NCBI GenBank assembly: GCA_963826705.1
Contig: CAWGYF010000022.1
Coordinates: 2,099 to 66,098 of the forward strand
Direction of reading: 5' to 3'
Length of the DNA: 64,000 nt
Source: an uncultured Actinomycetota bacterium
GTDB taxonomy: Bacteria > Actinomycetota > Actinomycetes > Mycobacteriales > Pseudonocardiaceae
Below, piece after piece: positions 1-64,000 of this stretch. The position numbers were made by a program, and so were the translations under genes. The notes under the pieces were generated by a model. The model ran no database searches and was not told the origin of the DNA. It saw only the letters and a list, made by a program, of their open reading frames with translations. The number at the start of each line of letters is the position of its first letter. The stretch's first letter is position 1.

Positions 1-263
1 CCGTCGAGGGCGAACCGTTCGAACAGGGTTCCGCCGAAGTAGAAGACGATGCCCGCCTCCCGCAGTACATCGATCTTGCGTTTGATGTCGCGGGTGACGA
101 GCCCGGTACACCATCCGAACTTCACCATGTCGACGTACTCGCCGACGCTTTCGACGGCGTCGACGAACTGCCCGGTGAACAGTCCTGTGTCGATCACCAT
201 CGTCAGCCCGGTGCGTCGGGGCGCCGACTCGCGAAGGGGCAGGTCGAGCCTTGTGTCGATCAT
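1..263 (-). CDS. phosphosulfolactate synthase (ComA family), 5' part; continues beyond the window edge
   Basis: Minus-strand translation from ATG 263-261 reads MIDTRLDLPLRESAPRRTGLTMVIDTGL..VDMVKFGWCTGLV..FYFGGTLFE. This fits the ComA pattern (PR..GLT.V.D.G, KFGWGT). The start overlaps the stop of the upstream gene (ATGA). Confidence 0.7.
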   Translation of the reverse strand, partial: MIDTRLDLPLRESAPRRTGLTMVIDTGLFTGQFVDAVESVGEYVDMVKFGWCTGLVTRDIKRKIDVLREAGIVFYFGGTLFERFALD

Positions 264-1405
264 GTTGTTCTCCTGTCGCTCGGTTTACCGGTGAGAGGCA
301 TGCGCAGCGGGGTGGACCGGAACTGCTCGACGAGGGCGAGCGAGCCCAGTACGGCGACGACGTAGACGATGACGGTGGACGCTGTTGCGGGCAGCGCTGC
401 GGTCGGCGAGGAGGTCCCCCCGACGGTCATCACCCAGAGGACCACCGGGTGCACGAGGAACACGCCGAAGGACCGTTCGGACGCCCACGCGACCCAGCGC
501 GGGGCGGCTCCGGCGCGCGACCGCGCCCAGCGCAGGCCCAGCAGCGCGAACCCGGCCACCACAGCGACCGCCCATGGGATCATCACGGGCTGGAAGACGT
601 CGCTCGCGAACTGGGCGTTCGTGCCCGTCGCGACCGCCCACAAGTACCGGCCCTCCGCCGCGGCGCCGGTGGCCGCGACCGCCGCGACCACCAGCACGGG
701 GTGGCGGAGCAGCGCGTCGAGGACGCGCTCGCGGTGCATCGCGGCGACGCCGCCGAGGACCAGGAAGAACACGTAGGACCCGACGAAAGATCCGGTGTAG
801 GGCAACAGCTGCGCCTTCAGCCCGGTCGGTGCCGGGTCGTGGATCCACAGGTCGATGAGCACCTGCAGGACGAGCGAGCCCAGCAGCAGCCACCGGTGCC
901 TGCCCGAGGTACCCACGAGCAGCCGCTGGAACAGCGGGAACAGCAGGTAGAACTGCATCGAGACCAGCAGGAAGTACAGGTGGTACCAGGCGGTGCCGGT
1001 GACGAGCGACCACGCGAAGGCCTGCAGCGCCGCCGGGGCGGGCAGGGGGGCCGTCGCGAGCTGGAGGCCGGTGTAGATCGCCGTCCAGACGACGTAGGGC
1101 GCGCCGACGAGCAGGAACCGCCGCCTCCAGAACGGGCCTGGCCGCGGCGGGCTGGTGCCGTAGCGGTGCATCAGCACGAACGCGGTGAGCACGAAGAACG
1201 CCTCACGCGTGAAGTGCAGCAGCATGACCACCGCGTCGGCCTGCGGGTCGTCGAGCGGATGCGTCGTCGAGAGGGCGTGCACGCCGATCACGCAGGCGAA
1301 CGTCAGCACCCGCACGACGTCGGCCGATGCGACTTGCCGCCGCCGCGCCCGAGCGGGTGTCGCCTCCGCGGTGCGCGGACCGACAGCGGGCTCGACGGCG
1401 GTCAC
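260..1405 (-). CDS. acyltransferase family 3 integral membrane protein
   Basis: 381-aa ORF with many hydrophobic segments. The N-terminal VVRVLTFACVIGVH..LLHFTREAFFVL is typical of OafA/YrhL-type O-acyltransferases. A 4-nt overlap (GTGA) links it to the ligase gene upstream. Confidence 0.8.
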   Translation of the reverse strand: MTAVEPAVGPRTAEATPARARRRQVASADVVRVLTFACVIGVHALSTTHPLDDPQADAVVMLLHFTREAFFVLTAFVLMHRYGTSPPRPGPFWRRRFLLVGAPYVVWTAIYTGLQLATAPLPAPAALQAFAWSLVTGTAWYHLYFLLVSMQFYLLFPLFQRLLVGTSGRHRWLLLGSLVLQVLIDLWIHDPAPTGLKAQLLPYTGSFVGSYVFFLVLGGVAAMHRERVLDALLRHPVLVVAAVAATGAAAEGRYLWAVATGTNAQFASDVFQPVMIPWAVAVVAGFALLGLRWARSRAGAAPRWVAWASERSFGVFLVHPVVLWVMTVGGTSSPTAALPATASTVIVYVVAVLGSLALVEQFRSTPLRMPLTGKPSDRRTT

Positions 1406-2898
1406 GACACCGCCACCCCCGCGGCGGCCAGAGCGGCGGCGTCTGCCGTCTCGCCGGTCAGCTCGGCCGCTAGCTCCGCCCGCACCGCGGCGCGGCGGAC
1501 CTTGCCGGTGGGCCCGACCGGGAACCGTTCGACGACGCGGATCTCCACCGGCCGCTTGAACGCCGCCAGCTCACCGACGCAACGCTCCCCCAGCCGCTCG
1601 ACCAGATCACCGGCACCGGCGGGGGTCGCGCGGACCAGCGCTACCGGGACCGCGCCGAGCACATCGTGCGGGCGGCCCGCGACCACGGCTTCGACGACGG
1701 CGGGATCGCGCAGCAGCACCTCCTCGACCTCCCGCGGATGCACCATCTCACCGCCGCGGTTGATGACGTCGTCCGCGCGCCCGCGCAGGTACAGGTGGCC
1801 GTCGGCGGAGAGCGACCCGAGGTCGGCCGTGTCGAGCCATCCCGCCTGGTCGAAGCGGTCGGCCGCCGCGTCGCCGACGTAGCCGCGGATCACCCCGGCA
1901 CCGCGGATCCGCACACGCCCGACGACGCCGGGCGGGCACGGTCGCCCGTCCTCATCGACCACGCGCACCTCGACGTCGACGGGCCGACCGACCGATCCGG
2001 CCCGATGCGGCTCGTCCAGTGCGGTGGCCGTGATCTGGCTGGCCGCCTCCGTCATCCCGTAGCTCTCGACCACGGGCAGACCGGTGCGCGCGAGGAAGAG
2101 CTCACGCACCGGAGGGGGCAGCGCGGCGGACGCCGAGCGCACGAACCGCAGCCGCGGCCCCACGACGGGCTCGACGGGGTCTCTGGCGAGGATCGTCAGG
2201 ATCGCTGGCGCGGCGTTCACCCAGGTGACGTCCCGCTCGACCAGCAGGTGCCAGAAGCCGGTGCGCCGGAACCGCCGGTCGAGCACGAGCTCCCCACCCG
2301 CGACGAGGGTGGCCAGCAGGCCGACGACCTGCGCGTTCACATGGAACAACGGCAGCGGGCAGAACCCGCGGTCGGCGCTGGTCAGCCGGTGGTGGGCCGC
2401 GACCGCCCGAGCGACGTGCAGGCACTGTTCCTCGCTCAGCGCGACGGCCTTCGGCGTGCCCGTCGAGCCCGAGGTCAGCAGCAGGACCGAGCCGGTTCCG
2501 CCGTCGGTCCCGCTCGGCGCGCCCACCGGCGCGGCGGGCAGCCCGTCCGGCGTGACGGGCACGCCGGACCCGTCGGGCCGGTCGGTGAGCACCAGCGCAG
2601 GCGCCACGACACGGCGGGTACGCACGGCCTCGGTGGCCGGCGCCGCCGGGTCAACCGGCGCCGAGCAGCGGCCCGCCGCCACGACCGCCAGATGGGCGAC
2701 GGCGAAGGCGAGCGGATCGTCGATGTCGAGCAGGACCCTGCCCCCGGCGGGCACCGCCCGCGCGGTGAGCTCTCCTGCCCAGGCGTCGACCGCGGCGGTC
2801 AGAGCCGCGTAGTCGATCGAGCGCGCCGTGCGCGCGTCGGACACGAACGGCTTCGCTGCTGTCCGTCCGGCGATCAGCGGACGCAAGCGGGGAGCCAT
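1402..2898 (-). CDS. AMP-dependent synthetase/ligase (acyl-CoA or acyl-AMP ligase)
   Basis: 498-aa ORF with the adenylation motifs LLLTSGSTGTPKAV, YGMTE and GWLDTADLG..DGHLYLRGRADD. Confidence 0.85.
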   Translation of the reverse strand: MAPRLRPLIAGRTAAKPFVSDARTARSIDYAALTAAVDAWAGELTARAVPAGGRVLLDIDDPLAFAVAHLAVVAAGRCSAPVDPAAPATEAVRTRRVVAPALVLTDRPDGSGVPVTPDGLPAAPVGAPSGTDGGTGSVLLLTSGSTGTPKAVALSEEQCLHVARAVAAHHRLTSADRGFCPLPLFHVNAQVVGLLATLVAGGELVLDRRFRRTGFWHLLVERDVTWVNAAPAILTILARDPVEPVVGPRLRFVRSASAALPPPVRELFLARTGLPVVESYGMTEAASQITATALDEPHRAGSVGRPVDVEVRVVDEDGRPCPPGVVGRVRIRGAGVIRGYVGDAAADRFDQAGWLDTADLGSLSADGHLYLRGRADDVINRGGEMVHPREVEEVLLRDPAVVEAVVAGRPHDVLGAVPVALVRATPAGAGDLVERLGERCVGELAAFKRPVEIRVVERFPVGPTGKVRRAAVRAELAAELTGETADAAALAAAGVAVS

Positions 2899-2989
2899 GT
2901 GTACCGACGATGTCCGCCGAACCTGTGTGTCTCCTGTGCGGGGGATGTGATGCTCCTCAGATCGTGATGCACGGGTTGATCAGTGGCGC

Positions 2990-3985
2990 GTGACGGCCCG
3001 CACGGATTGGGCGCATACTCGCCACGTGGCGCGCGGACGGCGGACAACGATGGTCGCCTGCGGGGTGTTTGCCCTGTTCACAGCGGTGACAGTGAGCTTG
3101 TCCGGATTGGCGGGAGCCACCGGCGCCGCCGTGCCCGTTGCCGCCGCACCGGCGCCCGCGACTCCGCCGGACCTCGCCGGGACGCTCGTCACCGAGCACA
3201 CCCTCACCGTCGGGGGCATCGCGCGAACCTATCGGTCGGTCACCGCGGCCGCTGCGTCGGCTCAGCCCCTGCCCCTCCTGGTCGTGCTGCACGGCCGGGG
3301 GCAGCGGCCGTGGACGGCCGTGCGGGCCACCGGGTTCCTCCCCTTCGCCCGTCGGGACCAGGCCGTGTTGGTCTATCCCGACGGCCTCTCCCGGTCGTGG
3401 AACGCCGGGTCGGGCTGCTGCGGAGTCGCAGGCAACCGCAACACGCCCGACACCGCCTTCGTGACGGCCGTGGTCGCGGACGCGACGCGCGACCTGCCCG
3501 TCGACCCCGACCGGATCTACCTCGTGGGTTACAGCAACGGCGGCAAGCTCGCCTGGTTGCTCACCTGCAAGCACCCCGCCCTCTTCGCGGCGGTGGCCAC
3601 GTACGGCGCGGCACCGCTCGCGCCGTGCCCGGCCGCCAAGGCCTTGCCGTCGCTGATGGCCGTCGGGGTGCACGACCCCGTCCTGCCGATCGGCGGCGAT
3701 CAGGGGACCCGTCCGGCGCTGCCGTCGGCGCGGGTCGCGGCGGGCTGGCTCGTGCGGCGCGACCGGTGCACCGGAGGCCCGACGACGACCACCGTCGGAA
3801 GTGCGGTGCTCCAGCGCTGGACGCGGTGCGCGACAGGCACCGAAGTTGACCTCGCCGTCTATCCCGACGCCGACCACATGTGGCCGCCCGCTGTCACCGG
3901 GCTGATGTGGACGTTTCTCGGGGCGCACCCGTCGACTGCTCAGCCGACGCCAGCCCTGGCGGCGCCGATTCCAGCGCACGGGTGA
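2990..3985 (+). CDS. secreted PHB-depolymerase-family esterase (LpqC-like)
   Basis: Signal-like N-terminus (MVACGVFALFTAVTVSLSGLAGATG; the true start may be ATG 3050). Also LLVVLHG, SWNAGSGCCG and the serine-hydrolase motif GYSNGG. Confidence 0.75.
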   Translation: MTARTDWAHTRHVARGRRTTMVACGVFALFTAVTVSLSGLAGATGAAVPVAAAPAPATPPDLAGTLVTEHTLTVGGIARTYRSVTAAAASAQPLPLLVVLHGRGQRPWTAVRATGFLPFARRDQAVLVYPDGLSRSWNAGSGCCGVAGNRNTPDTAFVTAVVADATRDLPVDPDRIYLVGYSNGGKLAWLLTCKHPALFAAVATYGAAPLAPCPAAKALPSLMAVGVHDPVLPIGGDQGTRPALPSARVAAGWLVRRDRCTGGPTTTTVGSAVLQRWTRCATGTEVDLAVYPDADHMWPPAVTGLMWTFLGAHPSTAQPTPALAAPIPAHG

Positions 3986-4205
3986 TCGCGCCCACCAGCG
4001 CGAGCGCCGCCTCCTGCGTGAGCTCGACCGCCACCCGCGCCGAGGGCCCGAGCTCCGGCGCCAAGAAATCGATGTTGACGGTGTGCCCGTAGGGCGCGTG
4101 GACCGGGTGGTCGACATAGGCGGTGGCGTGGGTCAGGGCGAACCAGCCCTGGGCGCCCTTGCCGCTGCCCTCGATCGCGACCTTCTCGGTGACGTAGGTA
4201 CACAT
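3894..4205 (-). CDS. small conserved actinobacterial protein (DUF6295-like)
   Basis: The internal ATG at 4205 gives MCTYVTEKVAIEGSGKGAQGWFALTHATAYVDHPVHAPYGHTVNIDFLAPELGPSARVAVEL.., a pattern I recall for this small family. The longer 167-aa ORF upstream lies inside a MITE. Confidence 0.55.
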   Translation of the reverse strand: MCTYVTEKVAIEGSGKGAQGWFALTHATAYVDHPVHAPYGHTVNIDFLAPELGPSARVAVELTQEAALALVGAITRALESAPPGLASAEQSTGAPRETSTSAR

Positions 4206-4209
4206 GTCG

Positions 4210-4371
4210 CTAGTGCGGTGTCCTAGGAACTTGCCGGGGTGATCGCGGGATCCAGGCGGCGTCTCGCAAGGCGCCGCCCGAAGCTGATACCGGGCGTCTT
4301 CGCGAGGGCGGCAACACCGCGAGGCGTCGTCTGGGCCCGCGAGGACCCGGTGAACGTTACTGGACACCGCA
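4210..4371. mobile_element. MITE copy 1 (about 165-bp family, CTAG-flanked); right flank lost
   Basis: Left end is CTAG-TGCGGTGTCCTAGGAAC. The right end ..ACTGGACACCGCA is followed by GACG rather than CTAG. About 95% identical to the copies at 44120, 50174 and 60262. Confidence 0.8.
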
Positions 4372-4375
4372 GACG

Positions 4376-5265
4376 CCGGACAGAACTCGGTGGTCAACTT
4401 CGACCACCTGGCCCGGTCGGGGCTGGCGTTCGTGGGCTCGGTCCCGCCGTCGGACTGCGCCGATCTGCTCGCCCAGCCAGCCGATGCTCGGGTGGTGGTG
4501 GACGCCGACCGGTTCGGCGGGCTGACCGCGCTACAGACCCGCCGCGAGGTCTACGGCACCCAGCGGCGCACCGTGCTCACCCACTCGCCCACCCTGCACC
4601 AGGCCCAGTCCCGCGGCTTCGACCAGACCCTGGCCAAGGCCGGTGCGAAACTGTCCGAGCTGGCCGACACCCTGGCCCGCGGCCGCACCCGCCGCCCCCG
4701 TAGCAAAGTCACCGCCGCGATCGAGCAGATCCTCCACGACCCCTGGGTACGTCGCGTCATCGCCTGGCAGCTGACCGGCGACACCCCACCCGAACACCGG
4801 CTCACCTGGCGCATCGACCACACCGCGCGCCGCGATCTGGAAGACGAGGTGTTCGGCAAGCGCGTGCTGATCACCGGCCAGGACGACTGGCCCATCGCCG
4901 AGGTGGTCGCCGCCTACCGGTCCCAGTCCGAGGCCGAGTTCGCCTTCCGCCAGCTCAAAGACCCGCACCTGGTCTCGTTCTCCCCGATGCACCACTGGAC
5001 CGACCACAACATCCACGTGCACGTCTTCACCTGCGTGCTCGCCCTGCAGATCGCCCACCTGATGCGCCGCCACGCCGCCCAGGCCGGGCTGACCCTCTCC
5101 GTCCGCGAGCTGCTCGACCAGCTCGCCAGCATCCAGGAGACCGTGCTGATCTACCCCTCCACCGGCGGGCGCCCCAAGGCCCGGCGCATGCTCACCGAGA
5201 CCACCCCCGCCCAGGACCAGCTCGTCGAGTTCTTCGACCTGAACCGCTGGGCCCCACGCACTTAG
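4376..5265 (+). pseudogene. IS4/IS1634-type DDE transposase, C-terminal half only
   Basis: The translation contains ..FGKRVLITGQDDWPIAEVVAAYRSQSEAEFAFRQLKDPHLVSFSPMHHWTDHNIHVHVF.. (the Y-R-x-E-x-F-R-x-LK C-terminal signature). The N-terminal half is missing, and the ORF begins directly at the end of MITE copy 1. Confidence 0.75.
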
Positions 5266-5344
5266 GTCATACACCCCAAGAGATCACAACCGACCCCTGA
5301 CCAGCGGAAACAGACTGAAGATCAAACTAGCCCGGAAACTGGGG

Positions 5345-6091
5345 CTAGACCCCCACGTGGGTGCCGAGAAACGCGAAGATCTTCGCCCAGCCGTCGACGG
5401 CCGCCTCCGGCCGGTAGGCGGGCCGGTCGACGGAGAAGAACGCGTGGCCCGCGCCGTCGTAGGTGTGGAACTCGTGGGGCTTGCCCAGCCGGTCGAGCTC
5501 CGCTGCGAGCTTGGCGGTCTCCTCGGGCCCTGGGAACGTGTCGTCCGCGCCGAACAGGCCCAGCAGCGGGCACGACAGCTTCGGCGCCAGACCGAGAATC
5601 GGCCTGACGGCCAGCGGGAACCCCGACGGCGGCTCGTTGACGACGAAGGCGCCGTAGCAGTCCACCGCGGCGGAAAGCTCGAGGGAGCAGGCCGCGAGGA
5701 ACGTCTGGCGACCGCCTGAGCAGTACCCGATCACCCCGACCTTCCCGGTGGCGCCGGGCAGCCCGCGCAGGTGCCGGGCGGCGCCGTCGACGTCGCCCAC
5801 CAGCCGCTCGTCGGGCACCCCGCCGTGCGCACGCACGAAAGCCGCGGCGTCGTCCGGGCTCGCGCCGAGGGCCTCCCGGGAGTACAGGTTCGGGCACAGC
5901 GCGGCGTACCCGTTGGCGGCGAACCGCCGCACGATCTCCAATGTCGCGGCGTCATAGCCGGGCATGTGGTGGATCACCACCATGCCGCCGTAGGCCTGCC
6001 CGCTGGTCGGGCGGGCCAGGTAGGCCTCGATGTCGTCGCCGCCGTGTCCGGGAATCGTGATCGTCCCGGCTTCCATAGCATCGCTCACCAT
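5345..6091 (-). CDS. dienelactone hydrolase family protein
   Basis: 248 aa. Contains GGMVVIHHMPGYD, the nucleophile elbow GVIGYCSGG, and C-terminal YDGAGHAFF. Confidence 0.85.
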   Translation of the reverse strand: MVSDAMEAGTITIPGHGGDDIEAYLARPTSGQAYGGMVVIHHMPGYDAATLEIVRRFAANGYAALCPNLYSREALGASPDDAAAFVRAHGGVPDERLVGDVDGAARHLRGLPGATGKVGVIGYCSGGRQTFLAACSLELSAAVDCYGAFVVNEPPSGFPLAVRPILGLAPKLSCPLLGLFGADDTFPGPEETAKLAAELDRLGKPHEFHTYDGAGHAFFSVDRPAYRPEAAVDGWAKIFAFLGTHVGV

Positions 6092-6097
6092 CCACTT

Positions 6098-7069
6098 CTA
6101 CGCCCTCCCCGCGAGCAGCGCCGCGTAGCGGTCGAGATCGACGTTGCCGCCGCTGACCAGGACGCCGACCCGCTGCCCCGCGACGTCGCCCGCCGCGCGC
6201 GCGGCGGCGAGACCGAGGCACCCCGTCGGCTCCACGACCAGCTTCATCGTGGCGGCGAAGACCCGCATGGCCTCGACGAGCTGGGCGTCAGAGGCCGTCC
6301 TGATCTCCGTGACGGCGCGCCTGATGATCGGGAACGTGTGCTCGCCCAGGTGCGTCGTCTGCGCCCCGTCCGCGATCGTCGCGGGCACGTCGATGCGCAC
6401 GACCCGCCCCGCGGCGACGGACTGCCGCCCGTCGTCCCCGGCCTCCGGCTCGACCCCGTACACCCGGCAGCGCGGGGCGAGCGCCTCGGCCGCCAGAAGC
6501 GTGCCGGACAGGAGCCCGCCGCCACCCAGCGGCACGAAGAGCACATCCAGCGCGCCGACCTCGGCGAACAGCTCCATCGCCGCGGTCCCCTGGCCCGCGA
6601 GGACGTCGGGGTGGTCATAGGGCGGCACCAGCGTCAGTCCGTGGCCGGCCGCGAGCTCCCGACCGATCGCCTCCCGGTCCTCGGTGAACCGGTCGTAGCC
6701 GATCACCTCGGCCCCGTACCCCAGGGTGGCCGCCACCTTCGCGGCAGGCGCGTCGTGCGGCATCACGATCTTCGCGGGGATCTCCAGGATGCGGGCGGCC
6801 AGCGCGACGGCCTGGGCGTGGTTGCCCGACGAGTACGCCACGACCCCCGCCCGCCGCTGCGCGGGCGCGAACCGCGACAGCGCGTTGAGCGCGCCCCGGA
6901 ACTTGAACGCCCCGACGCGCTGCAGGTTCTCGCACTTGAACACCAGATGGGCGCCCACCTCGGCGTCGATGCGCGACGAGCGCAGCACCGGAGTGCGGTG
7001 GGCGTGTCCGGCGATACGGGCGGCCGCCGCGCGGACGTCCTCGAAGGAGGGCCCTGCGGGGTCGGTCAC
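6098..7069 (-). CDS. PLP-dependent threonine/serine dehydratase
   Basis: VTDPAGPSFEDV..TPVLRS..LVFKCENLQRVGAFKFRGALNA..SSGNHAQAVA..GGGGLLSG. GTG start at 7069 overlaps the PBP stop (GTGA). The 541-aa ORF extension upstream is shadow sequence over the PBP gene. Confidence 0.85.
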   Translation of the reverse strand: MTDPAGPSFEDVRAAAARIAGHAHRTPVLRSSRIDAEVGAHLVFKCENLQRVGAFKFRGALNALSRFAPAQRRAGVVAYSSGNHAQAVALAARILEIPAKIVMPHDAPAAKVAATLGYGAEVIGYDRFTEDREAIGRELAAGHGLTLVPPYDHPDVLAGQGTAAMELFAEVGALDVLFVPLGGGGLLSGTLLAAEALAPRCRVYGVEPEAGDDGRQSVAAGRVVRIDVPATIADGAQTTHLGEHTFPIIRRAVTEIRTASDAQLVEAMRVFAATMKLVVEPTGCLGLAAARAAGDVAGQRVGVLVSGGNVDLDRYAALLAGRA

Positions 7070-9402
7070 TTGCCCGCGCTGGTCCAGATCGTCACCGTGG
7101 CGCCGGTCGCGAGGTTGCCCTGTGGGCTCTGGCCGACCACCTGACCCGGCGGCAGCGGGGACTTGACCGACTGCGTCGACGGCGTGTAGCCGGCCGCGGT
7201 GAGGGCCTGCGCGGCCGCCGTGCCACCTTGCCCGACGACGTAGGGGACGATCGGCAGGCGGGCGCCGTCGTTCTGGTAGGCGGGGTCGGGACCCGCGACC
7301 GGCACGTCGGGGTGGCCTGCCAATAGTTGGTTCATCGCGGCGAAGTAGGGCGGTGCCGCGACCGTGCCGCCGAACGCCCCGTGCCCGCAGTTGCCCAAGT
7401 GCACGGGACTGCCGGGGCAGATCTCCTGCGGGTGGGCGCTGTCGGCGTACACCATCGACGCCGCGGCGTAGCCGTCCACGCCGCCGATGAACGCGACGGA
7501 CTCGCTTTGGTTGGTCGTGCCGGTCTTGCCGATGTCCGGGCGGTGCCAGCCCGCCGCGGAGGCGGCCGCCGCCGAGGTGCCCTCCGTGGTGTCCTTGGAC
7601 AGGCCGGCAGCGAGGGTGTTGGCCAGGCCCGGGTTGACGACCTGTTCGCAGGGCTGCTGGTCCACCGCCACCGGATGCCCGTTCCGGTCGGTGACCGACT
7701 GGATCGGGTTCGGCGGGCACCACACACCGCCGGACATGATCGTGGCCGACACGTTGGCCATCTCCAGCGGGCTGACCGGGCTCACGCCGAGGGTGAACGA
7801 CAGCAGCCCCTGGAAGTACTTCGACTGCGGCTCGTTGTATTGCGGGTTCTTCGACAGCGGATCGGCCGGGTCGGTGACCACGGTGCCGCCTGCGTCATTG
7901 GTGGTCAACGTGGTGCGCAGGCCCAACCGCTGTGCCATCTGAAGGACGGCAGGCATGCCGGTTCGCGCCTCCAGGCCGACGAACGCCACGTTCGGTGAGG
8001 TGGCCAGGGCGTCGGGCAGGCTGATCGGGTCGGCGTAGTTGCCGTCGTTCGAGACGGGGTAGCAGTGGGTGTAGCGGTTGTTGTTGGGCGGGGTGAAGCA
8101 GTCCGAGCCGGGGTTGGGCAGGTCGGAGTCGAACCCGACCGTGCCCTGCTCCAGCGCCGCCGCCGTCGTGAAGATCTTGAAGGAGGAGCCTGCCCCGAAG
8201 ACGTTGCTCGCCTCGGCGACGATGTTGGTCGAGCGCTGCCCTTGGGCGGCGTCGGTGCCGAGGTTGCGGTTGGCCACCATGGCGAGCACGTCGTGTCCCG
8301 CGGTCCCCGGACTCACCAGCGCGAACGTGTTGGCGACCCCGTCCTGGTTCGTCGGCACGTTGCGGTCGACCGCGTCCTTGATCACCTGGCTGGCGGTGGG
8401 GTCCATCGTGGTCTTGATCGTGTAGCCGCCCGTGTAGAGCTGGTCCTCGGTGAACCCGGCCTGCTCGAGGTAGCTCACGACGTAGTCGCAGAAGAAACCC
8501 GCGTCCGGGGCCGCGGCGAGGCAGGTGCTCCCCGGCGCCGCCGGTCCGCCCGGCACGACGACGAGCGGGGCCTGCTTGGCCGCGCCCGCCACTTGGGGGG
8601 TGATCGAGCCCGTGGAGGCCATCGTGTCGATCACGGTGTTGCGCCGCGCGACGGCCTGATCCGGGTGGGTGTAGGGGTTGTAGAGGTTCGGGTTGTTCAC
8701 CATCCCGGCCAGCAAAGCGGCTTGCGGCACCGTGAGCTTGTCGGCTGTGGTGCCGAAGTAGGCCTGCGCCGCCGCGGCGACCCCGTAGACGTTCCCGGAG
8801 AACTCGACGACGTTGAGGTAGTTGGTGAGGATCTCCTGCTTGGGCATGTTGTGGCCCAGTTGCAGCGCGAGCTCGGCCTCGCGGAGCTTGCGGGAGATCG
8901 TGTCGGCGCGGTCTTGCCGCTGCGCTGTCGGGTTGGTCCGGTCGATCACGTTGATCAGGAGGTTCTTGACGTACTGCTGGGTGATCGTCGACGCGCCCTG
9001 GGTGCTTCCGCCCGACGAGTTGTTCACCGCGGCCCGCAGCACCGCACGCGGGTCGATGCCGGACTCGCTGAGGAAACGGCGGTCCTCGATGGCGATGATC
9101 GCCGCCCGCATCGACGTCGCGATCCCGTCGTAGGTGACGGGCAGCCGGTACTGGTCGAACAGGCTGGCGATCGGCGCGCCGTTGCGGTCGAGCACGGTCG
9201 TCACCAGCGGCACCTGCGCCGTGGTGAGCGCGCCGTCGTTCGTGGTCGACGCGATCTTCCCCACCGAGTCGTTGACCTGGTTGGAGAGCACCCCCAGACC
9301 CACGCCGACCGGCGCGAACACCGCCGCCGTCAGGATCCCGGCCGCGAGGCACCACGCGGCGAGCCGCCCGATCGAGCGCAACTCCTGCCGACCCCGACCC
9401 AT
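7066..9402 (-). CDS. class A penicillin-binding protein (transglycosylase/transpeptidase) with C-terminal PASTA domain
   Basis: 778 aa with an N-terminal TM segment. GT51 motifs AIIAIEDRRF and GASTITQQYVKN, transpeptidase SSFK, and a PASTA-like tail VPYVVGQGGTAAAQALTAAGYTP..VVGQSP..G..V. Confidence 0.9.
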   Translation of the reverse strand: MGRGRQELRSIGRLAAWCLAAGILTAAVFAPVGVGLGVLSNQVNDSVGKIASTTNDGALTTAQVPLVTTVLDRNGAPIASLFDQYRLPVTYDGIATSMRAAIIAIEDRRFLSESGIDPRAVLRAAVNNSSGGSTQGASTITQQYVKNLLINVIDRTNPTAQRQDRADTISRKLREAELALQLGHNMPKQEILTNYLNVVEFSGNVYGVAAAAQAYFGTTADKLTVPQAALLAGMVNNPNLYNPYTHPDQAVARRNTVIDTMASTGSITPQVAGAAKQAPLVVVPGGPAAPGSTCLAAAPDAGFFCDYVVSYLEQAGFTEDQLYTGGYTIKTTMDPTASQVIKDAVDRNVPTNQDGVANTFALVSPGTAGHDVLAMVANRNLGTDAAQGQRSTNIVAEASNVFGAGSSFKIFTTAAALEQGTVGFDSDLPNPGSDCFTPPNNNRYTHCYPVSNDGNYADPISLPDALATSPNVAFVGLEARTGMPAVLQMAQRLGLRTTLTTNDAGGTVVTDPADPLSKNPQYNEPQSKYFQGLLSFTLGVSPVSPLEMANVSATIMSGGVWCPPNPIQSVTDRNGHPVAVDQQPCEQVVNPGLANTLAAGLSKDTTEGTSAAAASAAGWHRPDIGKTGTTNQSESVAFIGGVDGYAAASMVYADSAHPQEICPGSPVHLGNCGHGAFGGTVAAPPYFAAMNQLLAGHPDVPVAGPDPAYQNDGARLPIVPYVVGQGGTAAAQALTAAGYTPSTQSVKSPLPPGQVVGQSPQGNLATGATVTIWTSAGK

Positions 9403-9455
9403 CCGCGGCCCCCTTTCGTCGCTACCAAGCTACCGGCGACGCGGCCGGACCGGCG

Positions 9456-10823
9456 TCAGGCCGTGCGAGGGCCGAAGCGGCGCAGCAGAAGCACCCCGGC
9501 GGCCACGACGGACTGGCCGCCCACCAGAGCGACGCCGACCCCGGTGAGCCCCCAGCGCGGCATGAGCAGCCACACCGCCGGGATCACGATCACCGCGAGG
9601 GCCAGCGTGACCGCGAACTGCCCGACGCGGTACTGGCGCACCCGTGCCTCGGCGACGGCGGCGAGGTTCACGCACGCGGGCACCGCCGACAGCGCGCCGA
9701 GCCCGAGGAGAACACTCCCGGTGGAGGCGTAGTGCTCACCGAACACCATCAGGATCAGCCACGACCCGGCGGCGAGGACGAGCACAGCCGGCACGACCAA
9801 CGTCAGCGACTTGACGAGCATCTGCCGGTGCGCGGCGCCCAGCTCGGAGGGGTCGGCGGCCGCGTGGGCCACCAACGACTGCCCCATCCCGGTCGGCACC
9901 AGGTACAGCGCGTAGGCGAGCTGCCAGGTGACGCCGAAGGTGGCCGCCGCGTCCGCGCCGAGCCGGGAGAAGACGAGCAGCGGAAGGCCGAAGTTCACCA
10001 CCGTGAGGCACATGCTGCCCACCCAGTCGGCCGCGATGAACCCCGACATCGAACGCAGGGTGACCGGAGAGGGCTGGGGGAGCCGATGGGCCTTCGGCTC
10101 GCGCGCGGGCAGCACGCGCAGGAGATAGATGCCGATCGCCACGACCGTCACCGCGGTGCCCAACGCCCAGGAGCCCGCGATGGCGCCGTACAGGCCCATG
10201 AGCCCGCCGATCACCAACAGGATGATCTTCAGCAGCGCGAAGCCGAGGTTCTCGAACGGCACGACGGTGGCGCGCTTGAGCCCGGTGAGCAGATAGTCCT
10301 GCATGTTGAACACGGTCCAGAACGGCGTCGACAGCGCGAAGTAGGCGACGAGCGCGCCCGCGCCGACCGCGGACTGCAGCGCTGGCGCCCACCAGTGCGC
10401 ACCGAGCGCGAACACCGTGCCGATCACGACGGCCGCACCGATCCCGGCGGCGTAGCAGGCGGCCACGAACGCCCGTGCGCCGCTCCCGACCACCGGGACG
10501 AACCGCAGCATCGCACTGCCCAGGTTGAACTGGGCGATGATGCCCAACAGGCTCAGCGTCGACACCACGGTCGAGTTCACACCGACGACCTGCGGGCTGA
10601 ACATCCGCGCCGCGACCACCCAGTAGAGGAGCCCGACCGCCGAGGAGACCGCCGAGCTGAGGACGAGCGCCATGCCGTCGCGGTTCTGCGGGTTGCGCCA
10701 TCCCGTCGCGAGCGCCTTTACCCTGGTCAGGGCGGAGGGAGTGGCCGACGGCTCGGTGCCGGACACGGGGGTGGGTGCTACGGGGATGGGCGCGGCTGCG
10801 TCGCGAGCATCCGAGGGGACCAC
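9456..10823 (-). CDS. polysaccharide/lipid-linked oligosaccharide flippase (MOP/Wzx-like), multi-TM
   Basis: About 12-14 hydrophobic segments (MALVLSSAVSSAVGLLYWVVAARMF..). The start is uncertain; GTG 10823 was chosen because it lies just downstream of the upstream gene's stop (10850). Confidence 0.65.
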   Translation of the reverse strand: MVPSDARDAAAPIPVAPTPVSGTEPSATPSALTRVKALATGWRNPQNRDGMALVLSSAVSSAVGLLYWVVAARMFSPQVVGVNSTVVSTLSLLGIIAQFNLGSAMLRFVPVVGSGARAFVAACYAAGIGAAVVIGTVFALGAHWWAPALQSAVGAGALVAYFALSTPFWTVFNMQDYLLTGLKRATVVPFENLGFALLKIILLVIGGLMGLYGAIAGSWALGTAVTVVAIGIYLLRVLPAREPKAHRLPQPSPVTLRSMSGFIAADWVGSMCLTVVNFGLPLLVFSRLGADAAATFGVTWQLAYALYLVPTGMGQSLVAHAAADPSELGAAHRQMLVKSLTLVVPAVLVLAAGSWLILMVFGEHYASTGSVLLGLGALSAVPACVNLAAVAEARVRQYRVGQFAVTLALAVIVIPAVWLLMPRWGLTGVGVALVGGQSVVAAGVLLLRRFGPRTA

Positions 10824-10849
10824 GCGGTCATTCTGCCGCGCGCGCCTCT

Positions 10850-11881
10850 TCACTCCGTCGGCAGGCTGATCCCGGCCAGGACGCCCCGGTGGTCGCTGCC
10901 CGCGAGCGGCAGGATCTCGAACCTCGTCGTCGTCGATCCCGCAGGCATGAGCACGTGGTCGATCTGGATGCCGCACCACGACGGGAGTCCCGCGGGGAAC
11001 GTGCCGACCAGACCGCGGCCGGTGCCGTCGGCCGCGCTGGGGCAGTACTGCAGCGCGGCCCGGAACAGGGCGTTGTCGGCGGTGGCGTTGAAGTCGCCCG
11101 CGACGATCGGGCGTGGCCACTCCTGACACCATCGGGTGATGTGCGCGAGGTCCTCGCACCACCGCACCGTCCTGATCGGGCTCATCGGAGCCTCGGGATG
11201 GACGGCGTAGAACCGTCGGGCGCCCAGCACGCCTCCGGTGGCTCGCAGGTAGCGGTGCCGAAGCTCGGGCCCGGTGGTCACGGTCACCTCGCCCATCCGC
11301 TCGGCCACGAGCAGCACGACGCCCTCACCGTCGGAGGTGCCGGGTGCCGTGGACGCCCACGCCCGGTAGCCCAGCCCGGCGACCAGGGGTAACAGCTTGT
11401 CGCGGAAGTCGGGACCGCCTTCTGGCAGGGACACGAGATCGGGCTGCTCGCGCTCGAGAAGCGTGGCCAGTGCCCCGGTGTCGGCCGCGCCGACCAGCAC
11501 GTTCGCGGCCAGGACGGTCAGCTCCAAAGCTGGCGCCCTCGTCGCGGTCGTCGGGGCTGTCGGCCGTCTGCTGGCGCGGCCGAGCAGGGACGCCGCCCCC
11601 GCGAGCGCGGCGGACGCGATGCCCGCGGCCAGCGGCCTGCTCCGGCGTGGGACAGCCAGAACAGCCGCTGCGACGAAGGCCGAAGCGGCGACGTGCGGTC
11701 GCAGCGCCGCGAGGTCCACGGCCGGGAAGCGGTGCCCGATCCCGATCCGGTCGGGCACCAGCGCGGCGGCGGTTGCGGCGGCGCCTGCGGCCATGCGGAA
11801 GGGAGCGCCTGCGGGGCCCCGGCGAATCCGGCCCCGGCGAATCTGACTGCCGCGGATCCGACGCACTTGATCGAGGTCCAT
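10850..11881 (-). CDS. endonuclease/exonuclease/phosphatase (EEP) family protein with N-terminal membrane segments
   Basis: LTVLAANVL..EREQPDLVSLPE..IVAGDFNAT..IDHVL..GSDHRGVLAGI are the EEP catalytic motifs. Start uncertain (ATG at 11926, 11881 or 11794). Confidence 0.7.
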   Translation of the reverse strand: MDLDQVRRIRGSQIRRGRIRRGPAGAPFRMAAGAAATAAALVPDRIGIGHRFPAVDLAALRPHVAASAFVAAAVLAVPRRSRPLAAGIASAALAGAASLLGRASRRPTAPTTATRAPALELTVLAANVLVGAADTGALATLLEREQPDLVSLPEGGPDFRDKLLPLVAGLGYRAWASTAPGTSDGEGVVLLVAERMGEVTVTTGPELRHRYLRATGGVLGARRFYAVHPEAPMSPIRTVRWCEDLAHITRWCQEWPRPIVAGDFNATADNALFRAALQYCPSAADGTGRGLVGTFPAGLPSWCGIQIDHVLMPAGSTTTRFEILPLAGSDHRGVLAGISLPTE

Positions 11882-12079
11882 GCGGCCCACAACGGACCGG
11901 GCGCCTCTGAGGTTCCACGGCGCCACCAGCGAGGTGACACAACGGCGATCGCGGACAAACGCCCTGCGGGCGGGGCTCGTTCGCGCGTCAAGCCGTCATA
12001 GGTGACAATCGACGGATCGGGAGTGGGTCGACGCTGCCCACTGGCCGATCAGCCGACCGGATGGAGAGTGACCGAAGAG

Positions 12080-13294
12080 ATGGCACCGCTTCGCGGCCTG
12101 CGCGGGCTGCCTGCCGTCCTCGGCGTGCTGGTGCTCCTGGTCCTCGGTGGCGGCCTCGCCGTGGCCACTACCGCGCCGCACGGCGTTCTCGTCGGCCCTG
12201 GCGGCATCACCGGGTCCCCGACCACCCCCGCGCCGAAGCCGATGCCAGTGGTGTCGATCACACCGTCGGCGCAGAGCGTGAGCCCGGCCGATCCCATCGT
12301 CGTGCACATCGCGCAGGGCACTGCGACGAAGGTCACGGTCACGAACAAGGCGAGCGGCGCGTCGGTCGCCGGGACGCTCGCACCGGATGGCGCCAGCTGG
12401 ACCTCGACCGAGCCCTTGGCCTACGCCGCCACCTACGCCGTGGGCGTCGACGCGAAGGGCCCTGACGGTGCGGCGAGCCACCAGGATCTCGCGGTGTCCA
12501 CGCTCACCCCGACGGCGCAGGCCTACCCCTCGTTCATCCCGCCGCCCGCCCAGGCCACGGTCGGCGTCGGCCAGCCGATCGTGATCAAGTTCAACCACGC
12601 CGTGCACGACCGGGCCGCCGCGCAGCGTGCGCTGACGGTCACGGCGACGCCTGCGCAGGCAGGCGGGTGGTACTGGTTCTCCGACACCGAGGTGCACTAC
12701 CGGCCGCAGACCTACTGGACCGCCGGGTCGACGATCACGCTCAAGGCCACCATGTACGGCGTCGACCTCGGGGGCGGCGTGTTCGGTGAGACCGACCGCA
12801 CCGAGACGATCCACGTGCACGACGCGTGGGTGGCCAAGGCCAACGGCGCCACCGAGCAGATGCAGATCTTCGACAACGGCGCGCTGGTCAAGACGATGCC
12901 GATCAGTCTCGGCTCGCCGGGCTTCCCGTCGCACATCGGCCCGCATGTCATCTCCGACAAGCAACCCAGCGTGATCATGGACTCCTGCACCTACGGCGTG
13001 TGTCAGGGCCAGCCCGGCTACTACAAGGAGAAGGTCAACCTCGACGAGCGGATCTCCGACGACGGCGAGTTCGTGCACTCGGCGCCGTGGTCGGTGGGTT
13101 CACAAGGCGGGGCGAACGTCTCCCATGGCTGCGTGAACCTCAGCCCGGCCAACGCCCAGTGGTTCTTCGACCACTTCGACATCGGCGACGTCGTGGAGGT
13201 CACCAACTCCGGCGGCCAGCAGTTGCCCCTCAGCGACACCTACGGCGACTGGGAGCTCTCCTGGCCGCAGTGGTTGAAGGGGAGCGCCGCCTGA
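12080..13294 (+). CDS. L,D-transpeptidase (YkuD domain, LdtMt2-like)
   Basis: Signal/TM segment MAPLRGLRGLPAVLGVLVLLVLGGG, Ig-like repeats, and the catalytic HSAPWSVGSQGGANVSHGCVNLSPANAQWFF. Confidence 0.9.
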   Translation: MAPLRGLRGLPAVLGVLVLLVLGGGLAVATTAPHGVLVGPGGITGSPTTPAPKPMPVVSITPSAQSVSPADPIVVHIAQGTATKVTVTNKASGASVAGTLAPDGASWTSTEPLAYAATYAVGVDAKGPDGAASHQDLAVSTLTPTAQAYPSFIPPPAQATVGVGQPIVIKFNHAVHDRAAAQRALTVTATPAQAGGWYWFSDTEVHYRPQTYWTAGSTITLKATMYGVDLGGGVFGETDRTETIHVHDAWVAKANGATEQMQIFDNGALVKTMPISLGSPGFPSHIGPHVISDKQPSVIMDSCTYGVCQGQPGYYKEKVNLDERISDDGEFVHSAPWSVGSQGGANVSHGCVNLSPANAQWFFDHFDIGDVVEVTNSGGQQLPLSDTYGDWELSWPQWLKGSAA

Positions 13295-13389
13295 GCGGCC
13301 TCGGCTGGTGTGCCCCACTTCGCAGGACACGCGGTGTCGTCGCAGAAGGTCGACCACAACGCCACGCGGCGCGGGGACACCACTTCCGC

Positions 13390-13655
13390 TGATCTTGTGC
13401 GGTTCCGCGCAGAGGTGATCGGCAGAAGTGGTGCCCGGGGTGCACTTGCGCACTCGTGACACCACTTGTACCGATCTTGCCCGGCCGGGCCGGGTGATCA
13501 CCGGTTTGTGGTGGCCGGGGTGCACCTGCGCGCTCGTGACACCACTGGTGCCGATCTTGCCCGGCCGGGCCGGGTGATCGCCGGTTGTGGTGGCCGGGGT
13601 GCACCTGCGCACTCGTGGCACCACTTGTGCCGATCTTCCCCCGGCCGGGCCGGAC
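13390..13655. repeat. tandem array A: 3 full units plus 1 partial, 79-80 bp each (63-bp GATC-capped palindromic module plus a 16-bp CCCGGCCGGGCCGG linker)
   Basis: GTGATC unit starts at 13415, 13494 and 13574. Each unit reads GTGATCNCCGG..GTGGTGGCCGGGGTGCACCTGCGC.CTCGTG.CACCAC..CCGATC. It lies between the convergent ldt and cvnD genes. Confidence 0.85.
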
Positions 13656-13738
13656 CGGACCCCACGCGCGCTGCGGCACCGAGCCGCACCGCCGCAACGT
13701 GCGCGAAGTCGGTCAGCGGTCGGGGGTGTGGCCCCAGC

Positions 13739-14326
13739 TCACACCGGCTCACTCAGCAGCACCAGCACGTGCTCCAGCAGCACAAGCAGCACGTCCTTGC
13801 ACGACTCCCGCTCCCGGACATCGCACAACAACACCGGCGTGGCGTCCGGGACGTGCAGTGCGTGGCGGACGTCGTCGACGTCGTAGGCCTGCACACCGTC
13901 GAAGCAGTTCACGCCGACGACGAACGGGATACCCCTGCGCTCGAAGAAGTCGATCGACGCGAAGGACCGGTCGAGCCTGCGGGTGTCGGCGAGGACGACC
14001 GCCCCGAGGGCGCCGGTGGCGAGCTCATCCCAGATGAACCAGAACCGCTCCTGCCCCGGCGTGCCGAACAGGTAGAGGATCACCTCCGGGTTGATCGTGA
14101 TCCGCCCGAAGTCCATCGCGACCGTCGTCGTGCTCTTGTCCTCGACATAGGTGAGGTCGTCGACGCCGTCGGAGAGCTCGCTGAGCATCTCCTCCGTGCG
14201 GAGCGGGGCGATCTCGCTGACCGCGCCGACCAGCGTCGTCTTCCCGACCCCGAAACCCCCTGCCACCAGGAGCTTCACTGCCGAGTACGGCCGGTCCAGC
14301 TCGGTCTCAGAGCCGGCGTACGCCAT
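13739..14326 (-). CDS. cvnD: conservon GTPase (CvnD-type, MglA/Ras-like ATP/GTP-binding protein)
   Basis: 195 aa. Contains the P-loop LVAGGFGVGKTT, LFGTPGQERF and VVGVNCFD. It is the last gene of a four-gene set in canonical conservon order. Confidence 0.85.
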   Translation of the reverse strand: MAYAGSETELDRPYSAVKLLVAGGFGVGKTTLVGAVSEIAPLRTEEMLSELSDGVDDLTYVEDKSTTTVAMDFGRITINPEVILYLFGTPGQERFWFIWDELATGALGAVVLADTRRLDRSFASIDFFERRGIPFVVGVNCFDGVQAYDVDDVRHALHVPDATPVLLCDVRERESCKDVLLVLLEHVLVLLSEPV

Positions 14327-14672
14327 CGATCACCGTCCGTATGAGCTCGCGGTCGAAGCCGGGATCGTCACTCTTCAGCGGGGTCTTGAAGACCACTCCG
14401 CCGAGCTCGACCAGGTCACTGATGAGGACCTTGGCGGCGACCAGGGGAAGGTTCAGGGTTGAGGCGATCTCAGCGACAGAGCGCGGAGCCGCGCACAATT
14501 GCAGAATCGCCCGATGTTCGGGGCTAGGTGGTACGACGTTGGGCGACACGGTCATCACGAGCGTGACCATGTCGAGGTAGCGGGAGGGTCTGGTGCGGCC
14601 GCTCGTCACCGCGAACGCCCGCACGAGCGGACCGGCGTCGTCGTCGAACAACAGCCAGTCGTCTTCGGTCAT
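14307..14672 (-). CDS. cvnC: DUF742 protein (conservon CvnC-type)
   Basis: 121 aa. LVRAFAVTSGRTRP..LDMVTLV..SVAEIASTLNLPLVAAKVLISDLVE is the DUF742 pattern. Confidence 0.8.
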   Translation of the reverse strand: MTEDDWLLFDDDAGPLVRAFAVTSGRTRPSRYLDMVTLVMTVSPNVVPPSPEHRAILQLCAAPRSVAEIASTLNLPLVAAKVLISDLVELGGVVFKTPLKSDDPGFDRELIRTVIDGVRRL

Positions 14673-15112
14673 GTGACCTCCCGCCTGGACCCGATGGACG
14701 GTCCGCGCGAACGCGGCGACACCCCGAGGTGGTCACCGACGCGCCGCACGAGCAGCTGCATTTCGTAGACGATCATGCCGAGGTCGGGATCCTGGCCGGT
14801 CAGAACGGCCACGGCGGTGCCTTGACCTGCCGTCGCCACCAGCAGGTAGCCGCCCTCCATCTCGATCGCCGTCTGGAGCACGGAGCCCCGCCGGAACTGT
14901 CGCCCCGCGCTGCGCGCGAGGCCGGTCAGCGCGGAGGCGGTGGCCGAGAGGTGCTCAGCGGGCTCGATCCCCATGCCGGAGGACCGCGACAGCAGCAGGC
15001 CGTCCGCCGACAGGAGCACGGCCAAGTCGATGCCGATAACCCGCTCGATGAGCTGGTCCAGCAGCCACCGCAGGTCCAGCCCGTCGCGGTGGCCCGATGC
15101 GGCCCTGGTCAC
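14669..15112 (-). CDS. cvnB: roadblock/LC7 domain protein (conservon CvnB-type)
   Basis: 147 aa. LDLRWLLDQLIERV..AVLLSADGLLL..SATASALTGLA..LLVATAG. It overlaps both neighbours by 4 nt. Confidence 0.8.
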   Translation of the reverse strand: MTRAASGHRDGLDLRWLLDQLIERVIGIDLAVLLSADGLLLSRSSGMGIEPAEHLSATASALTGLARSAGRQFRRGSVLQTAIEMEGGYLLVATAGQGTAVAVLTGQDPDLGMIVYEMQLLVRRVGDHLGVSPRSRGPSIGSRREVT

Positions 15113-17832
15113 GGATGGCCCCCGTCGTCGGTGGAGTCCTTGCGGCTGCTGCGCACGCCGCGCTGCATGGCCGACATCGCGCTCGACGTCCGCCCCGCGG
15201 CGGGCTCGACGGGCGCAGCGCCACCCGGGACCAGGTCGGCAGGCAGGCGACCCCGCAGGCCCTTCGCCAGGTGACCCTGCGGCCTGCGCTCGGGCAGCGG
15301 AGGCGGCGCGTCGTCGGTGCCCGCGGGCCCGTCGGCCGCGTCGGCACCGGGTTGGGCGCCGTCGGGTTGGGCGCCGTCGGGTTGGGCGCCGTCGGGTTGG
15401 GCGCCGTCGGGTTGGGCGCCGTCGCGTTGGGCGCCGTCGCGTTGGGCGCTGTCGGGTTGGGCACTCGGGACATCGGTTGCAGCGACCTCGGCGGCGGGGA
15501 GATCAACCGCAACGACGTCATCGACGACTGCGTCGGGAGTGGCTGCCGCGGCTGAGGTGCGCTCGGGAAGCGCGGGTTTGCCGCCCGCGGCAGGGCCTGC
15601 GGGCGGTGCAGGCGTGCTCGGCCGTCGCGACGGCAGCGCCGCGGCGTCCCCCCGCCTGCGCGCCGATCCCGGTTCCGCGAAGTTTCGGTCCGGGCCCGGT
15701 CCGTCGACGGGGTAAGCCTCTCTATGCGGGCCACTCCCATTCCGGCCGTTGCGCCCGCTGCTCCCGTTGCTGTGCGGGTGCCGGCCGTTTGTCCCCCGCC
15801 CGAACGGCACGCCGCTGCCCGTCGAGCCCACAGACGGCCGACGCTGCGGCTCGGGCTCGGACTGCGGCTCGTCGTCACCGGGAGGGGCCACCAGCAAGGT
15901 GTTGGGCACCAGGACGAGCGCCTGCACGCCCCCGTAGGTCGACTCCAACAGCGTCACCCGCATGCCGTGTCGCTGCGCGAGGCGGGACACGACGAACATG
16001 CCCAGCCGCGCGTCCTCAGACAGCGTGAGCAGGCCGAAGTCGGGCGGATCTGCCAGCATCTCGTTGAGCCGGTCCCGCGGCTCGGGCTCGATGCCCAGTC
16101 CGCGGTCCTCGATCTCGACGGCCACCCCCCTGCCCACAACGCTCGCGCTGATGTCGATCGGGCACTGGGGCGGGGAGAACGAGGTGGCGTTGTCCACCAG
16201 CTCGGCCAGGAGATGGATCAGGTCACCGACGGCCGCGCCGTCGACGTGTCGGTCCGGGACCTCGCCCAGCGTGATCCGCGTGTACTGCTCGCTCTCGGAC
16301 ACCGCGCTGCGGATGATCTCGGCGAGCAGCACCGGCCTGCGCCAGCGCCGCCGGGGCTGCTGGCCACCCATGATGATCAGGTTCTCGGCGTTGCGGCGCT
16401 CGCGGGTCGACAGGTGGTCCAGCTGGAACAGCCTGGCCAACTGGTCGGAGTTGTCCTCTGCGCGCTCGGCCTCGTCGAGCACCTGCAGCTGGCGGTGCAC
16501 GATGGCCTGGCTGCGATGGGCGATGTTGAGGAACACCGCGTTGGCGCCCGCGCGGGTGCGGGCCTCTTCTGCCGCCGCGGCGGCCGCGGAGCGCTGTGCG
16601 ATGTCGACGGCGGCGCCTACCTCGCCGATCTCGTCGACGCCGTGGTCGACGGCGGGGAACTCGGCCTCGACGTCGACCGGCTCACCACGCCGGATCCGCT
16701 CCAGCACCGCGGGCAGCCGCGCCGACGTGCCGTGCGTCGTGGCCCGGAGCGCGGCCATGCGCCTGCCCAGCCGGTTGCCCGTCCGCATGGCGACGAGCAT
16801 GGCGGCGACGACGATCGCCACCGCGCCCAGCACAAGACCGACGATCACGTTGAGCTCCGTGTTCGTCCGATCGACGGCCGTCGCGACGGCGTCGCGCGCT
16901 GCGCCGAAGGCGAGGTCCGAGGCGCTCGCTGCCACCGCGTCGCCCGCAGCGGTGAGGTCACCGACGACCCCGACGGTGCGGTCGACCGGGACGCGGACGG
17001 GGTTGAGCTGCCCGTCGGGCCGCTGGTCGCCGGATGCGGGCGCTGTGACGTGCGGTCCGGCCGCGAGGAGCAGTTCCGTGTCGGCGGTGAACGTGCGCCA
17101 CTCCGGCGAGTCGAGCAGGGCCGCGCCCGCGTCCCTCCGGTTCGCGGGAAGAGCGGCGACCGCGTTCTGCATCGCCTCGCCGATCTGGCCCGCCTCCGCG
17201 TTGAGCTCGCGGTAGGCCGGTATGTCCAGGCCGCGTGGCCCGTCAGTCGCGACGACGAGGTCGGCGCTGCGGAGCGACTCCGCAACGGCCAACAGGTGGC
17301 CTGCCGCGCCCAGCCCCGCGATGACGTCCAGGTCGGACGGCCCGGCGGTGGAGAAGCCGATGACCGTGGTCAGGGGCTCGATCACCGGCTCGTACGCCTC
17401 ATACGCGTCGGTGCCCCTCGCGCCTGCGTCGACGACCCGGCGCGCCCGGATGAGCGCTTCTGCCGCGCTGCTCAGGCGTGCGAAGGAATCCCGGACCGTC
17501 GACGGCGCGGTGGCAGGAATCCTGCTCATGAACGAGCGGACCCCGGCGATCGCAGCGTCGGTCCCCCGGCGTGCGGCCGAGACGTCGCCCGTGCCCTCGA
17601 CGGTGGTCCGTCGCTCGTCCTGTGCGGACGTGCTGAGTGCCACCGTGGCGTCGATCCCCTGACCGACGAGCACCGCGGTCGCGCGGTCGCTAAGCGCCGC
17701 GCCCGACTGGTACCAGCCCACGCCGACAACCGCGCATACGAAGATCAACGACGGGATCACGGCGATGGCCACCACCCGGAACCGAAAAGAGGCGAAGACA
17801 CCAGACCTCGGCGCGGCCGGACGCATGCTCAT
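15109..17832 (-). CDS. cvnA: conservon sensor histidine-kinase-like protein (CvnA-type: TM, nitrate/nitrite-sensing-like region, HAMP, HATPase_c) with a long low-complexity tail
   Basis: ATG 17832 is preceded by GGAAGAGGGAGA. HATPase_c motifs are present: LAELVDNATSFS, EIEDRGLGI and GLGMFVVSRLAQRHG. The C-terminal ~270 aa are Pro/Ala/Gly-rich. Confidence 0.85.
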   Translation of the reverse strand: MSMRPAAPRSGVFASFRFRVVAIAVIPSLIFVCAVVGVGWYQSGAALSDRATAVLVGQGIDATVALSTSAQDERRTTVEGTGDVSAARRGTDAAIAGVRSFMSRIPATAPSTVRDSFARLSSAAEALIRARRVVDAGARGTDAYEAYEPVIEPLTTVIGFSTAGPSDLDVIAGLGAAGHLLAVAESLRSADLVVATDGPRGLDIPAYRELNAEAGQIGEAMQNAVAALPANRRDAGAALLDSPEWRTFTADTELLLAAGPHVTAPASGDQRPDGQLNPVRVPVDRTVGVVGDLTAAGDAVAASASDLAFGAARDAVATAVDRTNTELNVIVGLVLGAVAIVVAAMLVAMRTGNRLGRRMAALRATTHGTSARLPAVLERIRRGEPVDVEAEFPAVDHGVDEIGEVGAAVDIAQRSAAAAAAEEARTRAGANAVFLNIAHRSQAIVHRQLQVLDEAERAEDNSDQLARLFQLDHLSTRERRNAENLIIMGGQQPRRRWRRPVLLAEIIRSAVSESEQYTRITLGEVPDRHVDGAAVGDLIHLLAELVDNATSFSPPQCPIDISASVVGRGVAVEIEDRGLGIEPEPRDRLNEMLADPPDFGLLTLSEDARLGMFVVSRLAQRHGMRVTLLESTYGGVQALVLVPNTLLVAPPGDDEPQSEPEPQRRPSVGSTGSGVPFGRGTNGRHPHSNGSSGRNGRNGSGPHREAYPVDGPGPDRNFAEPGSARRRGDAAALPSRRPSTPAPPAGPAAGGKPALPERTSAAAATPDAVVDDVVAVDLPAAEVAATDVPSAQPDSAQRDGAQRDGAQPDGAQPDGAQPDGAQPDGAQPGADAADGPAGTDDAPPPLPERRPQGHLAKGLRGRLPADLVPGGAAPVEPAAGRTSSAMSAMQRGVRSSRKDSTDDGGHP
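15348..15467. repeat. in-frame 15-bp tandem repeat (about 7.5 copies) inside the cvnA tail
   Basis: Plus-strand GGGTTGGGCGCCGTC is repeated head to tail. On the minus strand it encodes (DGAQP/DGAQR)n. Confidence 0.9.
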
Positions 17833-18067
17833 GCGGGTCTCCCTCTTCCACCCTGAACGGTCCGAGCGGCCGGCATGGGGAGCAAGCCTGCTCGGAGGTG
17901 GCAGAACGTTAGCGCCATCGTCGTTCCATCTGGCCATCAGGGTGGTCATGGCTCCAGTTTGCTCCCCCGTTCGGCCTATTCAGCTACCCCTCGTGACGAT
18001 CTCCGAGCCCGCCGCCTACACTCCTGCACTCGAATGGATCAACGCCGACGCAGCATCAGGGACTCAC

Positions 18068-18571
18068 ATGGCCTGTTCACATTCCACCGGCTGCCCGCTC
18101 TTCCCGAAGCTGAACGCGAGTCTGCGCAGCTGGCGCGACGCCTACTGCGACAGCGACACCGGCTGGCAGAGCTGCGCCAGGTTCACGCAGTCGCTGACCG
18201 GCCAGTCGGTGCCGATCACGCTGTTGCCCAACGGGAAGTACGCCCACGCGGTGGCGCGGGCGACCAACCTCGTGGACGCCCCCCAGCGGTCGAGGTTCGA
18301 GTCGGTCCCCCCCACGGGCGCCGCCGCCCCCGGCTCCCCCTTCGAAGCGGCTCCCCCACAGGCCCCGGCCCGCGTCGCACCCTCCATTTGGGATGATCCG
18401 GCGTCTGCGCCGCGGTCCGCCCGGCTGCCGACGCTGCCGCGCGCAGCCGCCGTGGAGTCGCCTGTACTCGTCCGCCCGGCGAAGCCGGTGCGCCAACCCC
18501 CACCTCCGCCGACCCCGGCCCGTGCAGGCTGGTGGACCCGGCTCGTCGACTGGATGCGAGGTCCGGCATGA
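18068..18571 (+). CDS. hypothetical Cys-rich protein with Pro/Ala-rich tail
   Basis: ATG 18068 gives MACSHSTGCPLFPKLNASLRSWRDAYCDSDTGWQSCARF.. (4 Cys in 36 aa), followed by low complexity. The stop overlaps the next start (ATGA). I recognise no family. Confidence 0.5.
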   Translation: MACSHSTGCPLFPKLNASLRSWRDAYCDSDTGWQSCARFTQSLTGQSVPITLLPNGKYAHAVARATNLVDAPQRSRFESVPPTGAAAPGSPFEAAPPQAPARVAPSIWDDPASAPRSARLPTLPRAAAVESPVLVRPAKPVRQPPPPPTPARAGWWTRLVDWMRGPA

Positions 18572-19194
18572 GTGCCTACTGGGCATGGTGGGCGGGAGCC
18601 ATCGGGCTCGCCGCCGTCACGATCTTCTACACCGTCTTGACCGGCCGTTCGCTTGGTCTCTCCACGGCGTGGGACCGAGTGCTGCACTGGCGGGAGGAGC
18701 GCGAGCTGGAACGGCTCGACGAGGCCTTCGCCGACGATGACGTGTTCGCCGAGGCGTTGGCGATGGCCACAGCGGAGGAGTTCGGCACACCGCAGAGCCC
18801 CTCACCGGTGGCGACGGCGCCTGCACCGCTTCCCGAACAGAAGCCGCAGGCCGACACCCCTCGCGGGCCCGTTCCGCTGGCCAGCCACGCCGCGCTGCTC
18901 ATCTCGGTCTTCATCGGCGGTCTGATCGCCGCACTGGTCAGCGGCCGCTTCGACCTCCGGTTCGACATGGGCGACGCCTTCCGCGCCATCGTGACCGACA
19001 ACCCCATCGCCATGATCGTCACCCTGTTCTTCGGGGGTGTCCTCGTCGGCTTCGGCACACGGCTCGCGGGCGGCTGCAGCTCGGGCCACGGCCTGTCCGG
19101 GTGTGGCCGGATGCGTCCGGTCAGCCTCGTGGCCACAGCGGTGTTCTTCGGCACGGCGGTCGCGGTGTCGTTCCTGCTTTGGAAGGTGATCTGA
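18568..19194 (+). CDS. YeeE/YedE family sulfur-compound transporter, first half-type subunit
   Basis: Multi-TM protein carrying the signature GTRLAGGCSSGHGLSGCGRM. Confidence 0.8.
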   Translation: MSAYWAWWAGAIGLAAVTIFYTVLTGRSLGLSTAWDRVLHWREERELERLDEAFADDDVFAEALAMATAEEFGTPQSPSPVATAPAPLPEQKPQADTPRGPVPLASHAALLISVFIGGLIAALVSGRFDLRFDMGDAFRAIVTDNPIAMIVTLFFGGVLVGFGTRLAGGCSSGHGLSGCGRMRPVSLVATAVFFGTAVAVSFLLWKVI

Positions 19195-19613
19195 TGCTGC
19201 ACACCCGCGGCGGGATCCTGCTGGCTACCGTGATCGGCGGTCTCGCGCTCGGTTTCACGGTTGCCCGCATCGGGTTCGCCGACTTCGGCGAGCTCAACAA
19301 GATGTTCACTTTCCAGGACCTGCGGATGCTGCTGTCGTTCGCGGGCGGCGTCGCGATCATCGCGGTCGTGTTCATGATCTTGCGGGTGAAGCGCACAGCC
19401 GGGCGGATCCATCCCGGCGTCGTGCCGGGAGCGGTGCTGTTCGGCACCGGCTGGGCGATCTCGGGCGGCTGCCCCGCGATCCCACTCGTCCAGGTCGCGA
19501 CAGGTTACGTGCCTGCGATCTTCACTATCGCGGGCATCGTCGTCGGCGTCCGGCTGTGCCGCTGGGCCAACTGCCGCTACCTGCACCTCGACCGCGGATC
19601 CTGCGGCCTGTGA
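19194..19613 (+). CDS. YeeE/YedE-related membrane protein, second half-type subunit
   Basis: MLHTRGGILLATVIGGLALGF..GTGWAISGGCPAIPLVQV. The ATG overlaps the upstream TGA by 1 nt. Confidence 0.75.
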   Translation: MLHTRGGILLATVIGGLALGFTVARIGFADFGELNKMFTFQDLRMLLSFAGGVAIIAVVFMILRVKRTAGRIHPGVVPGAVLFGTGWAISGGCPAIPLVQVATGYVPAIFTIAGIVVGVRLCRWANCRYLHLDRGSCGL

Positions 19614-19683
19614 GCGTCACGCCGATCGCCGCAACCCGCACCCAGGGCGCCGCGAAACAACCGAGACGTGCGGCTCGCCGCGA

Positions 19684-21327
19684 TCACCTGCGCGCCTCGT
19701 AAGCGGCGAGGACCTCACCTGACGTGTCGTAGAAGCCGTCCGAGCCGATCAGGTCCGCGATCCCGTAGCGCTCCAGCTCGTCGCGGACCGGCTTGACCAC
19801 ATTGGACACGACTACCCGCGCGCCTGCCTTCTGTTCACGCTGCACAACCTGGGTGAGCACGGTTGCCGCGGTGTAGTCGATGTCCCCGATCGCGGCGGCG
19901 TCCAGGCAGAGCCAGCTCACCGCGGTGCCGTGGCCGGTCAGGGTCACGAGGTCGGTGACGAGCCGGGCGATGTTGGCGAAGTAGAGGCCGCTTCCGAAGC
20001 GGTAGACGAGCAGCCCCTCCGCCGTCCGCGCGCCCGGCGTCACCGGCTGAGAGCGCCAGTGCCCCTCCGCGGACTTCGCCAGCACGCTGCTCTGCGGCGC
20101 GTAGCTGTGCCGCAGGTGGTCGATGATCGAGACGACGACGGCGACCACGATCCCGTCCTCGACGCCGAGCAGCACCACGGCGAGCGCGGTGAGGACCGCG
20201 ACAACGAACTCCGACCGCCGCACGGCCAGGATCCGCCGCATCCCCGCGACATCCACCAGCTCCGCCCCGATGAGGAACACGACGGCGGCCAGCACCGCGA
20301 GCGGGAGCCCGCCCAGGAACCCGGTGGCGACCAGGCACACCACGACGACGAGGACGACGGAGATGAGCTGGGCGAGCTGCGAACGCCCGCCCCCTCCCAC
20401 CACCATCTGGGTCTTGGTCGGGCTGCCGTTGACGACGAACGCGCCGGTCATGGCGGCTGCGAGGTTCGCACCAGCGAGCGCGGTGAGGTCGTCGTCGGTG
20501 TCGACCTGTTCGTCGAACTGCACGGCGTACGCCCGCGAGGTGGCCGCGCTCTGAGCGAGGATCACCACGACCATCGACGCCCCGACAGGCAGCGTGGCGG
20601 CCAGGTCGGCCGGGTCGAGCGCGGGAAGGACGACCCCGGGGAGGCCTGCCGGAACCGGGCCGAGCACCGCCACGCCGAACCGAGACAGCCCGATCACCGC
20701 GTTGCCGACGATCGCCGCCACCACGGCGAGCAGCGCCACCGGGATGCGTCGGTCGAGCATCCGACCCAGCAGCACGACGGCGATGACCGCCGCCGAGACG
20801 AGCATTGTGGCCAGGTGCGCGCTCGGCAGCTCTGCGACGACCCGGATGACCTTCTCGGGGAGTGACCCGCTGCCCGCCTCGACCCCGAGCAGGTCACCGA
20901 GCTGTCCCAGCGCGACCTGCACGCCAACCCCGGTGAGGAAGCCGACCAGCACAGTGCGGGACAGGAAGATCGCGAGGAACCCCAGTTGGATCACCCTTGC
21001 CGCCGCGAGCAGGACCGCGACGACCAGCGCCACCGTGCCTGCCAACGCGACGTAGCGCGGCGATCCCGACACTGCGAGCCCCGACAGGCTCGCGGCGAGG
21101 ATGGCCGCGGTCGCCGAGTCGGCCGCGACGACGAGGTGGCGCGACGAGCACAGCAGCGCAAACACCACCATCGGCGCGAGCATCGTGTAGAGCCCGGTGA
21201 CCACCGGCATGCCTGCGATCCGCGCGTAGCCGAGGACCTCGGGGACGGCCAGCGCGGCGAGCGTGGCACCCGCGATCGCCTCCGGGACCCAGCGGTCGCG
21301 CGGCACGGGAAGCAGGCCGCGAAGCAT
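19684..21327 (-). CDS. SulP family sulfate/anion permease with C-terminal STAS domain
   Basis: 547 aa. N-terminal ..AGATLAALAVPEVLGYARIAGMPVVTGLY.., many TM segments, and a STAS-like tail (WLCLDAAAIGDIDYTAATVLTQVV). Confidence 0.9.
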   Translation of the reverse strand: MLRGLLPVPRDRWVPEAIAGATLAALAVPEVLGYARIAGMPVVTGLYTMLAPMVVFALLCSSRHLVVAADSATAAILAASLSGLAVSGSPRYVALAGTVALVVAVLLAAARVIQLGFLAIFLSRTVLVGFLTGVGVQVALGQLGDLLGVEAGSGSLPEKVIRVVAELPSAHLATMLVSAAVIAVVLLGRMLDRRIPVALLAVVAAIVGNAVIGLSRFGVAVLGPVPAGLPGVVLPALDPADLAATLPVGASMVVVILAQSAATSRAYAVQFDEQVDTDDDLTALAGANLAAAMTGAFVVNGSPTKTQMVVGGGGRSQLAQLISVVLVVVVCLVATGFLGGLPLAVLAAVVFLIGAELVDVAGMRRILAVRRSEFVVAVLTALAVVLLGVEDGIVVAVVVSIIDHLRHSYAPQSSVLAKSAEGHWRSQPVTPGARTAEGLLVYRFGSGLYFANIARLVTDLVTLTGHGTAVSWLCLDAAAIGDIDYTAATVLTQVVQREQKAGARVVVSNVVKPVRDELERYGIADLIGSDGFYDTSGEVLAAYEARR

Positions 21328-21437
21328 GACTTCCCCCGTTCAACACCGCGTAACAAGCGATCATCATTCACCCCGTCTGGCGTGGGTATAGTCCCCGGCG
21401 GCGGCAACCGCCAAAGGCGGCCCCGGAGGAGGACGAG

Positions 21438-22971
21438 CGTGACCGACCTGTCCGAAACCACCGCGACCGGCACCCCACGCCCGCGCGACCCCCAGACGAT
21501 CGCCTGGCCCGCGCGGGCGAGGGCGCGCCATCGCGGGCTGGAGGCGCTGGCCCCGCACGTGATCGTGCTCTTCGGCGCTACCGGCGACCTCGCCAAACGC
21601 AAGCTGCTGCCCGGGCTGGGCTTTCTGCAGCAGTCGCAGTTCGCCCCCGACGTCCGGATCGTCGGCACGGCGATGGAGGACCTCAGCACCGACGAGTTCC
21701 GCAAGCTGACCCGCTCGGCCATCGAGGACTTCGGCGCCCACAAGCTCTCCGACGAGGCCTGGGCCGAGTTCGCCGAGAAGATCACCTACGTGCCGCAGGG
21801 GGCGGGCCCGGAAGGTCTCACCACGGCGGTCAAGACGGCGGAGGCGCTGCTGGGCGACGGCGTACGGCGGCTGCACTACCTCTCGGTGCCCCCGCGCGCC
21901 GCCCAGTCCGTGATCGCGATGCTGCGCGACGCCGGGCTCGTCGAGAACGCACGCGTGATCATGGAGAAACCGTTCGGCGACGACCTCACGAGCGCGATCG
22001 CCTTGAACGACTTCGTGCACCAGACCTTCGCGGAGTCGCAGATCTTCCGCATCGACCACTTCCTCGGCAAGGAAGCGGCGCAGAACATCCTCGCGTTCCG
22101 ATTCGCCAATGGCCTGTTCGAGCCGATCTGGAACCGCAACTTCATCGACCACGTTCAGATCGACATCCCCGAGACGCTCGGGCTCGACCAGCGCGCGTCG
22201 TTCTACGAGCCGACCGGCGCTTACAAGGACATGGTCGTCACCCACCTCATGCAGGTGATGGCGTTCGTCGCAATGGAGCCGCCGACGGCGCTGGAGCCGC
22301 GGGCGATCAGCGAGGAGAAGAACAAGGTCTTCCGTTCGATGCTGCCGATCCACGCCAGCGACGTCGTACGCGGCCAGTACAGCGGCTACCGCACCGAGAA
22401 CGGCGTGGCGCCCGACTCGGACACCGAGACGTTCATCGCGCTCAAGGTCGGCATCGACAACTGGCGCTGGGCGGGCACCCCGTTCTACCTGCGCACCGGC
22501 AAGAAGCTGGCCGAAGGGATGCGCATCATCTCGATCGCGTTCAAGGAAGCTCCGCGCACGATGTTTCCTTCCGGCTCGGGCGTCGGCTCACAGGGCCCGG
22601 ACCACCTGACGTTCGACCTGGCCGACTCCTCGCGCGTGTCGCTCTCGTTCTACGGCAAGCAGCCGGGGCCCGGGATGCGGCTGGAGAAGCTGTCGATGCA
22701 GTTCTCCACGCAGGAGACCGAGCGCGCGGGCGACGTCATGGAGGCCTACGAGCGGCTGATCCTCGACGCCATGCGCGGCGACCACACGCTGTTCACGACG
22801 GCGGAGGGCATCGAGTCGCTCTGGGAGCGCTCGATGCCGCTGCTGGAGGACCCCCCACCGGTGAAGAACTACCCGCAGGGCACGTGGGGGCCCAACGCCA
22901 TCCACCAGCTCATCGCGCCGAACGCGTGGCGCCTGCCCTTCGAGCGGGCATGGAGGGAGAAAAAGAGCTGA
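21438..22971 (+). CDS. zwf: glucose-6-phosphate 1-dehydrogenase
   Basis: GTG 21438 follows GGAGGAGG. Motifs: VLFGATGDLAKRKLLPGL, RIDHFLGKE and YERLILDAMRGD. Confidence 0.9.
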
Positions 22972-23266
22972 CGGCGGGCGCCGCGAAGATCTCGGCGAGA
23001 AACTGGCGCCCCACGGTGGCGGCACGGTGCGCGAGCAGTAGCCAGTTTCCGCTATCGCCCGAACTCGTGAGAAGGCTCTAGGACCCTTCTAGGAGCCCGA
23101 TGAACAACCTGGGGTTGCCGGGTGTGTGAGGCGAGGGGTCTGCCCCGGAGGCCGCGGCTGCGGCTGAGGCGTTTGTGGAGGGTGGCGAGATCTGCTTTCG
23201 GCGGCGCTGACGGGCCCGTGCGGCTTGGGGTGTGTCACAGCCCTGGGCCGGGCCCGCTGGGGCCGT

Positions 23267-23491
23267 TCAAGCGGTGGCCAGCGCCCAGGTGCTGCCGGAG
23301 CGGGTCAGCCCGCGCCGGATCAGGGTGCGGAGGTTGAGCGCGGCGGCGCGGGTGTGCAGCCAGGCGTTGTTCTTGGTCACGCCGCGGTAGCGCAGCTTGA
23401 TCCGGCGCCCGTTCTGGGTGGCCACGTGGGCCACGGTGCGTTCCACGTTCGCGCGGGTGGGGTAGGCGGTGTGGAACTCGGGGGTGCGGGC
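23267..23491 (-). pseudogene. IS1182/IS5-type transposase, last ~75 codons only
   Basis: The minus-strand frame reads ARTPEFHTAYPTRANVERTVAHVATQNGRRIKLRYRGVTKNNAWLHTRAAALNLRTLIRRGLTRSGSTWALATA*, the conserved C-terminal block of these transposases. Nothing upstream of it is transposase-like. Confidence 0.65.
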
Positions 23492-24295
23492 CTAGGCGGC
23501 GGCGCGGAAGGGGCCCGCGAGCAGTTCGCGGGTGGGCTCGGGAAGGTCGTCGTGGAAGGCCGTTGCCACGGCGGCGCCCCAGACGGCATCGGCGAGCCCG
23601 GTGTCGGCGGTCACCGACAGTGCCTCGCCGAACAGGTAGCGGCCGAGGAACGGCACACCACAGACCGTCGACGTGTCGTCGACGACGCCACAGGCTGCGT
23701 TCCAGGCGTGCGCCGGGATGACCGACCGGGCGCGGTGGGCGCGGAGGCGGGCCGCAGGCGATGCCGCCCACGCGTGCCGGAGCACCTCCTCCACCTCGGG
23801 CGTCCGTGGGCCATAGGCGGTGCCCGGGGTCAACGTCGTGGGCAGACAGGCCTCCGTCCAGCCACGCAGGAGCACGTCGGTCGACTCCGGCCCGTCCGGG
23901 ACGCCGGGTGCCAGCGCAAGGCCTGCGTCGAAGATCGCGAGGACGCCGGTCACGTAGGGCGCGAGCCTGCGGTGGACGTGGTCGATCGCGTCGTAGGGAG
24001 CAAGCAGGAGCCGTGCTGGGAGCGTCGGGGAGCCGGGGAGCCGCGGGAGCCCGAACATCCGGGCCCACCGATACCACCGGGCCGCGAGCCAGCCGTCGGA
24101 CTCGAGCCGGGAGATGCGGCCGATGACCGCGACGCGGGCGGCGGCGCGTTCACCCGCGGGCGCGGCCAGCTCACCGATCTGCAAGACCCGCTCGACATCG
24201 AGGCGGGCGATGGTGACGTCGAGCATGGTCCGCCGGGCGGCAGGCTCCGCGACGGGCACCGCGAACTCGGCGACGGGCAACAGGTCAAGGGACAT
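23492..24295 (-). CDS. hypothetical protein, no recognised family
   Basis: Long ORF with coding-like G/C third positions (MSLDLLPVAEF..WLAARWYRWARMFGLPRLPG..). Start uncertain (ATG 24295 or 24358). Confidence 0.45.
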   Translation of the reverse strand: MSLDLLPVAEFAVPVAEPAARRTMLDVTIARLDVERVLQIGELAAPAGERAAARVAVIGRISRLESDGWLAARWYRWARMFGLPRLPGSPTLPARLLLAPYDAIDHVHRRLAPYVTGVLAIFDAGLALAPGVPDGPESTDVLLRGWTEACLPTTLTPGTAYGPRTPEVEEVLRHAWAASPAARLRAHRARSVIPAHAWNAACGVVDDTSTVCGVPFLGRYLFGEALSVTADTGLADAVWGAAVATAFHDDLPEPTRELLAGPFRAAA

Positions 24296-24553
24296 CGAAT
24301 ACCTGGCCTCTGGCGGGACGGGAGGGTCGACACAGACGGTAGGCAGGCCGCTTGGCATCGTTGCCCAACCTGAGGAAGGGGGTTGCCCAGCGGGAGTTTG
24401 GCGGCGGTCGAACGGCGACGGATGGACGCAACCTCGACCATTCAGAGTACTCGTGGCCCGCCGAATGGCCGGTCACTGTCTCAGCTTCAGCCAGCGCACC
24501 CGTTCGCCTTGCCGTCCAACTGCGAAGCGGTGGGCCACCAGCGGCCCGGGTTT

Positions 24554-24604
24554 GCAGCAGGGTGACCCTGCTGCGACTGGGTCGGAGCAGGGTCACCCTG
24601 CTGC
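24554..24604. repeat. two copies of a 20-21-nt palindrome GCAGCAGGGT(G/C)ACCCTGCTGC, 31 bp apart
   Basis: The copies lie at 24554-24574 and 24585-24604, with the central base flipped between them. They sit just downstream of the antiporter stop (24645) and upstream of the hypothetical gene. Confidence 0.75.
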
Positions 24605-24644
24605 GATGCCGACGTGGCCCAGCCACTGCACCGGCGCGGCGTTT

Positions 24645-25736
24645 CTAAGGCACGACCGCGACGAAGAGGAACGCCGCGAAGATCACGAGGTGCACCGCGC
24701 CCTCGAGCACGATCGCCGTGCCGAGGCCGACGGTGAGCGAGCTGACGAGCGCAGTGATCGCGAGCAGCACCAGCTCGACGCCCGAAAGGCCGAGCTGCAG
24801 TGGCCCTTCCATCCAGATCGAGGCCAGCGCGACGGCCGGGATGGTCAGGCCGATGCTCGCCAGTGCGGAGCCGTAGGCGAGGTTGAAGCTGGTCTGCAGA
24901 CGGTTGCGGGCGGCGGCGTTCACCGCGGCGAGGGTCTCGGGCAGCAGGACGAGCACCGCGATCGCCACGCCCACCACGGACGCGGGCGCCCCGACGGCGC
25001 TGACCCCGGCCTCGATGGTCGGCGAGATGGTCTTGGCCAGCCCGACGACGGCGACCAGCGACACGATCAGCAGTCCCAGACTGAGCAGCGCCGCACGCCC
25101 GCCCGGCGGCTCGACGTGCTCCTCCTCGATCTCGACGCCGTCTGCGCCATGGGATACCGGGAGGAAGTAGTCGCGGTGGCGGACGGTCTGCACGAAGACA
25201 TAGATGCCGTAGAGCACCACCGAGACAACGGCCGCGAAGGCCAGTTGGGGGCCCGCGAACGTCGGACCGGGGGTGCTGGTCGTGAACGCCGGGAGGGCCA
25301 TGCAGAGCGTCGCCAGCGTGATCACCGCCGCCAGCGCGCCGCCGCTGCCCGTCGCCTGAAAGGACACGACGCGGTGGCGGATCGCACCGACCACCAGCGC
25401 CAGCCCGACGATTCCGTTGCACGTGATCATCACGGCCGCGAAGACGGTGTCGCGGGCCAGCGAGGCCGTCTGGGGGCCACCGGAGGCGGTGATGCTCAGG
25501 ATCAGTCCGACCTCGATGATCGTCACCGCGACAGCGAGGATCAGTGAGCCCAACGGCTCACCGACGCGATGGGCCACGACCTCGGCATGGTGGACCGCGA
25601 TGAGCACCGCCCCGATCAGCCCGATCGCGACGAGCACAACCACCCACAGCGGCAGCGTGCGATGCCAGACGAGCACCAGCAGAAGGAGCGCGACGACGGG
25701 GGTTCCGATGGTCCGGACGGCAGCGGAGGAGGGCAC
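24645..25736 (-). CDS. Ca2+/H+ (cation/proton) antiporter, CaCA/ChaA-type
   Basis: GTG 25736 gives a 363-aa product with about 11 TM segments and two alpha-repeat-like regions (GEPLGSLILAVAVTIIEVGLI and LLPETLAAVNAAARNRLQTSFNLAYGSALASIGLTIP). Confidence 0.8.
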   Translation of the reverse strand: MPSSAAVRTIGTPVVALLLLVLVWHRTLPLWVVVLVAIGLIGAVLIAVHHAEVVAHRVGEPLGSLILAVAVTIIEVGLILSITASGGPQTASLARDTVFAAVMITCNGIVGLALVVGAIRHRVVSFQATGSGGALAAVITLATLCMALPAFTTSTPGPTFAGPQLAFAAVVSVVLYGIYVFVQTVRHRDYFLPVSHGADGVEIEEEHVEPPGGRAALLSLGLLIVSLVAVVGLAKTISPTIEAGVSAVGAPASVVGVAIAVLVLLPETLAAVNAAARNRLQTSFNLAYGSALASIGLTIPAVALASIWMEGPLQLGLSGVELVLLAITALVSSLTVGLGTAIVLEGAVHLVIFAAFLFVAVVP

Positions 25737-25809
25737 GCGGCGAGGCTGCCACACCTGCGGCCCGCCCCCATGATCAGGCGGCGCACCCTCCGTGCAGCCA
25801 CCGAACCTC

Positions 25810-25873
25810 GTGATCGCCGAGTGCTGCGGTTTCCGTGCGCCTGTACACGAAAACCGCAGGTTTCGGCGATCAT
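25810..25873. repeat. single 64-bp GATC-capped palindromic module
   Basis: GTGATCGCCGA-gtgct-GCGGTTTCCGTG-cgcctgta-CACGAAAACCGC-aggtt-TCGGCGATCAT. An inverted homolog lies at 40428-40491. Confidence 0.8.
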
Positions 25874-26033
25874 GACGGACGCCTACGCCTGGGCCGGTCG
25901 CTATGCCAACCGGGTCGTCCACGGCCAAGGGCAACCTGGCGTCAGCGCGCCGGGCGCATGCGGGCCGCCGCTCACAATGGCTACGGCTATCGGTCGTTGC
26001 CGCGCCCGCCGTCGGATGGAACGCTCGACCGAC

Positions 26034-26579
26034 ATGGGGAGATTCACCCGGCAGGCGATCGCGCTCGTTCTGCTCGCGGTCGTGGCGGCTTGCGGACAGC
26101 CGAGCGCAGCGACAGGTCCGCTGCCGAGCCCCGCGCCGACGTCCGCGCCCGCCGACGTCCCGTCTCCCCAAGCGGAGATGGTCTGCCAGCCCGAGGCTCA
26201 GGCGGACATCCAGGACCTCATCGGCCTCGTTCCGACAAGGGTCGGCCCAATCCAGTACGCCAACCACGTCACGACCTGCCGCTACGCCTACGCGGACGGC
26301 TCGTTCACGCTGATCGTGCAGGACCTGCCCAACGACCTCACCACCACTGACGCCTTCGACGCGCTGGCGGGCAAGCTTGGACGCGTCGACTCGATCGACC
26401 TGCCGGATGCCAACGCGTTCAGCACTACGGACGGCTCGATCGTGCTGCGCAAGGACACCAAGGTGATGCTCGTGGACGTCACGGGGCTGCCCGCCACATT
26501 CGGGAGTCCGCCCAGCTCCCGCGCCGACGCCGCCCGCCTGATCATGAAGGCCGTGCTCGGCTGCTGGACGGGCGACTAG
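26034..26579 (+). CDS. lipoprotein, unknown function
   Basis: MGRFTRQAIALVLLAVVAACGQP carries a lipobox (VAAC), followed by a Pro-rich linker. 181 aa. Confidence 0.65.
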   Translation: MGRFTRQAIALVLLAVVAACGQPSAATGPLPSPAPTSAPADVPSPQAEMVCQPEAQADIQDLIGLVPTRVGPIQYANHVTTCRYAYADGSFTLIVQDLPNDLTTTDAFDALAGKLGRVDSIDLPDANAFSTTDGSIVLRKDTKVMLVDVTGLPATFGSPPSSRADAARLIMKAVLGCWTGD

Positions 26580-26587
26580 GAGGGTCG

Positions 26588-26620
26588 GGCGAATGAGGGT
26601 TCCGCGAGCCCTCATTCGCC
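26588..26620. terminator. 12-bp-stem hairpin between convergent genes (member of a small repeat family)
   Basis: GGCGAATGAGGG-ttccgcgag-CCCTCATTCGCC. Half-copies occur at 37650-37671 and 39167-39178. Confidence 0.6.
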
Positions 26621-26629
26621 GGGGCGCTC

Positions 26630-27547
26630 TCAGCCCGCAGCCCGCTTGCGGATGTCCGGGGGGAACGTCCCCTCCTCGACACAGCGCTGTGACCACGCAT
26701 CGGCCTGTTCCACCACGAGCTTGAGGTCATCGCCCAGCGCGGCGAGGAGGTCGCCCTGCGCGGTGTCGGTGGCGGCTTCGACACCGTCGCGGAACACCCT
26801 GCCTGCCTCGGTGATTGAGTCGTCGGCGAGCAGCCCCTCCGCCTCGAGGCGGGCGACGGCCGCGTCGTAGGCCTCCTGCGGCCACGCTCGTGTGCCGCTG
26901 TACTCCCCCACCGGGTAGCCGACCCAGACCTCCGACAGCACACCCATCCGCACGGGATCGAGCCCGGCCGCGATGGAGGCCGCGATGTGCGAGTCGCCGC
27001 GGTGCTCGCGCACCATGTCCGCGGCCCGCCACAGCCGGGCGTAGGGGTCGGTCAGCCGCGGCCGGGAGCGCAGGGCCGCGAACAGCACACGCCCGGTGCC
27101 GTCGACGGCATCGACCGCGTGCTCCAGCACCTGGGCCACCTCGGCAACGGCCGCTTCCGACGCGATCGGTCCGATGGCGCTGCGCAAGCTCGCCGCAGCT
27201 GCGGCGTCCCGGACCGCCATCAGCTCGTCGAGGGAGATCTGCGCACGACCCTCTGTCCAAAGGCTGTCGATCAGCCCCGGCTCGAAGACGGCGAACGTGG
27301 CCGCCACCACCGCGGACGGCACGTCGCCGAGCGCGCCGCCGCGGCCGCAGACGTAGGAGGTGAGGAAGTTCAGCCCGTGCTCGGAGAGCGCGGCATTGAC
27401 CGATGGCGACCACACCGCATGCATGGCCACCGGCTCCAGCACGTCGCGCAGCCGCCGGGCAGGCGATGCGGCGGCGACGACCGGCGGCGTCGCCACGTCG
27501 TCGGGAGCGAGTGTGAAGAAGACCTCGACGGCGGCGGCGTAGTCCAT
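26630..27547 (-). CDS. conserved actinobacterial hypothetical protein (SCO6745-like, from memory)
   Basis: 305-aa ORF with coding-like composition (..LNFLTSYVCGRGGALGDVP..LWRAADMVREHRGDSHIAA..). Confidence 0.5.
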   Translation of the reverse strand: MDYAAAVEVFFTLAPDDVATPPVVAAASPARRLRDVLEPVAMHAVWSPSVNAALSEHGLNFLTSYVCGRGGALGDVPSAVVAATFAVFEPGLIDSLWTEGRAQISLDELMAVRDAAAAASLRSAIGPIASEAAVAEVAQVLEHAVDAVDGTGRVLFAALRSRPRLTDPYARLWRAADMVREHRGDSHIAASIAAGLDPVRMGVLSEVWVGYPVGEYSGTRAWPQEAYDAAVARLEAEGLLADDSITEAGRVFRDGVEAATDTAQGDLLAALGDDLKLVVEQADAWSQRCVEEGTFPPDIRKRAAG

Positions 27548-27684
27548 GCCCGAAACCCTAAGCCCCTCTCATCCCCCAGTACGCGGCTGATCGGGCGCGA
27601 AGACCGCGGGCGTTGATCCGCGGGACAGGGCCTAGGGTCCTCTCCGCGAGCAAGGGAGCTCCAGAAACAACGAGAGGAAGCGCA

Positions 27685-27897
27685 ATGGCCGATAACGTCT
27701 ATCGCATCGTCGAGATCGTCGGAACGTCGCCGGACGGCGTCGACGCGGCGGTCCGCAACGGCATCAAGCGCGCGGGGCGCACGTTGCGCAACGTCGACTG
27801 GTTCGAGGTGACCGAGATCCGCGGGAATCTGCGGGAGGGTGAGATCGCCGACTGGCAGGTCGGGATCAAGGTCGGTTTCCGCATCGAGGACGACTGA
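27685..27897 (+). CDS. dodecin family flavin-binding protein
   Basis: ATG 27685 follows GAGAGGAAG. The 70-aa product MADNVYRIVEIVGTSPDGVDAAVRNGIKRAGRTLRNVDWFEVTEIRG.. fits the dodecin pattern. Confidence 0.8.
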   Translation: MADNVYRIVEIVGTSPDGVDAAVRNGIKRAGRTLRNVDWFEVTEIRGNLREGEIADWQVGIKVGFRIEDD

Positions 27898-27915
27898 CAC
27901 CACCCGCAGGCAGAC

Positions 27916-27954
27916 GGGGCCGCTGCGGCGCCGATCACGGCACCGCAGCGGCCC
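27916..27954 (+). terminator. GC-rich hairpin downstream of the dodecin gene
   Basis: GGGGCCGCTGCGG-(14 nt)-CCGCAGCGGCCC, beginning 19 nt after the stop codon. Confidence 0.55.
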
Positions 27955-27957
27955 TGC

Positions 27958-29229
27958 ATGCGCTGTGCGGCGGCGGATCGTAGGGTCGCACGCATGCACC
28001 CGGTCCGGCGGCTCCGCACCGATCTGCGGACCCTGCTGAGCAGAGCAGAATCGGCCTCGCCCGTCGAGGCGATCGACGTGATGGCCGACGAGCTCGCCGC
28101 GATGCTCGAAGCGGACGACCTGTGCTTCCTGATCATGGATCTGACCGGCCGCGCCGTCGCCCGGTTCGGTGGGATGAACGCCAACGCCGCCCGCGAACAG
28201 CAACAGGGTGTCGAGCACGCGCCGATCGTCCCCCTGCCGGGCACGGTGTACGAGAAGGTGCTGCGCACCCAGGTGCCTGATCTGCGCACCAATGGGTCAG
28301 GGCACTACAGGCTGGTGGTACCGGTCACCGACCGTGGCGACGCCATGGGTGTGATCGAGATGGACCTGCCGTGGGAGCCCGGGCCGCTCGAGGTCAAGGA
28401 CGTCCAGGACTGCGCCCGCGCGCTCGCCTACGTCGTCGTCGGCTGTCGGCGCCACACCGACCTGTTCGAGTGGGCGCAGCGGTCGCTGCCGTTCTCCCTC
28501 GCCGCTGAGATCCAGCGGCGGCTGCTGCCCGCCGCCTTCACCTGCGAGGCAGGCCAGCTCACCGTCTCCGGCTGGCTGGAGCCCGCCAACGCGGTCGGTG
28601 GCGACACGTTCGACTACTCCCTCGACCGCGACACCCTGCACGTGTCCATCACCGACGCGGTCGGGCACGACGTGCATGCTGCGATGCTCGCCACATTATT
28701 GGTCGGCAGTTTGCGTAACGGTCGAAGGAGTGACCTCGATCTGCTCGCGCAGGCGGCGGGCGCGAACGACGCGCTGGTCGCGCACTCGGGAACGGGCGAC
28801 TTCGTCACCGGACAGCTCGTCCGCGTCGACCGCCATCGCGCCCGCATGTCGATCGTCAACGCGGGGCACCCGTTCCCATTCCGGGTGCGAAAAGGTGTCG
28901 TAGAACGGATCAAGCTTCCCATCGACATGCCTTTCGGCGTCGTTGCGGGTCGCAGCTTCATGGTTGAGCAGGTCCCGCTCACGCCGGGTGACCGTATTGT
29001 GCTGGTCACCGACGGTCTTCTCGAGCGCAACGCCGAGACGCTCGACATCGCGGGCCTGCTGGCCGAAACTGCCGACCGCCATCCGCGAGAAGTGGTCTAC
29101 ACGCTGGGCGAAGAGGTGTTGCGGGCCACCGGTCGTGATCTTCGTGACGACGCCACCGTCGTGTGCATCGATTGGCACGGAGGTCCGATTCACGGTCGGG
29201 TGGCGACCCCGATAGACGGGACCTCCTGA
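27958..29229 (+). CDS. PP2C/SpoIIE-family serine phosphatase with N-terminal GAF-like sensor
   Basis: ..GGDTFDYSLDRDTLHVSITDAVGHDVHAAMLATL..RIVLVTDGLLE..DDATVVCIDW. The start may be ATG 27994. Confidence 0.8.
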   Translation: MRCAAADRRVARMHPVRRLRTDLRTLLSRAESASPVEAIDVMADELAAMLEADDLCFLIMDLTGRAVARFGGMNANAAREQQQGVEHAPIVPLPGTVYEKVLRTQVPDLRTNGSGHYRLVVPVTDRGDAMGVIEMDLPWEPGPLEVKDVQDCARALAYVVVGCRRHTDLFEWAQRSLPFSLAAEIQRRLLPAAFTCEAGQLTVSGWLEPANAVGGDTFDYSLDRDTLHVSITDAVGHDVHAAMLATLLVGSLRNGRRSDLDLLAQAAGANDALVAHSGTGDFVTGQLVRVDRHRARMSIVNAGHPFPFRVRKGVVERIKLPIDMPFGVVAGRSFMVEQVPLTPGDRIVLVTDGLLERNAETLDIAGLLAETADRHPREVVYTLGEEVLRATGRDLRDDATVVCIDWHGGPIHGRVATPIDGTS

Positions 29230-29350
29230 TCGTTTCCTTTCCGTTATCGGTTACGTTCCGCGTCGCGGCGCCACCGAGATCGGTCGGACCGCATCATCGG
29301 CGCGGGATGGTCGGACGGCTCCCCACCAGAGTCCGACCACGGGGAGGAGT

Positions 29351-31024
29351 GTGCGGATGTCGAGGCATCGAGCACCGAGTCGGGCCACAGGTCGGTGGCA
29401 AAGCGAGGCGCTACGCCGGACGGCACGGGCAGGTGTGGCCATCGCGCTGGTGGCCAGCGGTGTCGTGGCCTGCACCACCAGCAACACGCCACCACAGCCT
29501 CGCACCGCCGTCGTCCAACGTACGTCGATCACCAGCGGCGTCTCGGCGACCGGATCGCTGGCGTCGGCCACCGAGCAGAACCTGGGGTTCGTCAAGGGTG
29601 GCCAGCTCACGGCCGTCAACGTGAAGGTCGGCGACACCGTCACACCCGGCGAGATCTTGGCCACGGTCGACCCGTTCTCGGCGCGCCAGACGCTCGCCCA
29701 GGCCCAGTCGCAGCTCGACTCCGAGCGGGCCGCGCTCGACAAGATCACCTCGTCGCCGGTCGTGGGGGGCTCGCAGGACACCCTCGACCAGGCCAAGACG
29801 ATCCTCCAGCGCACCAAGGACCAGGCCGACGCGGTGCAGTCAGCCGACCAGACAGCGATCGACAACGCCAACCGCCAGCTGGACCAGGCCAAGAAGGTGC
29901 TGAACCGCGCGCAGGACCAGCTCAGCAGCGACCAGTCGGCATGCAGGTCGGCGAGCTCCGCGACGCCGACCTCCGCGCCGCCGACCCCCAGGATGCCGAC
30001 CTCCGCGACGCCGACGACGAAGCCAGCCTCGAGCCAACTCGCGATCCACGCCTTCAGTGCGGTCAGCGCGATGAGCGCCGTCACAACACCCGCGGCGTGC
30101 ACGGCGGTCGCGAGCGACCAGGCGGCCGTCACCATGGCGAAGAGCAACGTCGTCGCCGCCTGCGCCGCCGTCGCCGACGCGAAGAAGAAGAAGGAGGTCG
30201 ACGACCAGAGCGGCAAGCTGGCGGTGGCCAACGCCGAGCAGTCGGTGGTCAGCGCGCAGAACGCGCTGAACTCGGCCGCGTCCGACCGGCCACCCTCGAT
30301 CGCCCAGCAGGCCGCGCAGGTGGCAGCCGCCCAGGCCGTCGTGAACTCGGCCGCCCGCGACCTCGACGACACGACCTTGCGCGCACCTGTCGGTGGGGTC
30401 GTCTCGGCTCTCAACGGGGCCGTGGGCGAGTTCGTCGCTGCGAGCTCGGGGATCTCCGCGTTGGCACCTGGCAGCGACGCGAGCATCCCGGGAACCGGCG
30501 GCGTATCGGGCGCTCCAGCGGCCGCGGGCGGTGCCGCGACTCCGACGCGGCCCGGCGGCACACAGTTCCTCGTGCTCGACAACGTCGACGAGTTCCAGGT
30601 GGTGCTGGCCTTCGCGGAGACCGACGCGTCGAGCATCGCCCAGGGCCAGAAGGTGAACCTCACCTTCGATGCGGTTCCGGATCTCAACCTGAGCGGATCG
30701 GTGCTCTCGGTCGCGCCGAGCGGCACCGCCATCTCCGGTGTGATCAGCTATTATGTGACTGTCGTCCTTCCCGAGGCCGACCCGCGCCTCAAGAGCGGGA
30801 TGACCGCGCAGGCCGAGGTCCTCACCAAGGAGATCCCCGATGTGCTGGCGGTGCCCAGCGCGGCTGTGCACTCACAGAACGGCTCAAGCGTGGTGACCGT
30901 GCTCCAACCCGACGGCACGCAGCGTTCGGTCCCGGTCCAACCGGGGGCGACGGGCGACGGCAAGACCCAGATCGTCTCCGGTCTGCAGGAGGGGCAGCAG
31001 GTCGTGCTGCCTGCGGCGCCATGA
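29351..31024 (+). CDS. HlyD/MacA-type periplasmic adaptor protein with a long coiled-coil and low-complexity insert
   Basis: Lipoyl-like GGQLTAVNVKVGDTVTPGEILATVDP, coiled-coil QAQSQLDSERAALD.., TTLRAPVGGVVSALNG, and a C-terminal beta-barrel region. Confidence 0.75.
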   Translation: MRMSRHRAPSRATGRWQSEALRRTARAGVAIALVASGVVACTTSNTPPQPRTAVVQRTSITSGVSATGSLASATEQNLGFVKGGQLTAVNVKVGDTVTPGEILATVDPFSARQTLAQAQSQLDSERAALDKITSSPVVGGSQDTLDQAKTILQRTKDQADAVQSADQTAIDNANRQLDQAKKVLNRAQDQLSSDQSACRSASSATPTSAPPTPRMPTSATPTTKPASSQLAIHAFSAVSAMSAVTTPAACTAVASDQAAVTMAKSNVVAACAAVADAKKKKEVDDQSGKLAVANAEQSVVSAQNALNSAASDRPPSIAQQAAQVAAAQAVVNSAARDLDDTTLRAPVGGVVSALNGAVGEFVAASSGISALAPGSDASIPGTGGVSGAPAAAGGAATPTRPGGTQFLVLDNVDEFQVVLAFAETDASSIAQGQKVNLTFDAVPDLNLSGSVLSVAPSGTAISGVISYYVTVVLPEADPRLKSGMTAQAEVLTKEIPDVLAVPSAAVHSQNGSSVVTVLQPDGTQRSVPVQPGATGDGKTQIVSGLQEGQQVVLPAAP

Positions 31025-31743
31025 GCGAGCAGACCACCCCGACCGCGGCGGCGCCCGCACCCCCGCCGCCGCCGGGGCGCCGCAAGATGAAGCGCAGCAC
31101 CCGGATCAGCCTCCTGGTCATCCTGATCGTCGCCGTCTTGATCGCAAGCGCGATCGCGGCGAGCTACTTCATCAACTCGCGCAACTACGTCACAACCGAC
31201 AACGCGCAGGTCGACGGCGACAAGATCTCGATCAACGCGCCGAACTCGGGCACGCTCATCGACTGGAGCGCGAAGCAGGGCACCGTGTTGCACGAGAACG
31301 ACGTGGTCGGTCGGATCAAGATCCAGGGCGGCTTCGTGCAGCCGCAGCAGAGCATCCGTGCGCCTGCCGACGCCACGGTCGTGGTCGACGACGGCGTCGA
31401 GGGCGCCTTCGTGGCCGCGGGCACCCAGCTCGCGATCGCTTACGACTTCTCCAAGCTGTTCGTGACGGCCAGGGTCGACGAGACCGACATCGATGCCGTC
31501 CACTCGGGCCAGAAGGTCGACATCTCCGTCGACGCCTTCCCCAACGCCTCCCTCACCGGCACGGTCTCGGAGATCCAGGGCGGCGCGGCGGGGGTGTTCT
31601 CGCTGTTCCCTCAGGCCAACACGTCGGGCAACTTCCAGAAGGTCACCCAGGTCATTCCGGTCAAGATTGCGCTCTCGAGCACGGACAACCTGTCGCTGGT
31701 GCCGGGCATGAACGTGTCCGTCAAGATCCACAAGAACAGCTGA
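31021..31743 (+). CDS. HlyD family secretion protein (short EmrA-like adaptor)
   Basis: ATGA overlap with the upstream adaptor. TM anchor ISLLVILIVAVLIASAIAA, then TTDNAQVDGDKISINAPNSGTL and FVTARVDETDIDAVHSGQKVDISVDAF. Confidence 0.75.
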   Translation: MSEQTTPTAAAPAPPPPPGRRKMKRSTRISLLVILIVAVLIASAIAASYFINSRNYVTTDNAQVDGDKISINAPNSGTLIDWSAKQGTVLHENDVVGRIKIQGGFVQPQQSIRAPADATVVVDDGVEGAFVAAGTQLAIAYDFSKLFVTARVDETDIDAVHSGQKVDISVDAFPNASLTGTVSEIQGGAAGVFSLFPQANTSGNFQKVTQVIPVKIALSSTDNLSLVPGMNVSVKIHKNS

Positions 31744-31771
31744 CACGCCAGGGCGCGGGGCCCAGCATGGA

Positions 31772-31819
31772 GATCTTGTTGCGTCTCGGGGGCCATAGCG
31801 ACCGAAACGCAACAAGATC
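31772..31819. terminator. 13-bp-stem hairpin between convergent adaptor and MFS genes
   Basis: GATCTTGTTGCGT-(22 nt)-ACGCAACAAGATC. Confidence 0.55.
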
Positions 31820-31855
31820 GTCGCGGATCTGCCGCCGGCGCCGCCCGCTGTCTGA

Positions 31856-33367
31856 TCAGTGCGCGGCGCTCGCGGCCGCCCCGGCGTCGCCACCGGCCTT
31901 GACCGCCGGGCCGGTGCGCAGCAGGAAGGCCAGCGCCACTCCGACCAGGGTGAGCACCGACGTGATGATCATCAGCTGGTCGAGCGCGGCGACGAACACC
32001 TGGGTCTGGGTCTGGGTGTAGGTCGCGTACATGCCGACCATCTCCCCCGAGGAGCCCGGGAGCAGAGAGGGCATCGGCGTGTCGCTCCCGATCAACGACG
32101 TGCGGTCGCCGAGCATCTGAGCCCGCTGCGTCGTCATCAGCGCCGTCAGCACAGCCAGTCCGAGGGCGGCCGCACTGCGCTGGACCACGTTGTTGAACGC
32201 GCTCGCCGCTCCGACCTTTATCACCGGGACGGCTGCCACACCGCTTGTCATGATCGGCATCATGGCCAGACCCATCCCGCTGGCGCGCAGTGCCAGCAGC
32301 CAGGCAATCTCCCCACGTGACGTGTCGAGCGTCAGGTCGTGCAGCAGGTAGGTGCCGATCGCGACGACCGTCAGCCCGATCACGGCAGGCCACCGCGGCC
32401 CGATCTTGTCGTACAGCCTGCCCGCGATCGGCATCAAGACCGCCATCACCAACGCCTGCGGCAACAGCAACAGCCCGGCGGCGAAGGCGCCGAGCCCCTG
32501 GGCCTGTTGCAGGAACAGCGGCACGTAGAACAGCACCGCGAAGAGGCCGACCATGAGCACGGAGATCAGCAGAAGCGAGTTGGTGAACGGCCAGTAGCGG
32601 AACACCCGCACGTCCAGCAGCGGATACTCGACCTGCAGCTCGATAACGACGAACAGCGCCAGGAGGATCGGTGCGGCCGCGAGCAAGATGATGATGCGGT
32701 AGGACGTCCAACCCCAGTCTTCGCCCTCCGAAAGAGCCAGGAGCAGCGCGAACAGTCCGCCCGCGATCGTGATGAAGCCCAGCACGTCGAAGCGTCTGGC
32801 TTTGGCCGACGCGAACTTGGGCAGCACGATCACCGCCGCGATGGCGCCGAGGATGCCGACGGGAACGTTGATGAAGAAGATCAGCCGCCAGTCGACGTAC
32901 TCCACCAGGTAGCCGCCCAGGGTGGGGCCGATCGCCGGAGCCACGATGATCCCGAGGCCGTACATCCCCATGGCCTGGCCGATCTTCTCCTTCGGCACGA
33001 TCCGGTAGAGCATCGACAGGGTCACCACCGGCAGGATTCCGCCGGGGATGGCCTGGATGATCCGGAAGACGACCATGCTCTCGAGGCTCCAGGCGAGCCC
33101 GCAGAGCGCCGAGCCCGCCGCGAACAGCAGCAGCGCCCAGTTGTACACACGCGCAACGCCGAACCGGTCGGACAGCCACGCGCTCAGCGGCACGACCACA
33201 CCCAGCACGAGCGTGTAGGAGGTGGCGATCCACTGGACCTTGTCGGTGGTGGTGCCGAAGACGTTCTGGATCGTCGGGATCGCTACGTTGACGATGCTCG
33301 TGTCCAAGATCGACATGAACATGCCGACGATCAGCACGACCAGCGGCAGGCCCCACCCATGCGCCAT
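31856..33367 (-). CDS. DHA2-family (EmrB/QacA-type, 14-TMS) MFS drug:proton antiporter
   Basis: MAHGWGLPLVVLIVGMFMSILDTSIVNVAIPTI..LSDRFGVARVY..IIQAIPGGIL. The start could instead be GTG 33493. Confidence 0.85.
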   Translation of the reverse strand: MAHGWGLPLVVLIVGMFMSILDTSIVNVAIPTIQNVFGTTTDKVQWIATSYTLVLGVVVPLSAWLSDRFGVARVYNWALLLFAAGSALCGLAWSLESMVVFRIIQAIPGGILPVVTLSMLYRIVPKEKIGQAMGMYGLGIIVAPAIGPTLGGYLVEYVDWRLIFFINVPVGILGAIAAVIVLPKFASAKARRFDVLGFITIAGGLFALLLALSEGEDWGWTSYRIIILLAAAPILLALFVVIELQVEYPLLDVRVFRYWPFTNSLLLISVLMVGLFAVLFYVPLFLQQAQGLGAFAAGLLLLPQALVMAVLMPIAGRLYDKIGPRWPAVIGLTVVAIGTYLLHDLTLDTSRGEIAWLLALRASGMGLAMMPIMTSGVAAVPVIKVGAASAFNNVVQRSAAALGLAVLTALMTTQRAQMLGDRTSLIGSDTPMPSLLPGSSGEMVGMYATYTQTQTQVFVAALDQLMIITSVLTLVGVALAFLLRTGPAVKAGGDAGAAASAAH

Positions 33368-33554
33368 GGTCTCCGACGCTGCTGGTGCGGGTGGCGCGGG
33401 CGCACGACCGACGGCTTCGACAGGCTCGGGGGCACGCGGGGGCGCAGTCTGGACCGCGACCGGCGCCGTCACCGGCAGATCATCGACGGACACCCCTCGA
33501 GTGTCCCACGCTCGGGGCCGTCGCGTCGGCGCTCGCACTTGGGTAGAAACAGGA

Positions 33555-35063
33555 ATGACCGAAACCGCGGCAGACCCCACCTCGGAGAATGTTCCCGCTG
33601 TCCCGTTCGGCACGAATGCCCGCCTTGGCCGAGCGGTCGAGGTCAGCACGTCCGCCGGGATCGTGCGTGGCCGGTCGGTCGACGGCGTGGCCCGTTTCCT
33701 GGGCGTTCCCTTCGCCGCCCCGCCCGTCGGCGCGCTGCGCTTCGCCGCCCCCGCACCCGTCCGACCGTGGACCGGCGTGCGGGACGCCACCGCGCCGGGG
33801 CCGAACGCGCCCCAAGGCAGCCGCGCCATCCCGGGCATCGACCTCAGCCCGATCATCGGCAACGGCTGGCGCGCGGGCGAGGACTACCTGACGCTGGACG
33901 TCTGGACCCCGGATCCGGCCGCGACAGGCCTACCGGTGATGGTGTTCATCCACGGGGGGTCGTTCATCGCGGGCGAGCCGGGGGCGCCCGTGTACGACGG
34001 GAGCGCGCTGGCCCACGCGGGTGTGGTGATCGTCGCCGTCACCTACCGCCTCGGTGTCGAGGGCTTCCTGCCGCTGGCGGGCGGGGCGACGAACATCGGG
34101 CTGCGCGACCAGCTCGCCGCGCTGGCGTGGGTGCAGGACAACGCCGCCGCGTTCGGCGGGGATCCCGCCGCGGTCACGGTCTTCGCCGAGTCGGCAGGCG
34201 GGATGTCGCTCGGCTGTCTGCTCGGTTCACCGCTCTCCCGTGGCCTGTTCCGGCGCGCGATCGTGCAGAGCGGCGGCGCCGAGATGGTCCGCAGCATCCC
34301 GCTCGCCGCCCGCTTCGCCGCGAGGGTGGCCGCCGAGCTGGGCGTCGCACCCGGGGCCGCGGCGCTGCGGGAGCTGCCGGTCGAGACGACTGTGGCCGCG
34401 CAGGAGGTGATGAGCGATCCGCGGCGGCGCGGCGATCTGCGTGAGCCGGACGGGATCGACCCCGGTTTCGGCCTCGGCGGCTTTATGCCGGTGGTCGGCG
34501 ACGACGTCCTCCCCCGCCCTCCGCTCGACGCCGTCGCTTCCGGGTCCGCCGCCGACGTCGACCTCGTCGTCGGCAGCAACAGCGAGGAGATGAACCTCTA
34601 CTACGTGCCGACCGGCGTCGCCGACGCCGTCACCATGGAGCAGGTCCGTGCCCTGCTCGCCGCGGTGCATCCGCGACCAGAGGAACTGTTGTCCGACCCC
34701 GCCGCCAGCCCGGGCGACGCGCTGACCCGCGCGATGAACGATCTCGTGTTCCACGGCCCCGCCCGGCGGCTCGCACAGGCGCACGCGGGCACCGGGGCGG
34801 GTCGGACGTACGCCTACGACTTCGCCTGGCGCTCGTCGGCGTTTGGCGGACGGCTCGGCGCCTGCCACGGTCTCGAGCTGCCGTTCGTCTTCGGCACCCT
34901 GTCCGCCGCGACCGGAGGACAGGAGGCGATGCTCGGCGAAGCGCCGCCGCAGGCGCTCGCCGAGCGCATGGGCCTGGCATGGACCGAGTTCGCCCGCACC
35001 GGCGACCCCGGTTGGCCCGCGTACCGCGCCGACTCCCCCCACACAGCCCGCATCGGCGCCTGA
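33555..35063 (+). CDS. type-B carboxylesterase (para-nitrobenzyl esterase-like)
   Basis: ATG 33555. Motifs: FLGVPFAAPPVGALRF, VMVFIHGGSFIAGE and the nucleophile FAESAGG. Confidence 0.85.
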   Translation: MTETAADPTSENVPAVPFGTNARLGRAVEVSTSAGIVRGRSVDGVARFLGVPFAAPPVGALRFAAPAPVRPWTGVRDATAPGPNAPQGSRAIPGIDLSPIIGNGWRAGEDYLTLDVWTPDPAATGLPVMVFIHGGSFIAGEPGAPVYDGSALAHAGVVIVAVTYRLGVEGFLPLAGGATNIGLRDQLAALAWVQDNAAAFGGDPAAVTVFAESAGGMSLGCLLGSPLSRGLFRRAIVQSGGAEMVRSIPLAARFAARVAAELGVAPGAAALRELPVETTVAAQEVMSDPRRRGDLREPDGIDPGFGLGGFMPVVGDDVLPRPPLDAVASGSAADVDLVVGSNSEEMNLYYVPTGVADAVTMEQVRALLAAVHPRPEELLSDPAASPGDALTRAMNDLVFHGPARRLAQAHAGTGAGRTYAYDFAWRSSAFGGRLGACHGLELPFVFGTLSAATGGQEAMLGEAPPQALAERMGLAWTEFARTGDPGWPAYRADSPHTARIGA

Positions 35064-35074
35064 TCCCGGGGCCG

Positions 35075-35184
35075 CCGTGGCGAAACCGCGGACTCGCCGT
35101 GGCGAAACCGCGGACTCGCCGTGGCGAAACCGCGGACTCGCCGTGGCGAAACCGCGGGCTCGCCGTGGCGAATCGGCCAACACG
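35075..35184. repeat. 22-bp tandem repeat, 4 near-perfect copies plus 1-2 degenerate
   Basis: CCGTGGCGAAACCGCGGACTCG is repeated head to tail immediately after the esterase stop. Confidence 0.85.
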
Positions 35185-35275
35185 CCGTGGCGGGGCGCTG
35201 GACTCACCCGTCGGGGACCGCGCCCCACAGGGTGAGTCCAGCAGTCCACCACGCCGAACCCGCCGATTCGCCACG
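35164..35275. terminator. nested ~110-bp imperfect palindrome between convergent genes
   Basis: The outer arms are CGTGGCGAATCGG (35164-35176) and CCGATTCGCCACG (35263-35275). The inner 13-bp stem is GCTGGACTCACCC (35197-35209) paired with GGGTGAGTCCAGC (35230-35242). Confidence 0.6.
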
Positions 35276-35294
35276 CTCAGTCCGGCTTCTCGCG

Positions 35295-37124
35295 CTACTC
35301 CCCGAGGAAGCCACCCGACTGCCGCTGCCACAGCTGGGCGTAGCTGCCGCCCTGGGCCAGCAGCTCGGCGTGGGTGCCCTCCTCGACCGCGCGGCCGTGG
35401 TCGAGCACCACGAGCCGGTCCATCCCGGCCACGGTGCTCAGCCGGTGGGCCACCGCGATCGCCGTCCGGCCCTCCATCATGGTCCAGAGGGCGTTCTGGA
35501 TGTGCGCCTCGCTCTCCGAGTCGAGCGCGCTCGTCGCCTCGTCGAGCAACAGGATCGGCGCGTCGCGCAGGATCGCCCGCGCGATGGCCACCCGCTGCCG
35601 CTGCCCGCCCGACAGCTTCACGCCGCGCTCGCCGACGAGCGTGTCGAAGCCCTCCGGCAGGCCCTCGACGAACTCCAGCACGTGCGCCGCGTCGGCCGCC
35701 GCCCTGATCTGCGCGTGGGTGGCGCCCGGCCTGCCGAATGCGATGTTCTCCCCGAGCGTGCGGTGGAACATCACCGGATCCTGCGGGACGTAGGCGATGA
35801 GGCTGCGCAGGTCGGCCTGCGACATCTGGGAGATGTCCTGGCCGCCGACGAGGATCCGCCCGCCGTCCACGTCCATCAGCCGCAGGAGCAGGCGCACGAC
35901 CGACGTCTTGCCGCCGCCGGACCGACCGACCAGCCCGACCCGCTCCCCGTGCGCCACCCGCAGGTCGAGCCCGTCGAACAGCGGCTCCCGGTTGCCCGCG
36001 TGGGTGAACCGCACGCCGTCGAGCACGACGGTCGCCGAGCCTGCCGTGAGCGGCTCCGGTGACTCCGGGTCGAGCACGGTCGGCGGGTCGAGCAGGAGCT
36101 CGGCGAACTGCGCCGCCTCCGTGAGGGTGCGCTCGAGCTGGCGGAAGATCTGGTTGAAGTCGAAAAGGATCTTGGAGGCCTGGATGAGGTAGGCGAACGC
36201 GACGACGATCGCCGCCACCCCCGGACCACCCGGCCTGCTCGCCACCGCGACGGCCAGCATCAGCCCGACCACGTTGGCGATGATCGACAACGGCGCGACG
36301 ACCGTGTCGATGCGCAGGTTGTGGTAGTCCCAGGTCAGCAGGGTGAGCCTGCGGTGGTTCGAGACGCGCCGTCGGTGCTCCGCGGCCTCGCGCTGCTCAG
36401 AGGCGTACGCGCGCACCGCGTCCATGTTGCTCAGCGTGTCCGAGACGTGCCCCGACAGCCGCGCCCACGACGCCTCCCGCGCGTCCACGAGCGCCTGCCT
36501 GCGGCGGATCAGCGGGGTGACGATCGCGGCGGTGACCGCGAGGATCCCGAGCAGCACGGCGACCAGCAGCGGGTCGTACTGCCACAGCACCACCGAGGCG
36601 AAGGCCAGTGGAACGACGTTCGCGACGATCTGGAACGAGAGGGTGTCGACGAAGTCCTCGTACTCCGAGGCGTAGCTGAGCACCCGCTTCGTCAACGACC
36701 CCGCGAAGTTCTCGTGGAAGAACGCCGCGTCCTTGGCCAGCAGCGCGTCCATGCCGCTGATCGAGAGCCGCTCGATCCCGTACGCGTCGGCACGGTTGAG
36801 GAAATGGATCCCCGCCCGCCACAGCAGCTCGCCCGCCAGCAGCGCGCCCGCGAACGTAACGACGTAGGGCGTCAGCGTGGCGGGCGTGAGCGTCGTGCCC
36901 ACGGCGAGGCGCCCGACGAGCTGGGCGACCACCAGTGGTGGCAGGTAGTTGAGGCAGATGTTGCCCAGGGCGGGCAGCAGCAATGCGCCGCAGGCGATCG
37001 GCCAGTTGGCGCGCAGCTCACCGAGGTAGAGCCGCAGCGCGAGGCGCAGCGCAGAGCGCCGCCGCCCCGGGGCGACCGACGCGGTCGCAACGGGCGTCGG
37101 ACGCTCGGTGGTCGTGGCAGACAC
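35295..37124 (-). CDS. ABC exporter, fused permease/ATPase (MsbA-type half transporter)
   Basis: GTG 37124 lies 8 nt after AGGGAGGG. There are 6 TM segments, then Walker A GRSGGGKTS, the signature LSGGQRQR and Walker B ILLLDEATSALD. Confidence 0.9.
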   Translation of the reverse strand: MSATTTERPTPVATASVAPGRRRSALRLALRLYLGELRANWPIACGALLLPALGNICLNYLPPLVVAQLVGRLAVGTTLTPATLTPYVVTFAGALLAGELLWRAGIHFLNRADAYGIERLSISGMDALLAKDAAFFHENFAGSLTKRVLSYASEYEDFVDTLSFQIVANVVPLAFASVVLWQYDPLLVAVLLGILAVTAAIVTPLIRRRQALVDAREASWARLSGHVSDTLSNMDAVRAYASEQREAAEHRRRVSNHRRLTLLTWDYHNLRIDTVVAPLSIIANVVGLMLAVAVASRPGGPGVAAIVVAFAYLIQASKILFDFNQIFRQLERTLTEAAQFAELLLDPPTVLDPESPEPLTAGSATVVLDGVRFTHAGNREPLFDGLDLRVAHGERVGLVGRSGGGKTSVVRLLLRLMDVDGGRILVGGQDISQMSQADLRSLIAYVPQDPVMFHRTLGENIAFGRPGATHAQIRAAADAAHVLEFVEGLPEGFDTLVGERGVKLSGGQRQRVAIARAILRDAPILLLDEATSALDSESEAHIQNALWTMMEGRTAIAVAHRLSTVAGMDRLVVLDHGRAVEEGTHAELLAQGGSYAQLWQRQSGGFLGE

Positions 37125-37231
37125 CGTGCATCCCTCCCTGACGTTGCCGGTGACGACCCCATGGTCGGCCTGGCGGGAGGAACGGTCCACCGGGTTTCCC
37201 CTGCATTGTCCCGCCGCCCCCATGCGCATTC

Positions 37232-37392
37232 GGCCGTGTCCCGCGGATCAGCGACCGCGGTCTTCGCGCCCAGGCGGCCCCTGGCTTCGTTGTCGGACGA
37301 CTCGAGTACGCCCGGTACGAGAGCCGCCCTCCGCCTTGGCAGGAACCGCCCGGATCACGAAGCCCATCGGCCTTGATCCGCGGGACACGGCC
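37232..37392. mobile_element. 161-bp MITE-like element with perfect 19-bp terminal inverted repeats
   Basis: GGCCGTGTCCCGCGGATCA (37232-37250) pairs with TGATCCGCGGGACACGGCC (37374-37392). A solo end homolog lies at 27594-27632. Confidence 0.7.
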
Positions 37393-37600
37393 TAAGAGGG
37401 TCTCAACGATCAGGACGTCACAGGTGGCGTTCCTGATGACGTCGCCGGGCACGGAGCCCAGCAGACTGCCCGTCAGCGCGCCCAGCCCACGGGTCGCCGA
37501 CCACGATGAGGTCGGTTTCCGGGTTGTCGGCCGCTTCGAGAAGGACGTCGGCGGGTTGTCCGGCGACCACCCGCTGTTGCACTTCCGGGATGCGGCCCCG
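37393..37600 (-). pseudogene. universal stress protein remnant (C-terminal part, frameshifted, native stop lost)
   Basis: Two minus-strand frames together read ..VVAGQPADVLLEAADNPETDLIVVG / ATRGLGALTGSLLGSVPGDVIRNATCDVLIVE, the USP C-terminal motif. The N-terminal ~80 aa are absent, and the reading frame runs into the MITE-like TIR. Confidence 0.55.
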
Positions 37601-37952
37601 GCACGAGGATGCCGGGGCGCCTTGCGCTGCAGGCACCTGGATGCCGCGGGCTCGCGGAACCCTCATTCGCCGGACCCCTCCCGGGTTCAGGACGCCACCG
37701 ACACCCAGTCGGCCTGACCCCACCTCGAACTCGACTGGCATCCCTGCCGGGCCCACCGCCCCCGGCCGGGATGCCAGTCGACCATCCGCCGTCGGCCACC
37801 GTGGGGTCGGAGGGCGTGTGAGGTCGGCCGGGTGGCCGGCACAGGCGGACCTCGCAGAGTTTGGGGTGACTTCGCAGGAGGTCGAACTTCTGCGACGACG
37901 CTGGAGGATCCGCGAGGTCGGCCGCAGCACATGCATTCTTGGTGGAGCTGGA

Positions 37953-38600
37953 CGGCCCACGACCCCCCGTCGGGCTGTGATCACCGATAGTGGTGCCCGA
38001 GGCGCAGAGTTGCACGGCCTGCACCATTCCCAGCGATCATGGCGGCTGGCGGCCGGCGGCCGGCGGCCGGCGGCCGGTGGCCGGCGATGGGCGACGGGCG
38101 GGGTCAGCGGGTTGGTTGGGCGCGGCGAACGGCCCACGACCCCCGTCGGGCCGTGATCACCAATAGTGGTGCCCGACGCGCAGAGTTGCACGGCCTGCAC
38201 CATTCCCAGCGATCATGGCGGCTGGCGGCTGGCGGCCGGCGGCCGGCGGCCGGCGATGGGCGACGGGCGGGGGCCGGCGGGTTGGTTGGGCGAATGGCCC
38301 GGTCCAGCTGTGATCACCAATAGTGGTGCCCGAGGCGCAGAGTTGCACGGCCTGCACCATTCCCAGCGATCATGGCGGCTGGCGGCCGGCGGCCGGCGGC
38401 CGGCGATGGGCGATGGGCGACGGGCGGGGTCAGCGGGTTGGTTGGGCGCGGCGAACGGCCCACGACCCCCGTCGGGCTGTGATCACCAATAGTGGTGCCC
38501 GACGCGCAGAGTTGCACGGCCTGCACCATTCCCAGCGATCATGGCGGCTGGCGGCTAGCGGCCTGCGGCTGGCGACGGGCGGCTGACGGCCGTGGACGCG
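37953..38600. repeat. tandem array C: 4 units of 157-176 bp (64-bp GATC-capped module plus a G-rich spacer with variable GGCGGCC heptads)
   Basis: GTGATCACC unit starts at 37977, 38153, 38310 and 38479. The module is GTGATCACCAATAGTGGTGCCCGAGGCGCAGAGTTGCACGGCCTGCACCATTCCCAGCGATCAT. Confidence 0.9.
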
Positions 38601-39105
38601 GTATGCCCACCTCGCAGAGGGTGTGGTGTCCTGGCAGATGGTCGAGCTCAATGCCGGTTTCTTAAGGTGGGACGTCTGGTAGCTGACGGTTGCCCGGACC
38701 AGACAGCACCCGAGCTGTGATGATCGACTGAAGGGTGCACCGGCGAAGTGCGCAGGGAGCGCGGCCCCCCGGCAAGAACCGAATGCTCGACCCGGTCGCC
38801 ACGGTGATCGCCGCCCGTGGTGCCCAGAGTGCGCCGCTGCGCCACCCACACCACTCTTGACGATCATGGCCCGACTGCGCCCGACTGCGCCCGACTGCGG
38901 GGCTCCCGGTGGACGGTGATCGCCAAAATTGTGACATAACGGCCACATGTGGCGCTCATGTCACACAACCGGCGATCAACGCTCGGCAGCAGGCCCACGG
39001 GCGGCGGCGACCGCGCTGGATCCTTGCCGATCATGAGTTGCCTGCCGCACCCCTCAGCAAGACGATCACCGAGATCCAGGACCGCCGCAGCGGTATCGCC
39101 TGCAC
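38600..39105. repeat. mosaic repeat D, copy 1 (several different GATC-capped modules plus linkers)
   Basis: Contains 64-bp modules at 38805-38868 and 38917-38980, a 3x 10-bp linker repeat (CCGACTGCGC, 38871-38900) and a quasi-palindromic CTGGATC..GATCCAG module (39016-39080). Homologous to 45600-46045 and 59700-60050. Confidence 0.85.
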
Positions 39106-39189
39106 GTCGTCCATCACGAGTCGGCAGCCACCGTCAGAAACGCAGCCTTGGCGTCGCGGGCCGGGGCCCTCATTCGCCGGGCGCTCTAT

Positions 39190-39943
39190 GCTCGGACGGT
39201 GGTCGAGGGCGCAGGCGGCCGGTCGGGTGGGGTCTCGCGCGGGCTCGCGCTGCTCGTCGCCGGAAGCTACTTCATGGAGATCCTCGACGGCACGGTCATC
39301 GCGCCCGCGGCTCCGCACATCGCGGCCGACCTCGGCGTGCTCGCCGTCGACATCAACGTCGCGATCACCGCCTACGTCCTGACGCTGGCCGTGCTGATCC
39401 CGGTCAGTGGATGGCTGGCTGACCGGTTCGGCGCCCGGCGGGTGTTCCTGTCCGCCGTGGCCGTCTTCACGCTCGCCTCCGTCGGCTGCGCGGTCGCCGT
39501 CGACCTGCCGATGCTGACGGCCACCCGTGTGCTGCAGGGCGTGGGCGGGGCGATGATGGTGCCGGTCGGCAGGTTGGTCGTGCTCGGCGACGACTCCACT
39601 GCCGGTGCTCCTGGCGCTGCTGGCGGCCAGCGGCGTCTTCCGGTCAGTGGGCTTCACGACCTACAACACCGTCGCTTTCGCCGACGTCGAGCCCGCGCGG
39701 ATGACGCACGCCAGCACCCTCAACTCGACGCTGCAGGAGATCGGCGCGGGTCTGGGGGTCGCGGTCGGCGCGCTGCTGGTACGCCTCGGGGACCCCCTGG
39801 GTCACGCGATCGGCCTCGGCCAGGGCGGCAACCAACCCTTCCGCGTCGCGTTCGCCCTGCTCGCGGTGCTGCTGGTGCTCCCGATGGTGGAAGGCCTGCT
39901 GCTGGAGCGCGCCGCGGGCGACGCGGTGACAGGTCGCGCCTGA
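39190..39943 (+). pseudogene. DHA2-type MFS transporter with a large internal deletion and frame change
   Basis: The N-terminal part (..YFMEILDGTVIAPAAPHIAADLG..LADRFGARRVFL..RVLQGVGGAMMVPVGRLVVL) jumps at about 39588 into another frame that encodes only the last TM segments (PVLLALLAASGVFRSVGFT..LQEIGAGLGVAVG..). About 250 codons are missing. Confidence 0.7.
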
Positions 39944-40054
39944 GCAGCCCACTTCGCACCCCGCACCGGCACCTCGCATGTCGCGCACGGGGTACGAGGT
40001 CACCTCGCGGCGCGCAGCAGGCCTCGGCGGGGTGCGAGAGTGCCATGGCGTCGA

Positions 40055-40210
40055 TCAGTACCAGTGGCGCCTGCCCCCGACCATGCGGCCCGTCCCGCCG
40101 AGGATGGCGAGGATCGCGCCGATGACCAGCAGGATGATCCCGATGGTCCAAAGGATGGAGATGTGGGCGATGAAGCCGATGATGAGCAGGATCAACCCGA
40201 GGATTATCAC
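40055..40210 (-). CDS. small two-TM membrane protein (51 aa; DUF6131-like from memory)
   Basis: GTG 40210 lies 6 nt after AAGGGAGAG. Product: VIILGLILLIIGFIAHISILWTIGIILLVIGAILAILGGTGRMVGGRRHWY. Confidence 0.65.
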   Translation of the reverse strand: MIILGLILLIIGFIAHISILWTIGIILLVIGAILAILGGTGRMVGGRRHWY

Positions 40211-40425
40211 GTAATACTCTCCCTTGAGGCGCGGGCCCCGGCGCCGATCTGGACCGGAGTGTGGCGGAGCATAGGGATGTTGGGCGGGTTCCGCAGGCTC
40301 TAATGGCCGGGCGCCGGACAACCTGTCGAAACGGTGACGAAAGCCTGTCCCAACTGTGATGTGGCCGCGCGTTCGGGGGAATCGCCATGTCCGGCTCGTC
40401 CGGATCGGGCCGTGCGTCCCCAGCG

Positions 40426-41662
40426 TCATGATCGCCGAAACCGGCGGTTTACGTGTGCAGGTGCACGGGAACCGCCGCGCTCGGCGATCACGGGCCGGTC
40501 GCAGGCGGCGATGGCCACGCAGAGGAGCGTGACGCCGCCGCCGATGATGACGACCGGGCGCGGGCCCAGCCCGACCGCCACACCGGTGAGCGCGCTGCCC
40601 GCCGATGCGGCGGCGATCTTCCAACCCGCCACCGCGGCGAACACCTCGCCCCGGCGACCGGGCGGGGCGTGCTCGTTCCTCGCGTCGAGCGTCGCCGTGA
40701 CCCAGGGCGCCGTCAGCAGCCCGACGACGGCGAAGGCGACGACGGCCGTCATGTAGCTCGGGGCGCCGCTGACGAGGAGGTAGCCCACGCCGAGCGCCGC
40801 CGCGAACCACAGGCTCCGGCCAACGGCATCACCGCGCAGGGGCCGGGCGAGCACGGCAAGTGAGCCTGCGAGGTTCCCCACCTCCGAGTGCGCAGATCAG
40901 CCACCCGCCGCGAGTGCCGTCACCGGTCATGTCGACGGCGAGCAGGACGGCCACGACGCCGAGCGCACCGCCGGTCGCGGCGGTCGCCAGTGTTGTGCTC
41001 GTCACCCTGCGCAGCGGCCGGACGGTCAACAACAGCCCGCCTGCCGAACCCCGCGGCCGGTCCTGATGCCTGCAGGCAGGCGGCGCTGGGGGCAGGAACC
41101 GGATCAGCGCGGCGGCGAGCAGGACCAGCGCACCGATGCCCCACAGCCCAGCCGACGGCGAAACGGCAGCGGCCAGCCCGACCACGGCCGCGGGCCCCGC
41201 CGTGCCCGCGACGGCGTAGGTGATGGCGTCGATGCTGTACGCCCGGTCAGGCGCCGTGCCGAGCCCCGCGGCCAGCGAGCTGAGACCGCCGGTCAGAAGC
41301 GGCCCGCACGACCCCGCCACGAGCAGTGCGGCACCCGCGGGCCACGGCCACCCGGCGGCCAGCATCCCGACAGCGAGGGCAAGCGCAGCCGCGTAGACCG
41401 CGCAGCCCGCGGCCAGGGGTCGGCGCACGTCATCGGCCCGGTCGACCAGGCGCCCCAGCCACGCGCCGCAGATGTGCGGCACCGTCAACGCGGCGCTCAG
41501 CAGGCCGCCGACCAGCGCCCCGCCGGGGCCCATCCGGGCGACGGCGAACAGGACGATGCCGACCGCCGCACCCGCGTCACCGACACGGGCCAGCGTCGCC
41601 GCCACGAGATACCGCGGCAGCGCCCACGAGTTCGTCACCGGTCTGACAGGTGATTGCGTCAT
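40426..41662 (-). pseudogene. MFS transporter with a 1-nt frameshift near 40875 (G-run); the 3' end runs into a repeat module
   Basis: The frame from ATG 41662 (MTQSPVRPV..LARVGDAGAAVGIVLFAV..) ends at 40829. The continuation (.GNLAGSLAVLARPLRGD..) is in the +1 frame. The last ~21 codons are encoded by the 64-bp module at 40428-40491. A sequencing error cannot be excluded. Confidence 0.6.
40428..40491. repeat. single 64-bp GATC-capped palindromic module (inverted homolog of 25810-25873)
   Basis: ATGATCGCCGA-aacc-GGCGGTTTACGTG-tgcaggtg-CACGGGAACCGCC-gcgc-TCGGCGATCAC. Confidence 0.8.
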
Positions 41663-41707
41663 GTCGGGCAGGTTGCCCGCACTGCCGTCACCTGTCAAAC
41701 TGGTGAC

Positions 41708-42295
41708 GTGCCACCCGTACTGTTGGCCGACCATCCGGCGCTGGACCTCGTCGGCACCGTCGCCGAACGGACCACGACCCACGACGACCGTCTGACGTCT
41801 CCGGCCGCGCTGGGTGAGTGGCTCGTGCTCGCGGCTGTCCTCGACGAGCAGCCGGACGTGACGGCCGACGACCTGGCCGCCGCCATAGGACTCAGGGAGG
41901 CGCTGTACTCCCTGCTCCGCGCAGCCACCGAAGACGGCCCCGAAGAAGACACCACGGCCTGCGCCGGTACGCCGTTCCCGCGCCACGCGTTGGCGGTGGT
42001 CAACGACGCGGCCGCAGGCCCAGCCGTCACTCTGCGGCTGGGCGCGGACGGGCACGTCGAGCGGATCGGCACCGTCCCCGCCGCACTCGCGCACATCGCC
42101 CGCACGGGCATCGAGCTGGTCGGCGGCCCGGACCGGGGCCGCCTGCGGTGGTGCGCCGACGCGACCTGCACCCACCCGTTCCTCGACCGGTCGCGCGCGC
42201 GGCGGCGGCGGTGGTGCGGAATGGCGGGCTGCGGCGACCGCGCGAAGGCGAGGGCATACCGCGCCCGCCACCGTGATCTCGACAGCACCAGTTGA
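41708..42295 (+). CDS. ABATE/CGNR zinc-finger domain protein (putative regulator)
   Basis: The C-terminus LRWCADATCTHPFLDRSRARRRRWCGMAGCGDRAKARAYRAR is the CGNR zinc-finger pattern. It is divergent from the MFS gene. Confidence 0.8.
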   Translation: MPPVLLADHPALDLVGTVAERTTTHDDRLTSPAALGEWLVLAAVLDEQPDVTADDLAAAIGLREALYSLLRAATEDGPEEDTTACAGTPFPRHALAVVNDAAAGPAVTLRLGADGHVERIGTVPAALAHIARTGIELVGGPDRGRLRWCADATCTHPFLDRSRARRRRWCGMAGCGDRAKARAYRARHRDLDSTS

Positions 42296-42331
42296 CCGAG
42301 TGTCCTGAACGTTCGCCGGGTATCCCTCCGC

Positions 42332-43189
42332 ATGACCAGCCCCGACTACTACCTGCTCGACGAGCTGCTGACCGACGAGGCCCGCGCCGTGCGCAGCCGT
42401 GTCCGCGCGTTCGTCGAGTCCGACGTCCTCCCGGTGATCAACGACTACTGGGACCGCGCGGAGTTCCCGTGGGCGCTCGTGCCCAAGCTGGCCGGGCTCG
42501 GCGTCGTCGGATCCACGATCGAGGGCTACGGCTGCCCGGGGCTCTCGCGGCTGGCGGCGGGGATGGTGTCCCTGGAGATGTCGCGGGGCGACGGCAGCGT
42601 CAACACCTTCCTCGGCGTGCAGTCGGGACTCGCGATGGGCGCGATCCACCTGCTGGGCAGCGAGGAGCAGCGCCAGCGGTGGCTGCCGGGGATGGCCACC
42701 CTCGACCTCATCGGGGCGTTCGCGCTCACCGAGCCCGACCATGGCTCGGACTCCATCGCCCTGGAGACCACCGTCCGCCGCGACGGCGACTCCTGGGTGC
42801 TGAACGGGCAGAAGCGCTGGATCGGCAACGCCAGCATCGCCGACGTCGTCGTGGTGTGGGCGCGTGACACGGAGGACGGCCGGGTCAAGGCGATCGTGGT
42901 CGAGAAGAACGCCGACGGCACCTACCCCGACGGCTACACCGCGGAGGTGATCACCGGCAAGATCGGGAAGCGGGCGGTGTGGCAGCCGGACGTCACCTTG
43001 CGTGAGGCGCGGGTGCCCATGGACAACAAGCTCGCCGAGGCCCACTCCTTCCGCGACGCCACCCGCGTGCTCACCGCCACCCGCGGCGGCGCGGCCTGGG
43101 AGTCGCTCGGCCACGCCGTGGCGGCCTACGAGATCGCGCTGGACTACGCGAAGCGCCGCGAGCAGTTCGGGCGGCCGATCGCGGCCTTC
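42332..43189 (+). pseudogene. acyl-CoA dehydrogenase (glutaryl-CoA DH-like), 3'-truncated
   Basis: The ACAD N-terminal and middle domains are intact (..AFALTEPDHGSDS..NGQKRWIGNASIADVVVVWA..ALDYAKRREQFGRPIAAF), but the sequence after about 43189 is the reverse complement of another gene. Confidence 0.7.
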
Positions 43190-43301
43190 CGGCCGACGCC
43201 AACGTCTTCTTGTAGGTGCGGACCGCTTTGTCGTCCGAGCGGGCGATCGTCGAAGGGACGTCGTCGCGCATCCGCTCGGCCTCCTCGTGCCTTCCGGCCA
43301 T
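43190..43301 (-). pseudogene. ChaB-like protein, first ~37 codons only
   Basis: ATG 43301 follows GAGGAGG. MAGRHEEAERMRDDVPSTIARSDDKAVRTYKKTLASA resembles the ChaB N-terminal motif (LPSTL.RS..KA.RT). It is then fused tail-to-tail with the ACAD remnant. Confidence 0.5.
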
Positions 43302-43490
43302 GGCGCGCCTCCTCGGGTCGTGGTCGTAGGGGCGTACCCGTCGACGATCGACCCGAACCGGTCACTGCCGACTACGGAGCGCGCAACCCACCCCCGACGG
43401 AGCACGCAGAGTTGTCGCCCAGTTGCGGACGTGTCACGGCAGTCGTAGCGCAGTACAGTTTGCCGAGCCCGGAGCTCGTCTGCGGGGAAG

Positions 43491-44105
43491 GTGGTGGCCG
43501 TGGACACCGAAGGTGGCCAGGCGAGGCTGGTCGATTTCGACACGGACTCGTTGGCGGATGCCCTGGACGTGTACTTCCCGGCGCCGCTGAGCCTGTCGTT
43601 GGTGGCGAACACGTTCGCGCACAACGGCATGCAGCGACAACTGGGGCAGTTGCTCGACCTCCACGACGGCCAGGTCGACGAGATCGTCGCCGACCTGCGG
43701 CGTCTGGGCCCGCCACGACGGCACCTGGAGGTCACCGCGACCGCGCACCACTCGGTGCCGGGGCAGGGGGCGATGCACCTGCATGTGCACGCCTACGTCG
43801 CCCGGAAGGCGCGTGACTCCGAGACGGGCGAGCTGGCATCTCTCCCGCGTGATGCGCTCGCGGCCACCGCACGGACGGCCTGGCGCCGCTACTCGGACCG
43901 TCTGAAGGAGCGGACCACGGAGGTACTGGGCTTCGGGTGGGACCCGCTCCCCGACGACGCGTCGACGGGCGCGCCGGTCGAGGGCGGCGACGAGGTGCGG
44001 GTCGTCGGCCTGCCGCGTGCGGTGCACGTCACCGGTCTCGAGATGTGCGTCTGCCACGGTTACCTCGGCCCGCATGAGCAGATCGTGGCCTCGGGGCATC
44101 GGTAG
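43491..44105 (+). CDS. hypothetical protein with a relaxase-like (MobF/TrwC motif III-like) histidine cluster
   Basis: ..LEVTATAHHSVPGQGAMHLHVHAYVARKARDSETGELASLP..WRRYSDRLKERTTEVLGFGW resembles H.xSR..DPxLHTHxxxxN...DG.w.aL of MobF relaxases. At ~200 aa it is far shorter than a relaxase. The start is probably GTG 43500. Confidence 0.4.
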   Translation: MVAVDTEGGQARLVDFDTDSLADALDVYFPAPLSLSLVANTFAHNGMQRQLGQLLDLHDGQVDEIVADLRRLGPPRRHLEVTATAHHSVPGQGAMHLHVHAYVARKARDSETGELASLPRDALAATARTAWRRYSDRLKERTTEVLGFGWDPLPDDASTGAPVEGGDEVRVVGLPRAVHVTGLEMCVCHGYLGPHEQIVASGHR

Positions 44106-44119
44106 ATCCCGTTGGCCCG

Positions 44120-44285
44120 CTAGTGCGGTGGCCACAAACGTTGCCGGGGTGATCGCGTGATCCAGGCGACGACGCGCAAGGCGCCGCCCGAAGCTCATAC
44201 CGGGCGTCTTCGCGAGGGCGGCAACGCCGCGCGTCGTCGCCTGGGCGCGCGAGGACCCGGTGAACGTTTGTGGCCGCCGCACTAG
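44120..44285. mobile_element. MITE copy 2 (variant subfamily), CTAG on both flanks
   Basis: CTAG-TGCGGTGGCCACAAACGTT ... AACGTTTGTGGCCGCCGCA-CTAG. The right CTAG supplies the TAG stop of the VOC gene. Confidence 0.85.
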
Positions 44286-44719
44286 GCCTTGGCGATCAAG
44301 ACCTCGCCCTCGAGGCCGTCGGGATCACGGAAGAACATGCTGTAGGCCCCGCCGAAGTCGTTGACGGTGCCGTCGGCCGCGCCCGTGGCAATCAGGCGCT
44401 CGCGGATGGTCGCGAAGGCGTCGGCGTCCGCGGCCTGCAGACCGACGTGGTCGATGCGCCCGCGGCCCCACATCGGCGTCTGCCGGTCGGCTTCGGCGTT
44501 GCCCTCGATCGTGAAGATGTTCAGCTCGGTGTGCGGGCCGATGCGGATGATGGTCATCGTCTCGCCGGGCTCCTGCCCGTGTGGTCGGGTCGGGCCGACC
44601 TCGGCGCCGAAGACCTCGGCGTAGAAGCGGCCGAGACGAGCCACGTCCTTCGAGATCCAGGCGATGTGGTTGACCCCGTCGAGCAGCACGCTGAACTCCC
44701 ATCCGTCGTTGGCAGGCAC
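44282..44719 (-). CDS. VOC (glyoxalase/bleomycin-resistance/dioxygenase) family protein
   Basis: 145 aa. VNHIAWISKDVARLGRFYAEVFGA.., IDHVGLQA and FFRDPDGLEGEV. Confidence 0.8.
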   Translation of the reverse strand: MPANDGWEFSVLLDGVNHIAWISKDVARLGRFYAEVFGAEVGPTRPHGQEPGETMTIIRIGPHTELNIFTIEGNAEADRQTPMWGRGRIDHVGLQAADADAFATIRERLIATGAADGTVNDFGGAYSMFFRDPDGLEGEVLIAKA

Positions 44720-44796
44720 ACTATGACGGCCGAGCCGCCGCGGCGCGAGCGTCCGCGCTGCGGCGTGCGCACCGGAAGCGGTAGCGTCCCGACGTC

Positions 44797-45594
44797 ATGG
44801 ACGGGGTGCGCGGTGTGCTGTTCGACATCGACGGCGTGCTCACAGTGTCGTGGAAGCCGCTGCCCGGCGCGGCCGAGGCCGTCCGTGCCGTGCGGGACGC
44901 CGGTCTGGCCGTCGTGCTGCTGACAAACACCACCTCGCGGAGCCGGGGCCGGATCGCCGCGCTACTGGCCGACGCGGGCTTTCCGATCGAGCCCGACGAC
45001 ATCCTGACGCCCGCGGCCGCGGCCGCCGCGCATGTCCGCGAACACCACCGCGGCGCCCGTTGCTTCCTGCTGACCAGCGGCGACATCACCGAGGACCTCG
45101 ACGGTCTGGAGCTGGTCGGGCAGGACGACGAGCCCGACGTCGTGCTCTTGGGCGGCGCCGGGCCCGAGTTCGGCTACGAGGAGCTCAACGCGGTGTTCGG
45201 CCATGTCCAACGCGGCGCCCATCTGGTCGCCATGCATCGCAACCTGTACTGGCGCACCGAGGCCGGACTGCAGCTCGACACCGGTGCCCTGCTGCTGGGG
45301 CTCGAACGCGCCGCCGATGTCGAGGCCACCGTGGTCGGCAAGCCTGCAGGCGCGTTCTTCGACGTGGCGCTGCACATGCTCGGCGTCGCGGCGGACGCGG
45401 CCGTGATGGTCGGTGACGACGTCGAGGCCGACGTGCTGGGTGCCCAGGCGGCAGGCATCACCGGCGTCCTCGTGCGCACCGGGAAGTTCCGCGAGCAGGA
45501 CGGCGACGGCGTCGACGGTGACCGTCCGCAGCACGTCCTGGACTCGGTGGCCGACCTGGCGGAGCTGCTCGGACTGCCCGACGCCGCCAGCTGA
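44797..45594 (+). CDS. HAD-IIA family phosphatase
   Basis: VLFDIDGVLTV (DxDG motif I), VVLLTNTTSRS, and MVGDDVEADVLGAQAAGITGVLVRTGK. Confidence 0.85.
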   Translation: MDGVRGVLFDIDGVLTVSWKPLPGAAEAVRAVRDAGLAVVLLTNTTSRSRGRIAALLADAGFPIEPDDILTPAAAAAAHVREHHRGARCFLLTSGDITEDLDGLELVGQDDEPDVVLLGGAGPEFGYEELNAVFGHVQRGAHLVAMHRNLYWRTEAGLQLDTGALLLGLERAADVEATVVGKPAGAFFDVALHMLGVAADAAVMVGDDVEADVLGAQAAGITGVLVRTGKFREQDGDGVDGDRPQHVLDSVADLAELLGLPDAAS

Positions 45595-45599
45595 AAGTC

Positions 45600-46045
45600 T
45601 CGCGCTGGATCCCTACCGATCATGAGTTGCCTGCCGCGCCTCCTCAGCAAGACGATCACCGAGATCCAGGACCGCCGCAGCGTTCGCGCGGTCGCCGCCG
45701 CCCGTGAACCTGCTGCCGAGCGTTGATCGCCGGTTGTGTGACATGAGCGCCACATATGGCCGGTATGTCGCAATTTTGGCGATCACCGTCCACCGGGAGC
45801 CCCCGCAGCCGGGCGCAGCCGGGCCATGATCGTCAAGAGTGGTGTCGGCGGCGCACCGCTGCGCTCCTGGCACCACGGGCGGCGATCACCGGGGCGACCG
45901 GGCCGAGCATTCGGTTCTTGCCCCCGCCAGCCGCCCCGCCAGCCGCCAGCCGCCATGATCGCTGGGAATGGTGCAGGCCGTGCAACTCTGCGCCTCGGGC
46001 ACCACTATTGGTGATCACAGCCCGACGGGGGTCGTGGGCCGTACA
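45600..46045. repeat. mosaic repeat D, copy 2 (inverted relative to copy 1, except the terminal CTGGATC..GATCCAG module)
   Basis: 45604-45690 matches 39015-39100 in direct orientation. 45685-46045 matches the reverse complement of 38770-39015 plus one array-C unit. Confidence 0.85.
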
Positions 46046-46589
46046 CCAGCCCGTCGAGCTGTCGATCGGCCATGCCCCGCACCAGGTCGTCCTCGGCACT
46101 GCGGCTGCCGTCGGTCTCGGCGATCACCAGCAAGCTGCCGTGCGTGATCGCGGACGCGCACGCCCCCCGGACCATCTCCCCCGCGTACGGCTTCCGCGGC
46201 CCGAGAGCGGCCAGCAAGCGGTCCTCGGGGGGAAGCGGCGGCTGCGCGGTGTCGAGCCGGTCGAGGAAGTCGTCGACCGCGGCCAGCGAGCGCCGATCCT
46301 GCGGGCCACCCAGCCCGAGGATGGCCCGCCCCGGCGCCTGTCGCTGTGCCGCGTGGTAGAGCCCCAGAACGTCGTCGGGCCCGTAGACCGCGGCGGAGAG
46401 CACCGCTGTCCCGATCGCCACCGACCGTGTGGCCGCGAGCAGGTCGAGCACCCGGTCGGGCCGGTCGAGCTGGCCGCCAGGGAGCCAGAGCGCCGAGTAG
46501 CCGAGTTTCTCCAGCTCCGCAGCATCGTGGCGATGCCCCCCGTCGTCAGCGACTTCGACTGCGAATCCGACCTGTCCGATGTCAGCCAT
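46005..46589 (-). CDS. luciferase-like (LLM, probably F420-dependent) oxidoreductase, likely 3'-truncated by repeat DNA
   Basis: ..AAELEKLGYSALWLPGGQ..RAILGLGG..RLLAALGPRK.. resembles LLM-class proteins. At 194 aa it is shorter than the ~280 aa I expect, and the last ~12 codons are encoded by an array-C-type module. Confidence 0.5.
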   Translation of the reverse strand: MADIGQVGFAVEVADDGGHRHDAAELEKLGYSALWLPGGQLDRPDRVLDLLAATRSVAIGTAVLSAAVYGPDDVLGLYHAAQRQAPGRAILGLGGPQDRRSLAAVDDFLDRLDTAQPPLPPEDRLLAALGPRKPYAGEMVRGACASAITHGSLLVIAETDGSRSAEDDLVRGMADRQLDGLVYGPRPPSGCDHQ

Positions 46590-46624
46590 GCGACCCAGGC
46601 TAGGAACTGAAGTGGACTTCAGGT

Positions 46625-47644
46625 CTACCCCGCAAGCACCCGGTTCAGCGCAGGAGCGACGTCGCGGTGGGTGGCGATCGGCGCGAAGCGGCCGTGGCCG
46701 AGGCGGGCCAGGTCCGCGCCGAGCGGCGCGTCGTGCTCGCCGTCGGTCTGCAGCAGCACGTGCAGCTCGGGGAAGCGGCGCGCGACCGTCCGCGGGTCGG
46801 GCCCCGCGTTGTGCACGGCGTCGGAGAGCAGCACCGCGCAGCGGCGGCGGGCGGCGGAGCGGGCCAGCTCGGCGTGCGCCACGGCGAGCGCGAAGTGCAC
46901 GTTGGTCAGCCCGCGGGCGGGGATGCGCAGAAGGCGGTCGAGCAACCGCGCGGCGGGCACGTGCGCTTCCAGTGGCGTGAGCAGCGCGGCGTCGGACCAG
47001 AACGCCACCACCGCGAGCTGGTCGTCGGCGAGGTCGGCCGACAGCGCCGCGACGGTGGCCGCGGCCATCCGCACCTTCTCCCCGCGCATCGAGCCCGACA
47101 CGTCGACGATCAGCACCACCGCGCGGCGCGAGCGCATCCGCTCGCGCACGACGATGTCGGTGTCGTCGGGCACGGGCCGTTCGGTGAGCACCTCGATCGT
47201 GCGGTCGAGGTCGATGTCGTCGGAGCGGTACCGGTAGGGGACGCTCGCGAGCTTCCCGGCGCCGCGCTCGGCCCGGGGATCGCGGGGACGCCGCCGGATC
47301 GACAGCCGCCGGGCGATCAGCTGGGCCATCACCGCCACTTCGCGGTCGGGCGGGCGTTCCTCGACCAACTCGTCCAGGTCGCGCAGCGTCGCCCGGCGCT
47401 GGGTGACGAGCACACCCTGTCCACCCGCGGGCTCCCCCAGGTCACCGGTGCCGCGCTCGGCGGAGTCGACGTCGACGACCAGCGGGCTGCCCGTTCCCGA
47501 CTGGTAGAGCGCAGGCGCTTCGGTGAGCTGCTTGGGACGGCGGCGCAGCGGCGCGAGGCCACGGCGCTCGTCTGCGCTGGGCAGCCCGATCAGGTTGTCG
47601 ACGTCTAGGCGGTGGGGTCCCGGCGCCGCGCGCCGGGGGAGGAG
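46625..47644 (-). CDS. VWA domain protein (MIDAS DVSGS); no own start codon near its 5' end
   Basis: ..RRAVVLIVDVSGSMRGEKV..LAVVAFWSDA..LLSDAVHNAG. The frame is open and coding-like from the T-run at 47645-47650. The first in-frame canonical start after the MoxR stop is a GTG 66 codons downstream. Confidence 0.75.
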   Translation of the reverse strand, partial: LLPRRAAPGPHRLDVDNLIGLPSADERRGLAPLRRRPKQLTEAPALYQSGTGSPLVVDVDSAERGTGDLGEPAGGQGVLVTQRRATLRDLDELVEERPPDREVAVMAQLIARRLSIRRRPRDPRAERGAGKLASVPYRYRSDDIDLDRTIEVLTERPVPDDTDIVVRERMRSRRAVVLIVDVSGSMRGEKVRMAAATVAALSADLADDQLAVVAFWSDAALLTPLEAHVPAARLLDRLLRIPARGLTNVHFALAVAHAELARSAARRRCAVLLSDAVHNAGPDPRTVARRFPELHVLLQTDGEHDAPLGADLARLGHGRFAPIATHRDVAPALNRVLAG

Positions 47645-48558
47645 AAAAAATGGTTCTCCCAGATCTCGGTGATCACCGCCTCCGGGGTGGTGTCGCTGGC
47701 CTCGTCGACGCCGATCCGGCCCGACAGCGCGAGCATGGCCGCGTCCAGTATCAGCCGCTCGCGATCCGGGTGGGACTCCAGCAGCTCCAGCTCGGCGGCG
47801 ATGGCGGTCAGGTCGATGGCTCCGCGCACTGACGAGCCCCGGCGCAGCTCGGGATGGGTCCGGGTCGCCCGGGTGAGCGCCACGGCGTCGGCCACCAAGA
47901 GCGTGTCGGTGCTGCCGGTGCGGACGGCGACGATGTCGGCCTCCTCCCCCGCGTCCTGATAACCGACGGCCAGCCGACACCAGCGGTCGTAGACGGAGTC
48001 GGAGATCCGTGCCGTGCCGACGTTGTCGAAGGGGTTCATCGACGCCAGCACCCGGAACGTCGGCAGAGCGGTGATCACCCCGACGCGCGGCACGCTCACC
48101 TCCCGCTCGGCCATGGCGCCCAGCAGCACGTTGAGCGTGTCCTCCGGCGCGCGGTTGAGCTCCTCGATGTAGAGGAATCCGCCGCCGCGCATCGCCTCGA
48201 CGAGCGGACCGGGCACGAAGTTCTCCGCGGAGTAGTCCTCACGCAGCACCCGGGCCGGGTTGTGATGCCCGACCAGCCGAGCTGGGGTCAACTCCGCGTT
48301 GCCCTCGACCAGAACGAAGGACACGCCCCAGTTCGCGGTGATCGCGCGCAGCATCGTCGACTTCGAGGTACCGGGCGGACCCTCCAGCAGGATGTCTCGG
48401 CCCGCGGACACGGCCGCGAGCACGAGATCCAGCTCGCGGCGGCGGCCGACGACATCACGCGCGATCGCGTCACGGCCCGCCCGGCTCGCGGACGGCCGGG
48501 CCGCCGTCCCGATACGTGACGGCTGCCCACTCGGTTCTGCCCGATTCGGTTCTGTCAC
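47605..48558 (-). CDS. MoxR-like AAA+ ATPase
   Basis: Walker A LLEGPPGTSKST, Walker B FLYIEELNRAP, then LLGAMAEREVSV and VLASMNPFD. 317 aa. Confidence 0.85.
   Translation of the reverse strand: MTEPNRAEPSGQPSRIGTAARPSASRAGRDAIARDVVGRRRELDLVLAAVSAGRDILLEGPPGTSKSTMLRAITANWGVSFVLVEGNAELTPARLVGHHNPARVLREDYSAENFVPGPLVEAMRGGGFLYIEELNRAPEDTLNVLLGAMAEREVSVPRVGVITALPTFRVLASMNPFDNVGTARISDSVYDRWCRLAVGYQDAGEEADIVAVRTGSTDTLLVADAVALTRATRTHPELRRGSSVRGAIDLTAIAAELELLESHPDRERLILDAAMLALSGRIGVDEASDTTPEAVITEIWENHFFSSPGARRRDPTA
47619..47650 (-). other. candidate -1 ribosomal frameshift cassette (slippery heptamer, 6-nt spacer, 8-bp GC hairpin)
   Basis: The mRNA reads CA-U_UUU_UUC-UCCUCC-CCCGGCGC-GCG-GCGCCGGG. 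The heptamer is in the X_XXY_YYZ register of the MoxR frame, and the -1 frame is the VWA frame. Confidence 0.45.
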
Positions 48559-48564
48559 TTGCCG

Positions 48565-49374
48565 CTATTTCTGGAGGAACCCGGCGTCCACCGGGAGGGA
48601 CACCCCGGTGACGTAACGGGCTTCGTCGGAGGCCAGCCACAGCACGGCGTTGGAAATGTCCACGGGCTCAACCAGCTCCACGGGCAGCAGGTTCTGCATG
48701 TTCGAGGAGAATCCCGGCGTCTCGAGGAACATCGCCATGTAGTCGTTGACCACCATCGGCGTGTGGACCCCAGTCGGGTGCACCGTGTTCACGCGAATCG
48801 AGTGTGACGCAAGCTCAATGGCCAACGTCCGCATCAGTCCGACCACGCCGTGCTTGGCCGCGTCGTAATGCGCGATGCCCGCCATGCCCTTGATGCCCGC
48901 CGTCGAGCTGGTCAGGATGATCGATCCGCCGTTGCCAGCGGCGATCATCGACGGCACCGCGGCCTTCACGGTCTTCCAGACGCCGGTGAGGTTGACCGCG
49001 AGCATCTCCTCCCAGGAGTCCTCTTTCAACGTCCACGCGTTCGCCGCGAACGAGGCGATGCCTGCGTTGGCGATGACGATGTCGAGTCGTCCGAGCTCGG
49101 ACACGCCTTCCTCGACGATCGCCAGCACCGCCGCGGCGTCCCTGACGTCGGCCTCGTGCGCGATGATGCGCCGGTCGAGGTCCTCCACCTGCCGCGCCGT
49201 CGCCTTCAGGTCCTCAGGGACCGCCATCGGGTAGGGCACCGAGGCGAGCTGCCTGCAGACGTCGAACGCGATGATGTCCGCGCCCTCCTGCGCCAGCCGC
49301 ACCGCGTGCGAGCGCCCCTGCCCGCGCGCAGCTCCGGAGACCAGTGCCACTTTGCCTTCGAGCCGACCTGCCAT
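48565..49374 (-). CDS. SDR family oxidoreductase of the mycofactocin-coupled type (carveol-DH-like)
   Basis: The N-terminus GKVALVSGAARGQGRSHAVRLAQEGADIIAFDVC is the hallmark of that SDR subfamily. The catalytic Y..AK is also present (HYDAAKHGV). Confidence 0.8.
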   Translation of the reverse strand: MAGRLEGKVALVSGAARGQGRSHAVRLAQEGADIIAFDVCRQLASVPYPMAVPEDLKATARQVEDLDRRIIAHEADVRDAAAVLAIVEEGVSELGRLDIVIANAGIASFAANAWTLKEDSWEEMLAVNLTGVWKTVKAAVPSMIAAGNGGSIILTSSTAGIKGMAGIAHYDAAKHGVVGLMRTLAIELASHSIRVNTVHPTGVHTPMVVNDYMAMFLETPGFSSNMQNLLPVELVEPVDISNAVLWLASDEARYVTGVSLPVDAGFLQK

Positions 49375-49392
49375 GACGTCCTCCCCGTTCTC

Positions 49393-49479
49393 TCACTGCA
49401 CCCACGGGATCGGGATAGCGTTCATCGTCTGGAACGCCGGCGCGAGGGCGCCGACGTGGCTGCCGTCGAACCTTCCCAT
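49393..49479 (-). CDS. candidate 28-aa small ORF between the two SDR genes
   Basis: ATG 49479 lies 2 nt after AAGGAGGAG. Product: MGRFDGSHVGALAPAFQTMNAIPIPWVQ. 26 of 28 codons end in G/C. The stop is 18 nt before the next gene's ATG. Confidence 0.35.
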   Translation of the reverse strand: MGRFDGSHVGALAPAFQTMNAIPIPWVQ

Positions 49480-49517
49480 GACTCCTCCTTGAGCGGGTGC
49501 TACTTCTGGCGTGCGCA

Positions 49518-50500
49518 CTAGCGGGCCAGTGCGCCCCCGTCGACGGCGAGGCAGTGGCCGGTGACGTGCCGGGCCGAGTCGCTGAGCAGCCAGATCAGGG
49601 CGCCGGTGATGTCGTCCGCGGGGATGACCTCCACGAGCAGCTGGTCGTGCAACCAGCGTTTGTGGACGTCGTCGGGGGTGAGGCCCAGCTCGTCGGCGAG
49701 CCCGTCGAGCATCGGGGAGGAGACCGCGCCGGGCAGGATCGCGTTGACGGTGACGCCGTCGCCCGCCAGCTCGATCGCCATGGCGCGGGTGAGCCCGACG
49801 ACGCCGTGTTTGGCCGCGACGTAGTGCGCGAACTCCGGTAGGGCCCGCACGCCGCCGGTGGAGGCGATGTGGATGATCCGCCCGCGCGGTGACCGCCGCA
49901 GGTGGGCGGCGGCGGCCTTCGTCGTGCGCCAGACGCCGGACAGGTTCGTGTCGACGACCGCGCCCCACTGCTGTTCGGTGAGCTCCCAGAACGGGGCGCT
50001 GGTGACCACCGCGGCGTTGTTGACCAGGATGTCGAGCCTGCCGAACCCGTCGACGACGGCCGCCACGGCTTCCTCGACGGACGCGGCGTCACGCACATCG
50101 GCGACGACGGGCAGCGCCCGGCCCCCGGCCGCGCGGATCTCCGCGACGACGCCGTCGAGCTCCGCGCGGGTGCCTAGTGCGGTGTCCAGAAACGTTCACC
50201 GGGTCCTCGCGGGCCCAGACGACGCCTCGCGGCGTTGCCGCCCTCGCGAAGACGCCCGGTATGAGCTTCGGGCGGCGCCTTGCGAGACGCCGCCTGGATC
50301 CCGCGATCACCCGGCAACGTTCCTGGACACCGCACTAGCGGGTAGGCGGGCACCTCGAGGTCGCGGCAGACGTCGAGCGCGGCGATCGCGGCGCCCGCGT
50401 CCGCCAACGCGAGGCAATGCGAGCGGCCCTGGCCGCGGGCGGCGCCGGTGACGAGGGCGACCTGCCCTCTCAGATCGGGGTTGAGCGCGGCCCCGAACAC
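49518..50500 (-). pseudogene. mycofactocin-type SDR oxidoreductase interrupted by MITE copy 3
   Basis: GTG 50500 follows GGTGGAGG. The N-terminal part ..GQVALVTGAARGQGRSHCLALADAGAAIAALDVCRDLEVPAYPL stops at the MITE. The remainder (GTRAELDGVV..YVAAKHGV..CLAVDGGALAR) resumes after it, and removing 161 bp restores a 273-aa ORF. Confidence 0.85.
50174..50338. mobile_element. MITE copy 3, inserted in a coding sequence, CTAG on both flanks
   Basis: CTAG at 50174-50177 and 50335-50338. Nearly identical (2 differences seen) to the reverse complement of copy 4. Confidence 0.9.
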
Positions 50501-50670
50501 TCCACACCTCCACCGAACCGTCCAAAACTGTTTCCTCGGCAAGGCACTCGCCGGCGATTTGTCCGCTCGACGATCACCGTGAGTGAGGTGTACCACTGGA
50601 GGTGAGGCCCTTCAAACCGTTGCTGGACGGATCGGGTCGATCCTGGATCAGGACAGACTCCGGAGGCTCG

Positions 50671-51450
50671 ATGGCGAGAACATCCTCCTCGGAGGAGCAA
50701 TGGCTCACCGTCAGCGAGGCGGCGCGGGCTCTCGGCCTGAGCCGCACCAGCCTGCTCGCCGCGGAGGACGCGGGCCTGCTCACCCCGATGCGCACGCCCG
50801 GCGGGCACCGTCGCTACCGGACCGACGAGCTGCGTCGCTACCTCGACGCGGCCGGGGCGGGCGCGATGCCCCCGAGCGTCCCGGCGTTCGGGGGTCACGG
50901 GCCAGGGGAAGCCACTGTGGACCCCGGTCCGGCCGCGCGGGCCGCGCGGGAGATCGTCGCTCTGGACATGGCCACCGCGTTGCGGGCAGGTGTCCGGCCG
51001 ATCGTGCGCGCGCTCGAAGCGCAGTGTGGCGGCCTCTACCTGGTGCGCGAGGGCAAGCTGCGCTTCTGCACGGCGTTCGGCGTGCCGCGGTGGCTTGCCG
51101 AGCGGCTGGCGGCGAGCGACCCACCCCCGGCGTTCACGCACGCGATGGACGCCGAGCGCCCACGCCTGTTCGACCCCGCGGCCAGCGCGTTCCCCGAGCC
51201 GCGCTCGACGGGGCATGGTGTGGCGCTGGCGCTGCGCTACGCCGAGCACCCGCTGGGCCTTCTGTTCGTCGTCCTGCCGCTCGAGCATGCGCCGCTGCCC
51301 GGTGAGCTTCGGACCCTCGCCGCGTTCGGCGAGCTCGTCGCACTCGTCGTCACGGACCGGTCGAGCATCACCGAGCTGGAATGCAGGCTGGCCCGCGTCG
51401 CGGCGATGACCTGCGCGTGGCTCCCGCCGTCACCGAAGCCCTCAACCTGA
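50671..51450 (+). CDS. MerR/excisionase-type HTH regulator with C-terminal GAF-like domain
   Basis: ATG 50671 follows GGAGG. WLTVSEAARALGLSRTSLLAAEDAGLLTPMRTPGGHRRYR is the MerR-like HTH. It is divergent from the SDR operon. Confidence 0.7.
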   Translation: MARTSSSEEQWLTVSEAARALGLSRTSLLAAEDAGLLTPMRTPGGHRRYRTDELRRYLDAAGAGAMPPSVPAFGGHGPGEATVDPGPAARAAREIVALDMATALRAGVRPIVRALEAQCGGLYLVREGKLRFCTAFGVPRWLAERLAASDPPPAFTHAMDAERPRLFDPAASAFPEPRSTGHGVALALRYAEHPLGLLFVVLPLEHAPLPGELRTLAAFGELVALVVTDRSSITELECRLARVAAMTCAWLPPSPKPST

Positions 51451-51576
51451 GCACGCGGCCCTGACCGGAGGGTAGGGCAAGCCTTACCCGATCGGGTTCG
51501 ACTCCCTACCTCGCGGCGACTGCCCCGGTCCGGGACTTCACCACAGACTCGTCCTGAGGATCGAGGAGGCAGGGCG

Positions 51577-52386
51577 ATGATCAGGATGTCGAGAGGCGTG
51601 ATCGTGGTGGCGGCCGCCGCCGCGGCCTTGCTCGCCGGATGTTCGGGGCAGGCCACGGGTGGGGCGAACCCCACGCTCGGCACCAGGGCCGACGTCGGCG
51701 CGGTGACGACGGCGGCACCAACTGACGGCGACGGCGAGCCCGGCCAGTCCGGTTCAGCCCAGTCCGGTTCGGCCCAGCCGACCGAGACCGCCAACCAGGT
51801 GGTGGACGGACTCCGGTCGCTGACCGTCAGCGACGACGCGGGCAGTGTGACCGTGACCGGCGCGGCCGGGCCCGGCGTACGGATCGTCAAGAAGATCTTC
51901 GCCAACCCGGCCCGGCCTCAGGAGCAGGTCGCACACACCGGGTCGGACCTGCGTATCACCGCTCCCTCCTGCACCACGCCGGACTGGCGACGGCCCTGCC
52001 GCATCGACTACGAGATCCAGGCGCCGCCCGACATCGCCGTCACCCTCACCACGGCGTCGGGCAACCTCACTCTTATCGGGCTGAGCGGTACACAGAGCGC
52101 GGTCGCCGCCAGCGGATCCGTGCGCGTCACGGCGGCAGGCGGCCCGGTCAGCGCGCAGTCGACGAGCGGCAACGTCGATGTCACAGCCACGGCCGTGACC
52201 CGGACGCTGACCGCGACGTCGGTCAGCGGAAACGCTTCGGTCCACGTGCCGTCCGGCCGCTACCGCGTCGAGACGGCGACCTCCACCGGAAACAGTGCCG
52301 TCGCCCTCACCGACGATCCGGCCGGGAGCGCGCTGGTCCGGGTCACCACCGTGACCGGCAACCTCACGCTGGGCACGTCGCGCTGA
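51577..52386 (+). CDS. lipoprotein with DUF4097-type beta-strand repeats
   Basis: Lipobox AALLAGCSG, then repeated ..SGN(L/V/A)(T/D/S)(L/V).. segments (ASGNLTLIG, TSGNVDVTA, VSGNASVHV, TGNLTLGT). Confidence 0.7.
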   Translation: MIRMSRGVIVVAAAAAALLAGCSGQATGGANPTLGTRADVGAVTTAAPTDGDGEPGQSGSAQSGSAQPTETANQVVDGLRSLTVSDDAGSVTVTGAAGPGVRIVKKIFANPARPQEQVAHTGSDLRITAPSCTTPDWRRPCRIDYEIQAPPDIAVTLTTASGNLTLIGLSGTQSAVAASGSVRVTAAGGPVSAQSTSGNVDVTATAVTRTLTATSVSGNASVHVPSGRYRVETATSTGNSAVALTDDPAGSALVRVTTVTGNLTLGTSR

Positions 52387-52399
52387 ACCTCACCTGGTG

Positions 52400-52651
52400 T
52401 GGGGGGTCCACCTGCTGCGGTGCGGCTGGGCGGGCCCGGGCGAGACTGGCCCTGCCTGCGGCGCACCGGCGCACCTGCGAGAACCCGGGCACGACCGGCG
52501 GCGCCACGCAGGAAGGCGCGCACGACGCTGGTCTTCCCGATGCCGCCTCCCCCGAGACGAGCACCACCGACCCCGAGCCGCGCCCGGCCTGGTCGAGGGC
52601 CGCGTTGAGACGTTCGAGCTCGGCGTCGCGCTCCAGAATGCTGGTCGTCAT
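52400..52651 (-). pseudogene. LuxR/AAA-type regulator, N-terminal remnant with a frameshift in Walker A
   Basis: MTTSILERDAELERLNAALDQAGRGSGSVVLVSGEA continues in another frame as GIGKTSVVRAFLRGAAGRARVLAGA, then degenerates. No HTH region follows. Confidence 0.55.
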
Positions 52652-52657
52652 GGCAGG

Positions 52658-53113
52658 TCAGCGTGCGCCGACGCGCTCGGCTGCGACCCACACGGCGTGC
52701 GGCTTGCCGACGGCGAGATCGGCTGCCTTCCCCCAGCGCACGCGCCATGGGCGGAGCACGACGATGCCCGCGTCGGGCGAAGCGAGGCCGCCCGCGAACA
52801 TCGCCTCGGGATCGAACCCGACCGGCGGTTCCGGCTCGGCGAAGACGTGCCACGACCGTTGCGGCTCCGGGTCCCACGCCGCGTGGCACTCGGCGACCGC
52901 GACGTCGTGGGCGGGATCCCAGTAGGAGCACGACGCGTACGGCGTGGTCGCGAGGTGGGCGCTCTTGGGCGAGGTGCGCCGCGACGAGACGCGGCCGAGG
53001 AGCTCGCCGTCGAGCTCGATCCGCCACACGGGGTGGACAAGCCGGGAACGCGGGCGGCCGCGGCCGTCGACGGTGGCCATGGTGCACCAGACGACGCGGT
53101 GGGCGATCTCCAC
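52658..53113 (-). CDS. pyridoxamine 5'-phosphate oxidase (PPOX)-family protein
   Basis: ..VVWCTMATVDGRGRPRSRLVHPVW.. fits the split-barrel flavin/F420-binding family. It is divergent from a MarR gene. Confidence 0.65.
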   Translation of the reverse strand: MEIAHRVVWCTMATVDGRGRPRSRLVHPVWRIELDGELLGRVSSRRTSPKSAHLATTPYASCSYWDPAHDVAVAECHAAWDPEPQRSWHVFAEPEPPVGFDPEAMFAGGLASPDAGIVVLRPWRVRWGKAADLAVGKPHAVWVAAERVGAR

Positions 53114-53134
53114 GAAACCTGCCAGGTCAGGATT

Positions 53135-53572
53135 GTGCAGTTGGCCGGGCTCGCCCTCACCACCGAGACTCTGCGCAGGCTGGACGCCGCGGGCTACCCG
53201 GACCTGCGGACCTCACACGGCTACCTCATCCAGCACGTGGTCGAGGGTCCACGGCCGGTCGGTGAGATCGCGGCGCGCATGCGGGTGACGCAGCAGGCGG
53301 TGCCGAAGGCGGTCGGCGAGCTGGTCGGCCTCGGCTATCTCGAACGCACCACCGACGCCGCCGACGCGCGGGTGCGGCTGATCGGGCTGTCGTCACGGGG
53401 GCGGGCGGCCGTGGCCACCACCCGGCGGATCCGCGCCGAGGTGGAGGCGGAGCTGACCGCCACGCTGGGCGCCGATCACGCTGCCGCGCTGCACGACGCG
53501 GCGTTGGCCGCGCTGGAGTGGGCGGGCGGGGGCGACAGCATGCGGTCGCGGCAGGTGCCAGAGCCGCGGTGA
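53135..53572 (+). CDS. MarR family transcriptional regulator
   Basis: ..HGYLIQHVVEGPRPVGEIAARMRVTQQAVPKAVGELVGLGYLERTTDAADARVRLIGLSSRG.. is a winged-HTH pattern. A GTG start is proposed. Confidence 0.8.
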   Translation: MQLAGLALTTETLRRLDAAGYPDLRTSHGYLIQHVVEGPRPVGEIAARMRVTQQAVPKAVGELVGLGYLERTTDAADARVRLIGLSSRGRAAVATTRRIRAEVEAELTATLGADHAAALHDAALAALEWAGGGDSMRSRQVPEPR

Positions 53573-53749
53573 CCCCGGCGGGGCAGTTGGGTGGTTCGAC
53601 CCGGCGATGGGCAACAGCCCTGTTCGTCCCGAGCACTTCGCCCCTCGCCCCGCTCGCTGCAGGCGTTGTGGCGTGGCGAGTCAAGGGGCTCGCCGCCCCC
53701 ATGGCAGCGGCCCTCCTCGTGATGCTCGCGGCGGGTCTGCTGCCGGGCT

Positions 53750-54020
53750 GATCACGCTGCGGGCCGAGTGCGCATGCCGTGGTGTGACGGCATGCGCTGC
53801 GGGGCCGGCTGCACAAGCGCTCCCGGCCCGGCTGGACAAGATCGGCGCAAGTGGTGCCACACGTGCAGATGCGCACCCCTGACACCGCAACCAGCGATCA
53901 CCCTCTCCGCACACCAGGCAAGATCGGCAGAAGTGGTGCCACACGTGCAGATGCGCGCCCCTGACACCGCAACCAGCGATCACCCCTGCCCACGCCGGAC
54001 AAGATCGGCGGAAATGGCGT
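53750..54020. repeat. tandem array B: 2 full units of ~82 bp plus partial units of the same module family as array A, in opposite orientation
   Basis: Modules at 53840-53901 and 53922-53983 read GATCGGC..AGTGGTGCCACACGTGCAGATGCGC.CCCCTGACACCGCAACCAGCGATCAC. An 11-bp-stem variant GCGCATGCCGT..ACGGCATGCGC lies at about 53769-53796. Confidence 0.85.
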
Positions 54021-54173
54021 CCCCCGCCGCCCCGGCCGCGCCCGCCGCGCCGCTCTCTCCGTCTGACCTCGTGCTCACCATCGCAGGCGAAGCCATGCTC
54101 AAGGGGGCAGACGGCGGACAAACGTGCGAAATCGCGGGGTCCGATGGCTCCACCCCCGGCCGCCGCACCGAGA

Positions 54174-56423
54174 TCACCGTCTGACGTCGAAGGTCGTGGT
54201 GAGCTCGGCCGTGGAGTCCCCACCGACCCACACGTCGAACGTCGACGCGTCGAGCACCCAGTCGCGGCTGGCGGCACTCCAGTAGCGCAGTTCCGAGGGG
54301 CCGAGCGTGAACCGGACCGTCGTGGACGCGCCCGCCGCGAGACCGATCCGCTCGAAACCCTTGAGCTCGCGGACGGGCCGCGATGCCGACCCGCTGCGTT
54401 GATGGATGTAGAGCTGCACCACCTCGTCACCTGCGCGGTCGCCGACGTTGGAGACGGCCACCGAGACGGTGACGCTCCCGCCCGGAGCAATGGCCGCGTG
54501 GTCGACGGCGAGATCCCGGTAGGCGAAGGAGGTGTACGCCAGGCCGTGCCCGAAGGGGAACAGCGGCGTGCTCGGCGAGTTCCAGTAGCGAACGGCCTGA
54601 TTGCGGGGTTCGTGCGAAAGGGTGTGGGAGTAGATCATCGGCACCTGCCCGACATCGCGCGGCCAGGTGAACGGCAGCTTCCCGCCCGGCGAGACGTCAC
54701 CGAAGAGCAGGTTGGCGACAGCGGTGCCGCCCTGCGTGCCGGGGTAGAAGATCTCGAGCACGGCGGGCACGTTCTCCGCCGCCCACGAAAGGTCGAGCGG
54801 GCGGCCGTTCATGACCAGCAGCACAACGGGTGTGCCGGTCTCCGCCACCGCCTTCAGCAGGTCAAGCTGCCGCCCTGGTAGTTCCAGTGTGGACCGCGAT
54901 GCCTGCTCACCGATCATGTTCTGCCATTCGCCGACGACGACCACGGCGACGTCAGCCTCCCGTGCGACGTCGACCGCCAGCTGGAACTCGGCGTGGTCGT
55001 CGAAGTGCTCGGGATCCGCGGGCCGGTTGTTGCCGTGGACGTCGAAGATGGAGGCAGTGGGCCGCTGGACCGGTCTGATGCCCGCGGCGTAGGTCACTTG
55101 AGCCGTCGCGCCCGCCCGGTGGCGGATGCCGTCGAGGACCGTGACCGTCTCGTCGAGGTCGTAGTCGAAACACCACGGACCCAGGATGTCGCGCCGGGAG
55201 TCGGCCAGCGGGCCGATCACCGCGATCGAACCCGGGTCGGCCGGGTCGAGCGGCAGCAGGCCGTCCTCGTTGCGCAGCAGCACCGCGGACCGCTCCGCAG
55301 CGATGCGGGCCACCTCGCGATGCGCTGGATCGTCGAGCACCGCCCTGGCCTGGTCCTCGTCGACGTACGGATCGTCGAGAAGGCCGAGGCGCAGCTTCGC
55401 CTCCAGCACGCGCCGCACGCTCGCGTCGAGCAACTCGAGGTCCACAACGCCCTTCTCCACCGCTTCGGGCAAGCGGGCGTAGGCGGGGTCGGCGATGGCC
55501 ATCTCCATGTCGACGCCGGTGATCAGCGCGCGGACGCCCGCGTCGGTCAGGTCGGCCGCGAAGCCGTGCGTCGCGAGGTTGCGCACCGCGTTGGCGTCGC
55601 TGACGACGAAGCCCTCGAAGCCGAACGTCGCGCGCAGCACGTCGCGGAACAACCAGTGGTTGCCGGTGGCGGGGACCCCGTTGAGATCCATGTATGCGGT
55701 CATCACGTTTCCGGCGCCCGCCGCGAGGGCGGCGCGGAACGGCGGGAAGTAGACGTTCCAGAGCTCGTAGTCGGAAAGGTTGACCTCGTCGTAGTCGCGG
55801 CCGCCGAGCGCGGCGCCGTAGCCAGCGAAGTGCTTCGGACCGGCGATCACACGGTCGGCGCCGCCCAGGTGCGGTCCCTGAAACCCACGCACCTGCGCCG
55901 CGGCGACCGCGGCACCGAGGAACGGATCCTCCCCCGCCCCTTCGACGATCCGACCCCAGCGCGGGTCGCGGGCGACGTCGACCATCGGCGCGAAGGTCCA
56001 GTGGATGCCGACGGCCCGCGCCTCGCGGGCCGCGACGCACTGCCCCCGCTCGATCGTCTCCAGGTCCCACGACGCCGCCATCGCGATCGGCACCGGCATA
56101 ACGGTGCGCAGCCCGTGGACCACGTCGAATCCGAACAACGCCGCGATCCCGTGCCTGTTGCCCTCGACCGCCAGCCGCTGGAGCCGGTTGATCTCCGCTG
56201 GATCAGTCACGAACAGCAGCGAGCCGACCTCCCCGCGCGCCAACGCGGCCTCGACCGCCGCAGCTTGCTGAGAAGGCAGCATCTCCTCCGTCGGTCCCGC
56301 ATCCGCGTCCCGCAGGCTCCCGAAAAAGAAGTACTGGGTGAGCTGACCCGCCTTCTCCTCGACGGTCATCTCCGCGACGAGCTCGTCCACCCGGGATCGG
56401 ATCGCCGCGTCGGACATCGGCAT
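54174..56423 (-). CDS. glycoside hydrolase family 3 beta-glucosidase (BglX-like) with C-terminal FnIII-like domain
   Basis: ..EKAGQLTQ.., GFEGFVVSDANAV (nucleophile Asp region), and C-terminal EVVQLYI..RPVRELKGFERI. Start is ATG 56423 or 56417. Confidence 0.9.
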   Translation of the reverse strand: MPMSDAAIRSRVDELVAEMTVEEKAGQLTQYFFFGSLRDADAGPTEEMLPSQQAAAVEAALARGEVGSLLFVTDPAEINRLQRLAVEGNRHGIAALFGFDVVHGLRTVMPVPIAMAASWDLETIERGQCVAAREARAVGIHWTFAPMVDVARDPRWGRIVEGAGEDPFLGAAVAAAQVRGFQGPHLGGADRVIAGPKHFAGYGAALGGRDYDEVNLSDYELWNVYFPPFRAALAAGAGNVMTAYMDLNGVPATGNHWLFRDVLRATFGFEGFVVSDANAVRNLATHGFAADLTDAGVRALITGVDMEMAIADPAYARLPEAVEKGVVDLELLDASVRRVLEAKLRLGLLDDPYVDEDQARAVLDDPAHREVARIAAERSAVLLRNEDGLLPLDPADPGSIAVIGPLADSRRDILGPWCFDYDLDETVTVLDGIRHRAGATAQVTYAAGIRPVQRPTASIFDVHGNNRPADPEHFDDHAEFQLAVDVAREADVAVVVVGEWQNMIGEQASRSTLELPGRQLDLLKAVAETGTPVVLLVMNGRPLDLSWAAENVPAVLEIFYPGTQGGTAVANLLFGDVSPGGKLPFTWPRDVGQVPMIYSHTLSHEPRNQAVRYWNSPSTPLFPFGHGLAYTSFAYRDLAVDHAAIAPGGSVTVSVAVSNVGDRAGDEVVQLYIHQRSGSASRPVRELKGFERIGLAAGASTTVRFTLGPSELRYWSAASRDWVLDASTFDVWVGGDSTAELTTTFDVRR

Positions 56424-56627
56424 GAGCTCCGGGCTCGAATGTGCGTCGGCGACCACGGCGACCTCCTCCTGCCAGACTGCAGACCGGATGACCGTACATC
56501 GGTGAGCTGGTGCATCCGGGCCGGTGACTGGCGCGACAAAGGCCACCCGGGGAGTGCGAGCTGATCCGCTGGGCGCCTCTCCGGGATCAGGCGAGCCTGG
56601 TCCCGGAGTGGCGCCGAGCCGTGCGGG

Positions 56628-57240
56628 TCAGGTGGTGACCGTGAGGCGCTGCCGCTGAGTACCGACGTTGCCTGCAGCATCAGTGGCCGAGACGACGACG
56701 GTGTGAGCTCCGACCTTGAGGTGCGGCGACGTCAGCGACCAGGTTCGCGTCGGCGACACGACGACGTGTTGGTCGACACCGTCCACGGCGACGCTGATGC
56801 TGGTGTGCCTGCAAGCACGTCGACCCGGCCGCTGATCGTCGGGGTGGCCGACTTGGTGGGGAGGTTCGTCGCGGCGAGGTAGCAATAGCCTGCCTTGCCC
56901 GAACCCGGGCCACGCAGAACCACGGAGTTGGCCTGGACGGTCGCCGACTGCCCGGTCGCGCACCCGGTGCCGTGACCGTCCTGGGAGGTCGCGAAGACGC
57001 CGTGGGAGTCGAGCCCGACGCCGAGATACGCACCGGCGATCCCGTTCGGGGCTGCAGGCTGGTTCGTGTTCTGGGCGTAACCCAGCGCACCGCCCAGTCC
57101 ACCCGTCGAGGTGATGGCGGCGGCACCGTCGGCCACGAAGAAGCTCAGGCCGTCGCCACCGTAGGTGGCCGTGCCGTACTGCGTGGTGCAGTACTGAACC
57201 GAACGGTAAGGACGGCACCTCTGGGTACCGCGCTCAAAGT
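56628..57240 (-). pseudogene. secreted lectin-like/Ig-like domain protein remnant (5'-truncated, frameshifted)
   Basis: One frame reads ..TYGGDGLSFFVADGAAAITSTGGLGGALGYA..GAYLGVGLDSHGVF.. (legume-lectin-like). Another frame reads ..ISVAVDGVDQHVVVSPTRTWSLTSPHLKVGAHTVVVSATDAAGNVG.. (Ig-like). There is no start or signal peptide. Confidence 0.45.
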
Positions 57241-57338
57241 CAAGAACAGAACAAGATCGCAGCGCAGGCGAGGCCCCGCCTGCGGCCGCAGACGCCCAAC
57301 CCGAGCGGTGCGGCCTGCGGGGGTGGTTCGGCGTCTGA

Positions 57339-58094
57339 TTGCGGTTAGGGTCCCGCGATGTGAAGCTGCGCGAAGAGGACGTGCGTGTCCCTGCGTCGGA
57401 CGGCGAGATCCGCTCGGTGGTGATCAGCCCGGCAGGCGAAGCGCGACGGCACGCCGTAGTGCTCTACACCGACATCTTCCAGCTGACCGCAGCGACCCTC
57501 CGGACCGCTCGACGGCTGGCGTCGCAAGGTTTCGTGGTGTGCGTGCCCGAGATCTACCCGCACGGCGACCTGGCAGGCGTCGCGCTGGAGTTCGACGACG
57601 CGGGCAAGGAGGCCGGGCAGGCGGGCGCGGCGGCGACCACCACACGGCAGTTCGACGCCGACCGGGTCGCCGTCCTGGACCACCTCCAGCTGCGCCCCGA
57701 TGTCGACCGGCTGTCTGCCGTGGGCTTCTGCATCGGCGGTCACCTGGCGTTCCGCGCCGCGTTCGACCCCAGGGTCGCGACGACGGTGTGCTTCTACCCG
57801 ACCGGCCTGCACAACGGTGCGCTCGGCGCCGATGCGGACGCGGGGTCGCTCTCCCGGGCGGCGGACATCGGCGGCCGTCTCATGATCGTCTTCGGGTCGC
57901 GGGACCCGCATGTGCCCGCCGACGCGCGGCTGGAGATCATGACTGCGCTCTACGCCGCCGGTCTGACCCACTTCGAGCTGCACGTGTACACCGGAGGCGA
58001 GCACGCGTTCATGCGTGACGTGGGCGGCCGCCACGATCCCGTGCTGACCGACCTCGCGCTGAGCGCGGCGGTCTCGTTCCTGACCGGTCGCTGA
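57339..58094 (+). CDS. dienelactone hydrolase family protein (second paralog)
   Basis: ..AVVLYTDIFQLT..GFVVCVPEIY..AVGFCIGGHLAF..GGEHAFM. Start is TTG 57339 or GTG 57360. Confidence 0.8.
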   Translation: MRLGSRDVKLREEDVRVPASDGEIRSVVISPAGEARRHAVVLYTDIFQLTAATLRTARRLASQGFVVCVPEIYPHGDLAGVALEFDDAGKEAGQAGAAATTTRQFDADRVAVLDHLQLRPDVDRLSAVGFCIGGHLAFRAAFDPRVATTVCFYPTGLHNGALGADADAGSLSRAADIGGRLMIVFGSRDPHVPADARLEIMTALYAAGLTHFELHVYTGGEHAFMRDVGGRHDPVLTDLALSAAVSFLTGR

Positions 58095-58128
58095 GCGGCC
58101 GCGCACGTCAGATGACGAAGGAGAGTCC

Positions 58129-58998
58129 ATGAAGATCGGCTTGCACCTGTCGGACTTCACGTTCCCGAGCGGACCGGGCGGCCTCGCGGCCGACCTGACC
58201 CGGGTGGCCGCCGAAGCGGAGGAGGCGGGGTTCGCGCGGGTGAGCGTGATGGACCACCTCTGGCAGATCTCCGTGCACGGGCCGCCGGAGCACGACATGC
58301 TCGAGGCCTACACGACTTTGGGGTTTCTGGCGGCGCGGACCTCGCGGGTCGACCTGCTGGCGTGGGTCACCGCGGTCACCTACCGCGAGCCCGGGATGCT
58401 CGCCAAGCTGGTCAGCACCCTCGACGTGCTCTCCGAGGGCCGGGCGTGGCTCGGGATCGGCGCGGCGTGGAACGAGGCCGAGGCGCGAGGACTCGGTCTG
58501 GCGTTCCCGCCGCTCGCCGAGCGCTTCGAGCGGCTCGAGGAGGCCCTGCAGATCTGCCTGCAGATGTGGGACGCCGACGCAGAAGGCCCCTACGACGGCA
58601 AGCACTACCAGCTGGAGCGCACGCTGAACGTGCCCCAGCCGCTGCACAGGCCCCGGATCCTCATCGGCGGTGGCGGGGAGCGCAAGACACTCCGGTTGGT
58701 GGCGAAGTACGCGGACGCCTGCAACCTGTTCGTGGGCCCCGAGTTGGAGCGCAAACTCGACGTCCTGCGCACGCATTGCGAAGCCGAGGGCAGGCCCTAC
58801 GACGCGATCGAGAAGACCGCGCAGATGCCGCTGGACCTCGGCGAGCGCGGCGAGAAGGTCGACGCCTTCCTCGGCACCCTCGCCGAGATCAGCAAGCTCG
58901 GGATCCAGGCCGTGCAGGGCAAGGTGCCGCAGGTCTGGGAGCCGGGGCGGCTCGCGTTGTTCCAGCGCGAGGTCATCCCCGCGGCGGCTGCCCTCTAG
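58129..58998 (+). CDS. LLM-class F420-dependent oxidoreductase (Rv1855c-like)
   Basis: MKIGLHLSDFTFPSGPGGLAADLTRVAAEAEEAGFARVSVMDHLWQI..LGIGAAWNE. Confidence 0.8.
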   Translation: MKIGLHLSDFTFPSGPGGLAADLTRVAAEAEEAGFARVSVMDHLWQISVHGPPEHDMLEAYTTLGFLAARTSRVDLLAWVTAVTYREPGMLAKLVSTLDVLSEGRAWLGIGAAWNEAEARGLGLAFPPLAERFERLEEALQICLQMWDADAEGPYDGKHYQLERTLNVPQPLHRPRILIGGGGERKTLRLVAKYADACNLFVGPELERKLDVLRTHCEAEGRPYDAIEKTAQMPLDLGERGEKVDAFLGTLAEISKLGIQAVQGKVPQVWEPGRLALFQREVIPAAAAL

Positions 58999-59118
58999 CT
59001 ATGACCAATTCCAAGGTGTCGGTGCGGCGCGGCGTGTGTCGCTGACGAGTGGAGGAGTGCGGACCGTCGGCTTGGGCCACGACCGGCGCGAGGCGACGGA
59101 CGCGACCATCATGACCCG

Positions 59119-59469
59119 ATGGCGTCCTACACGGTCAACATGCCTGCCGTCGCCCATGCGAGGAAGCTCGTCGACGCCCGCCAGTACGTGCTCAGGAGCC
59201 AATGGGGCGACGTCCAGCCCAGCGCCGCCGACAGCACCGCCTACCTCGAGGCCCACTCCTGGGACGACTACGCGGCCTGGCATCTCGGACTCACCGATGG
59301 CGCGAACGACCACACCAAAGGCCGCTACGCCTTCGTCTACGGCGACTTTCGCCGGCTGCACCGCATGGGTCTGATCGCCTGCCACTACCGGGCGGCCGAG
59401 TGGGGGCACAAGGAGGTCGAGCTCGCCGCCCACGACCTGCTGCAGTACCTCGACAACTCCCGCGCCTGA
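59119..59469 (+). CDS. hypothetical protein
   Basis: 116-aa ORF with coding-like G/C third positions. It has no recognised motif and no clear RBS. Confidence 0.4.
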   Translation: MASYTVNMPAVAHARKLVDARQYVLRSQWGDVQPSAADSTAYLEAHSWDDYAAWHLGLTDGANDHTKGRYAFVYGDFRRLHRMGLIACHYRAAEWGHKEVELAAHDLLQYLDNSRA

Positions 59470-59699
59470 ACACCCCGGGTGAGTCGGGCATCCGCGCACG
59501 GCGAGGCCGCCGTTCCACCACGGCGAGTTGGCGGATCGTCCACGCAACCCCGACCAGGCCCACTCCGTAGACCGCGCACACACTTCGCAGCAATGCCGAT
59601 TGCTCGAGGGCAGGAACGGCGCGGCTGATGGTCTCGATCTCCGGGGGCCGGTCGCAGCGGGGGTGTCGGTGGTGGCTGCGCTTCCGACGGTCGCCGCCA

Positions 59700-60050
59700 C
59701 CCGCGATCGCCTGGTTGGCCTGCTGCCGAGCACTTGATCGGCGGTTGTGGGACATGAGCGCCACATATGGCCGTTATGTCACAATTTTGGCGATCACCGT
59801 CCACCGGGCGGCCCGCAGCCGGACCATGATCGTCGAGAATGGTGTCGGCGGCGCACCGCTGCACTCTGGGCACCACATGCGGCGATCACCATGGCGACCG
59901 GGTCGAACGTGCGGTCCTTGCGGGGAGCCCGCTCACCCTGCGCACTGCGCCGGCGCACCCTTCAGTCAGCGATCATCACAGCTCGGGTGCTGTCTGGAGC
60001 GGACACCCATCAGCTGCCGGACGTCCTACCTTGAGTAACCGGCATTGCAC
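59700..60050. repeat. mosaic repeat D, copy 3 (same orientation as copy 2)
   Basis: 59735-60045 matches the reverse complement of 38645-38985 at about 95% in the 64-bp modules. It has one copy of the 10-bp linker repeat. Confidence 0.85.
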
Positions 60051-60261
60051 TCCGCGGAGTCCGCGGACCCTGCGAAGCGATGGCGGGCTCTGCGTGGCGG
60101 CGGTCGATCGCGAGGACGCGCTCGCTGAGGTCGGCGAGGCGAATCTGCCTGCGTCGGGCCAAAGGGGTCGTTCGCGGTCACCGCGCAGTGCCGCAACTCG
60201 TGCCGTCGTGGTGCTCCTCCCCCAGCCTGCACGCCCCAGCGGCTCCGCCGTCGACGCAGCG

Positions 60262-60427
60262 CTAGTGCGGTGTCCAGGAACGTTGCCGGGGTGATCGCGG
60301 GATCCAGGCGGCGTCTCGCAAGGCGCCGCCCGAAGCTCATACCGGGCGTCTTCGCGAGGGCGGCAACGCCGCGAGGCGTCGTCTGGGCCCGCGAGGACCC
60401 GGTGAACGCTTCTGGACACCGCACTAG
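60262..60427. mobile_element. MITE copy 4, CTAG on both flanks
   Basis: CTAG-TGCGGTGTCCAGGAACGTT ... AACGCTTCTGGACACCGCA-CTAG. The right CTAG supplies the TAG stop of the beta-helix gene. Confidence 0.9.
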
Positions 60428-62337
60428 GTCGCGCTGACCTTGATGGGGACCTCGTGGGTGCCGGTGGCGGTCAGCACCGAGCTGACAGTGCCGCTCGAGT
60501 CGGCGGTCACGGTGCCGGTCTTGATGCCGTTCGTCCGGACGACATACTTGTTCCTGGCCTTCAATCCGGTCATCGACCAGGCGATCTGCTGGCCCACCGC
60601 CGATGCCGTGATACCGATGGTCCTGCTGGTCGAGGTGACCGAAACCGGCCGGGCGGTGGCGGCGCCGCTCCGGGCGGTGGCGCCCATCGGCTGGGCGGTG
60701 ACGGTGACCGAGCTGCTCGCGGTGGGCACCTTGAGCGTGGCCGTGCTCGAGGAGAGCGCGGTCTGCGTCGGCACCGAGACCCCGGAGAGGCGGCCGTCGT
60801 CGGTGACGACCTTCAGCGCGCTGCCTGCATCGACGGTGGCCCTGAACGTCGGACGGGGGCCGCCTGCGCTCGACCGGACGGTGGCGTCGTTCGGCGCGCC
60901 CGCCGCACTGGTCAGATCGAAGACGGTGGTGGCAGGCAGGGTGTTGTCCACCAGCGTCGTTCGGGTCGAGCGGTCGAGGCGGATCTTGCCGGGGGTGCCG
61001 GTGACCGTGTTGCCCGTGAACGCGATCCGGTCGGCCTCACTGATGCTGACCGTGTCACCCTCAGTGCCCTTGACCGTGTTGTTCGCGAAGGTCAGGTCGA
61101 CGTTGCGGCCGCCGGTCGAGGTGTAGACGGGCGCGTCTTTGCCCCGGTAGGCGTAGATGGCGTACTTGGTGTTCCCGGACAGCCTGTTGCCCGAGCTGGC
61201 GATGTCGTGGCTGCCGACGCTGAACCGCAGCCCGTACTTGTTGTGCGTGACCGTGTTGTCGGAGATCGTGTCGCCGAACGACTCGAACACCGCGATCCCG
61301 GCGCCGTTGGGGTTGTCGTGCACGAAGTTGTGCGCGATCACCGAGTCGGTCACACCGCGGTGGATCATGATGCCGTGCACCTGGTTGTCGGACGGATCGG
61401 TGTCGTGCGGGCCGACCCAGGGCACGATGCCGTTGCGGTAGCTCTCGTTGTCGGTGATCGTCAGGTGGTCGCAGCGCTGCGAGCAGATGATTCCGTGGTT
61501 GCCGTTGTCATGGGACTTGTTGCCGATGATCCGCAGGTCGTCGGAGTCGTCGTGCGGGTCGAGCCCGTAGCCCACGTTGTGGTCGTACTCGTTGTTGGTG
61601 AAGTCCATGTCATAGGCGTCCCACGTGTAGGTGCCGAAATAGTTGTCGTGGAAGCGGCTGTTCTTCTCGAATCCGCCGACGTTGAGCGCGGCACAGACGT
61701 CCTGGTGGGTGACGTCGCAGCCGCGCGCCTTGAACACCACTCCGTACGCCTCGGCGGCGTAGTAGCCGAGGTAGCCCAGGTCGCTCGACTGGATCGTCAT
61801 CCGCGACTCGTGGTTGCCACCCCCGTCGACGAACGACAGCGCCCGGATGTAGGCGCGCGCCCGGGCGGTCGTCGGCGAGCCCGCGGGCAGGGCGGTGTTC
61901 GTGTCGGGCGCGTCCGCCGCCGGGTCCCACGAGGTGATCTTCGTGTGGTCGATGTCGAGCGTCCCGTACATGGCGGTGATGGTCACGACGTCGGTCGCGA
62001 GGTTCGACGCTCCGCTTTTCAGGCGCAGTTGGTCGACGTCCCCGCCTGCCGCTGAACCGTGCAGGGCCAGCGTTGCGCCATTCTCCACCTGGAGGTCGGC
62101 GTTGAGCTGCCAGATCTTGGCGACCGGGTCGACCCTCACCAGCGGTACGCCGGGACACTTCGCCAGGATGGTGGACAGGGTCTGCGTCCCGGACTCGACG
62201 TACAGGCGGTTCGACGTCGCCGAGAACCGCACCTCGCCGCTGCACGACGCGGCCGAGGCCTGCGACGTCTCGACGGCGACCAGCGCGCCTACCGCGACCA
62301 GGAGAGCAGCGCCCCAACCGATGAGCTGCCTCGTCAT
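60424..62337 (-). CDS. secreted right-handed parallel beta-helix repeat protein (NosD/mannuronan-epimerase-like carbohydrate-active fold)
   Basis: ATG 62337 follows GGAAG. Signal peptide MTRQLIGWGAALLVAVGALVAVETSQASA, then repeated ..N..(H/Y)(D/N)N..(Y/H)G(I/L).. turns (HDNYFGTYT, YDHNVGYGLD, HDNGNHGII, YRNGIVPW, HDNPNGAGI, HNKYGLRF). Confidence 0.75.
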   Translation of the reverse strand: MTRQLIGWGAALLVAVGALVAVETSQASAASCSGEVRFSATSNRLYVESGTQTLSTILAKCPGVPLVRVDPVAKIWQLNADLQVENGATLALHGSAAGGDVDQLRLKSGASNLATDVVTITAMYGTLDIDHTKITSWDPAADAPDTNTALPAGSPTTARARAYIRALSFVDGGGNHESRMTIQSSDLGYLGYYAAEAYGVVFKARGCDVTHQDVCAALNVGGFEKNSRFHDNYFGTYTWDAYDMDFTNNEYDHNVGYGLDPHDDSDDLRIIGNKSHDNGNHGIICSQRCDHLTITDNESYRNGIVPWVGPHDTDPSDNQVHGIMIHRGVTDSVIAHNFVHDNPNGAGIAVFESFGDTISDNTVTHNKYGLRFSVGSHDIASSGNRLSGNTKYAIYAYRGKDAPVYTSTGGRNVDLTFANNTVKGTEGDTVSISEADRIAFTGNTVTGTPGKIRLDRSTRTTLVDNTLPATTVFDLTSAAGAPNDATVRSSAGGPRPTFRATVDAGSALKVVTDDGRLSGVSVPTQTALSSSTATLKVPTASSSVTVTAQPMGATARSGAATARPVSVTSTSRTIGITASAVGQQIAWSMTGLKARNKYVVRTNGIKTGTVTADSSGTVSSVLTATGTHEVPIKVSAT

Positions 62338-62445
62338 CGAACTTCCGGTCACAGGTGAGCCTCCGTCGACATGCATGATCACGATCTGTCGACTGGAGTT
62401 CGCTCTGCGTGTCTGAAGCGTTGCAGGCGGAAGCTAACGCTATGG

Positions 62446-62745
62446 TTACGGTGGGCCGTAAGAAGCGATCATCGTGGCGTCCGCGGGGGTCGGGCCCTCG
62501 ACACAACGGTCGGCGATGCCGGACTGGAACTCACCGAAGGCGCCCAGCGTGACGAGCGGGTTGTCGGCGCCGTCGAGCGTCGCGACATGCAGGAAGCTGA
62601 CGCCGTCGGCAAGGCGGAACACCGCGTAGCGCAGCCCCTCGGGATGCTGTGTCGCCAACTCGGCGAACACACCATGGACCAGGCGCTCGTTCTCCTCAGC
62701 GGTCTCCGGCGTTGTCGCGTAGCGCACGACTTTGGTGACGCTCAT
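62446..62745 (-). CDS. small dimeric alpha/beta-barrel (ABM-like) protein
   Basis: 99 aa, MSVTKVVRYATTPETAEENERLVHGVFAEL... The assignment is by general resemblance only. Confidence 0.45.
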   Translation of the reverse strand: MSVTKVVRYATTPETAEENERLVHGVFAELATQHPEGLRYAVFRLADGVSFLHVATLDGADNPLVTLGAFGEFQSGIADRCVEGPTPADATMIASYGPP

Positions 62746-63146
62746 CAGAGTGCGCGTACCCGGTTGTTGCGGGCATCGTGGGTGAGCTCGGCCAGTCCGA
62801 GGGCCTCCAGCAGCGGCGGGAGGTACATGCCGAACCGCCCGCGGTAGCCGTTGCGCAGCCCGTACCAGCCGCCGACGGGGTTGTCGGGCGACCGGCCGAA
62901 TGCCTCGACGGTGTCAGGCGTGACGGGCTTCTTCTCGTCGGCGGCGCCGAGCGACACCCAGTCGCCTTGGCCGACCAGCCAGGCGTGCAGGTCGTCAACG
63001 GCCCGCAGGTGGTACTTCAGCGTCGTGGAGCCGACCTGGCAAAACAGCGTGGGCGGGTCGGCCTGCTCGTCGCGGTACATCGTGTAGGTGGACGTGCCGG
63101 GTGCGGTGGTGAGCACCCATGGGTCGTCCTTCGTGCCTTTGGTCAT
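62745..63146 (-). CDS. conserved hypothetical protein
   Basis: ATG 63146 gives a 133-aa product, MTKGTKDDPWVLTTAPGTSTYTMYRDEQADPPTLFCQVGSTTLKYH... It overlaps both neighbours by 1-4 nt. Confidence 0.5.
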   Translation of the reverse strand: MTKGTKDDPWVLTTAPGTSTYTMYRDEQADPPTLFCQVGSTTLKYHLRAVDDLHAWLVGQGDWVSLGAADEKKPVTPDTVEAFGRSPDNPVGGWYGLRNGYRGRFGMYLPPLLEALGLAELTHDARNNRVRAL

Positions 63147-63616
63147 GCCGGGTCTCCGTTCGTCGCTGCCGTGCGGAAGTGCGGGAGCAGGGTCTGCCAG
63201 CCGATGCGGTTGCGGTCGCGCCATTCGTTCGCCGCCCCGCCCAGCCGTTCCCACCCCCGGTGTTCGATCTCGATGCGCGCACGGGCTTCCCCGACCGCGG
63301 AGAAGCGGATCTCCACGTCGGTGGCCGCGCGCGGATCAGTGCCGAGATGCCAGGTATAGGCGAGGAAGTGGGGTGGCTCCCACGCCGTCACGCGCCCCCA
63401 GTCGTGCTCGACTCCCTCGGCGGATCGCTCGTAGATGCGTCCGCCGACGCCACGCTGCATCTCGACGCGCTCAGGGCTCCCGGACACCGTGTGGTCCGCG
63501 GGCCACCACGTGCCGATCCGTGCGGTCCACACAGCGAAAGCGTGATCGGCGGAGCAGGCGACGTCGAACGCGATCGACAGCGGCTCGGTGACCGAGACCC
63601 CGTCCATGCGGTTCAT
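63143..63616 (-). CDS. SRPBCC (AHSA1/START-like) domain protein
   Basis: ..FAVWTARIGTWWPADHTVSG..GGRIYERSAEGVEHDWGRVTAWEPPHFLAYTWHLG.. The pairing with an ArsR gene is typical. Confidence 0.75.
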   Translation of the reverse strand: MNRMDGVSVTEPLSIAFDVACSADHAFAVWTARIGTWWPADHTVSGSPERVEMQRGVGGRIYERSAEGVEHDWGRVTAWEPPHFLAYTWHLGTDPRAATDVEIRFSAVGEARARIEIEHRGWERLGGAANEWRDRNRIGWQTLLPHFRTAATNGDPA

Positions 63617-63972
63617 CGATCCCCCGCCGGGTCGGTGTTCTCGGCCAGCAGCCGGAACCGGGTCGCCGCCTCACCCCACACCCCTTCGAGATAGGCCTTC
63701 ACGGCGTGCAACCCCTCCTCCTGCAGGTGGTAGATCCGCCGGGTGCCGTGGGCCTGCTCGGCGACCATCCCGGCGTCCTTGAGCAGCCGCAGGTGACGCG
63801 ACACGGCGGGCCTGCTGATGGTCATCGCGGCGGCGATCTCGGCGACCGGCTTGTCCCCGCCGCTGAGCAGCCTCAGGATCTCGCGACGGTTGGCGTCCCC
63901 GAGGGCCTCGAACGGATCGCCTGCGAGGTGGGGCGGCTCAGCGTCGGCAGACGCCGCATCGCGTCGGCCCAT
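63613..63972 (-). CDS. ArsR/SmtB family transcriptional regulator
   Basis: ..FEALGDANRREILRLLSGGDKPVAEIAAAMTISRPAVSRHLRLLKDAGMV..RRIYHL. Confidence 0.85.
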   Translation of the reverse strand: MGRRDAASADAEPPHLAGDPFEALGDANRREILRLLSGGDKPVAEIAAAMTISRPAVSRHLRLLKDAGMVAEQAHGTRRIYHLQEEGLHAVKAYLEGVWGEAATRFRLLAENTDPAGDR

Positions 63973-64000
63973 CGAGACACCTCCCCACCCAGCATCGGTA

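What the first reader, a model, noticed from the sequence alone, without database searches (positions are those of the whole stretch)
38805..38980. Family of 62-64-bp GATC-capped palindromic modules with conserved ends, conserved length and divergent but still self-complementary cores
I count about 18 intergenic modules across the window, all sharing one architecture: GTGATC(R)CC, a variable core of ~46 nt, then GG(C)GATCA(Y). The two termini are inverted repeats of each other.

The total length is 62-64 bp in every copy I counted:
- 13415, 13494 and 13574
- 25810
- 37977, 38153, 38310 and 38479
- 38805 and 38917
- 40428
- 45723 and 45826
- 53840 and 53922
- 59736 and 59826

The cores fall into at least four unrelated sequence classes:
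- AGTGGTGCC..GCACC
- GCGGTTTCCGTG..CACGAAAACCGC
- GTGACAT..GGCCACATGTGGC..ATGTCAC
- GTGGTGCCCAGAGTGCGCC..

Each class still folds into a long hairpin. Constant ends and length with interchangeable palindromic cores resemble REP/BIME-type elements, or sites recognised by a structure-specific protein. I do not know of such a GATC-capped family described for actinomycetes, and no candidate partner gene (for example a RAYT-like Y1 transposase) lies in this window.

Several modules overlap gene 3' ends. The MFS ORF ending at 40426 and the LLM ORF ending at 46005 both finish inside a module.
Basis: seen in the sequence. Interest (0 to 1): 0.7.

Follow-up and report, generated by a model that had tools for sequence, protein, structure and literature searches.

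The report
GATC-capped palindromic repeats in Pseudonocardia
The window holds 18 copies of a 64-bp hairpin-forming DNA repeat that is scattered between genes in Pseudonocardia-type actinomycetes, behaves like the REP elements of E. coli, and may be partnered with an uncharacterised nuclease gene that is itself bracketed by such repeats.

Summary
The window holds 18 modules of 64 nt (one of 65). Each has two GATC caps exactly 56 bp apart around a dyad-symmetric three-stem core. They are far above chance and match no Rfam family.

- **One diverged family.** The cores are not four unrelated classes. All copies align without gaps, and symmetry is kept by compensatory changes (23 of 29 pairs).
- **Distribution.** The family is abundant in some Pseudonocardia genomes and in high-GC soil metagenomes. 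It was absent from 2.9 million viral contigs, and two composite units tested found nothing in the plasmid collection.
- **Turnover.** Syntenic regions of related genomes lack the modules.
- **Position.** Modules sit mostly downstream of genes, especially between convergent ones, and often supply the stop codon. They build tandem arrays and mosaics.

**New lead.** In all five independent lineages sampled, an AbiEi-type HTH + DUF559 (Vsr-like) nuclease gene is bracketed by palindromes of one lineage-specific class. In four lineages its stop codon lies inside the downstream copy. This resembles RAYT/REP with a different enzyme. No such gene lies in the window.

The transposition mechanism, target site and any RNA-level role remain untested.

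The parts
13415..13478 (-). module, class A (GTGGTG...CACCAC core)
   Evidence: CM 70.2 bits; alignment A1
13494..13558 (-). module, class A, 65 nt (1-nt insertion)
   Evidence: CM 62.3 bits
13574..13637 (-). module, class A
   Evidence: CM 72.3 bits
13376..13653 (.). tandem array of 3.5 units of 80 bp (module plus a 16-17-nt spacer); begins with a truncated module arm at 13376-13394
   Evidence: TRF period 80, 85% matches
19622..19687 (+). degenerate module-like sequence (CCGATCGCC...CGCGATCAC, GATC spacing 58) abutting the SulP gene stop; candidate only
   Evidence: CM 13.1 bits, E 0.16
25810..25873 (-). module, class B (GCGGTTT...AAACCGC core), single copy upstream of a Na/Ca-exchanger gene
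   Evidence: CM 69 bits; homology to 40424-40492 ends within 3 nt of the module
37977..38040 (-). module, class E
   Evidence: CM 71.2 bits
38153..38216 (-). module, class E
   Evidence: CM 70.9 bits
38310..38373 (-). module, class E
   Evidence: CM 70.7 bits
38479..38542 (-). module, class E
   Evidence: CM 70.9 bits
37952..38581 (.). tandem array of 3.8 units of about 169 bp (class E module plus GGCGGCC heptad runs plus spacer)
   Evidence: TRF; self-BLAST
38804..38867 (-). module, class D (the first module inside the finding's coordinates)
   Evidence: CM 66.6 bits; DNA fold z -2.35
38916..38979 (-). module, class C (GTGACAT...ATGTCAC core; the second module inside the finding's coordinates)
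   Evidence: CM 68.1 bits; DNA fold z -4.55
38649..39016 (+). composite repeat unit that carries the D and C modules; also present at 45686-45922 (reverse complement) and 59714-60047 (reverse complement)
   Evidence: self-BLAST 82-89% identity
40428..40491 (+). module, class B; forms the last 21 codons and the stop of an MFS gene fragment (ORF 40426-40881, minus strand)
   Evidence: CM 71.9 bits; Pfam partial MFS_1; DNA fold z -6.2
45723..45786 (+). module, class C
   Evidence: CM 65.4 bits
45826..45889 (+). module, class D
   Evidence: CM 71.7 bits
   Evidence: (70.7 bits)
53838..53901 (+). module, class A2 (decayed; poor fold)
   Evidence: CM 70.1 bits; DNA fold z +0.28
53920..53983 (+). module, class A2
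   Evidence: CM 69.1 bits
53835..54017 (.). tandem array of 2.2 units of 82 bp; ends in a truncated module (54001-54057)
   Evidence: TRF
59734..59797 (+). module, class C
   Evidence: CM 64.3 bits
59826..59889 (+). module, class D
   Evidence: CM 72.9 bits

Best explanation
The modules are a REP/BIME-like family of non-coding, dispersed, dyad-symmetric DNA repeats. The family is found in Pseudonocardia and allied uncultured high-GC actinomycetes.

**Shown**
- Each unit is 64 bp. It has GATC caps 56 bp apart and three nested stems.
- Core sequence drifts, but the symmetry is restored by paired changes.
- Copies are gained, lost and replaced between related genomes.
- Copies are tolerated mainly downstream of genes. 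The TGA inside the cap xTGATC often ends the neighbouring ORF.
- Copies amplify locally into tandem arrays and mosaics.

**Inferred**
- The driver is a roughly 290-aa protein. Its N-terminal part is an AbiEi-type winged-helix domain, a domain known to bind inverted repeats. Its C-terminal part is a DUF559/Vsr-like PD-(D/E)XK nuclease domain.
- In every lineage sampled, the gene for this protein is bracketed by two palindromes of one lineage-specific class.
- I propose that the HTH reads the symmetric core and the nuclease nicks at or near the caps, in duplex or extruded hairpin form. This would start copying, homing or gene-conversion-type spread of the palindrome, with or without the gene. 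Solitary modules would be its non-autonomous progeny.
- Once in place, a module may act passively as a bidirectional hairpin at transcript 3' ends.
For: **A real, structured family**
- Statistical support.
- 79.5% of cells are paired, against 27-50% for slid controls. 23 of 29 pairs show changes on both sides.

**Taxonomic restriction and abundance**
These held 73 modules in 296 kb.
- There were 0 hits in 2.9 million viral contigs.
- A metagenome scan that fixed only the ends gave a bimodal result. About 40 of 97 hits had strongly palindromic and very diverse cores. All of these came from contigs of 69-78% GC.

**Turnover between related genomes**
- L048 and L049 are collinear with window 874-32599 and have no modules where the window has four.
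- L041 has none either.
- At one shared site, L093 has a module. L147, with flanks 93-96% identical, has none. L148 has a module of a different class.

**Position**
- 35 modules lie in convergent, 29 in tandem and 5 in divergent intergenic regions. The background is 59, 165 and 58.
- 14 of 99 modules supply a gene's stop codon.

**Mosaic structure:**

**Partner gene**
- Domain assignments for L023 5893-6759:
  - Pfam DUF559/MTES_1575 plus AbiEi_4.
  - PADLOC AbiEi models, E 1e-14 to 1e-18.
  - PDB entry 3HRL, an endonuclease-like protein.
- This gene sits between two module arrays.
- Its only full-length homologues in 0.9 Mb of sampled DNA are L103, L120 and L146. Those contigs were fetched solely by the module pattern, and each gene is bracketed by modules.
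- The count is 4 genes in 502 kb of module-bearing DNA against 0 in 428 kb without modules.
- Module class matches within a locus and differs between loci.
- More distant homologues show the same layout with different palindromes:
  - Tsukamurella (44% identity) is flanked by inverted 42-nt palindromes. The same palindrome also occurs alone in other intergenic regions.
  - L156 (46% identity) is flanked by 50-nt palindromes, and the downstream one contains the stop codon.
- Catalytic-type residues D...E.DG..H are invariant in the five-protein alignment.
- The DUF559/Vsr clade includes a homing endonuclease (PMC3424549).
Against: - No clean empty-site versus filled-site pair was obtained. No target site, duplication or cleavage position is known. 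The closest comparison, L093 against L147, shows a replacement rather than a simple insertion.
- The gene association rests on five independent lineages and on no biochemistry.
- The window itself has no such gene.
- The two palindromes flanking the gene are in direct orientation in L103 but inverted in Tsukamurella and L156.
- AbiEi domains are known autoregulators. The flanking palindromes could therefore be just an operator and a terminator.
- A bias towards G.T over A.C mismatches on one strand, which would point to a single-stranded intermediate, appeared in the window (43:16). It was not reproduced in the independent metagenome set (59:47 overall; 35:40 after clustering).
Confidence: 0.6

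Rival explanations
1. The modules are host-selected cis elements. On this view they are bidirectional transcription terminators or hairpins that stabilise mRNA 3' ends, and they spread by duplication and gene conversion rather than by a dedicated enzyme. The AbiEi-DUF559 gene would simply use one copy as its operator and another as its terminator.
For: - Modules are strongly enriched between convergent genes and depleted between divergent ones.
- Modules abut stop codons.
- The hairpins are stable: RNA folding gives -22 to -43 kcal/mol.
- Being palindromic, a module folds in transcripts from either direction.
- AbiEi proteins are known to bind inverted repeats in their own promoters (my own knowledge of the AbiE literature).
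Against: - Modules are not conserved at orthologous positions in related genomes.
- No run of T follows them (flanks).
- Tandem arrays of 3-12 units are more than termination needs.
- Some copies have decayed and no longer fold.
- No Rfam family matches.
- The mismatches show no preference for G.U in the independent sample.
Confidence: 0.2
2. The modules are minimal MITEs. Each would be two fused terminal inverted repeats of an insertion sequence, moved in trans by a conventional DDE transposase, with GATC as the duplicated target. The different core classes would come from different parent IS copies.
For: - The whole unit is an inverted repeat of constant length.
- GATC sits at both ends, as a 4-bp palindromic target duplication would.
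- The same window carries a classical 165-bp MITE with CTAG on both sides, so MITE activity exists in this genome.
- In strain CNS-004 the modules sit inside longer repeat units of about 470 bp, some bounded by CTAG.
Against: - No full-length element with these ends and no isolated half-sites were found in the 360 kb held at that stage (window plus the 37 genome loci).
- No transposase lies next to any module. The ORFs near the window's modules were scanned against Pfam, and a DUF559-family profile was run over six-frame ORFs of all local DNA.
- Conservation reaches beyond GATC and is asymmetric (3' AC is conserved, the 5' dinucleotide varies), which does not fit a simple duplication.
- The window's clusters are not bounded by CTAG.
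Confidence: 0.1
3. The modules are a dispersed set of duplex binding sites for a symmetric DNA-binding protein, such as a nucleoid-associated or global regulatory protein. This could be the AbiEi-like protein itself. On this view there is no mobility function.
For: - Dyad symmetry is kept on both arms, and the independent sample shows no strand-specific wobble bias.
- The fixed 56-bp spacing between caps suggests a protein ruler.
- Arrays have a regular period of 80-82 bp in two different genomes.
Against: - Core sequences differ greatly between classes within one genome. A single protein would have to read shape rather than sequence.
- Presence differs between related genomes.
- Modules are placed behind genes rather than in promoters.
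Confidence: 0.07
4. The modules are genes for a structured small RNA family.
For: Covariation supports a three-stem fold. In the window, one strand folds better as RNA.
Against: - No Rfam match, even at permissive thresholds.
- Orientation relative to the neighbouring genes is mixed.
- The wobble bias was not reproduced.
- Covariation is equally expected for a DNA palindrome.
- Many copies are decayed or truncated.
Confidence: 0.03

Closest known systems
REP elements, REPINs and BIMEs with their RAYT (TnpA-REP) transposases in Proteobacteria
   Same: - Short, extragenic, imperfect palindromes in high copy number.
- They cluster into mosaics and arrays, and they are concentrated at gene 3' ends.
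- Sequence classes are lineage-specific.
- A single-copy gene is bracketed by the class of palindrome that has spread in that genome.
   Different: - The unit is 64 bp with three stems, not 20-40 bp with one.
- It has GATC caps at both ends instead of a 5' GTAG-type tetranucleotide.
- The bracketed gene encodes an AbiEi-HTH/DUF559 PD-(D/E)XK nuclease, not an HUH Y1 transposase.
- The hosts are actinomycetes.
Bacterial MITEs (for example Correia/NEMIS, ERIC, RUP, and the 165-bp CTAG-flanked MITE in this same window)
   Same: Small, non-coding, inverted-repeat elements that fold into hairpins, are dispersed between genes and differ between strains.
   Different: No target duplication could be shown. 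No parent IS or DDE transposase was found. The unit is shorter than typical MITEs and is palindromic over its whole length.
AbiEi antitoxins of type IV AbiE toxin-antitoxin systems
   Same: The N-terminal 130-170 residues of the bracketed protein match AbiEi models. AbiEi binds inverted repeats (my own knowledge).
   Different: No AbiEii nucleotidyltransferase gene is adjacent. The domain is fused to a nuclease, and the gene is flanked directly by palindromes.
Vsr / DUF559 clade of PD-(D/E)XK nucleases, including the homing endonuclease I-Bth0305I (PMC3424549)
   Same: The C-terminal domain matches DUF559, MTES_1575 and PDB 3HRL. The clade contains nicking and homing enzymes.
   Different: To my knowledge no member has been linked to a dispersed palindromic repeat family. 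No activity was tested here.
TRIT-type repeated terminator motifs of Mycobacterium tuberculosis (recalled from my own knowledge; not tested here)
   Same: A repeated hairpin motif found downstream of many actinomycete genes.
   Different: No sequence relation was tested. The modules here form arrays and are not followed by a U tract.

Membership tests
REP/BIME with RAYT | Short imperfect palindrome, extragenic, many copies per genome | tested here: met
   There are 18 copies in 64 kb, and 73 in 296 kb of Pseudonocardia loci. Positions are intergenic. The unit is 64 bp, longer than classical REPs.
REP/BIME with RAYT | Conserved GTAG-type tetranucleotide at the 5' foot of the hairpin | tested here: not met
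   The invariant positions are GATC at both ends plus a 3' AC.
REP/BIME with RAYT | Copies arranged in mosaic clusters with regular spacing | tested here: met
   Arrays of 80, 82 and 169 bp and a composite C+D unit. CNS-004 has dimers with a 71-bp period and 81-bp arrays. Orientation is direct in the window and inverted in the CNS-004 dimers.
REP/BIME with RAYT | Associated HUH Y1 transposase gene flanked by REPs | tested here: not met
   tblastn with RAYT and IS200 TnpA sequences written from memory found nothing in 480 kb. The bracketed gene found instead is AbiEi/DUF559.
MITE | Terminal inverted repeats | tested here: met
   The whole unit is dyad-symmetric.
MITE | Target-site duplication | tested here: inconclusive
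   GATC at both ends could be a duplication, but no clean empty site was recovered.
MITE | Parent IS with the same ends that encodes a transposase | tested here: not met
   No isolated half-sites or full-length element in the 360 kb held at that stage. The search did not cover a whole genome.
Rfam structured RNA families | Match to a curated covariance model | tested here: not met
   0 hits at gathering score over the whole window, and 0 at E<=1 over 37900-40600.
Integron attC sites | R''/R' core sites (RYYYAAC / GTTRRRY) separating gene cassettes next to intI | tested here: not met
   The ends are GATC-based. Tandem arrays contain no cassettes.
Canonical intrinsic terminators | GC-rich hairpin followed by a run of T | tested here: not met
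   The 3' flanks are GC-rich and contain no T run. Terminator activity without a U tract cannot be tested with these tools.
Type IV AbiE toxin-antitoxin (for the bracketed gene) | AbiEi antitoxin paired with an adjacent AbiEii nucleotidyltransferase toxin | tested here: not met
   The AbiEi domain is present. The neighbours are palindromes and unrelated genes.
DUF559/Vsr-like PD-(D/E)XK nucleases (for the bracketed gene) | Match to the DUF559 profile with conserved acidic and histidine motif | tested here: met
   Pfam DUF559 36.6 bits (cut-off 20.6) and MTES_1575 38.2 bits. PDB 3HRL at E 4e-5. The motif D..E.DG..H is invariant in the five-protein alignment A4. Activity was not tested.

The most novel reading that the evidence does not exclude
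Actinomycetes may carry a previously unrecognised counterpart of the RAYT/REP system. In it, a nuclease of roughly 290 aa, an AbiEi-type winged-helix domain fused to a Vsr-like PD-(D/E)XK domain, would generate and maintain lineage-specific families of dispersed palindromes.

Three palindrome types were seen next to such genes:
- the 64-bp GATC-capped modules in Pseudonocardia;
- a 41-bp TGCGGTGGAT-type element in Tsukamurella;
- a 50-bp GATTTCGGCGTG-type element in a further actinomycete assembly.

This would be a new enzymatic route to REP-like repeats. It would also give a function to part of the large DUF559 family.
Probability: 0.35. Interest if true: 0.8.

Novelty: new variant of a known kind. 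Interest (0 to 1): 0.62.

Why it matters
REP-type repeats shape transcript ends, recombination and genome rearrangement. They have been studied almost only in Proteobacteria, where a Y1 transposase (RAYT) is their partner.

This finding adds three things:
- A well-defined, abundant family in a genus important for natural products and biodegradation. It comes with a covariance model and clear diagnostic features: GATC caps 56 bp apart.
- An explanation for assembly breaks and for truncated genes in these genomes.
- A testable candidate partner of a different enzyme class.

If the AbiEi-DUF559 link holds, it gives a function to a widespread 'unknown' protein family. That family has 193 clusters at 50% identity with E<=1e-30 and thousands of more distant relatives. 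It would also show that REP-like systems arose more than once.

Tried and rejected
**Searches that found nothing**
- Rfam, at gathering score and at permissive thresholds.
- tRNA/tmRNA scan.
- Plasmid collection, queried with the D+C composite and with the CNS-004 unit.
- Viral contigs, queried with the module pattern. With the protein family they gave only domain-level hits.
- Paper searches for Pseudonocardia or actinomycete REP/MITE/BIME, for DUF559 and for AbiEi linked to repeats.
- tblastn with RAYT and IS200 TnpA sequences written from memory. This is a lead only, not a test.
- Isolated half-modules as ends of a larger IS; only array-end truncations and decayed copies turned up.
- Leader sequences of the nuclease genes next to other modules.
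- tblastn against plasmids for more full-length homologues; only the Tsukamurella gene was found.

**Ideas tested and dropped or weakened**
- Strand-specific wobble bias as evidence for an RNA or single-stranded DNA form. It was seen in the window but not reproduced in the metagenome set.
- Exact empty site for the module at 25810 and for the array after the YkuD gene. The intergenic DNA of the relatives is too diverged.
- Switch of module orientation at about 39-40 kb as a replication-strand effect. The GC skew is weak and noisy, no origin or terminus genes are present, and the pattern has about a 9% probability by chance (and reasoning).
- A composite-transposon reading of the 6.4-kb segment 13299-19694. 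L047 keeps a remnant of the conservon kinase, so deletion in the relatives is equally likely.
- A small ORF starting at the ATG of ATGATC. The 5' dinucleotide varies and no reading frame is conserved.
Full report
**1. The observation**

At 38805-38980 the window holds two hairpin-forming units. They lie at 38804-38867 and 38916-38979 and are separated by three copies of GCCCGACTGC. An eighteenth lies at 45955-46018.

When oriented alike, the units read WWGATCG...GATCAC and are 64 nt long; one is 65 nt. The two GATC tetranucleotides start exactly 56 bp apart in 17 of 18 copies.

The statistical support is strong:
- A class pattern gives 15 hits against 0.
- A covariance model built from 16 copies scores all 18 at 62-73 bits. 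The next best hit in the window scores 13.5 bits.
- Among all self-complementary GATC-capped stretches of 24-120 bp in the window, spacing 56 dominates by 7 to 3.

Truncated units close the tandem arrays at 13376-13394 and 54001-54057. A degenerate candidate lies at 19622-19687.

**2. Anatomy**

The units align without gaps at 71-73% mean column identity. They are therefore one diverged family, not four unrelated classes. Invariant positions are the two GATC and the 3' AC.

Three nested stems are supported: cap, middle and inner. On 60 distinct copies from the window and from other genomes, 79.5% of cells pair, against 27-50% when partners are slid by 1-3 columns. In addition, 23 of 29 pairs show changes on both sides (window only).

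Most copies fold far better than shuffles as DNA, with z-scores from -2.1 to -6.2. A decayed copy does not (53838, z +0.28).

The ends are asymmetric: the 5' dinucleotide varies while 3' GATCAC is conserved. In the window, the strand defined this way carries more G.T than A.C mismatches (43:16). An independent metagenome sample does not show this (59:47 overall; 35:40 after clustering). I therefore do not claim a strand-specific single-stranded form.

**3. Higher-order arrangement**

Modules occur in several arrangements:
- Singly: class B. Homology between its two copies stops within 3 nt of the module.
- As tandem arrays with periods of 80, 82 and 169 bp.
- As a composite D+C unit of about 250-350 bp, present three times.

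In Pseudonocardia sp. CNS-004 they occur as head-to-head dimers with a 71-bp period, embedded in repeat units of about 470 bp. They also occur there as arrays with an 81-bp period. This mosaic behaviour is what defines BIMEs.

**4. Whose genome, and how widespread**

Window proteins find their best named relatives in Pseudonocardia.

- **Genome scan.** Almost all were Pseudonocardia: sp. CNS-004, P. kunmingensis, sp. MH-G8, P. sulfidoxydans and metagenome-assembled genomes. These loci hold 73 distinct modules, nearly all of 64 nt.
- **Viral scan.** The same pattern has no hit in 2.9 million viral contigs.
- **Metagenome scan.** A scan that fixed only the ends (ATGATCGCC-N46-GGCGATCAC) gave 97 hits that split in two. 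About 40 have strongly palindromic cores, and all of these come from contigs of 69-78% GC. The rest are chance matches with non-palindromic interiors.
- **Core diversity.** The palindromic cores are very diverse. They include GGGACAT, GAGTTCGG and CTTTGAGCCGGTGAG types and others.
- **Origin of one contig.** A protein on a GGGACAT-class contig has Pseudonocardia as its closest named relatives, at 64-68% identity.

**5. Turnover**

Two related genomes (L048, L049) are collinear with window 874-32599 at 80-90% nucleotide identity. They carry no module where the window has four. A third relative (L041), collinear with 44.2-53.6 kb, has none either.

Three related metagenome lineages differ at a single convergent intergenic site:
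- L093 has a GGGACAT-class module.
- L147, with flanks 93-96% identical, has 337 nt of other DNA and no module.
- L148 has a module of another class.

Modules are thus gained, lost and replaced on short time scales. I could not recover a clean empty site, so the target and any duplication remain unknown.

**6. Genomic position**

I used crude gene calls based on third-codon-position GC content for 87 modules. Of these, 35 lie between convergent genes, 29 between tandem genes and 5 between divergent genes. The background is 59, 165 and 58 such regions.

In 14 of 99 modules, the TGA inside the cap xTGATC is the stop codon of a gene-like ORF. In one case this holds on both sides.

In the window, the ORFs that end in modules are gene fragments:
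- ORF 46005-46589 carries 52 residues of a LacI-family regulator. Its homology ends where the repeat unit begins.
- Two MFS fragments face each other around the module at 40428.

The E-D-C clusters at 37.95-39.0 kb and 45.7-46.05 kb are inverted repeats around 6.7 kb of rearranged DNA. Modules therefore mark breakpoints here.

**7. A candidate partner gene**

In CNS-004 (L023), two module arrays bracket a 289-aa ORF. Its domain matches are:
- DUF559 and REase_MTES_1575 at the C-terminus and AbiEi_4 at the N-terminus (Pfam).
- AbiEi models at E 1e-14 to 1e-18 (PADLOC).
- The endonuclease-like protein 3HRL (PDB).

All three lie on metagenome contigs that had been fetched solely by the module pattern. 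That is 4 genes in 502 kb of module-bearing DNA against 0 in 428 kb without modules.

The layout is the same in each:
- A module lies 46-60 nt upstream of the start, followed by a conserved leader.
- The TGA stop lies inside the cap of a downstream module. In L146 it lies instead in a TGATCA remnant 20 nt before a module.
- Flanking modules match in class within a locus and differ between loci: GTGGTG in L023, GGGACAT in L103 and GGTGC-AAAGC in L120/L146.
- The class beside the CNS-004 gene is the class that fills the CNS-004 genome.

Two more distant homologues show the same layout with different palindromes:
- In Tsukamurella tyrosinosolvens (44% identity), the gene is flanked by inverted copies of a 42-nt palindrome, TGCGGTGGAT-N21-ATCCACCGCA. 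The same palindrome also occurs alone in other intergenic regions, one of them between convergent genes.
- In assembly GCA_009612975.1 (46% identity), the gene is flanked by 50-nt GATTTCGGCGTG-type palindromes. The downstream one contains the stop codon.

That makes five independent lineages, and all five show the arrangement. The residues D...E.DG..H are invariant in the alignment of five proteins, one per locus. The full-length family has 193 clusters at 50% identity with E<=1e-30. The Vsr/DUF559 clade is a recognised branch of PD-(D/E)XK nucleases and includes a homing endonuclease (PMC3424549).

**8. How it most likely works**

Shown:
- A dispersed, dyad-symmetric, length-constrained DNA repeat family with fast turnover.
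- Placement at gene 3' ends.
- Mosaic amplification.
- A nuclease gene consistently bracketed by its own class of palindrome.

Inferred:
- The winged-helix domain recognises the symmetric core, and the nuclease cuts at or near the caps. This would drive copying or homing of the palindrome.
- Solitary modules are non-autonomous copies.
- Hairpins at transcript ends are a by-product or a secondary benefit.

The rivals are a host terminator or stabiliser, a conventional MITE, a duplex binding-site array and a small RNA. Each is listed with its evidence. The terminator role is compatible with the main explanation rather than exclusive of it.

**9. Comparison with known systems**

The family works like REP/BIME with RAYT, but it fails two defining features of that system. 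It has no GTAG-type foot and no Y1 transposase. It also fails the tests for MITE parentage, attC sites, canonical terminators, Rfam families and AbiE toxin-antitoxin pairs; see the membership table.

No description of it was found in the searchable literature. That does not prove none exists.

**10. Verdict**

I rate it as a new variant of a known kind: REP-like repeats in actinomycetes, with distinctive GATC caps and a fixed length. The added lead of a new type of partner enzyme would raise its importance considerably if confirmed. Interest: 0.62.

Noticed in passing
window 4208-4371, 44118-44281, 50178-50340 (reverse complement), 60260-60423: Four copies (88-96% identical) of a 165-bp MITE. 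It has terminal inverted repeats GTGCGGTGTCC... and CTAG on both sides, and it folds into one long hairpin (-104 kcal/mol as RNA). It is absent from the orthologous site of relative L041 (GGGTGCCGAGCGGG), so CTAG is the likely target duplication.
   Followed up: partly
window 26581-27668; also 37232-37271 and 37648-37677: A 1.09-kb segment carrying an HTH_67-family gene is absent from relatives L048 and L049. CTAG lies near both of its ends (26576, 27632). Its 30-40-bp end motifs recur in inverted order around 37232-37677.
   Followed up: partly
window 37952-39016 and 45686-46045; 39012-39092 and 45601-45682: The E-D-C module clusters form inverted repeats of about 250-350 bp around a 6.7-kb segment. 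An 82-bp sequence (95% identical) sits in direct orientation just inside each cluster. This suggests past inversion or recombination between repeat clusters.
   Followed up: partly
window 46037-46192 (inside ORF 46005-46589), 39148-40125 (+), 40426-40881 (-), 43491-44105 (+): Gene fragments lie next to the repeat clusters. They are a 52-aa piece of a LacI-family regulator, two partial MFS transporter ORFs facing each other, and an ORF with a weak TrwC-relaxase match (25.2 bits, at the cut-off).
   Followed up: partly
window 13299-19694: A 6.4-kb segment separates the convergent YkuD and SulP genes. It holds module array A, a four-gene conservon-like operon (ATP_bind_1 and neighbours) and sulphur-transport ORFs. 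In L048 these two genes are only 8 bp apart. L047 keeps a remnant of the kinase, so loss in the relatives is as likely as gain here.
   Followed up: partly
window 13316-13355, 37850-37890, 38610-38650: A motif of about 40 nt, CTCGCAG..GTGxC..TCGCAGxAGGTCGA, recurs next to module clusters. It is unexplained.
   Followed up: no
window 35073-35192, 15348-15462, 38041-38101 and neighbours: Short tandem repeats: 22 bp x 5.5 copies, 15 bp x 7.7 copies (inside the large conservon-kinase ORF), and GGCGGCC heptad runs beside each class E module.
   Followed up: no
L149 (Tsukamurella tyrosinosolvens NZ_LR134454.1) 1359-1400 and 2353-2394; L150 1501-1544; L151 1501-1542: A 41-42-nt palindrome, TGCGGTGGAT-N21-ATCCACCGCA, flanks a DUF559/AbiEi gene in inverted orientation. 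It also occurs alone in other intergenic regions of the same strain.
   Followed up: partly
L156 (GCA_009612975.1) 1426-1475 and 2363-2412: A third type of palindrome (GATTTCGGCGTG...CACGCCGAAATC, about 50 nt) brackets another AbiEi-DUF559 gene. The gene's stop codon lies inside the downstream copy.
   Followed up: partly
whole window: GATC occurs 553 times, about three times the number expected from base composition (about 171).
   Followed up: no

Follow-up and report, generated by a model that had tools for sequence, protein, structure and literature searches.

On the minus strand of the window (the whole 64-kb stretch of DNA that was analysed), the gene of a MoxR-like AAA+ ATPase runs into coding sequence for a VWA domain that lies in the -1 frame, and the change of frame falls at a run of six T's. 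The features of the locus are the following:

48565..49374, minus strand: mycofactocin-coupled SDR oxidoreductase, the upstream neighbour, probably in the same operon (TIGR03971, 396 bits, cutoff 300)
47605..48558, minus strand: zero-frame ORF encoding the short product, a MoxR/NorQ-like AAA+ ATPase of 317 aa (ORF listing and Pfam)
47644..47650, minus strand: putative slippery heptamer U_UUU_UUC, phased with the AAA+ zero frame (codons CAU UUU UUC)
47638..47643, minus strand: spacer UCCUCC, 6 nt, from heptamer to stem
47619..47637, minus strand: G:C hairpin of 8 bp, putative frameshift stimulator (sequence, fold and conservation)
47605..47607, minus strand: zero-frame stop UAG, the end of the short product, 12 codons past the shift site
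46625..47644, minus strand: -1-frame continuation, linker plus VWA domain (conceptual product, GC3 and codon constraint)
46817..47119, minus strand: VWA domain core with an intact MIDAS motif, DVSGS (Pfam VWA_2, E 3.8e-14)

The 317-aa ORF has the Walker A sequence GPPGTSKS, matches Pfam AAA_5 (E 1.6e-23) and AAA_3 (E 2.1e-15) and ends in ..EIWENHFFSSPGARRRDPTA*. When its first 302 codons are joined to the -1-frame continuation, the conceptual product is an AAA+-linker-VWA protein of 644 aa (..ENHFF-LLPRRAAPGPHRLDVDN..), with ..WENHFFLLPRRAAPG.. as the predicted trans-frame peptide and IGVDEASDTTPEAVITEIWENHFFLLPR as the predicted junction peptide. The VWA_2 match spans residues 179-279 of the -1-frame translation, and alignment A2 of the family shows no variation at the MIDAS residues D472, S474 and S476. 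A first-pass annotation, made from the letters of the window, had proposed that the MoxR-like ORF is joined to the VWA ORF by a -1 frame change. All six features that it described are present at the coordinates given above, including an X_XXY_YYZ heptamer in phase with the zero-frame codons CAT TTT TTC, i.e., T(47650)_TTT_TTC(47644), and the spacer UCCUCC followed by an 8-bp all-G:C hairpin.

The same annotation held that VWA coding potential begins at the T-run, and this agrees both with the VWA_2 match and with the GC3 of the -1 frame, which climbs from ~0.5 to 0.85 at 47650-47600 in the window. On the 5' side of the run, that frame is Arg/Gly/His-rich and its GC3 is non-coding (~0.45-0.5). 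It had also noted the lack of a canonical start for the VWA part until a GTG 66 codons past the MoxR stop, and the sequence bears this out, with the first canonical start past the slip site at ~47413 (codon 80). In a close relative (L001), the first one is at the equivalent position, codon 79. The -1 frame does stay open in the 5' direction as far as a GTG at 47980, giving an ORF of 451 aa over the MoxR gene. We rejected this GTG as a real start, given the non-coding GC3 before the site and the stops that break the frame in many relatives. The resulting ORF is spurious, and a gene caller could choose it over the putatively recoded gene.

The T-run had been singled out as the only A6/T6 run noticed in the window, and it is indeed the sole one in the 64 kb. 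However, about one such run is expected per 64 kb at 71% GC (as estimated from base frequencies), so that its rarity is not strong evidence, and it is conservation that counts. T6C with the same frame break was found in 72 related loci in addition to the window, all independently assembled, from isolates and metagenomes, and belonging to Pseudonocardia, Actinomycetospora, Nocardia, Nocardioides, Sporichthya and soil metagenomes. Of the 79 genome loci that could be classified, 62 have the VWA part in the -1 frame with respect to the AAA+ part, and 59 of these 62 retain TTTTTTC, with identical phase in every case; a further eleven split loci came from soil metagenomes. Among the 77 loci with an anchored T-run pattern, the tally was T6 in 72, T7 in three and TTTTTCC in two. 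Elsewhere in these genes (GC3 0.94), Phe is encoded by TTC 529 times versus nine for TTT, and His by CAC 655 times versus 57 for CAT. The base preceding the run is T in 59/59 loci, including four in which the codon has changed to CGT (His to Arg). The run is absent from a true fusion (L083) and from the relatives that are continuous or have an in-frame TGA. Judging from these comparisons, the T-run is conserved beyond the need of protein coding, with selection acting at the nucleotide level. The zero-frame stop (TAG or TGA) follows the heptamer by 3-20 codons in the related loci. In E. coli, H_HH.U_UU.Y is a high-efficiency class of -1 motifs, and U_UU.U_UU.C, employed by some IS elements, is among the most efficient bacterial class (PMC4066793).

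Constraint, too, changes frame at the site. Over the 10 codons that follow the spacer, synonymous changes make up 72% of codon differences in the -1 frame versus 9% in the zero frame, and amino-acid identity is 0.89 versus 0.63. As read from these codon patterns, purifying selection moves to the -1 frame right at the slip site, from the first codons past the spacer, and both halves of the gene remain under purifying selection. No conserved ATG, GTG or TTG was found in the -1 frame, either up- or downstream; downstream, the first start comes anywhere between codon 20 and codon 107, and 20 of the 62 split loci have no such codon at all between the upstream stop and the site. That upstream stop is only 14-15 codons before the site in some split loci.

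The hairpin consists of a 5' arm CCCGGCGC (47637-47630), a loop GCG (47629-47627) and a 3' arm GCGCCGGG (47626-47619). Seven core stem pairs form in 95-100% of 59 sequences, and in the alignment of the stem 92% of cells pair, versus 35-50% in slid controls. The third codon positions within the stem are invariant, whereas those of the loop and flank vary, and the divergent lineages L059, L062 and L074 still have a hairpin, its stem shifted. Within the junction, variation is highest at the last three or four bases of the spacer (alignment columns 25-27, and 28 slightly), as expected because its length is fixed while its sequence is free. Covariation, however, fails as a proof of the hairpin because the stem is nearly invariant, with a single compensatory A-U pair (L054), a value that shuffles reached in 26/500 trials. 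The local fold is -18.1 kcal/mol in the loci with the putative programmed frameshift (PRF loci) versus -14.3 at the same position in non-PRF relatives, but a 76-nt fold has z = -1.3, unremarkable for its composition, and therefore we did not count thermodynamic significance as evidence. Part of the hairpin is accounted for by the encoded P-R-R-A-A-P-G motif, which is also found in some non-frameshifting relatives; L050, L085 and L088 fold almost as well (-18.9 kcal/mol). We infer a stimulatory role for the hairpin mainly from its conservation at synonymous sites, to which covariation adds little. A search of 47400-47800 against Rfam gave no match even at E<=1. Two further candidate elements were discarded: a helix upstream predicted by RNAalifold, pairing GGGAGAA with the U-run, which rests on invariant, protein-constrained columns and on G-U/A-U pairs, and the SD-like GGGAG upstream as a stimulator, which is inseparable from conserved Trp-Glu codons and shared by non-frameshifting relatives.

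There are many uninterrupted homologues, 620-670 aa in length, that align over 95% of the conceptual 644-aa product. Across the junction, they are collinear with the trans-frame peptide (P0002, ..WESHFFLHPRRAAPG..; P0004, ..WEDHFFLRPRRAAPG..) and lack the slippery run. L083, a true fusion, has CAT TTC TTC CTG at the site and altered third positions in the stem. The alignment of orthologues that had been suggested as a check thus gave a T-run, spacer and hairpin conserved in the split loci and fused single ORFs elsewhere.

We consider it likely that a programmed -1 ribosomal frameshift makes two proteins from this one gene. The case is comparative, built on the site and its conservation, the switch of frame, the absence of an independent start and the collinearity with fused homologues; as far as sequence can tell, the locus has what is canonical for bacterial -1 frameshifting, namely, a phased heptamer, a 3' stem-loop, excess conservation and no initiation signal of its own for the second ORF. 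Ribosomes translating the AAA+ ORF would arrive at CA-U_UUU_UUC with the P site and the A site each occupied by tRNA-Phe, while the stable G:C hairpin 6 nt downstream would oppose unwinding. A fraction of them would slip back by one base, both tRNA-Phe re-pairing on UUU UUU, and would read on in the -1 frame through a flexible linker of ~130 residues and the VWA/MIDAS domain to give the 644-aa AAA+-VWA protein. The ribosomes that do not slip would stop 12 codons on and release the 317-aa AAA+ protein. Since both products share the same ATPase module, they would be expected to co-assemble, by analogy with related machines, into hexamers in which only some subunits have a tethered VWA adaptor. 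We infer this stoichiometric rationale, as well as the frameshift efficiency, and the event is probably ribosomal and not transcriptional.

Transcriptional slippage would have the RNA polymerase add a U on U6, so that a U7 mRNA is read normally into the same 644-aa fusion. The protein being identical, comparison at the protein level cannot tell the two mechanisms apart, and the homopolymer run that slippage needs is present, conserved and mutable at the DNA level, as the existence of T7 alleles (L081/L082 and L097) indicates; apart from the run, L097 matches L096, a T6 contig, throughout the flanks compared. Six U's are, however, short for efficient slippage by a bacterial RNA polymerase, the documented cases being mostly on runs of about 8-9 or more (see PMC5009743). 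Slippage has no need of a hairpin at a fixed 6-nt spacing, which is a mark of ribosomal stimulation, and divergent members of the family keep motifs prone to ribosomal shifting on even shorter runs (TATTTTC in L074; TTTTTCC in L018 and L093; G_GGA_AAA in L126, L128 and L129). On balance we regard slippage as very unlikely.

Two separate genes, with the VWA protein initiated on its own (from a non-canonical or a downstream codon) or through termination-reinitiation and no fusion made, would resemble the many MoxR-VWA systems that consist of two proteins (NorQ/NorD, CbbQ/CbbO and RavA/ViaA). A related clade (L050, P0083-P0120) does encode a stand-alone VWA protein of 378-415 aa, and a collection of 5.8 billion proteins holds no full-length trans-frame product of the PRF clade, the fetched loci included, so the locus is currently represented as two genes. 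Nevertheless, constraint in the -1 frame starts right after the slip site, 12 codons before the zero-frame stop, and no start codon is conserved near it. In the window, some 65 conserved codons, the PLRRRPKQL motif among them, would go untranslated. The T-run would be held against a 98% preference for TTC without reason, and the uninterrupted homologues are collinear across the junction. We therefore find two independent genes very unlikely.

The first-pass annotation had left the choice between a programmed frameshift and a homopolymer indel or assembly error, and the comparative data decide for the former and against the latter. That T6 is a sequencing or assembly error of a fused T7 gene, or a recent frameshift in a pseudogene, can be dismissed as exceedingly improbable: homopolymers are error-prone, three related contigs are T7 and a Nanopore-derived MAG (L017) has a 1-nt indel close by, but the 72 loci with T6 come from many different species, laboratories and platforms, isolate genomes included, both halves are still under purifying selection, and the whole clade retains the break. 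A heptamer in phase, a spacer of constant length and synonymous sites that do not change would not persist in a pseudogene. The PRF loci fall into a single clade, and the only continuous ORFs nested in it are the T7 allele and the probable Nanopore indel, which destroys the invariant W-E motif.

Outside this clade, relatives appear, from their sequences, to bridge the same junction in other ways: by a true fusion, by a G_GGA_AAA heptamer or by an in-frame UGA, downstream of which we found no consistent stimulatory structure. It is possible, although somewhat doubtful, that the family represents several recoding devices established at one domain boundary from continuous-fusion ancestors, the selected trait being a fixed, sub-stoichiometric ratio of VWA-bearing to plain subunits per hexamer. 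The devices concerned are U_UUU_UUC with a hairpin, G_GGA_AAA with an immediate stop, and an in-frame UGA at two linker positions. If true, bacterial cells would have here a counterpart of the choice that retroviruses make for gag-pol, by frameshifting or by readthrough, and the family would add programmed readthrough of UGA in chromosomal genes of actinobacteria, which is, to our knowledge, almost undocumented.

The AAA+ part has as best PDB sequence matches the AAA modules of Midasin, MoxR (2r44), CbbQ and NorQ, and no BchI or ChlI chain was recovered in that search at E<=0.01. A model of the homologue P0002 superposes on NorQ (Foldseek E 3e-18, TM 0.84) much better than on BchI (TM 0.44), and the NorD chain 9qhd_G was among the structural matches. 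In this model, the linker has low pLDDT (residues 292-420), the VWA fold occupies residues 421-632, and the shift site is located at the exact end of the last AAA+ lid helix, before the low-confidence linker. Membership in the chlD/BchD families was rejected, with 32 bits for TIGR02442 (cutoff 779) and 24 bits for TIGR02031 (cutoff 500); a match to PF01078 is confined to the Walker A region. The ATPase is NorQ/CbbQ/MoxR-like and not ChlI/BchI-like. As in the MoxR class, an AAA_5/AAA_3 module and its cognate VWA/MIDAS domain are found in the same transcription unit, here joined via the proposed frameshift. The likeness to Mg-chelatase D-type proteins suggested at first stands for the design logic, for which frameshifted chlD is a precedent, but not for family membership.

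The stop of the SDR gene is 6 nt ahead of the AAA+ start codon, and an SDR of the same cluster is directly upstream, on the same strand, in 39/62 split genome loci. The ORFs at 40-56 kb encode SDRs, a HAD hydrolase, a truncated LLM oxidoreductase, a GH3 glycosidase, a MarR-domain protein and a DUF4097 protein; those of at least 180 aa included neither cobN nor chlH, and no transposase or phage genes were seen adjoining the locus. From this conserved pairing, we speculate that the mycofactocin-coupled SDR is a client of the chaperone-like AAA+-VWA machine.

Programmed frameshifting is rare in non-mobile bacterial genes, the well-known cases being dnaX, copA, csoS2 and chlD. A frameshift deeply conserved in high-GC Actinomycetota and replicated in nature more than 70 times would add a clean new case to these, and if the site were recognised, dozens of genomes could be annotated with the true 644-aa product. 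It would also offer a testable idea for MoxR-VWA machines in general, namely, that the efficiency of recoding determines how many VWA adaptors each ATPase hexamer carries. The sister lineages with an in-frame UGA or another heptamer would provide a natural system in which to follow recoding signals as they arise from, and revert to, plain fusions. Our search of the literature on MoxR/VWA proteins and frameshifting found nothing relevant, although it is conceivable that the "chlD" set of Antonov 2020 (Mol Biol Evol) includes the family, and neither Pseudonocardia nor AAA_5, MoxR or von Willebrand is listed in the supplementary files of GeneTack (2013). As far as we could find, the U_UUU_UUC frameshift is apparently undescribed for this family of AAA+-VWA proteins.

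Among known systems, the heptamer, spacer and 3' structure recall the shifts of IS3/IS1-family transposases and of phage tail chaperones (G/GT), although here they are found in a chromosomal, housekeeping-type operon and not in a mobile element. The published precedent is the frameshifted chlD genes (Antonov et al. 2013, PMC3711429; Atkins et al. 2016, PMC5009743; Kuznetsov et al. 2022, PMC9227772). There, as proposed here, standard decoding gives a short AAA+-only protein and a -1 shift at the domain boundary a long AAA+-linker-VWA one, with a C-terminal VWA domain that has a MIDAS motif after a flexible linker; RNA structure downstream, fused single-ORF homologues in other taxa and annotation as two adjacent genes are also shared. 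In contrast, chlD has a ChlI/BchI-like AAA+ instead of the NorQ/CbbQ/MoxR-like (AAA_5) one, and it shifts at A_AAA_AAR or poly-A (PMC3711429, PMC5009743) instead of U_UUU_UUC. The hosts here are high-GC Actinomycetota, and the conserved neighbour is the mycofactocin-coupled SDR, with cobN and chlH missing from the ORFs of that size at 40-56 kb. E. coli dnaX (tau/gamma) is likewise a cellular AAA+ gene with an X_XXY_YYZ motif and a downstream stem-loop, whose two isoforms share the ATPase module, differ in their C-terminal domains and co-assemble in one oligomer, as we propose here. However, the E. coli shift makes the shorter product and ours would make the longer one, and family and function are unrelated; a passage of PMC3711429 describes a novel dnaX arrangement in which the frameshift gives the longer product. 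The combination of this ATPase fold with a VWA/MIDAS partner is that of CbbQ-CbbO, NorQ-NorD, RavA-ViaA and Midasin/Rea1. In Midasin, six AAA modules and one MIDAS domain are all fused in one chain. CbbQ6CbbO1 has one VWA protein per hexamer (PMC4660213), and a single VWA finger of NorD enters the NorQ pore (PMC13036017). By analogy with these three, we would expect one VWA per hexamer here. The difference is in how this would be achieved: in MoxR-class machines, the VWA protein is a separate product or, as in Midasin, all modules are fused, whereas here the VWA domain would be placed on a subset of the ATPase subunits by the proposed recoding.

The minus strand of the window carries a MoxR/NorQ-like AAA+ ATPase ORF followed by a VWA-domain ORF in the -1 frame. 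The features on which the first-pass annotation had built its proposal (the ORF end, phased heptamer, spacer, hairpin, VWA frame and GC3 rise) were all found in the window, as follows.

48558-47605, minus strand: AAA+ ORF of 317 aa, ending in ..EIWENHFFSSPGARRRDPTA and a stop, with matches to Pfam AAA_5 and AAA_3
47650-47644, minus strand: heptamer (mRNA CA-U_UUU_UUC; zero-frame codons CAT TTT TTC), phased with the AAA+ ORF
47643-47638, minus strand: spacer of 6 nt between heptamer and stem
47637-47619, minus strand: hairpin CCCGGCGC-GCG-GCGCCGGG, with 8 G:C base pairs in the minimum-energy structure
ending at 46625, minus strand: VWA-domain ORF, whose frame is -1 at the heptamer, with a match to Pfam VWA_2

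The switch to the VWA frame exactly at the T-run, as had been proposed, is visible in the GC3 of the -1 frame, which climbs from ca. 0.5 to 0.85 over 47650-47600. A scan of the whole window (64 kb, 70.9% GC) bore out that the slippery run is its only A6/T6 run; this rarity is a weak argument, since about one such run is expected by chance as estimated from base composition. Codon 80 after the site, a GTG at ca. 47413, is the first start downstream in the -1 frame and lies past the conserved PLRRRPKQL motif. The conceptual trans-frame product built from the window has 644 aa, and the predicted tryptic peptide at its junction is IGVDEASDTTPEAVITEIWENHFFLLPR.

Standard decoding would give the 317-aa AAA+ protein of ca. 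34 kDa, and a frameshift the 644-aa AAA+-linker-VWA protein of ca. 69 kDa. From the comparison of loci described below, we consider programmed -1 ribosomal frameshifting very probable here. tRNA-Phe reads the codons in both the P site and the A site, and after a shift of -1 both tRNAs would re-pair with UUU; the most likely mechanism would thus be tandem -1 slippage with the downstream stem as stimulator. The H_HH.U_UU.Y class, including U_UU.U_UU.C, is among the most efficient -1 heptamers in Escherichia coli, and some IS elements use U_UU.U_UU.C (PMC4066793). Transcriptional slippage on the U6 run would be expected to yield the identical fusion protein, so that sequence alone leaves it as a second, much less probable route. 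Against it speak the shortness of the run, the constant distance at which the hairpin is conserved, and the motifs of the ribosomal type with even shorter runs that relatives keep (TATTTTC, TTTTTCC and G_GGA_AAA).

We compared both frames over the ten codons after the spacer in 56 sequences. In the -1 frame, 72% of the codon differences were synonymous and mean amino acid identity was 0.89; in the zero frame, the values were 9% and 0.63. This difference shows purifying selection on the -1-frame protein from the slip site on, already upstream of the zero-frame stop. No conserved -1-frame translation start was found near the site in the 62 split loci (those with the AAA+ and VWA parts in different frames); 20 of them had no ATG, GTG or TTG between the nearest upstream -1-frame stop and the site. 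The distance from this stop to the site is just 14 to 15 codons in L007, L022 and L059. The first start downstream ranges from codon 20 to codon 107. The frame-specific synonymous shares and the loci that are startless upstream agree with the original suggestion that VWA coding begins at the T-run without a start codon. In the window, the -1 frame is open for 110 codons upstream of the site to a GTG, giving a spurious 451-aa “VWA” ORF (46625-47980, minus strand) with a 376-nt overlap into the ATPase gene. Many relatives have a GTG at this position too, simply because the ATPase nucleotides are conserved. Misannotated starts are likely to arise from it.

The frame break is widespread. A genome scan with one genome per species recovered 80 related loci, and the frame relation of the halves was determined by tblastn with the AAA+ and VWA parts separately. 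In 62, the VWA part lay in -1 with respect to the AAA+ part. The sources of these 62 are many Pseudonocardia species, Actinomycetospora, Nocardia alni, a Nocardioides, Sporichthya, Patulibacter, and a range of MAGs. Locus L009 is that of the cultured strain P. asaccharolytica DSM 44247. The exact TTTTTTC was present in 59 of these 62, and a metagenome scan added 11 loci with the same CATTTTTTC and hairpin. Over all fetched loci, the run was T6 in 72, T7 in 3 and TTTTTCC in 2, which, together with the 62 split loci, rules out the homopolymer indel or assembly error that the first-pass annotation had kept as an alternative, and likewise a recent pseudogene. Its observation is therefore confirmed, and its preferred interpretation, the programmed frameshift, is supported by the related loci. 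The variant site CAT TTT TCC (U_UUU_UCC) occurs with an intact hairpin in two independent contigs (L018:3002 and L093:1403); since its A-site codon cannot re-pair perfectly in -1, a slip by just the P-site tRNA may suffice there.

The nucleotides of the slip site appear to be maintained as such. Phe codons elsewhere in the same genes are TTC in 529 cases and TTT in 9, and His codons are CAC in 655 and CAT in 57 (overall GC3, 0.94); despite this preference, the slip-site codons are CAT TTT in nearly all split loci. A T precedes the run in 59 of 59 loci, including four in which the residue has changed (CAT to CGT), which indicates that the constraint acts on nucleotides. The true single-ORF relative L083 encodes the same residues as CAT TTC TTC CTG and has altered third positions in the stem (CGC CGG GCC GCC CCC GGC).

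The putative stimulatory hairpin had been correctly described as an 8-bp G:C stem after a 6-nt spacer, and it is kept in relatives. Its seven core pairs can form in 95 to 100% of 59 junction sequences, and 92% of the pairing cells are filled versus 35 to 50% when the 3' arm is slid by 1 to 3 columns. Third codon positions of the -1 frame within the stem (columns 30, 33, 42 and 45) are invariant or nearly so; those in the loop or immediately flanking the stem (36, 39, 48, 51 and 57) vary freely. The divergent lineages L059, L062 and L074 keep the hairpin with the stem shifted by two pairs. Truly compensatory changes were limited to one (L054, G-C to A-U), a value matched by shuffles in 26 of 500 trials; the regional fold energy is not unusual for the composition (z = -1.3), and the encoded P-R-R-A-A-P-G motif by itself favors a GC-rich near-palindrome. 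Some nonframeshifting relatives fold almost as well at this position, and the difference between groups (-18.1 ± 2.6 kcal/mol in frameshifting versus -14.3 ± 3.6 kcal/mol in nonframeshifting loci; Mann-Whitney P = 2e-4, for phylogenetically nonindependent samples) is real but moderate. For these reasons, we regard the hairpin as a probable stimulator, co-opted from preexisting coding sequence. RNAalifold also drew a putative helix upstream (window 47654-47658, columns 6 to 24 of alignment A1) between GGGAGAA (Trp-Glu codons, Shine-Dalgarno [SD]-like) and the U-run; all columns of this helix are protein constrained and nearly invariant. The GGGAG, 5 nt ahead of the heptamer, is a candidate SD-like modulator.

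Many uninterrupted homologs of 620 to 670 aa in a large protein collection cover ca. 95% of the conceptual 644-aa product, and the predicted junction (..TEIWENHFF-LLPRRAAPGPHRLDVDN..) aligns to them without gaps (..TEIWESHFFLHPRRAAPG.. in P0002 and ..TQLWEDHFFLRPRRAAPG.. in P0004). In the AlphaFold model of P0002 (mean pLDDT, 85), the last AAA+ lid helix (277 to 291) carries W-E-x-H-F-F at its C terminus and is followed by a low-confidence linker (ca. 292 to 420) and the VWA fold (421 to 632), which would place the shift site exactly on the domain boundary.

In a neighbor-joining tree of conceptual full-length products, the frameshifting loci make up a single clade, whose early branch holds Patulibacter, Sporichthya and L062, and continuous fusions make up the deeper clades. 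Database proteins can show in this tree only as “fused”, since recoded loci are split by gene callers. Continuous ORFs within the frameshifting clade are limited to two. One, P0002 (L081:~3850 and L082), has a T7 allele in two sequencing runs and a synonymous change that disrupts the stem (GCG to GCA). Another T7 locus, L097, has flanks identical, in the sequence shown, to those of the T6 locus L096. The T7 alleles could be real reversions to a fusion, phase variation or sequencing errors. The second continuous ORF, L017/P0001, the top database match to the fusion query, results from a 1-nt insertion ca. 20 nt upstream of the T-run (GAGATTCTGGGAG replacing GAGATCTGGGAG) that turns the nearly invariant I-W-E-N-H into I-L-G-E-P and leaves the T6 and hairpin in place; it is probably a Nanopore indel error in a long-read MAG.

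Most relatives with both parts in the same frame are not plain fusions but have an in-frame TGA in the linker, with same-frame homology on both sides. A first clade, which falls into one larger group with the frameshifting clade, has the stop (..LPNPI*LPGPG.. or ..VPEPT*L..) ca. 21 codons after WExHFVL, flanked on either side by homology to fused proteins; it comprises 11 genome loci (L057, L061, L063, L065, L066, L067, L069, L070 [Pseudonocardia eucalypti JCM 18303], L071, L072 and L075) and 3 metagenome loci (L086, L089 and L124), with the TGA at locus position ca. 3064 where the flank is full. A second type, with the stop directly after ..AAxPG (..AAxPG*R..; GGT TGA AGA/AGG/CTG), is scattered among continuous fusions in four genome and three metagenome loci (L076, L077, L079 [Blastococcus aggregatus DSM 4725], L080, L112 and L117/L118). 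The stop context is UGA-C or UGA-A. Neither a conserved start (the first start lies past PLRRRPKQL in six loci) nor a consistent structure was found downstream of the in-frame TGA, and these relatives are candidates for leaky termination or UGA readthrough; Trp would be the residue expected at UGA under near-cognate reading. L126:858, L128:1213 and L129:1222, of a more distant clade (37 to 41% identity in the VWA part), carry the canonical heptamer G_GGA_AAA phased with the AAA+ ORF. That ORF stops one codon further on, and the VWA part follows in -1. This resembles a -1 frameshift that arose independently at this boundary. Together, T6C, in-frame UGA and G_GGA_AAA suggest that one domain boundary has been recoded several times. 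A separate clade of stand-alone VWA ORFs (L050, L085, L088, L116 and P0083-P0120; 378 to 415 aa, JGI name “Mg-chelatase subunit ChlD”) still starts with the last AAA+ lid helix (..TELWENHF[VIL]LGPRRAAPG..) and looks like a fission product with an ATPase remnant; L050 has a separate AAA+ gene ca. 900 nt upstream.

By sequence, the ATPase is nearest to Midasin AAA modules, MoxR (2r44), CbbQ and NorQ; by structure, it is nearest to NorQ (TM, 0.84; E, 3e-18) and CbbQ, with a NorD chain also matching and a much weaker match to BchI (TM, 0.44). The MIDAS motif of the VWA domain (DVSGS) is intact, and alignment A2 shows no variation at the MIDAS residues. Characterized relatives pair each hexamer with one VWA adaptor. 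Midasin has six AAA modules and one MIDAS domain. There is one VWA adaptor per hexamer in CbbQ6CbbO1 (PMC4660213), and a single NorD VWA finger is inserted into the NorQ pore (PMC13036017). By analogy, we infer that frameshifting could fix, at a substoichiometric level, how many subunits of a mixed hexamer bear a VWA domain; a product ratio near 1:5 would fit one VWA per hexamer. A mycofactocin-coupled SDR gene (TIGR03971, 396 bits; 48565-49374, minus strand) ends 6 nt ahead of the AAA+ start; an SDR directly upstream and on the ATPase strand is found in 39 of the 62 split genome loci and, being the only widely conserved neighbor, is a speculative candidate client of the ATPase-VWA machine. 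The window has a second SDR fragment at 49518-50096 and, just past the VWA stop, a 194-aa ORF (46005-46589, minus strand) that matches positions 18 to 151 of 280 of the F420-dependent LLM oxidoreductase model TIGR03620 with 98 bits (cutoff, 220) and may be a truncated gene.

The nearest known parallel is the frameshifted chlD (“magnesium chelatase”) family, where ChlI-like and ChlD-like subunits arise from a -1 shift at A_AAA_AAR or poly-A and measurements in E. coli gave efficiencies of up to 63% (PMC3711429; PMC5009743; PMC9227772). The comparison with Mg-chelatase D-type proteins made at first sight holds for the design logic, a frameshift joining AAA+ and VWA, but not for family membership: the ChlI/ChlD model scores fail for the window protein, the nearest solved-structure neighbors of its ATPase are not of the ChlI/BchI type, and both the shift site (U_UUU_UUC) and the genomic context differ. 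A full-length trans-frame product of the frameshifting clade was not found in the protein collection searched. We found no description in the literature of recoding in the MoxR/NorQ-like-VWA family, although the tBLASTn-based “chlD” set of Antonov 2020 might conceivably include some of these loci. Frameshifting in this family thus seems to be an undescribed case of a known type of recoding.
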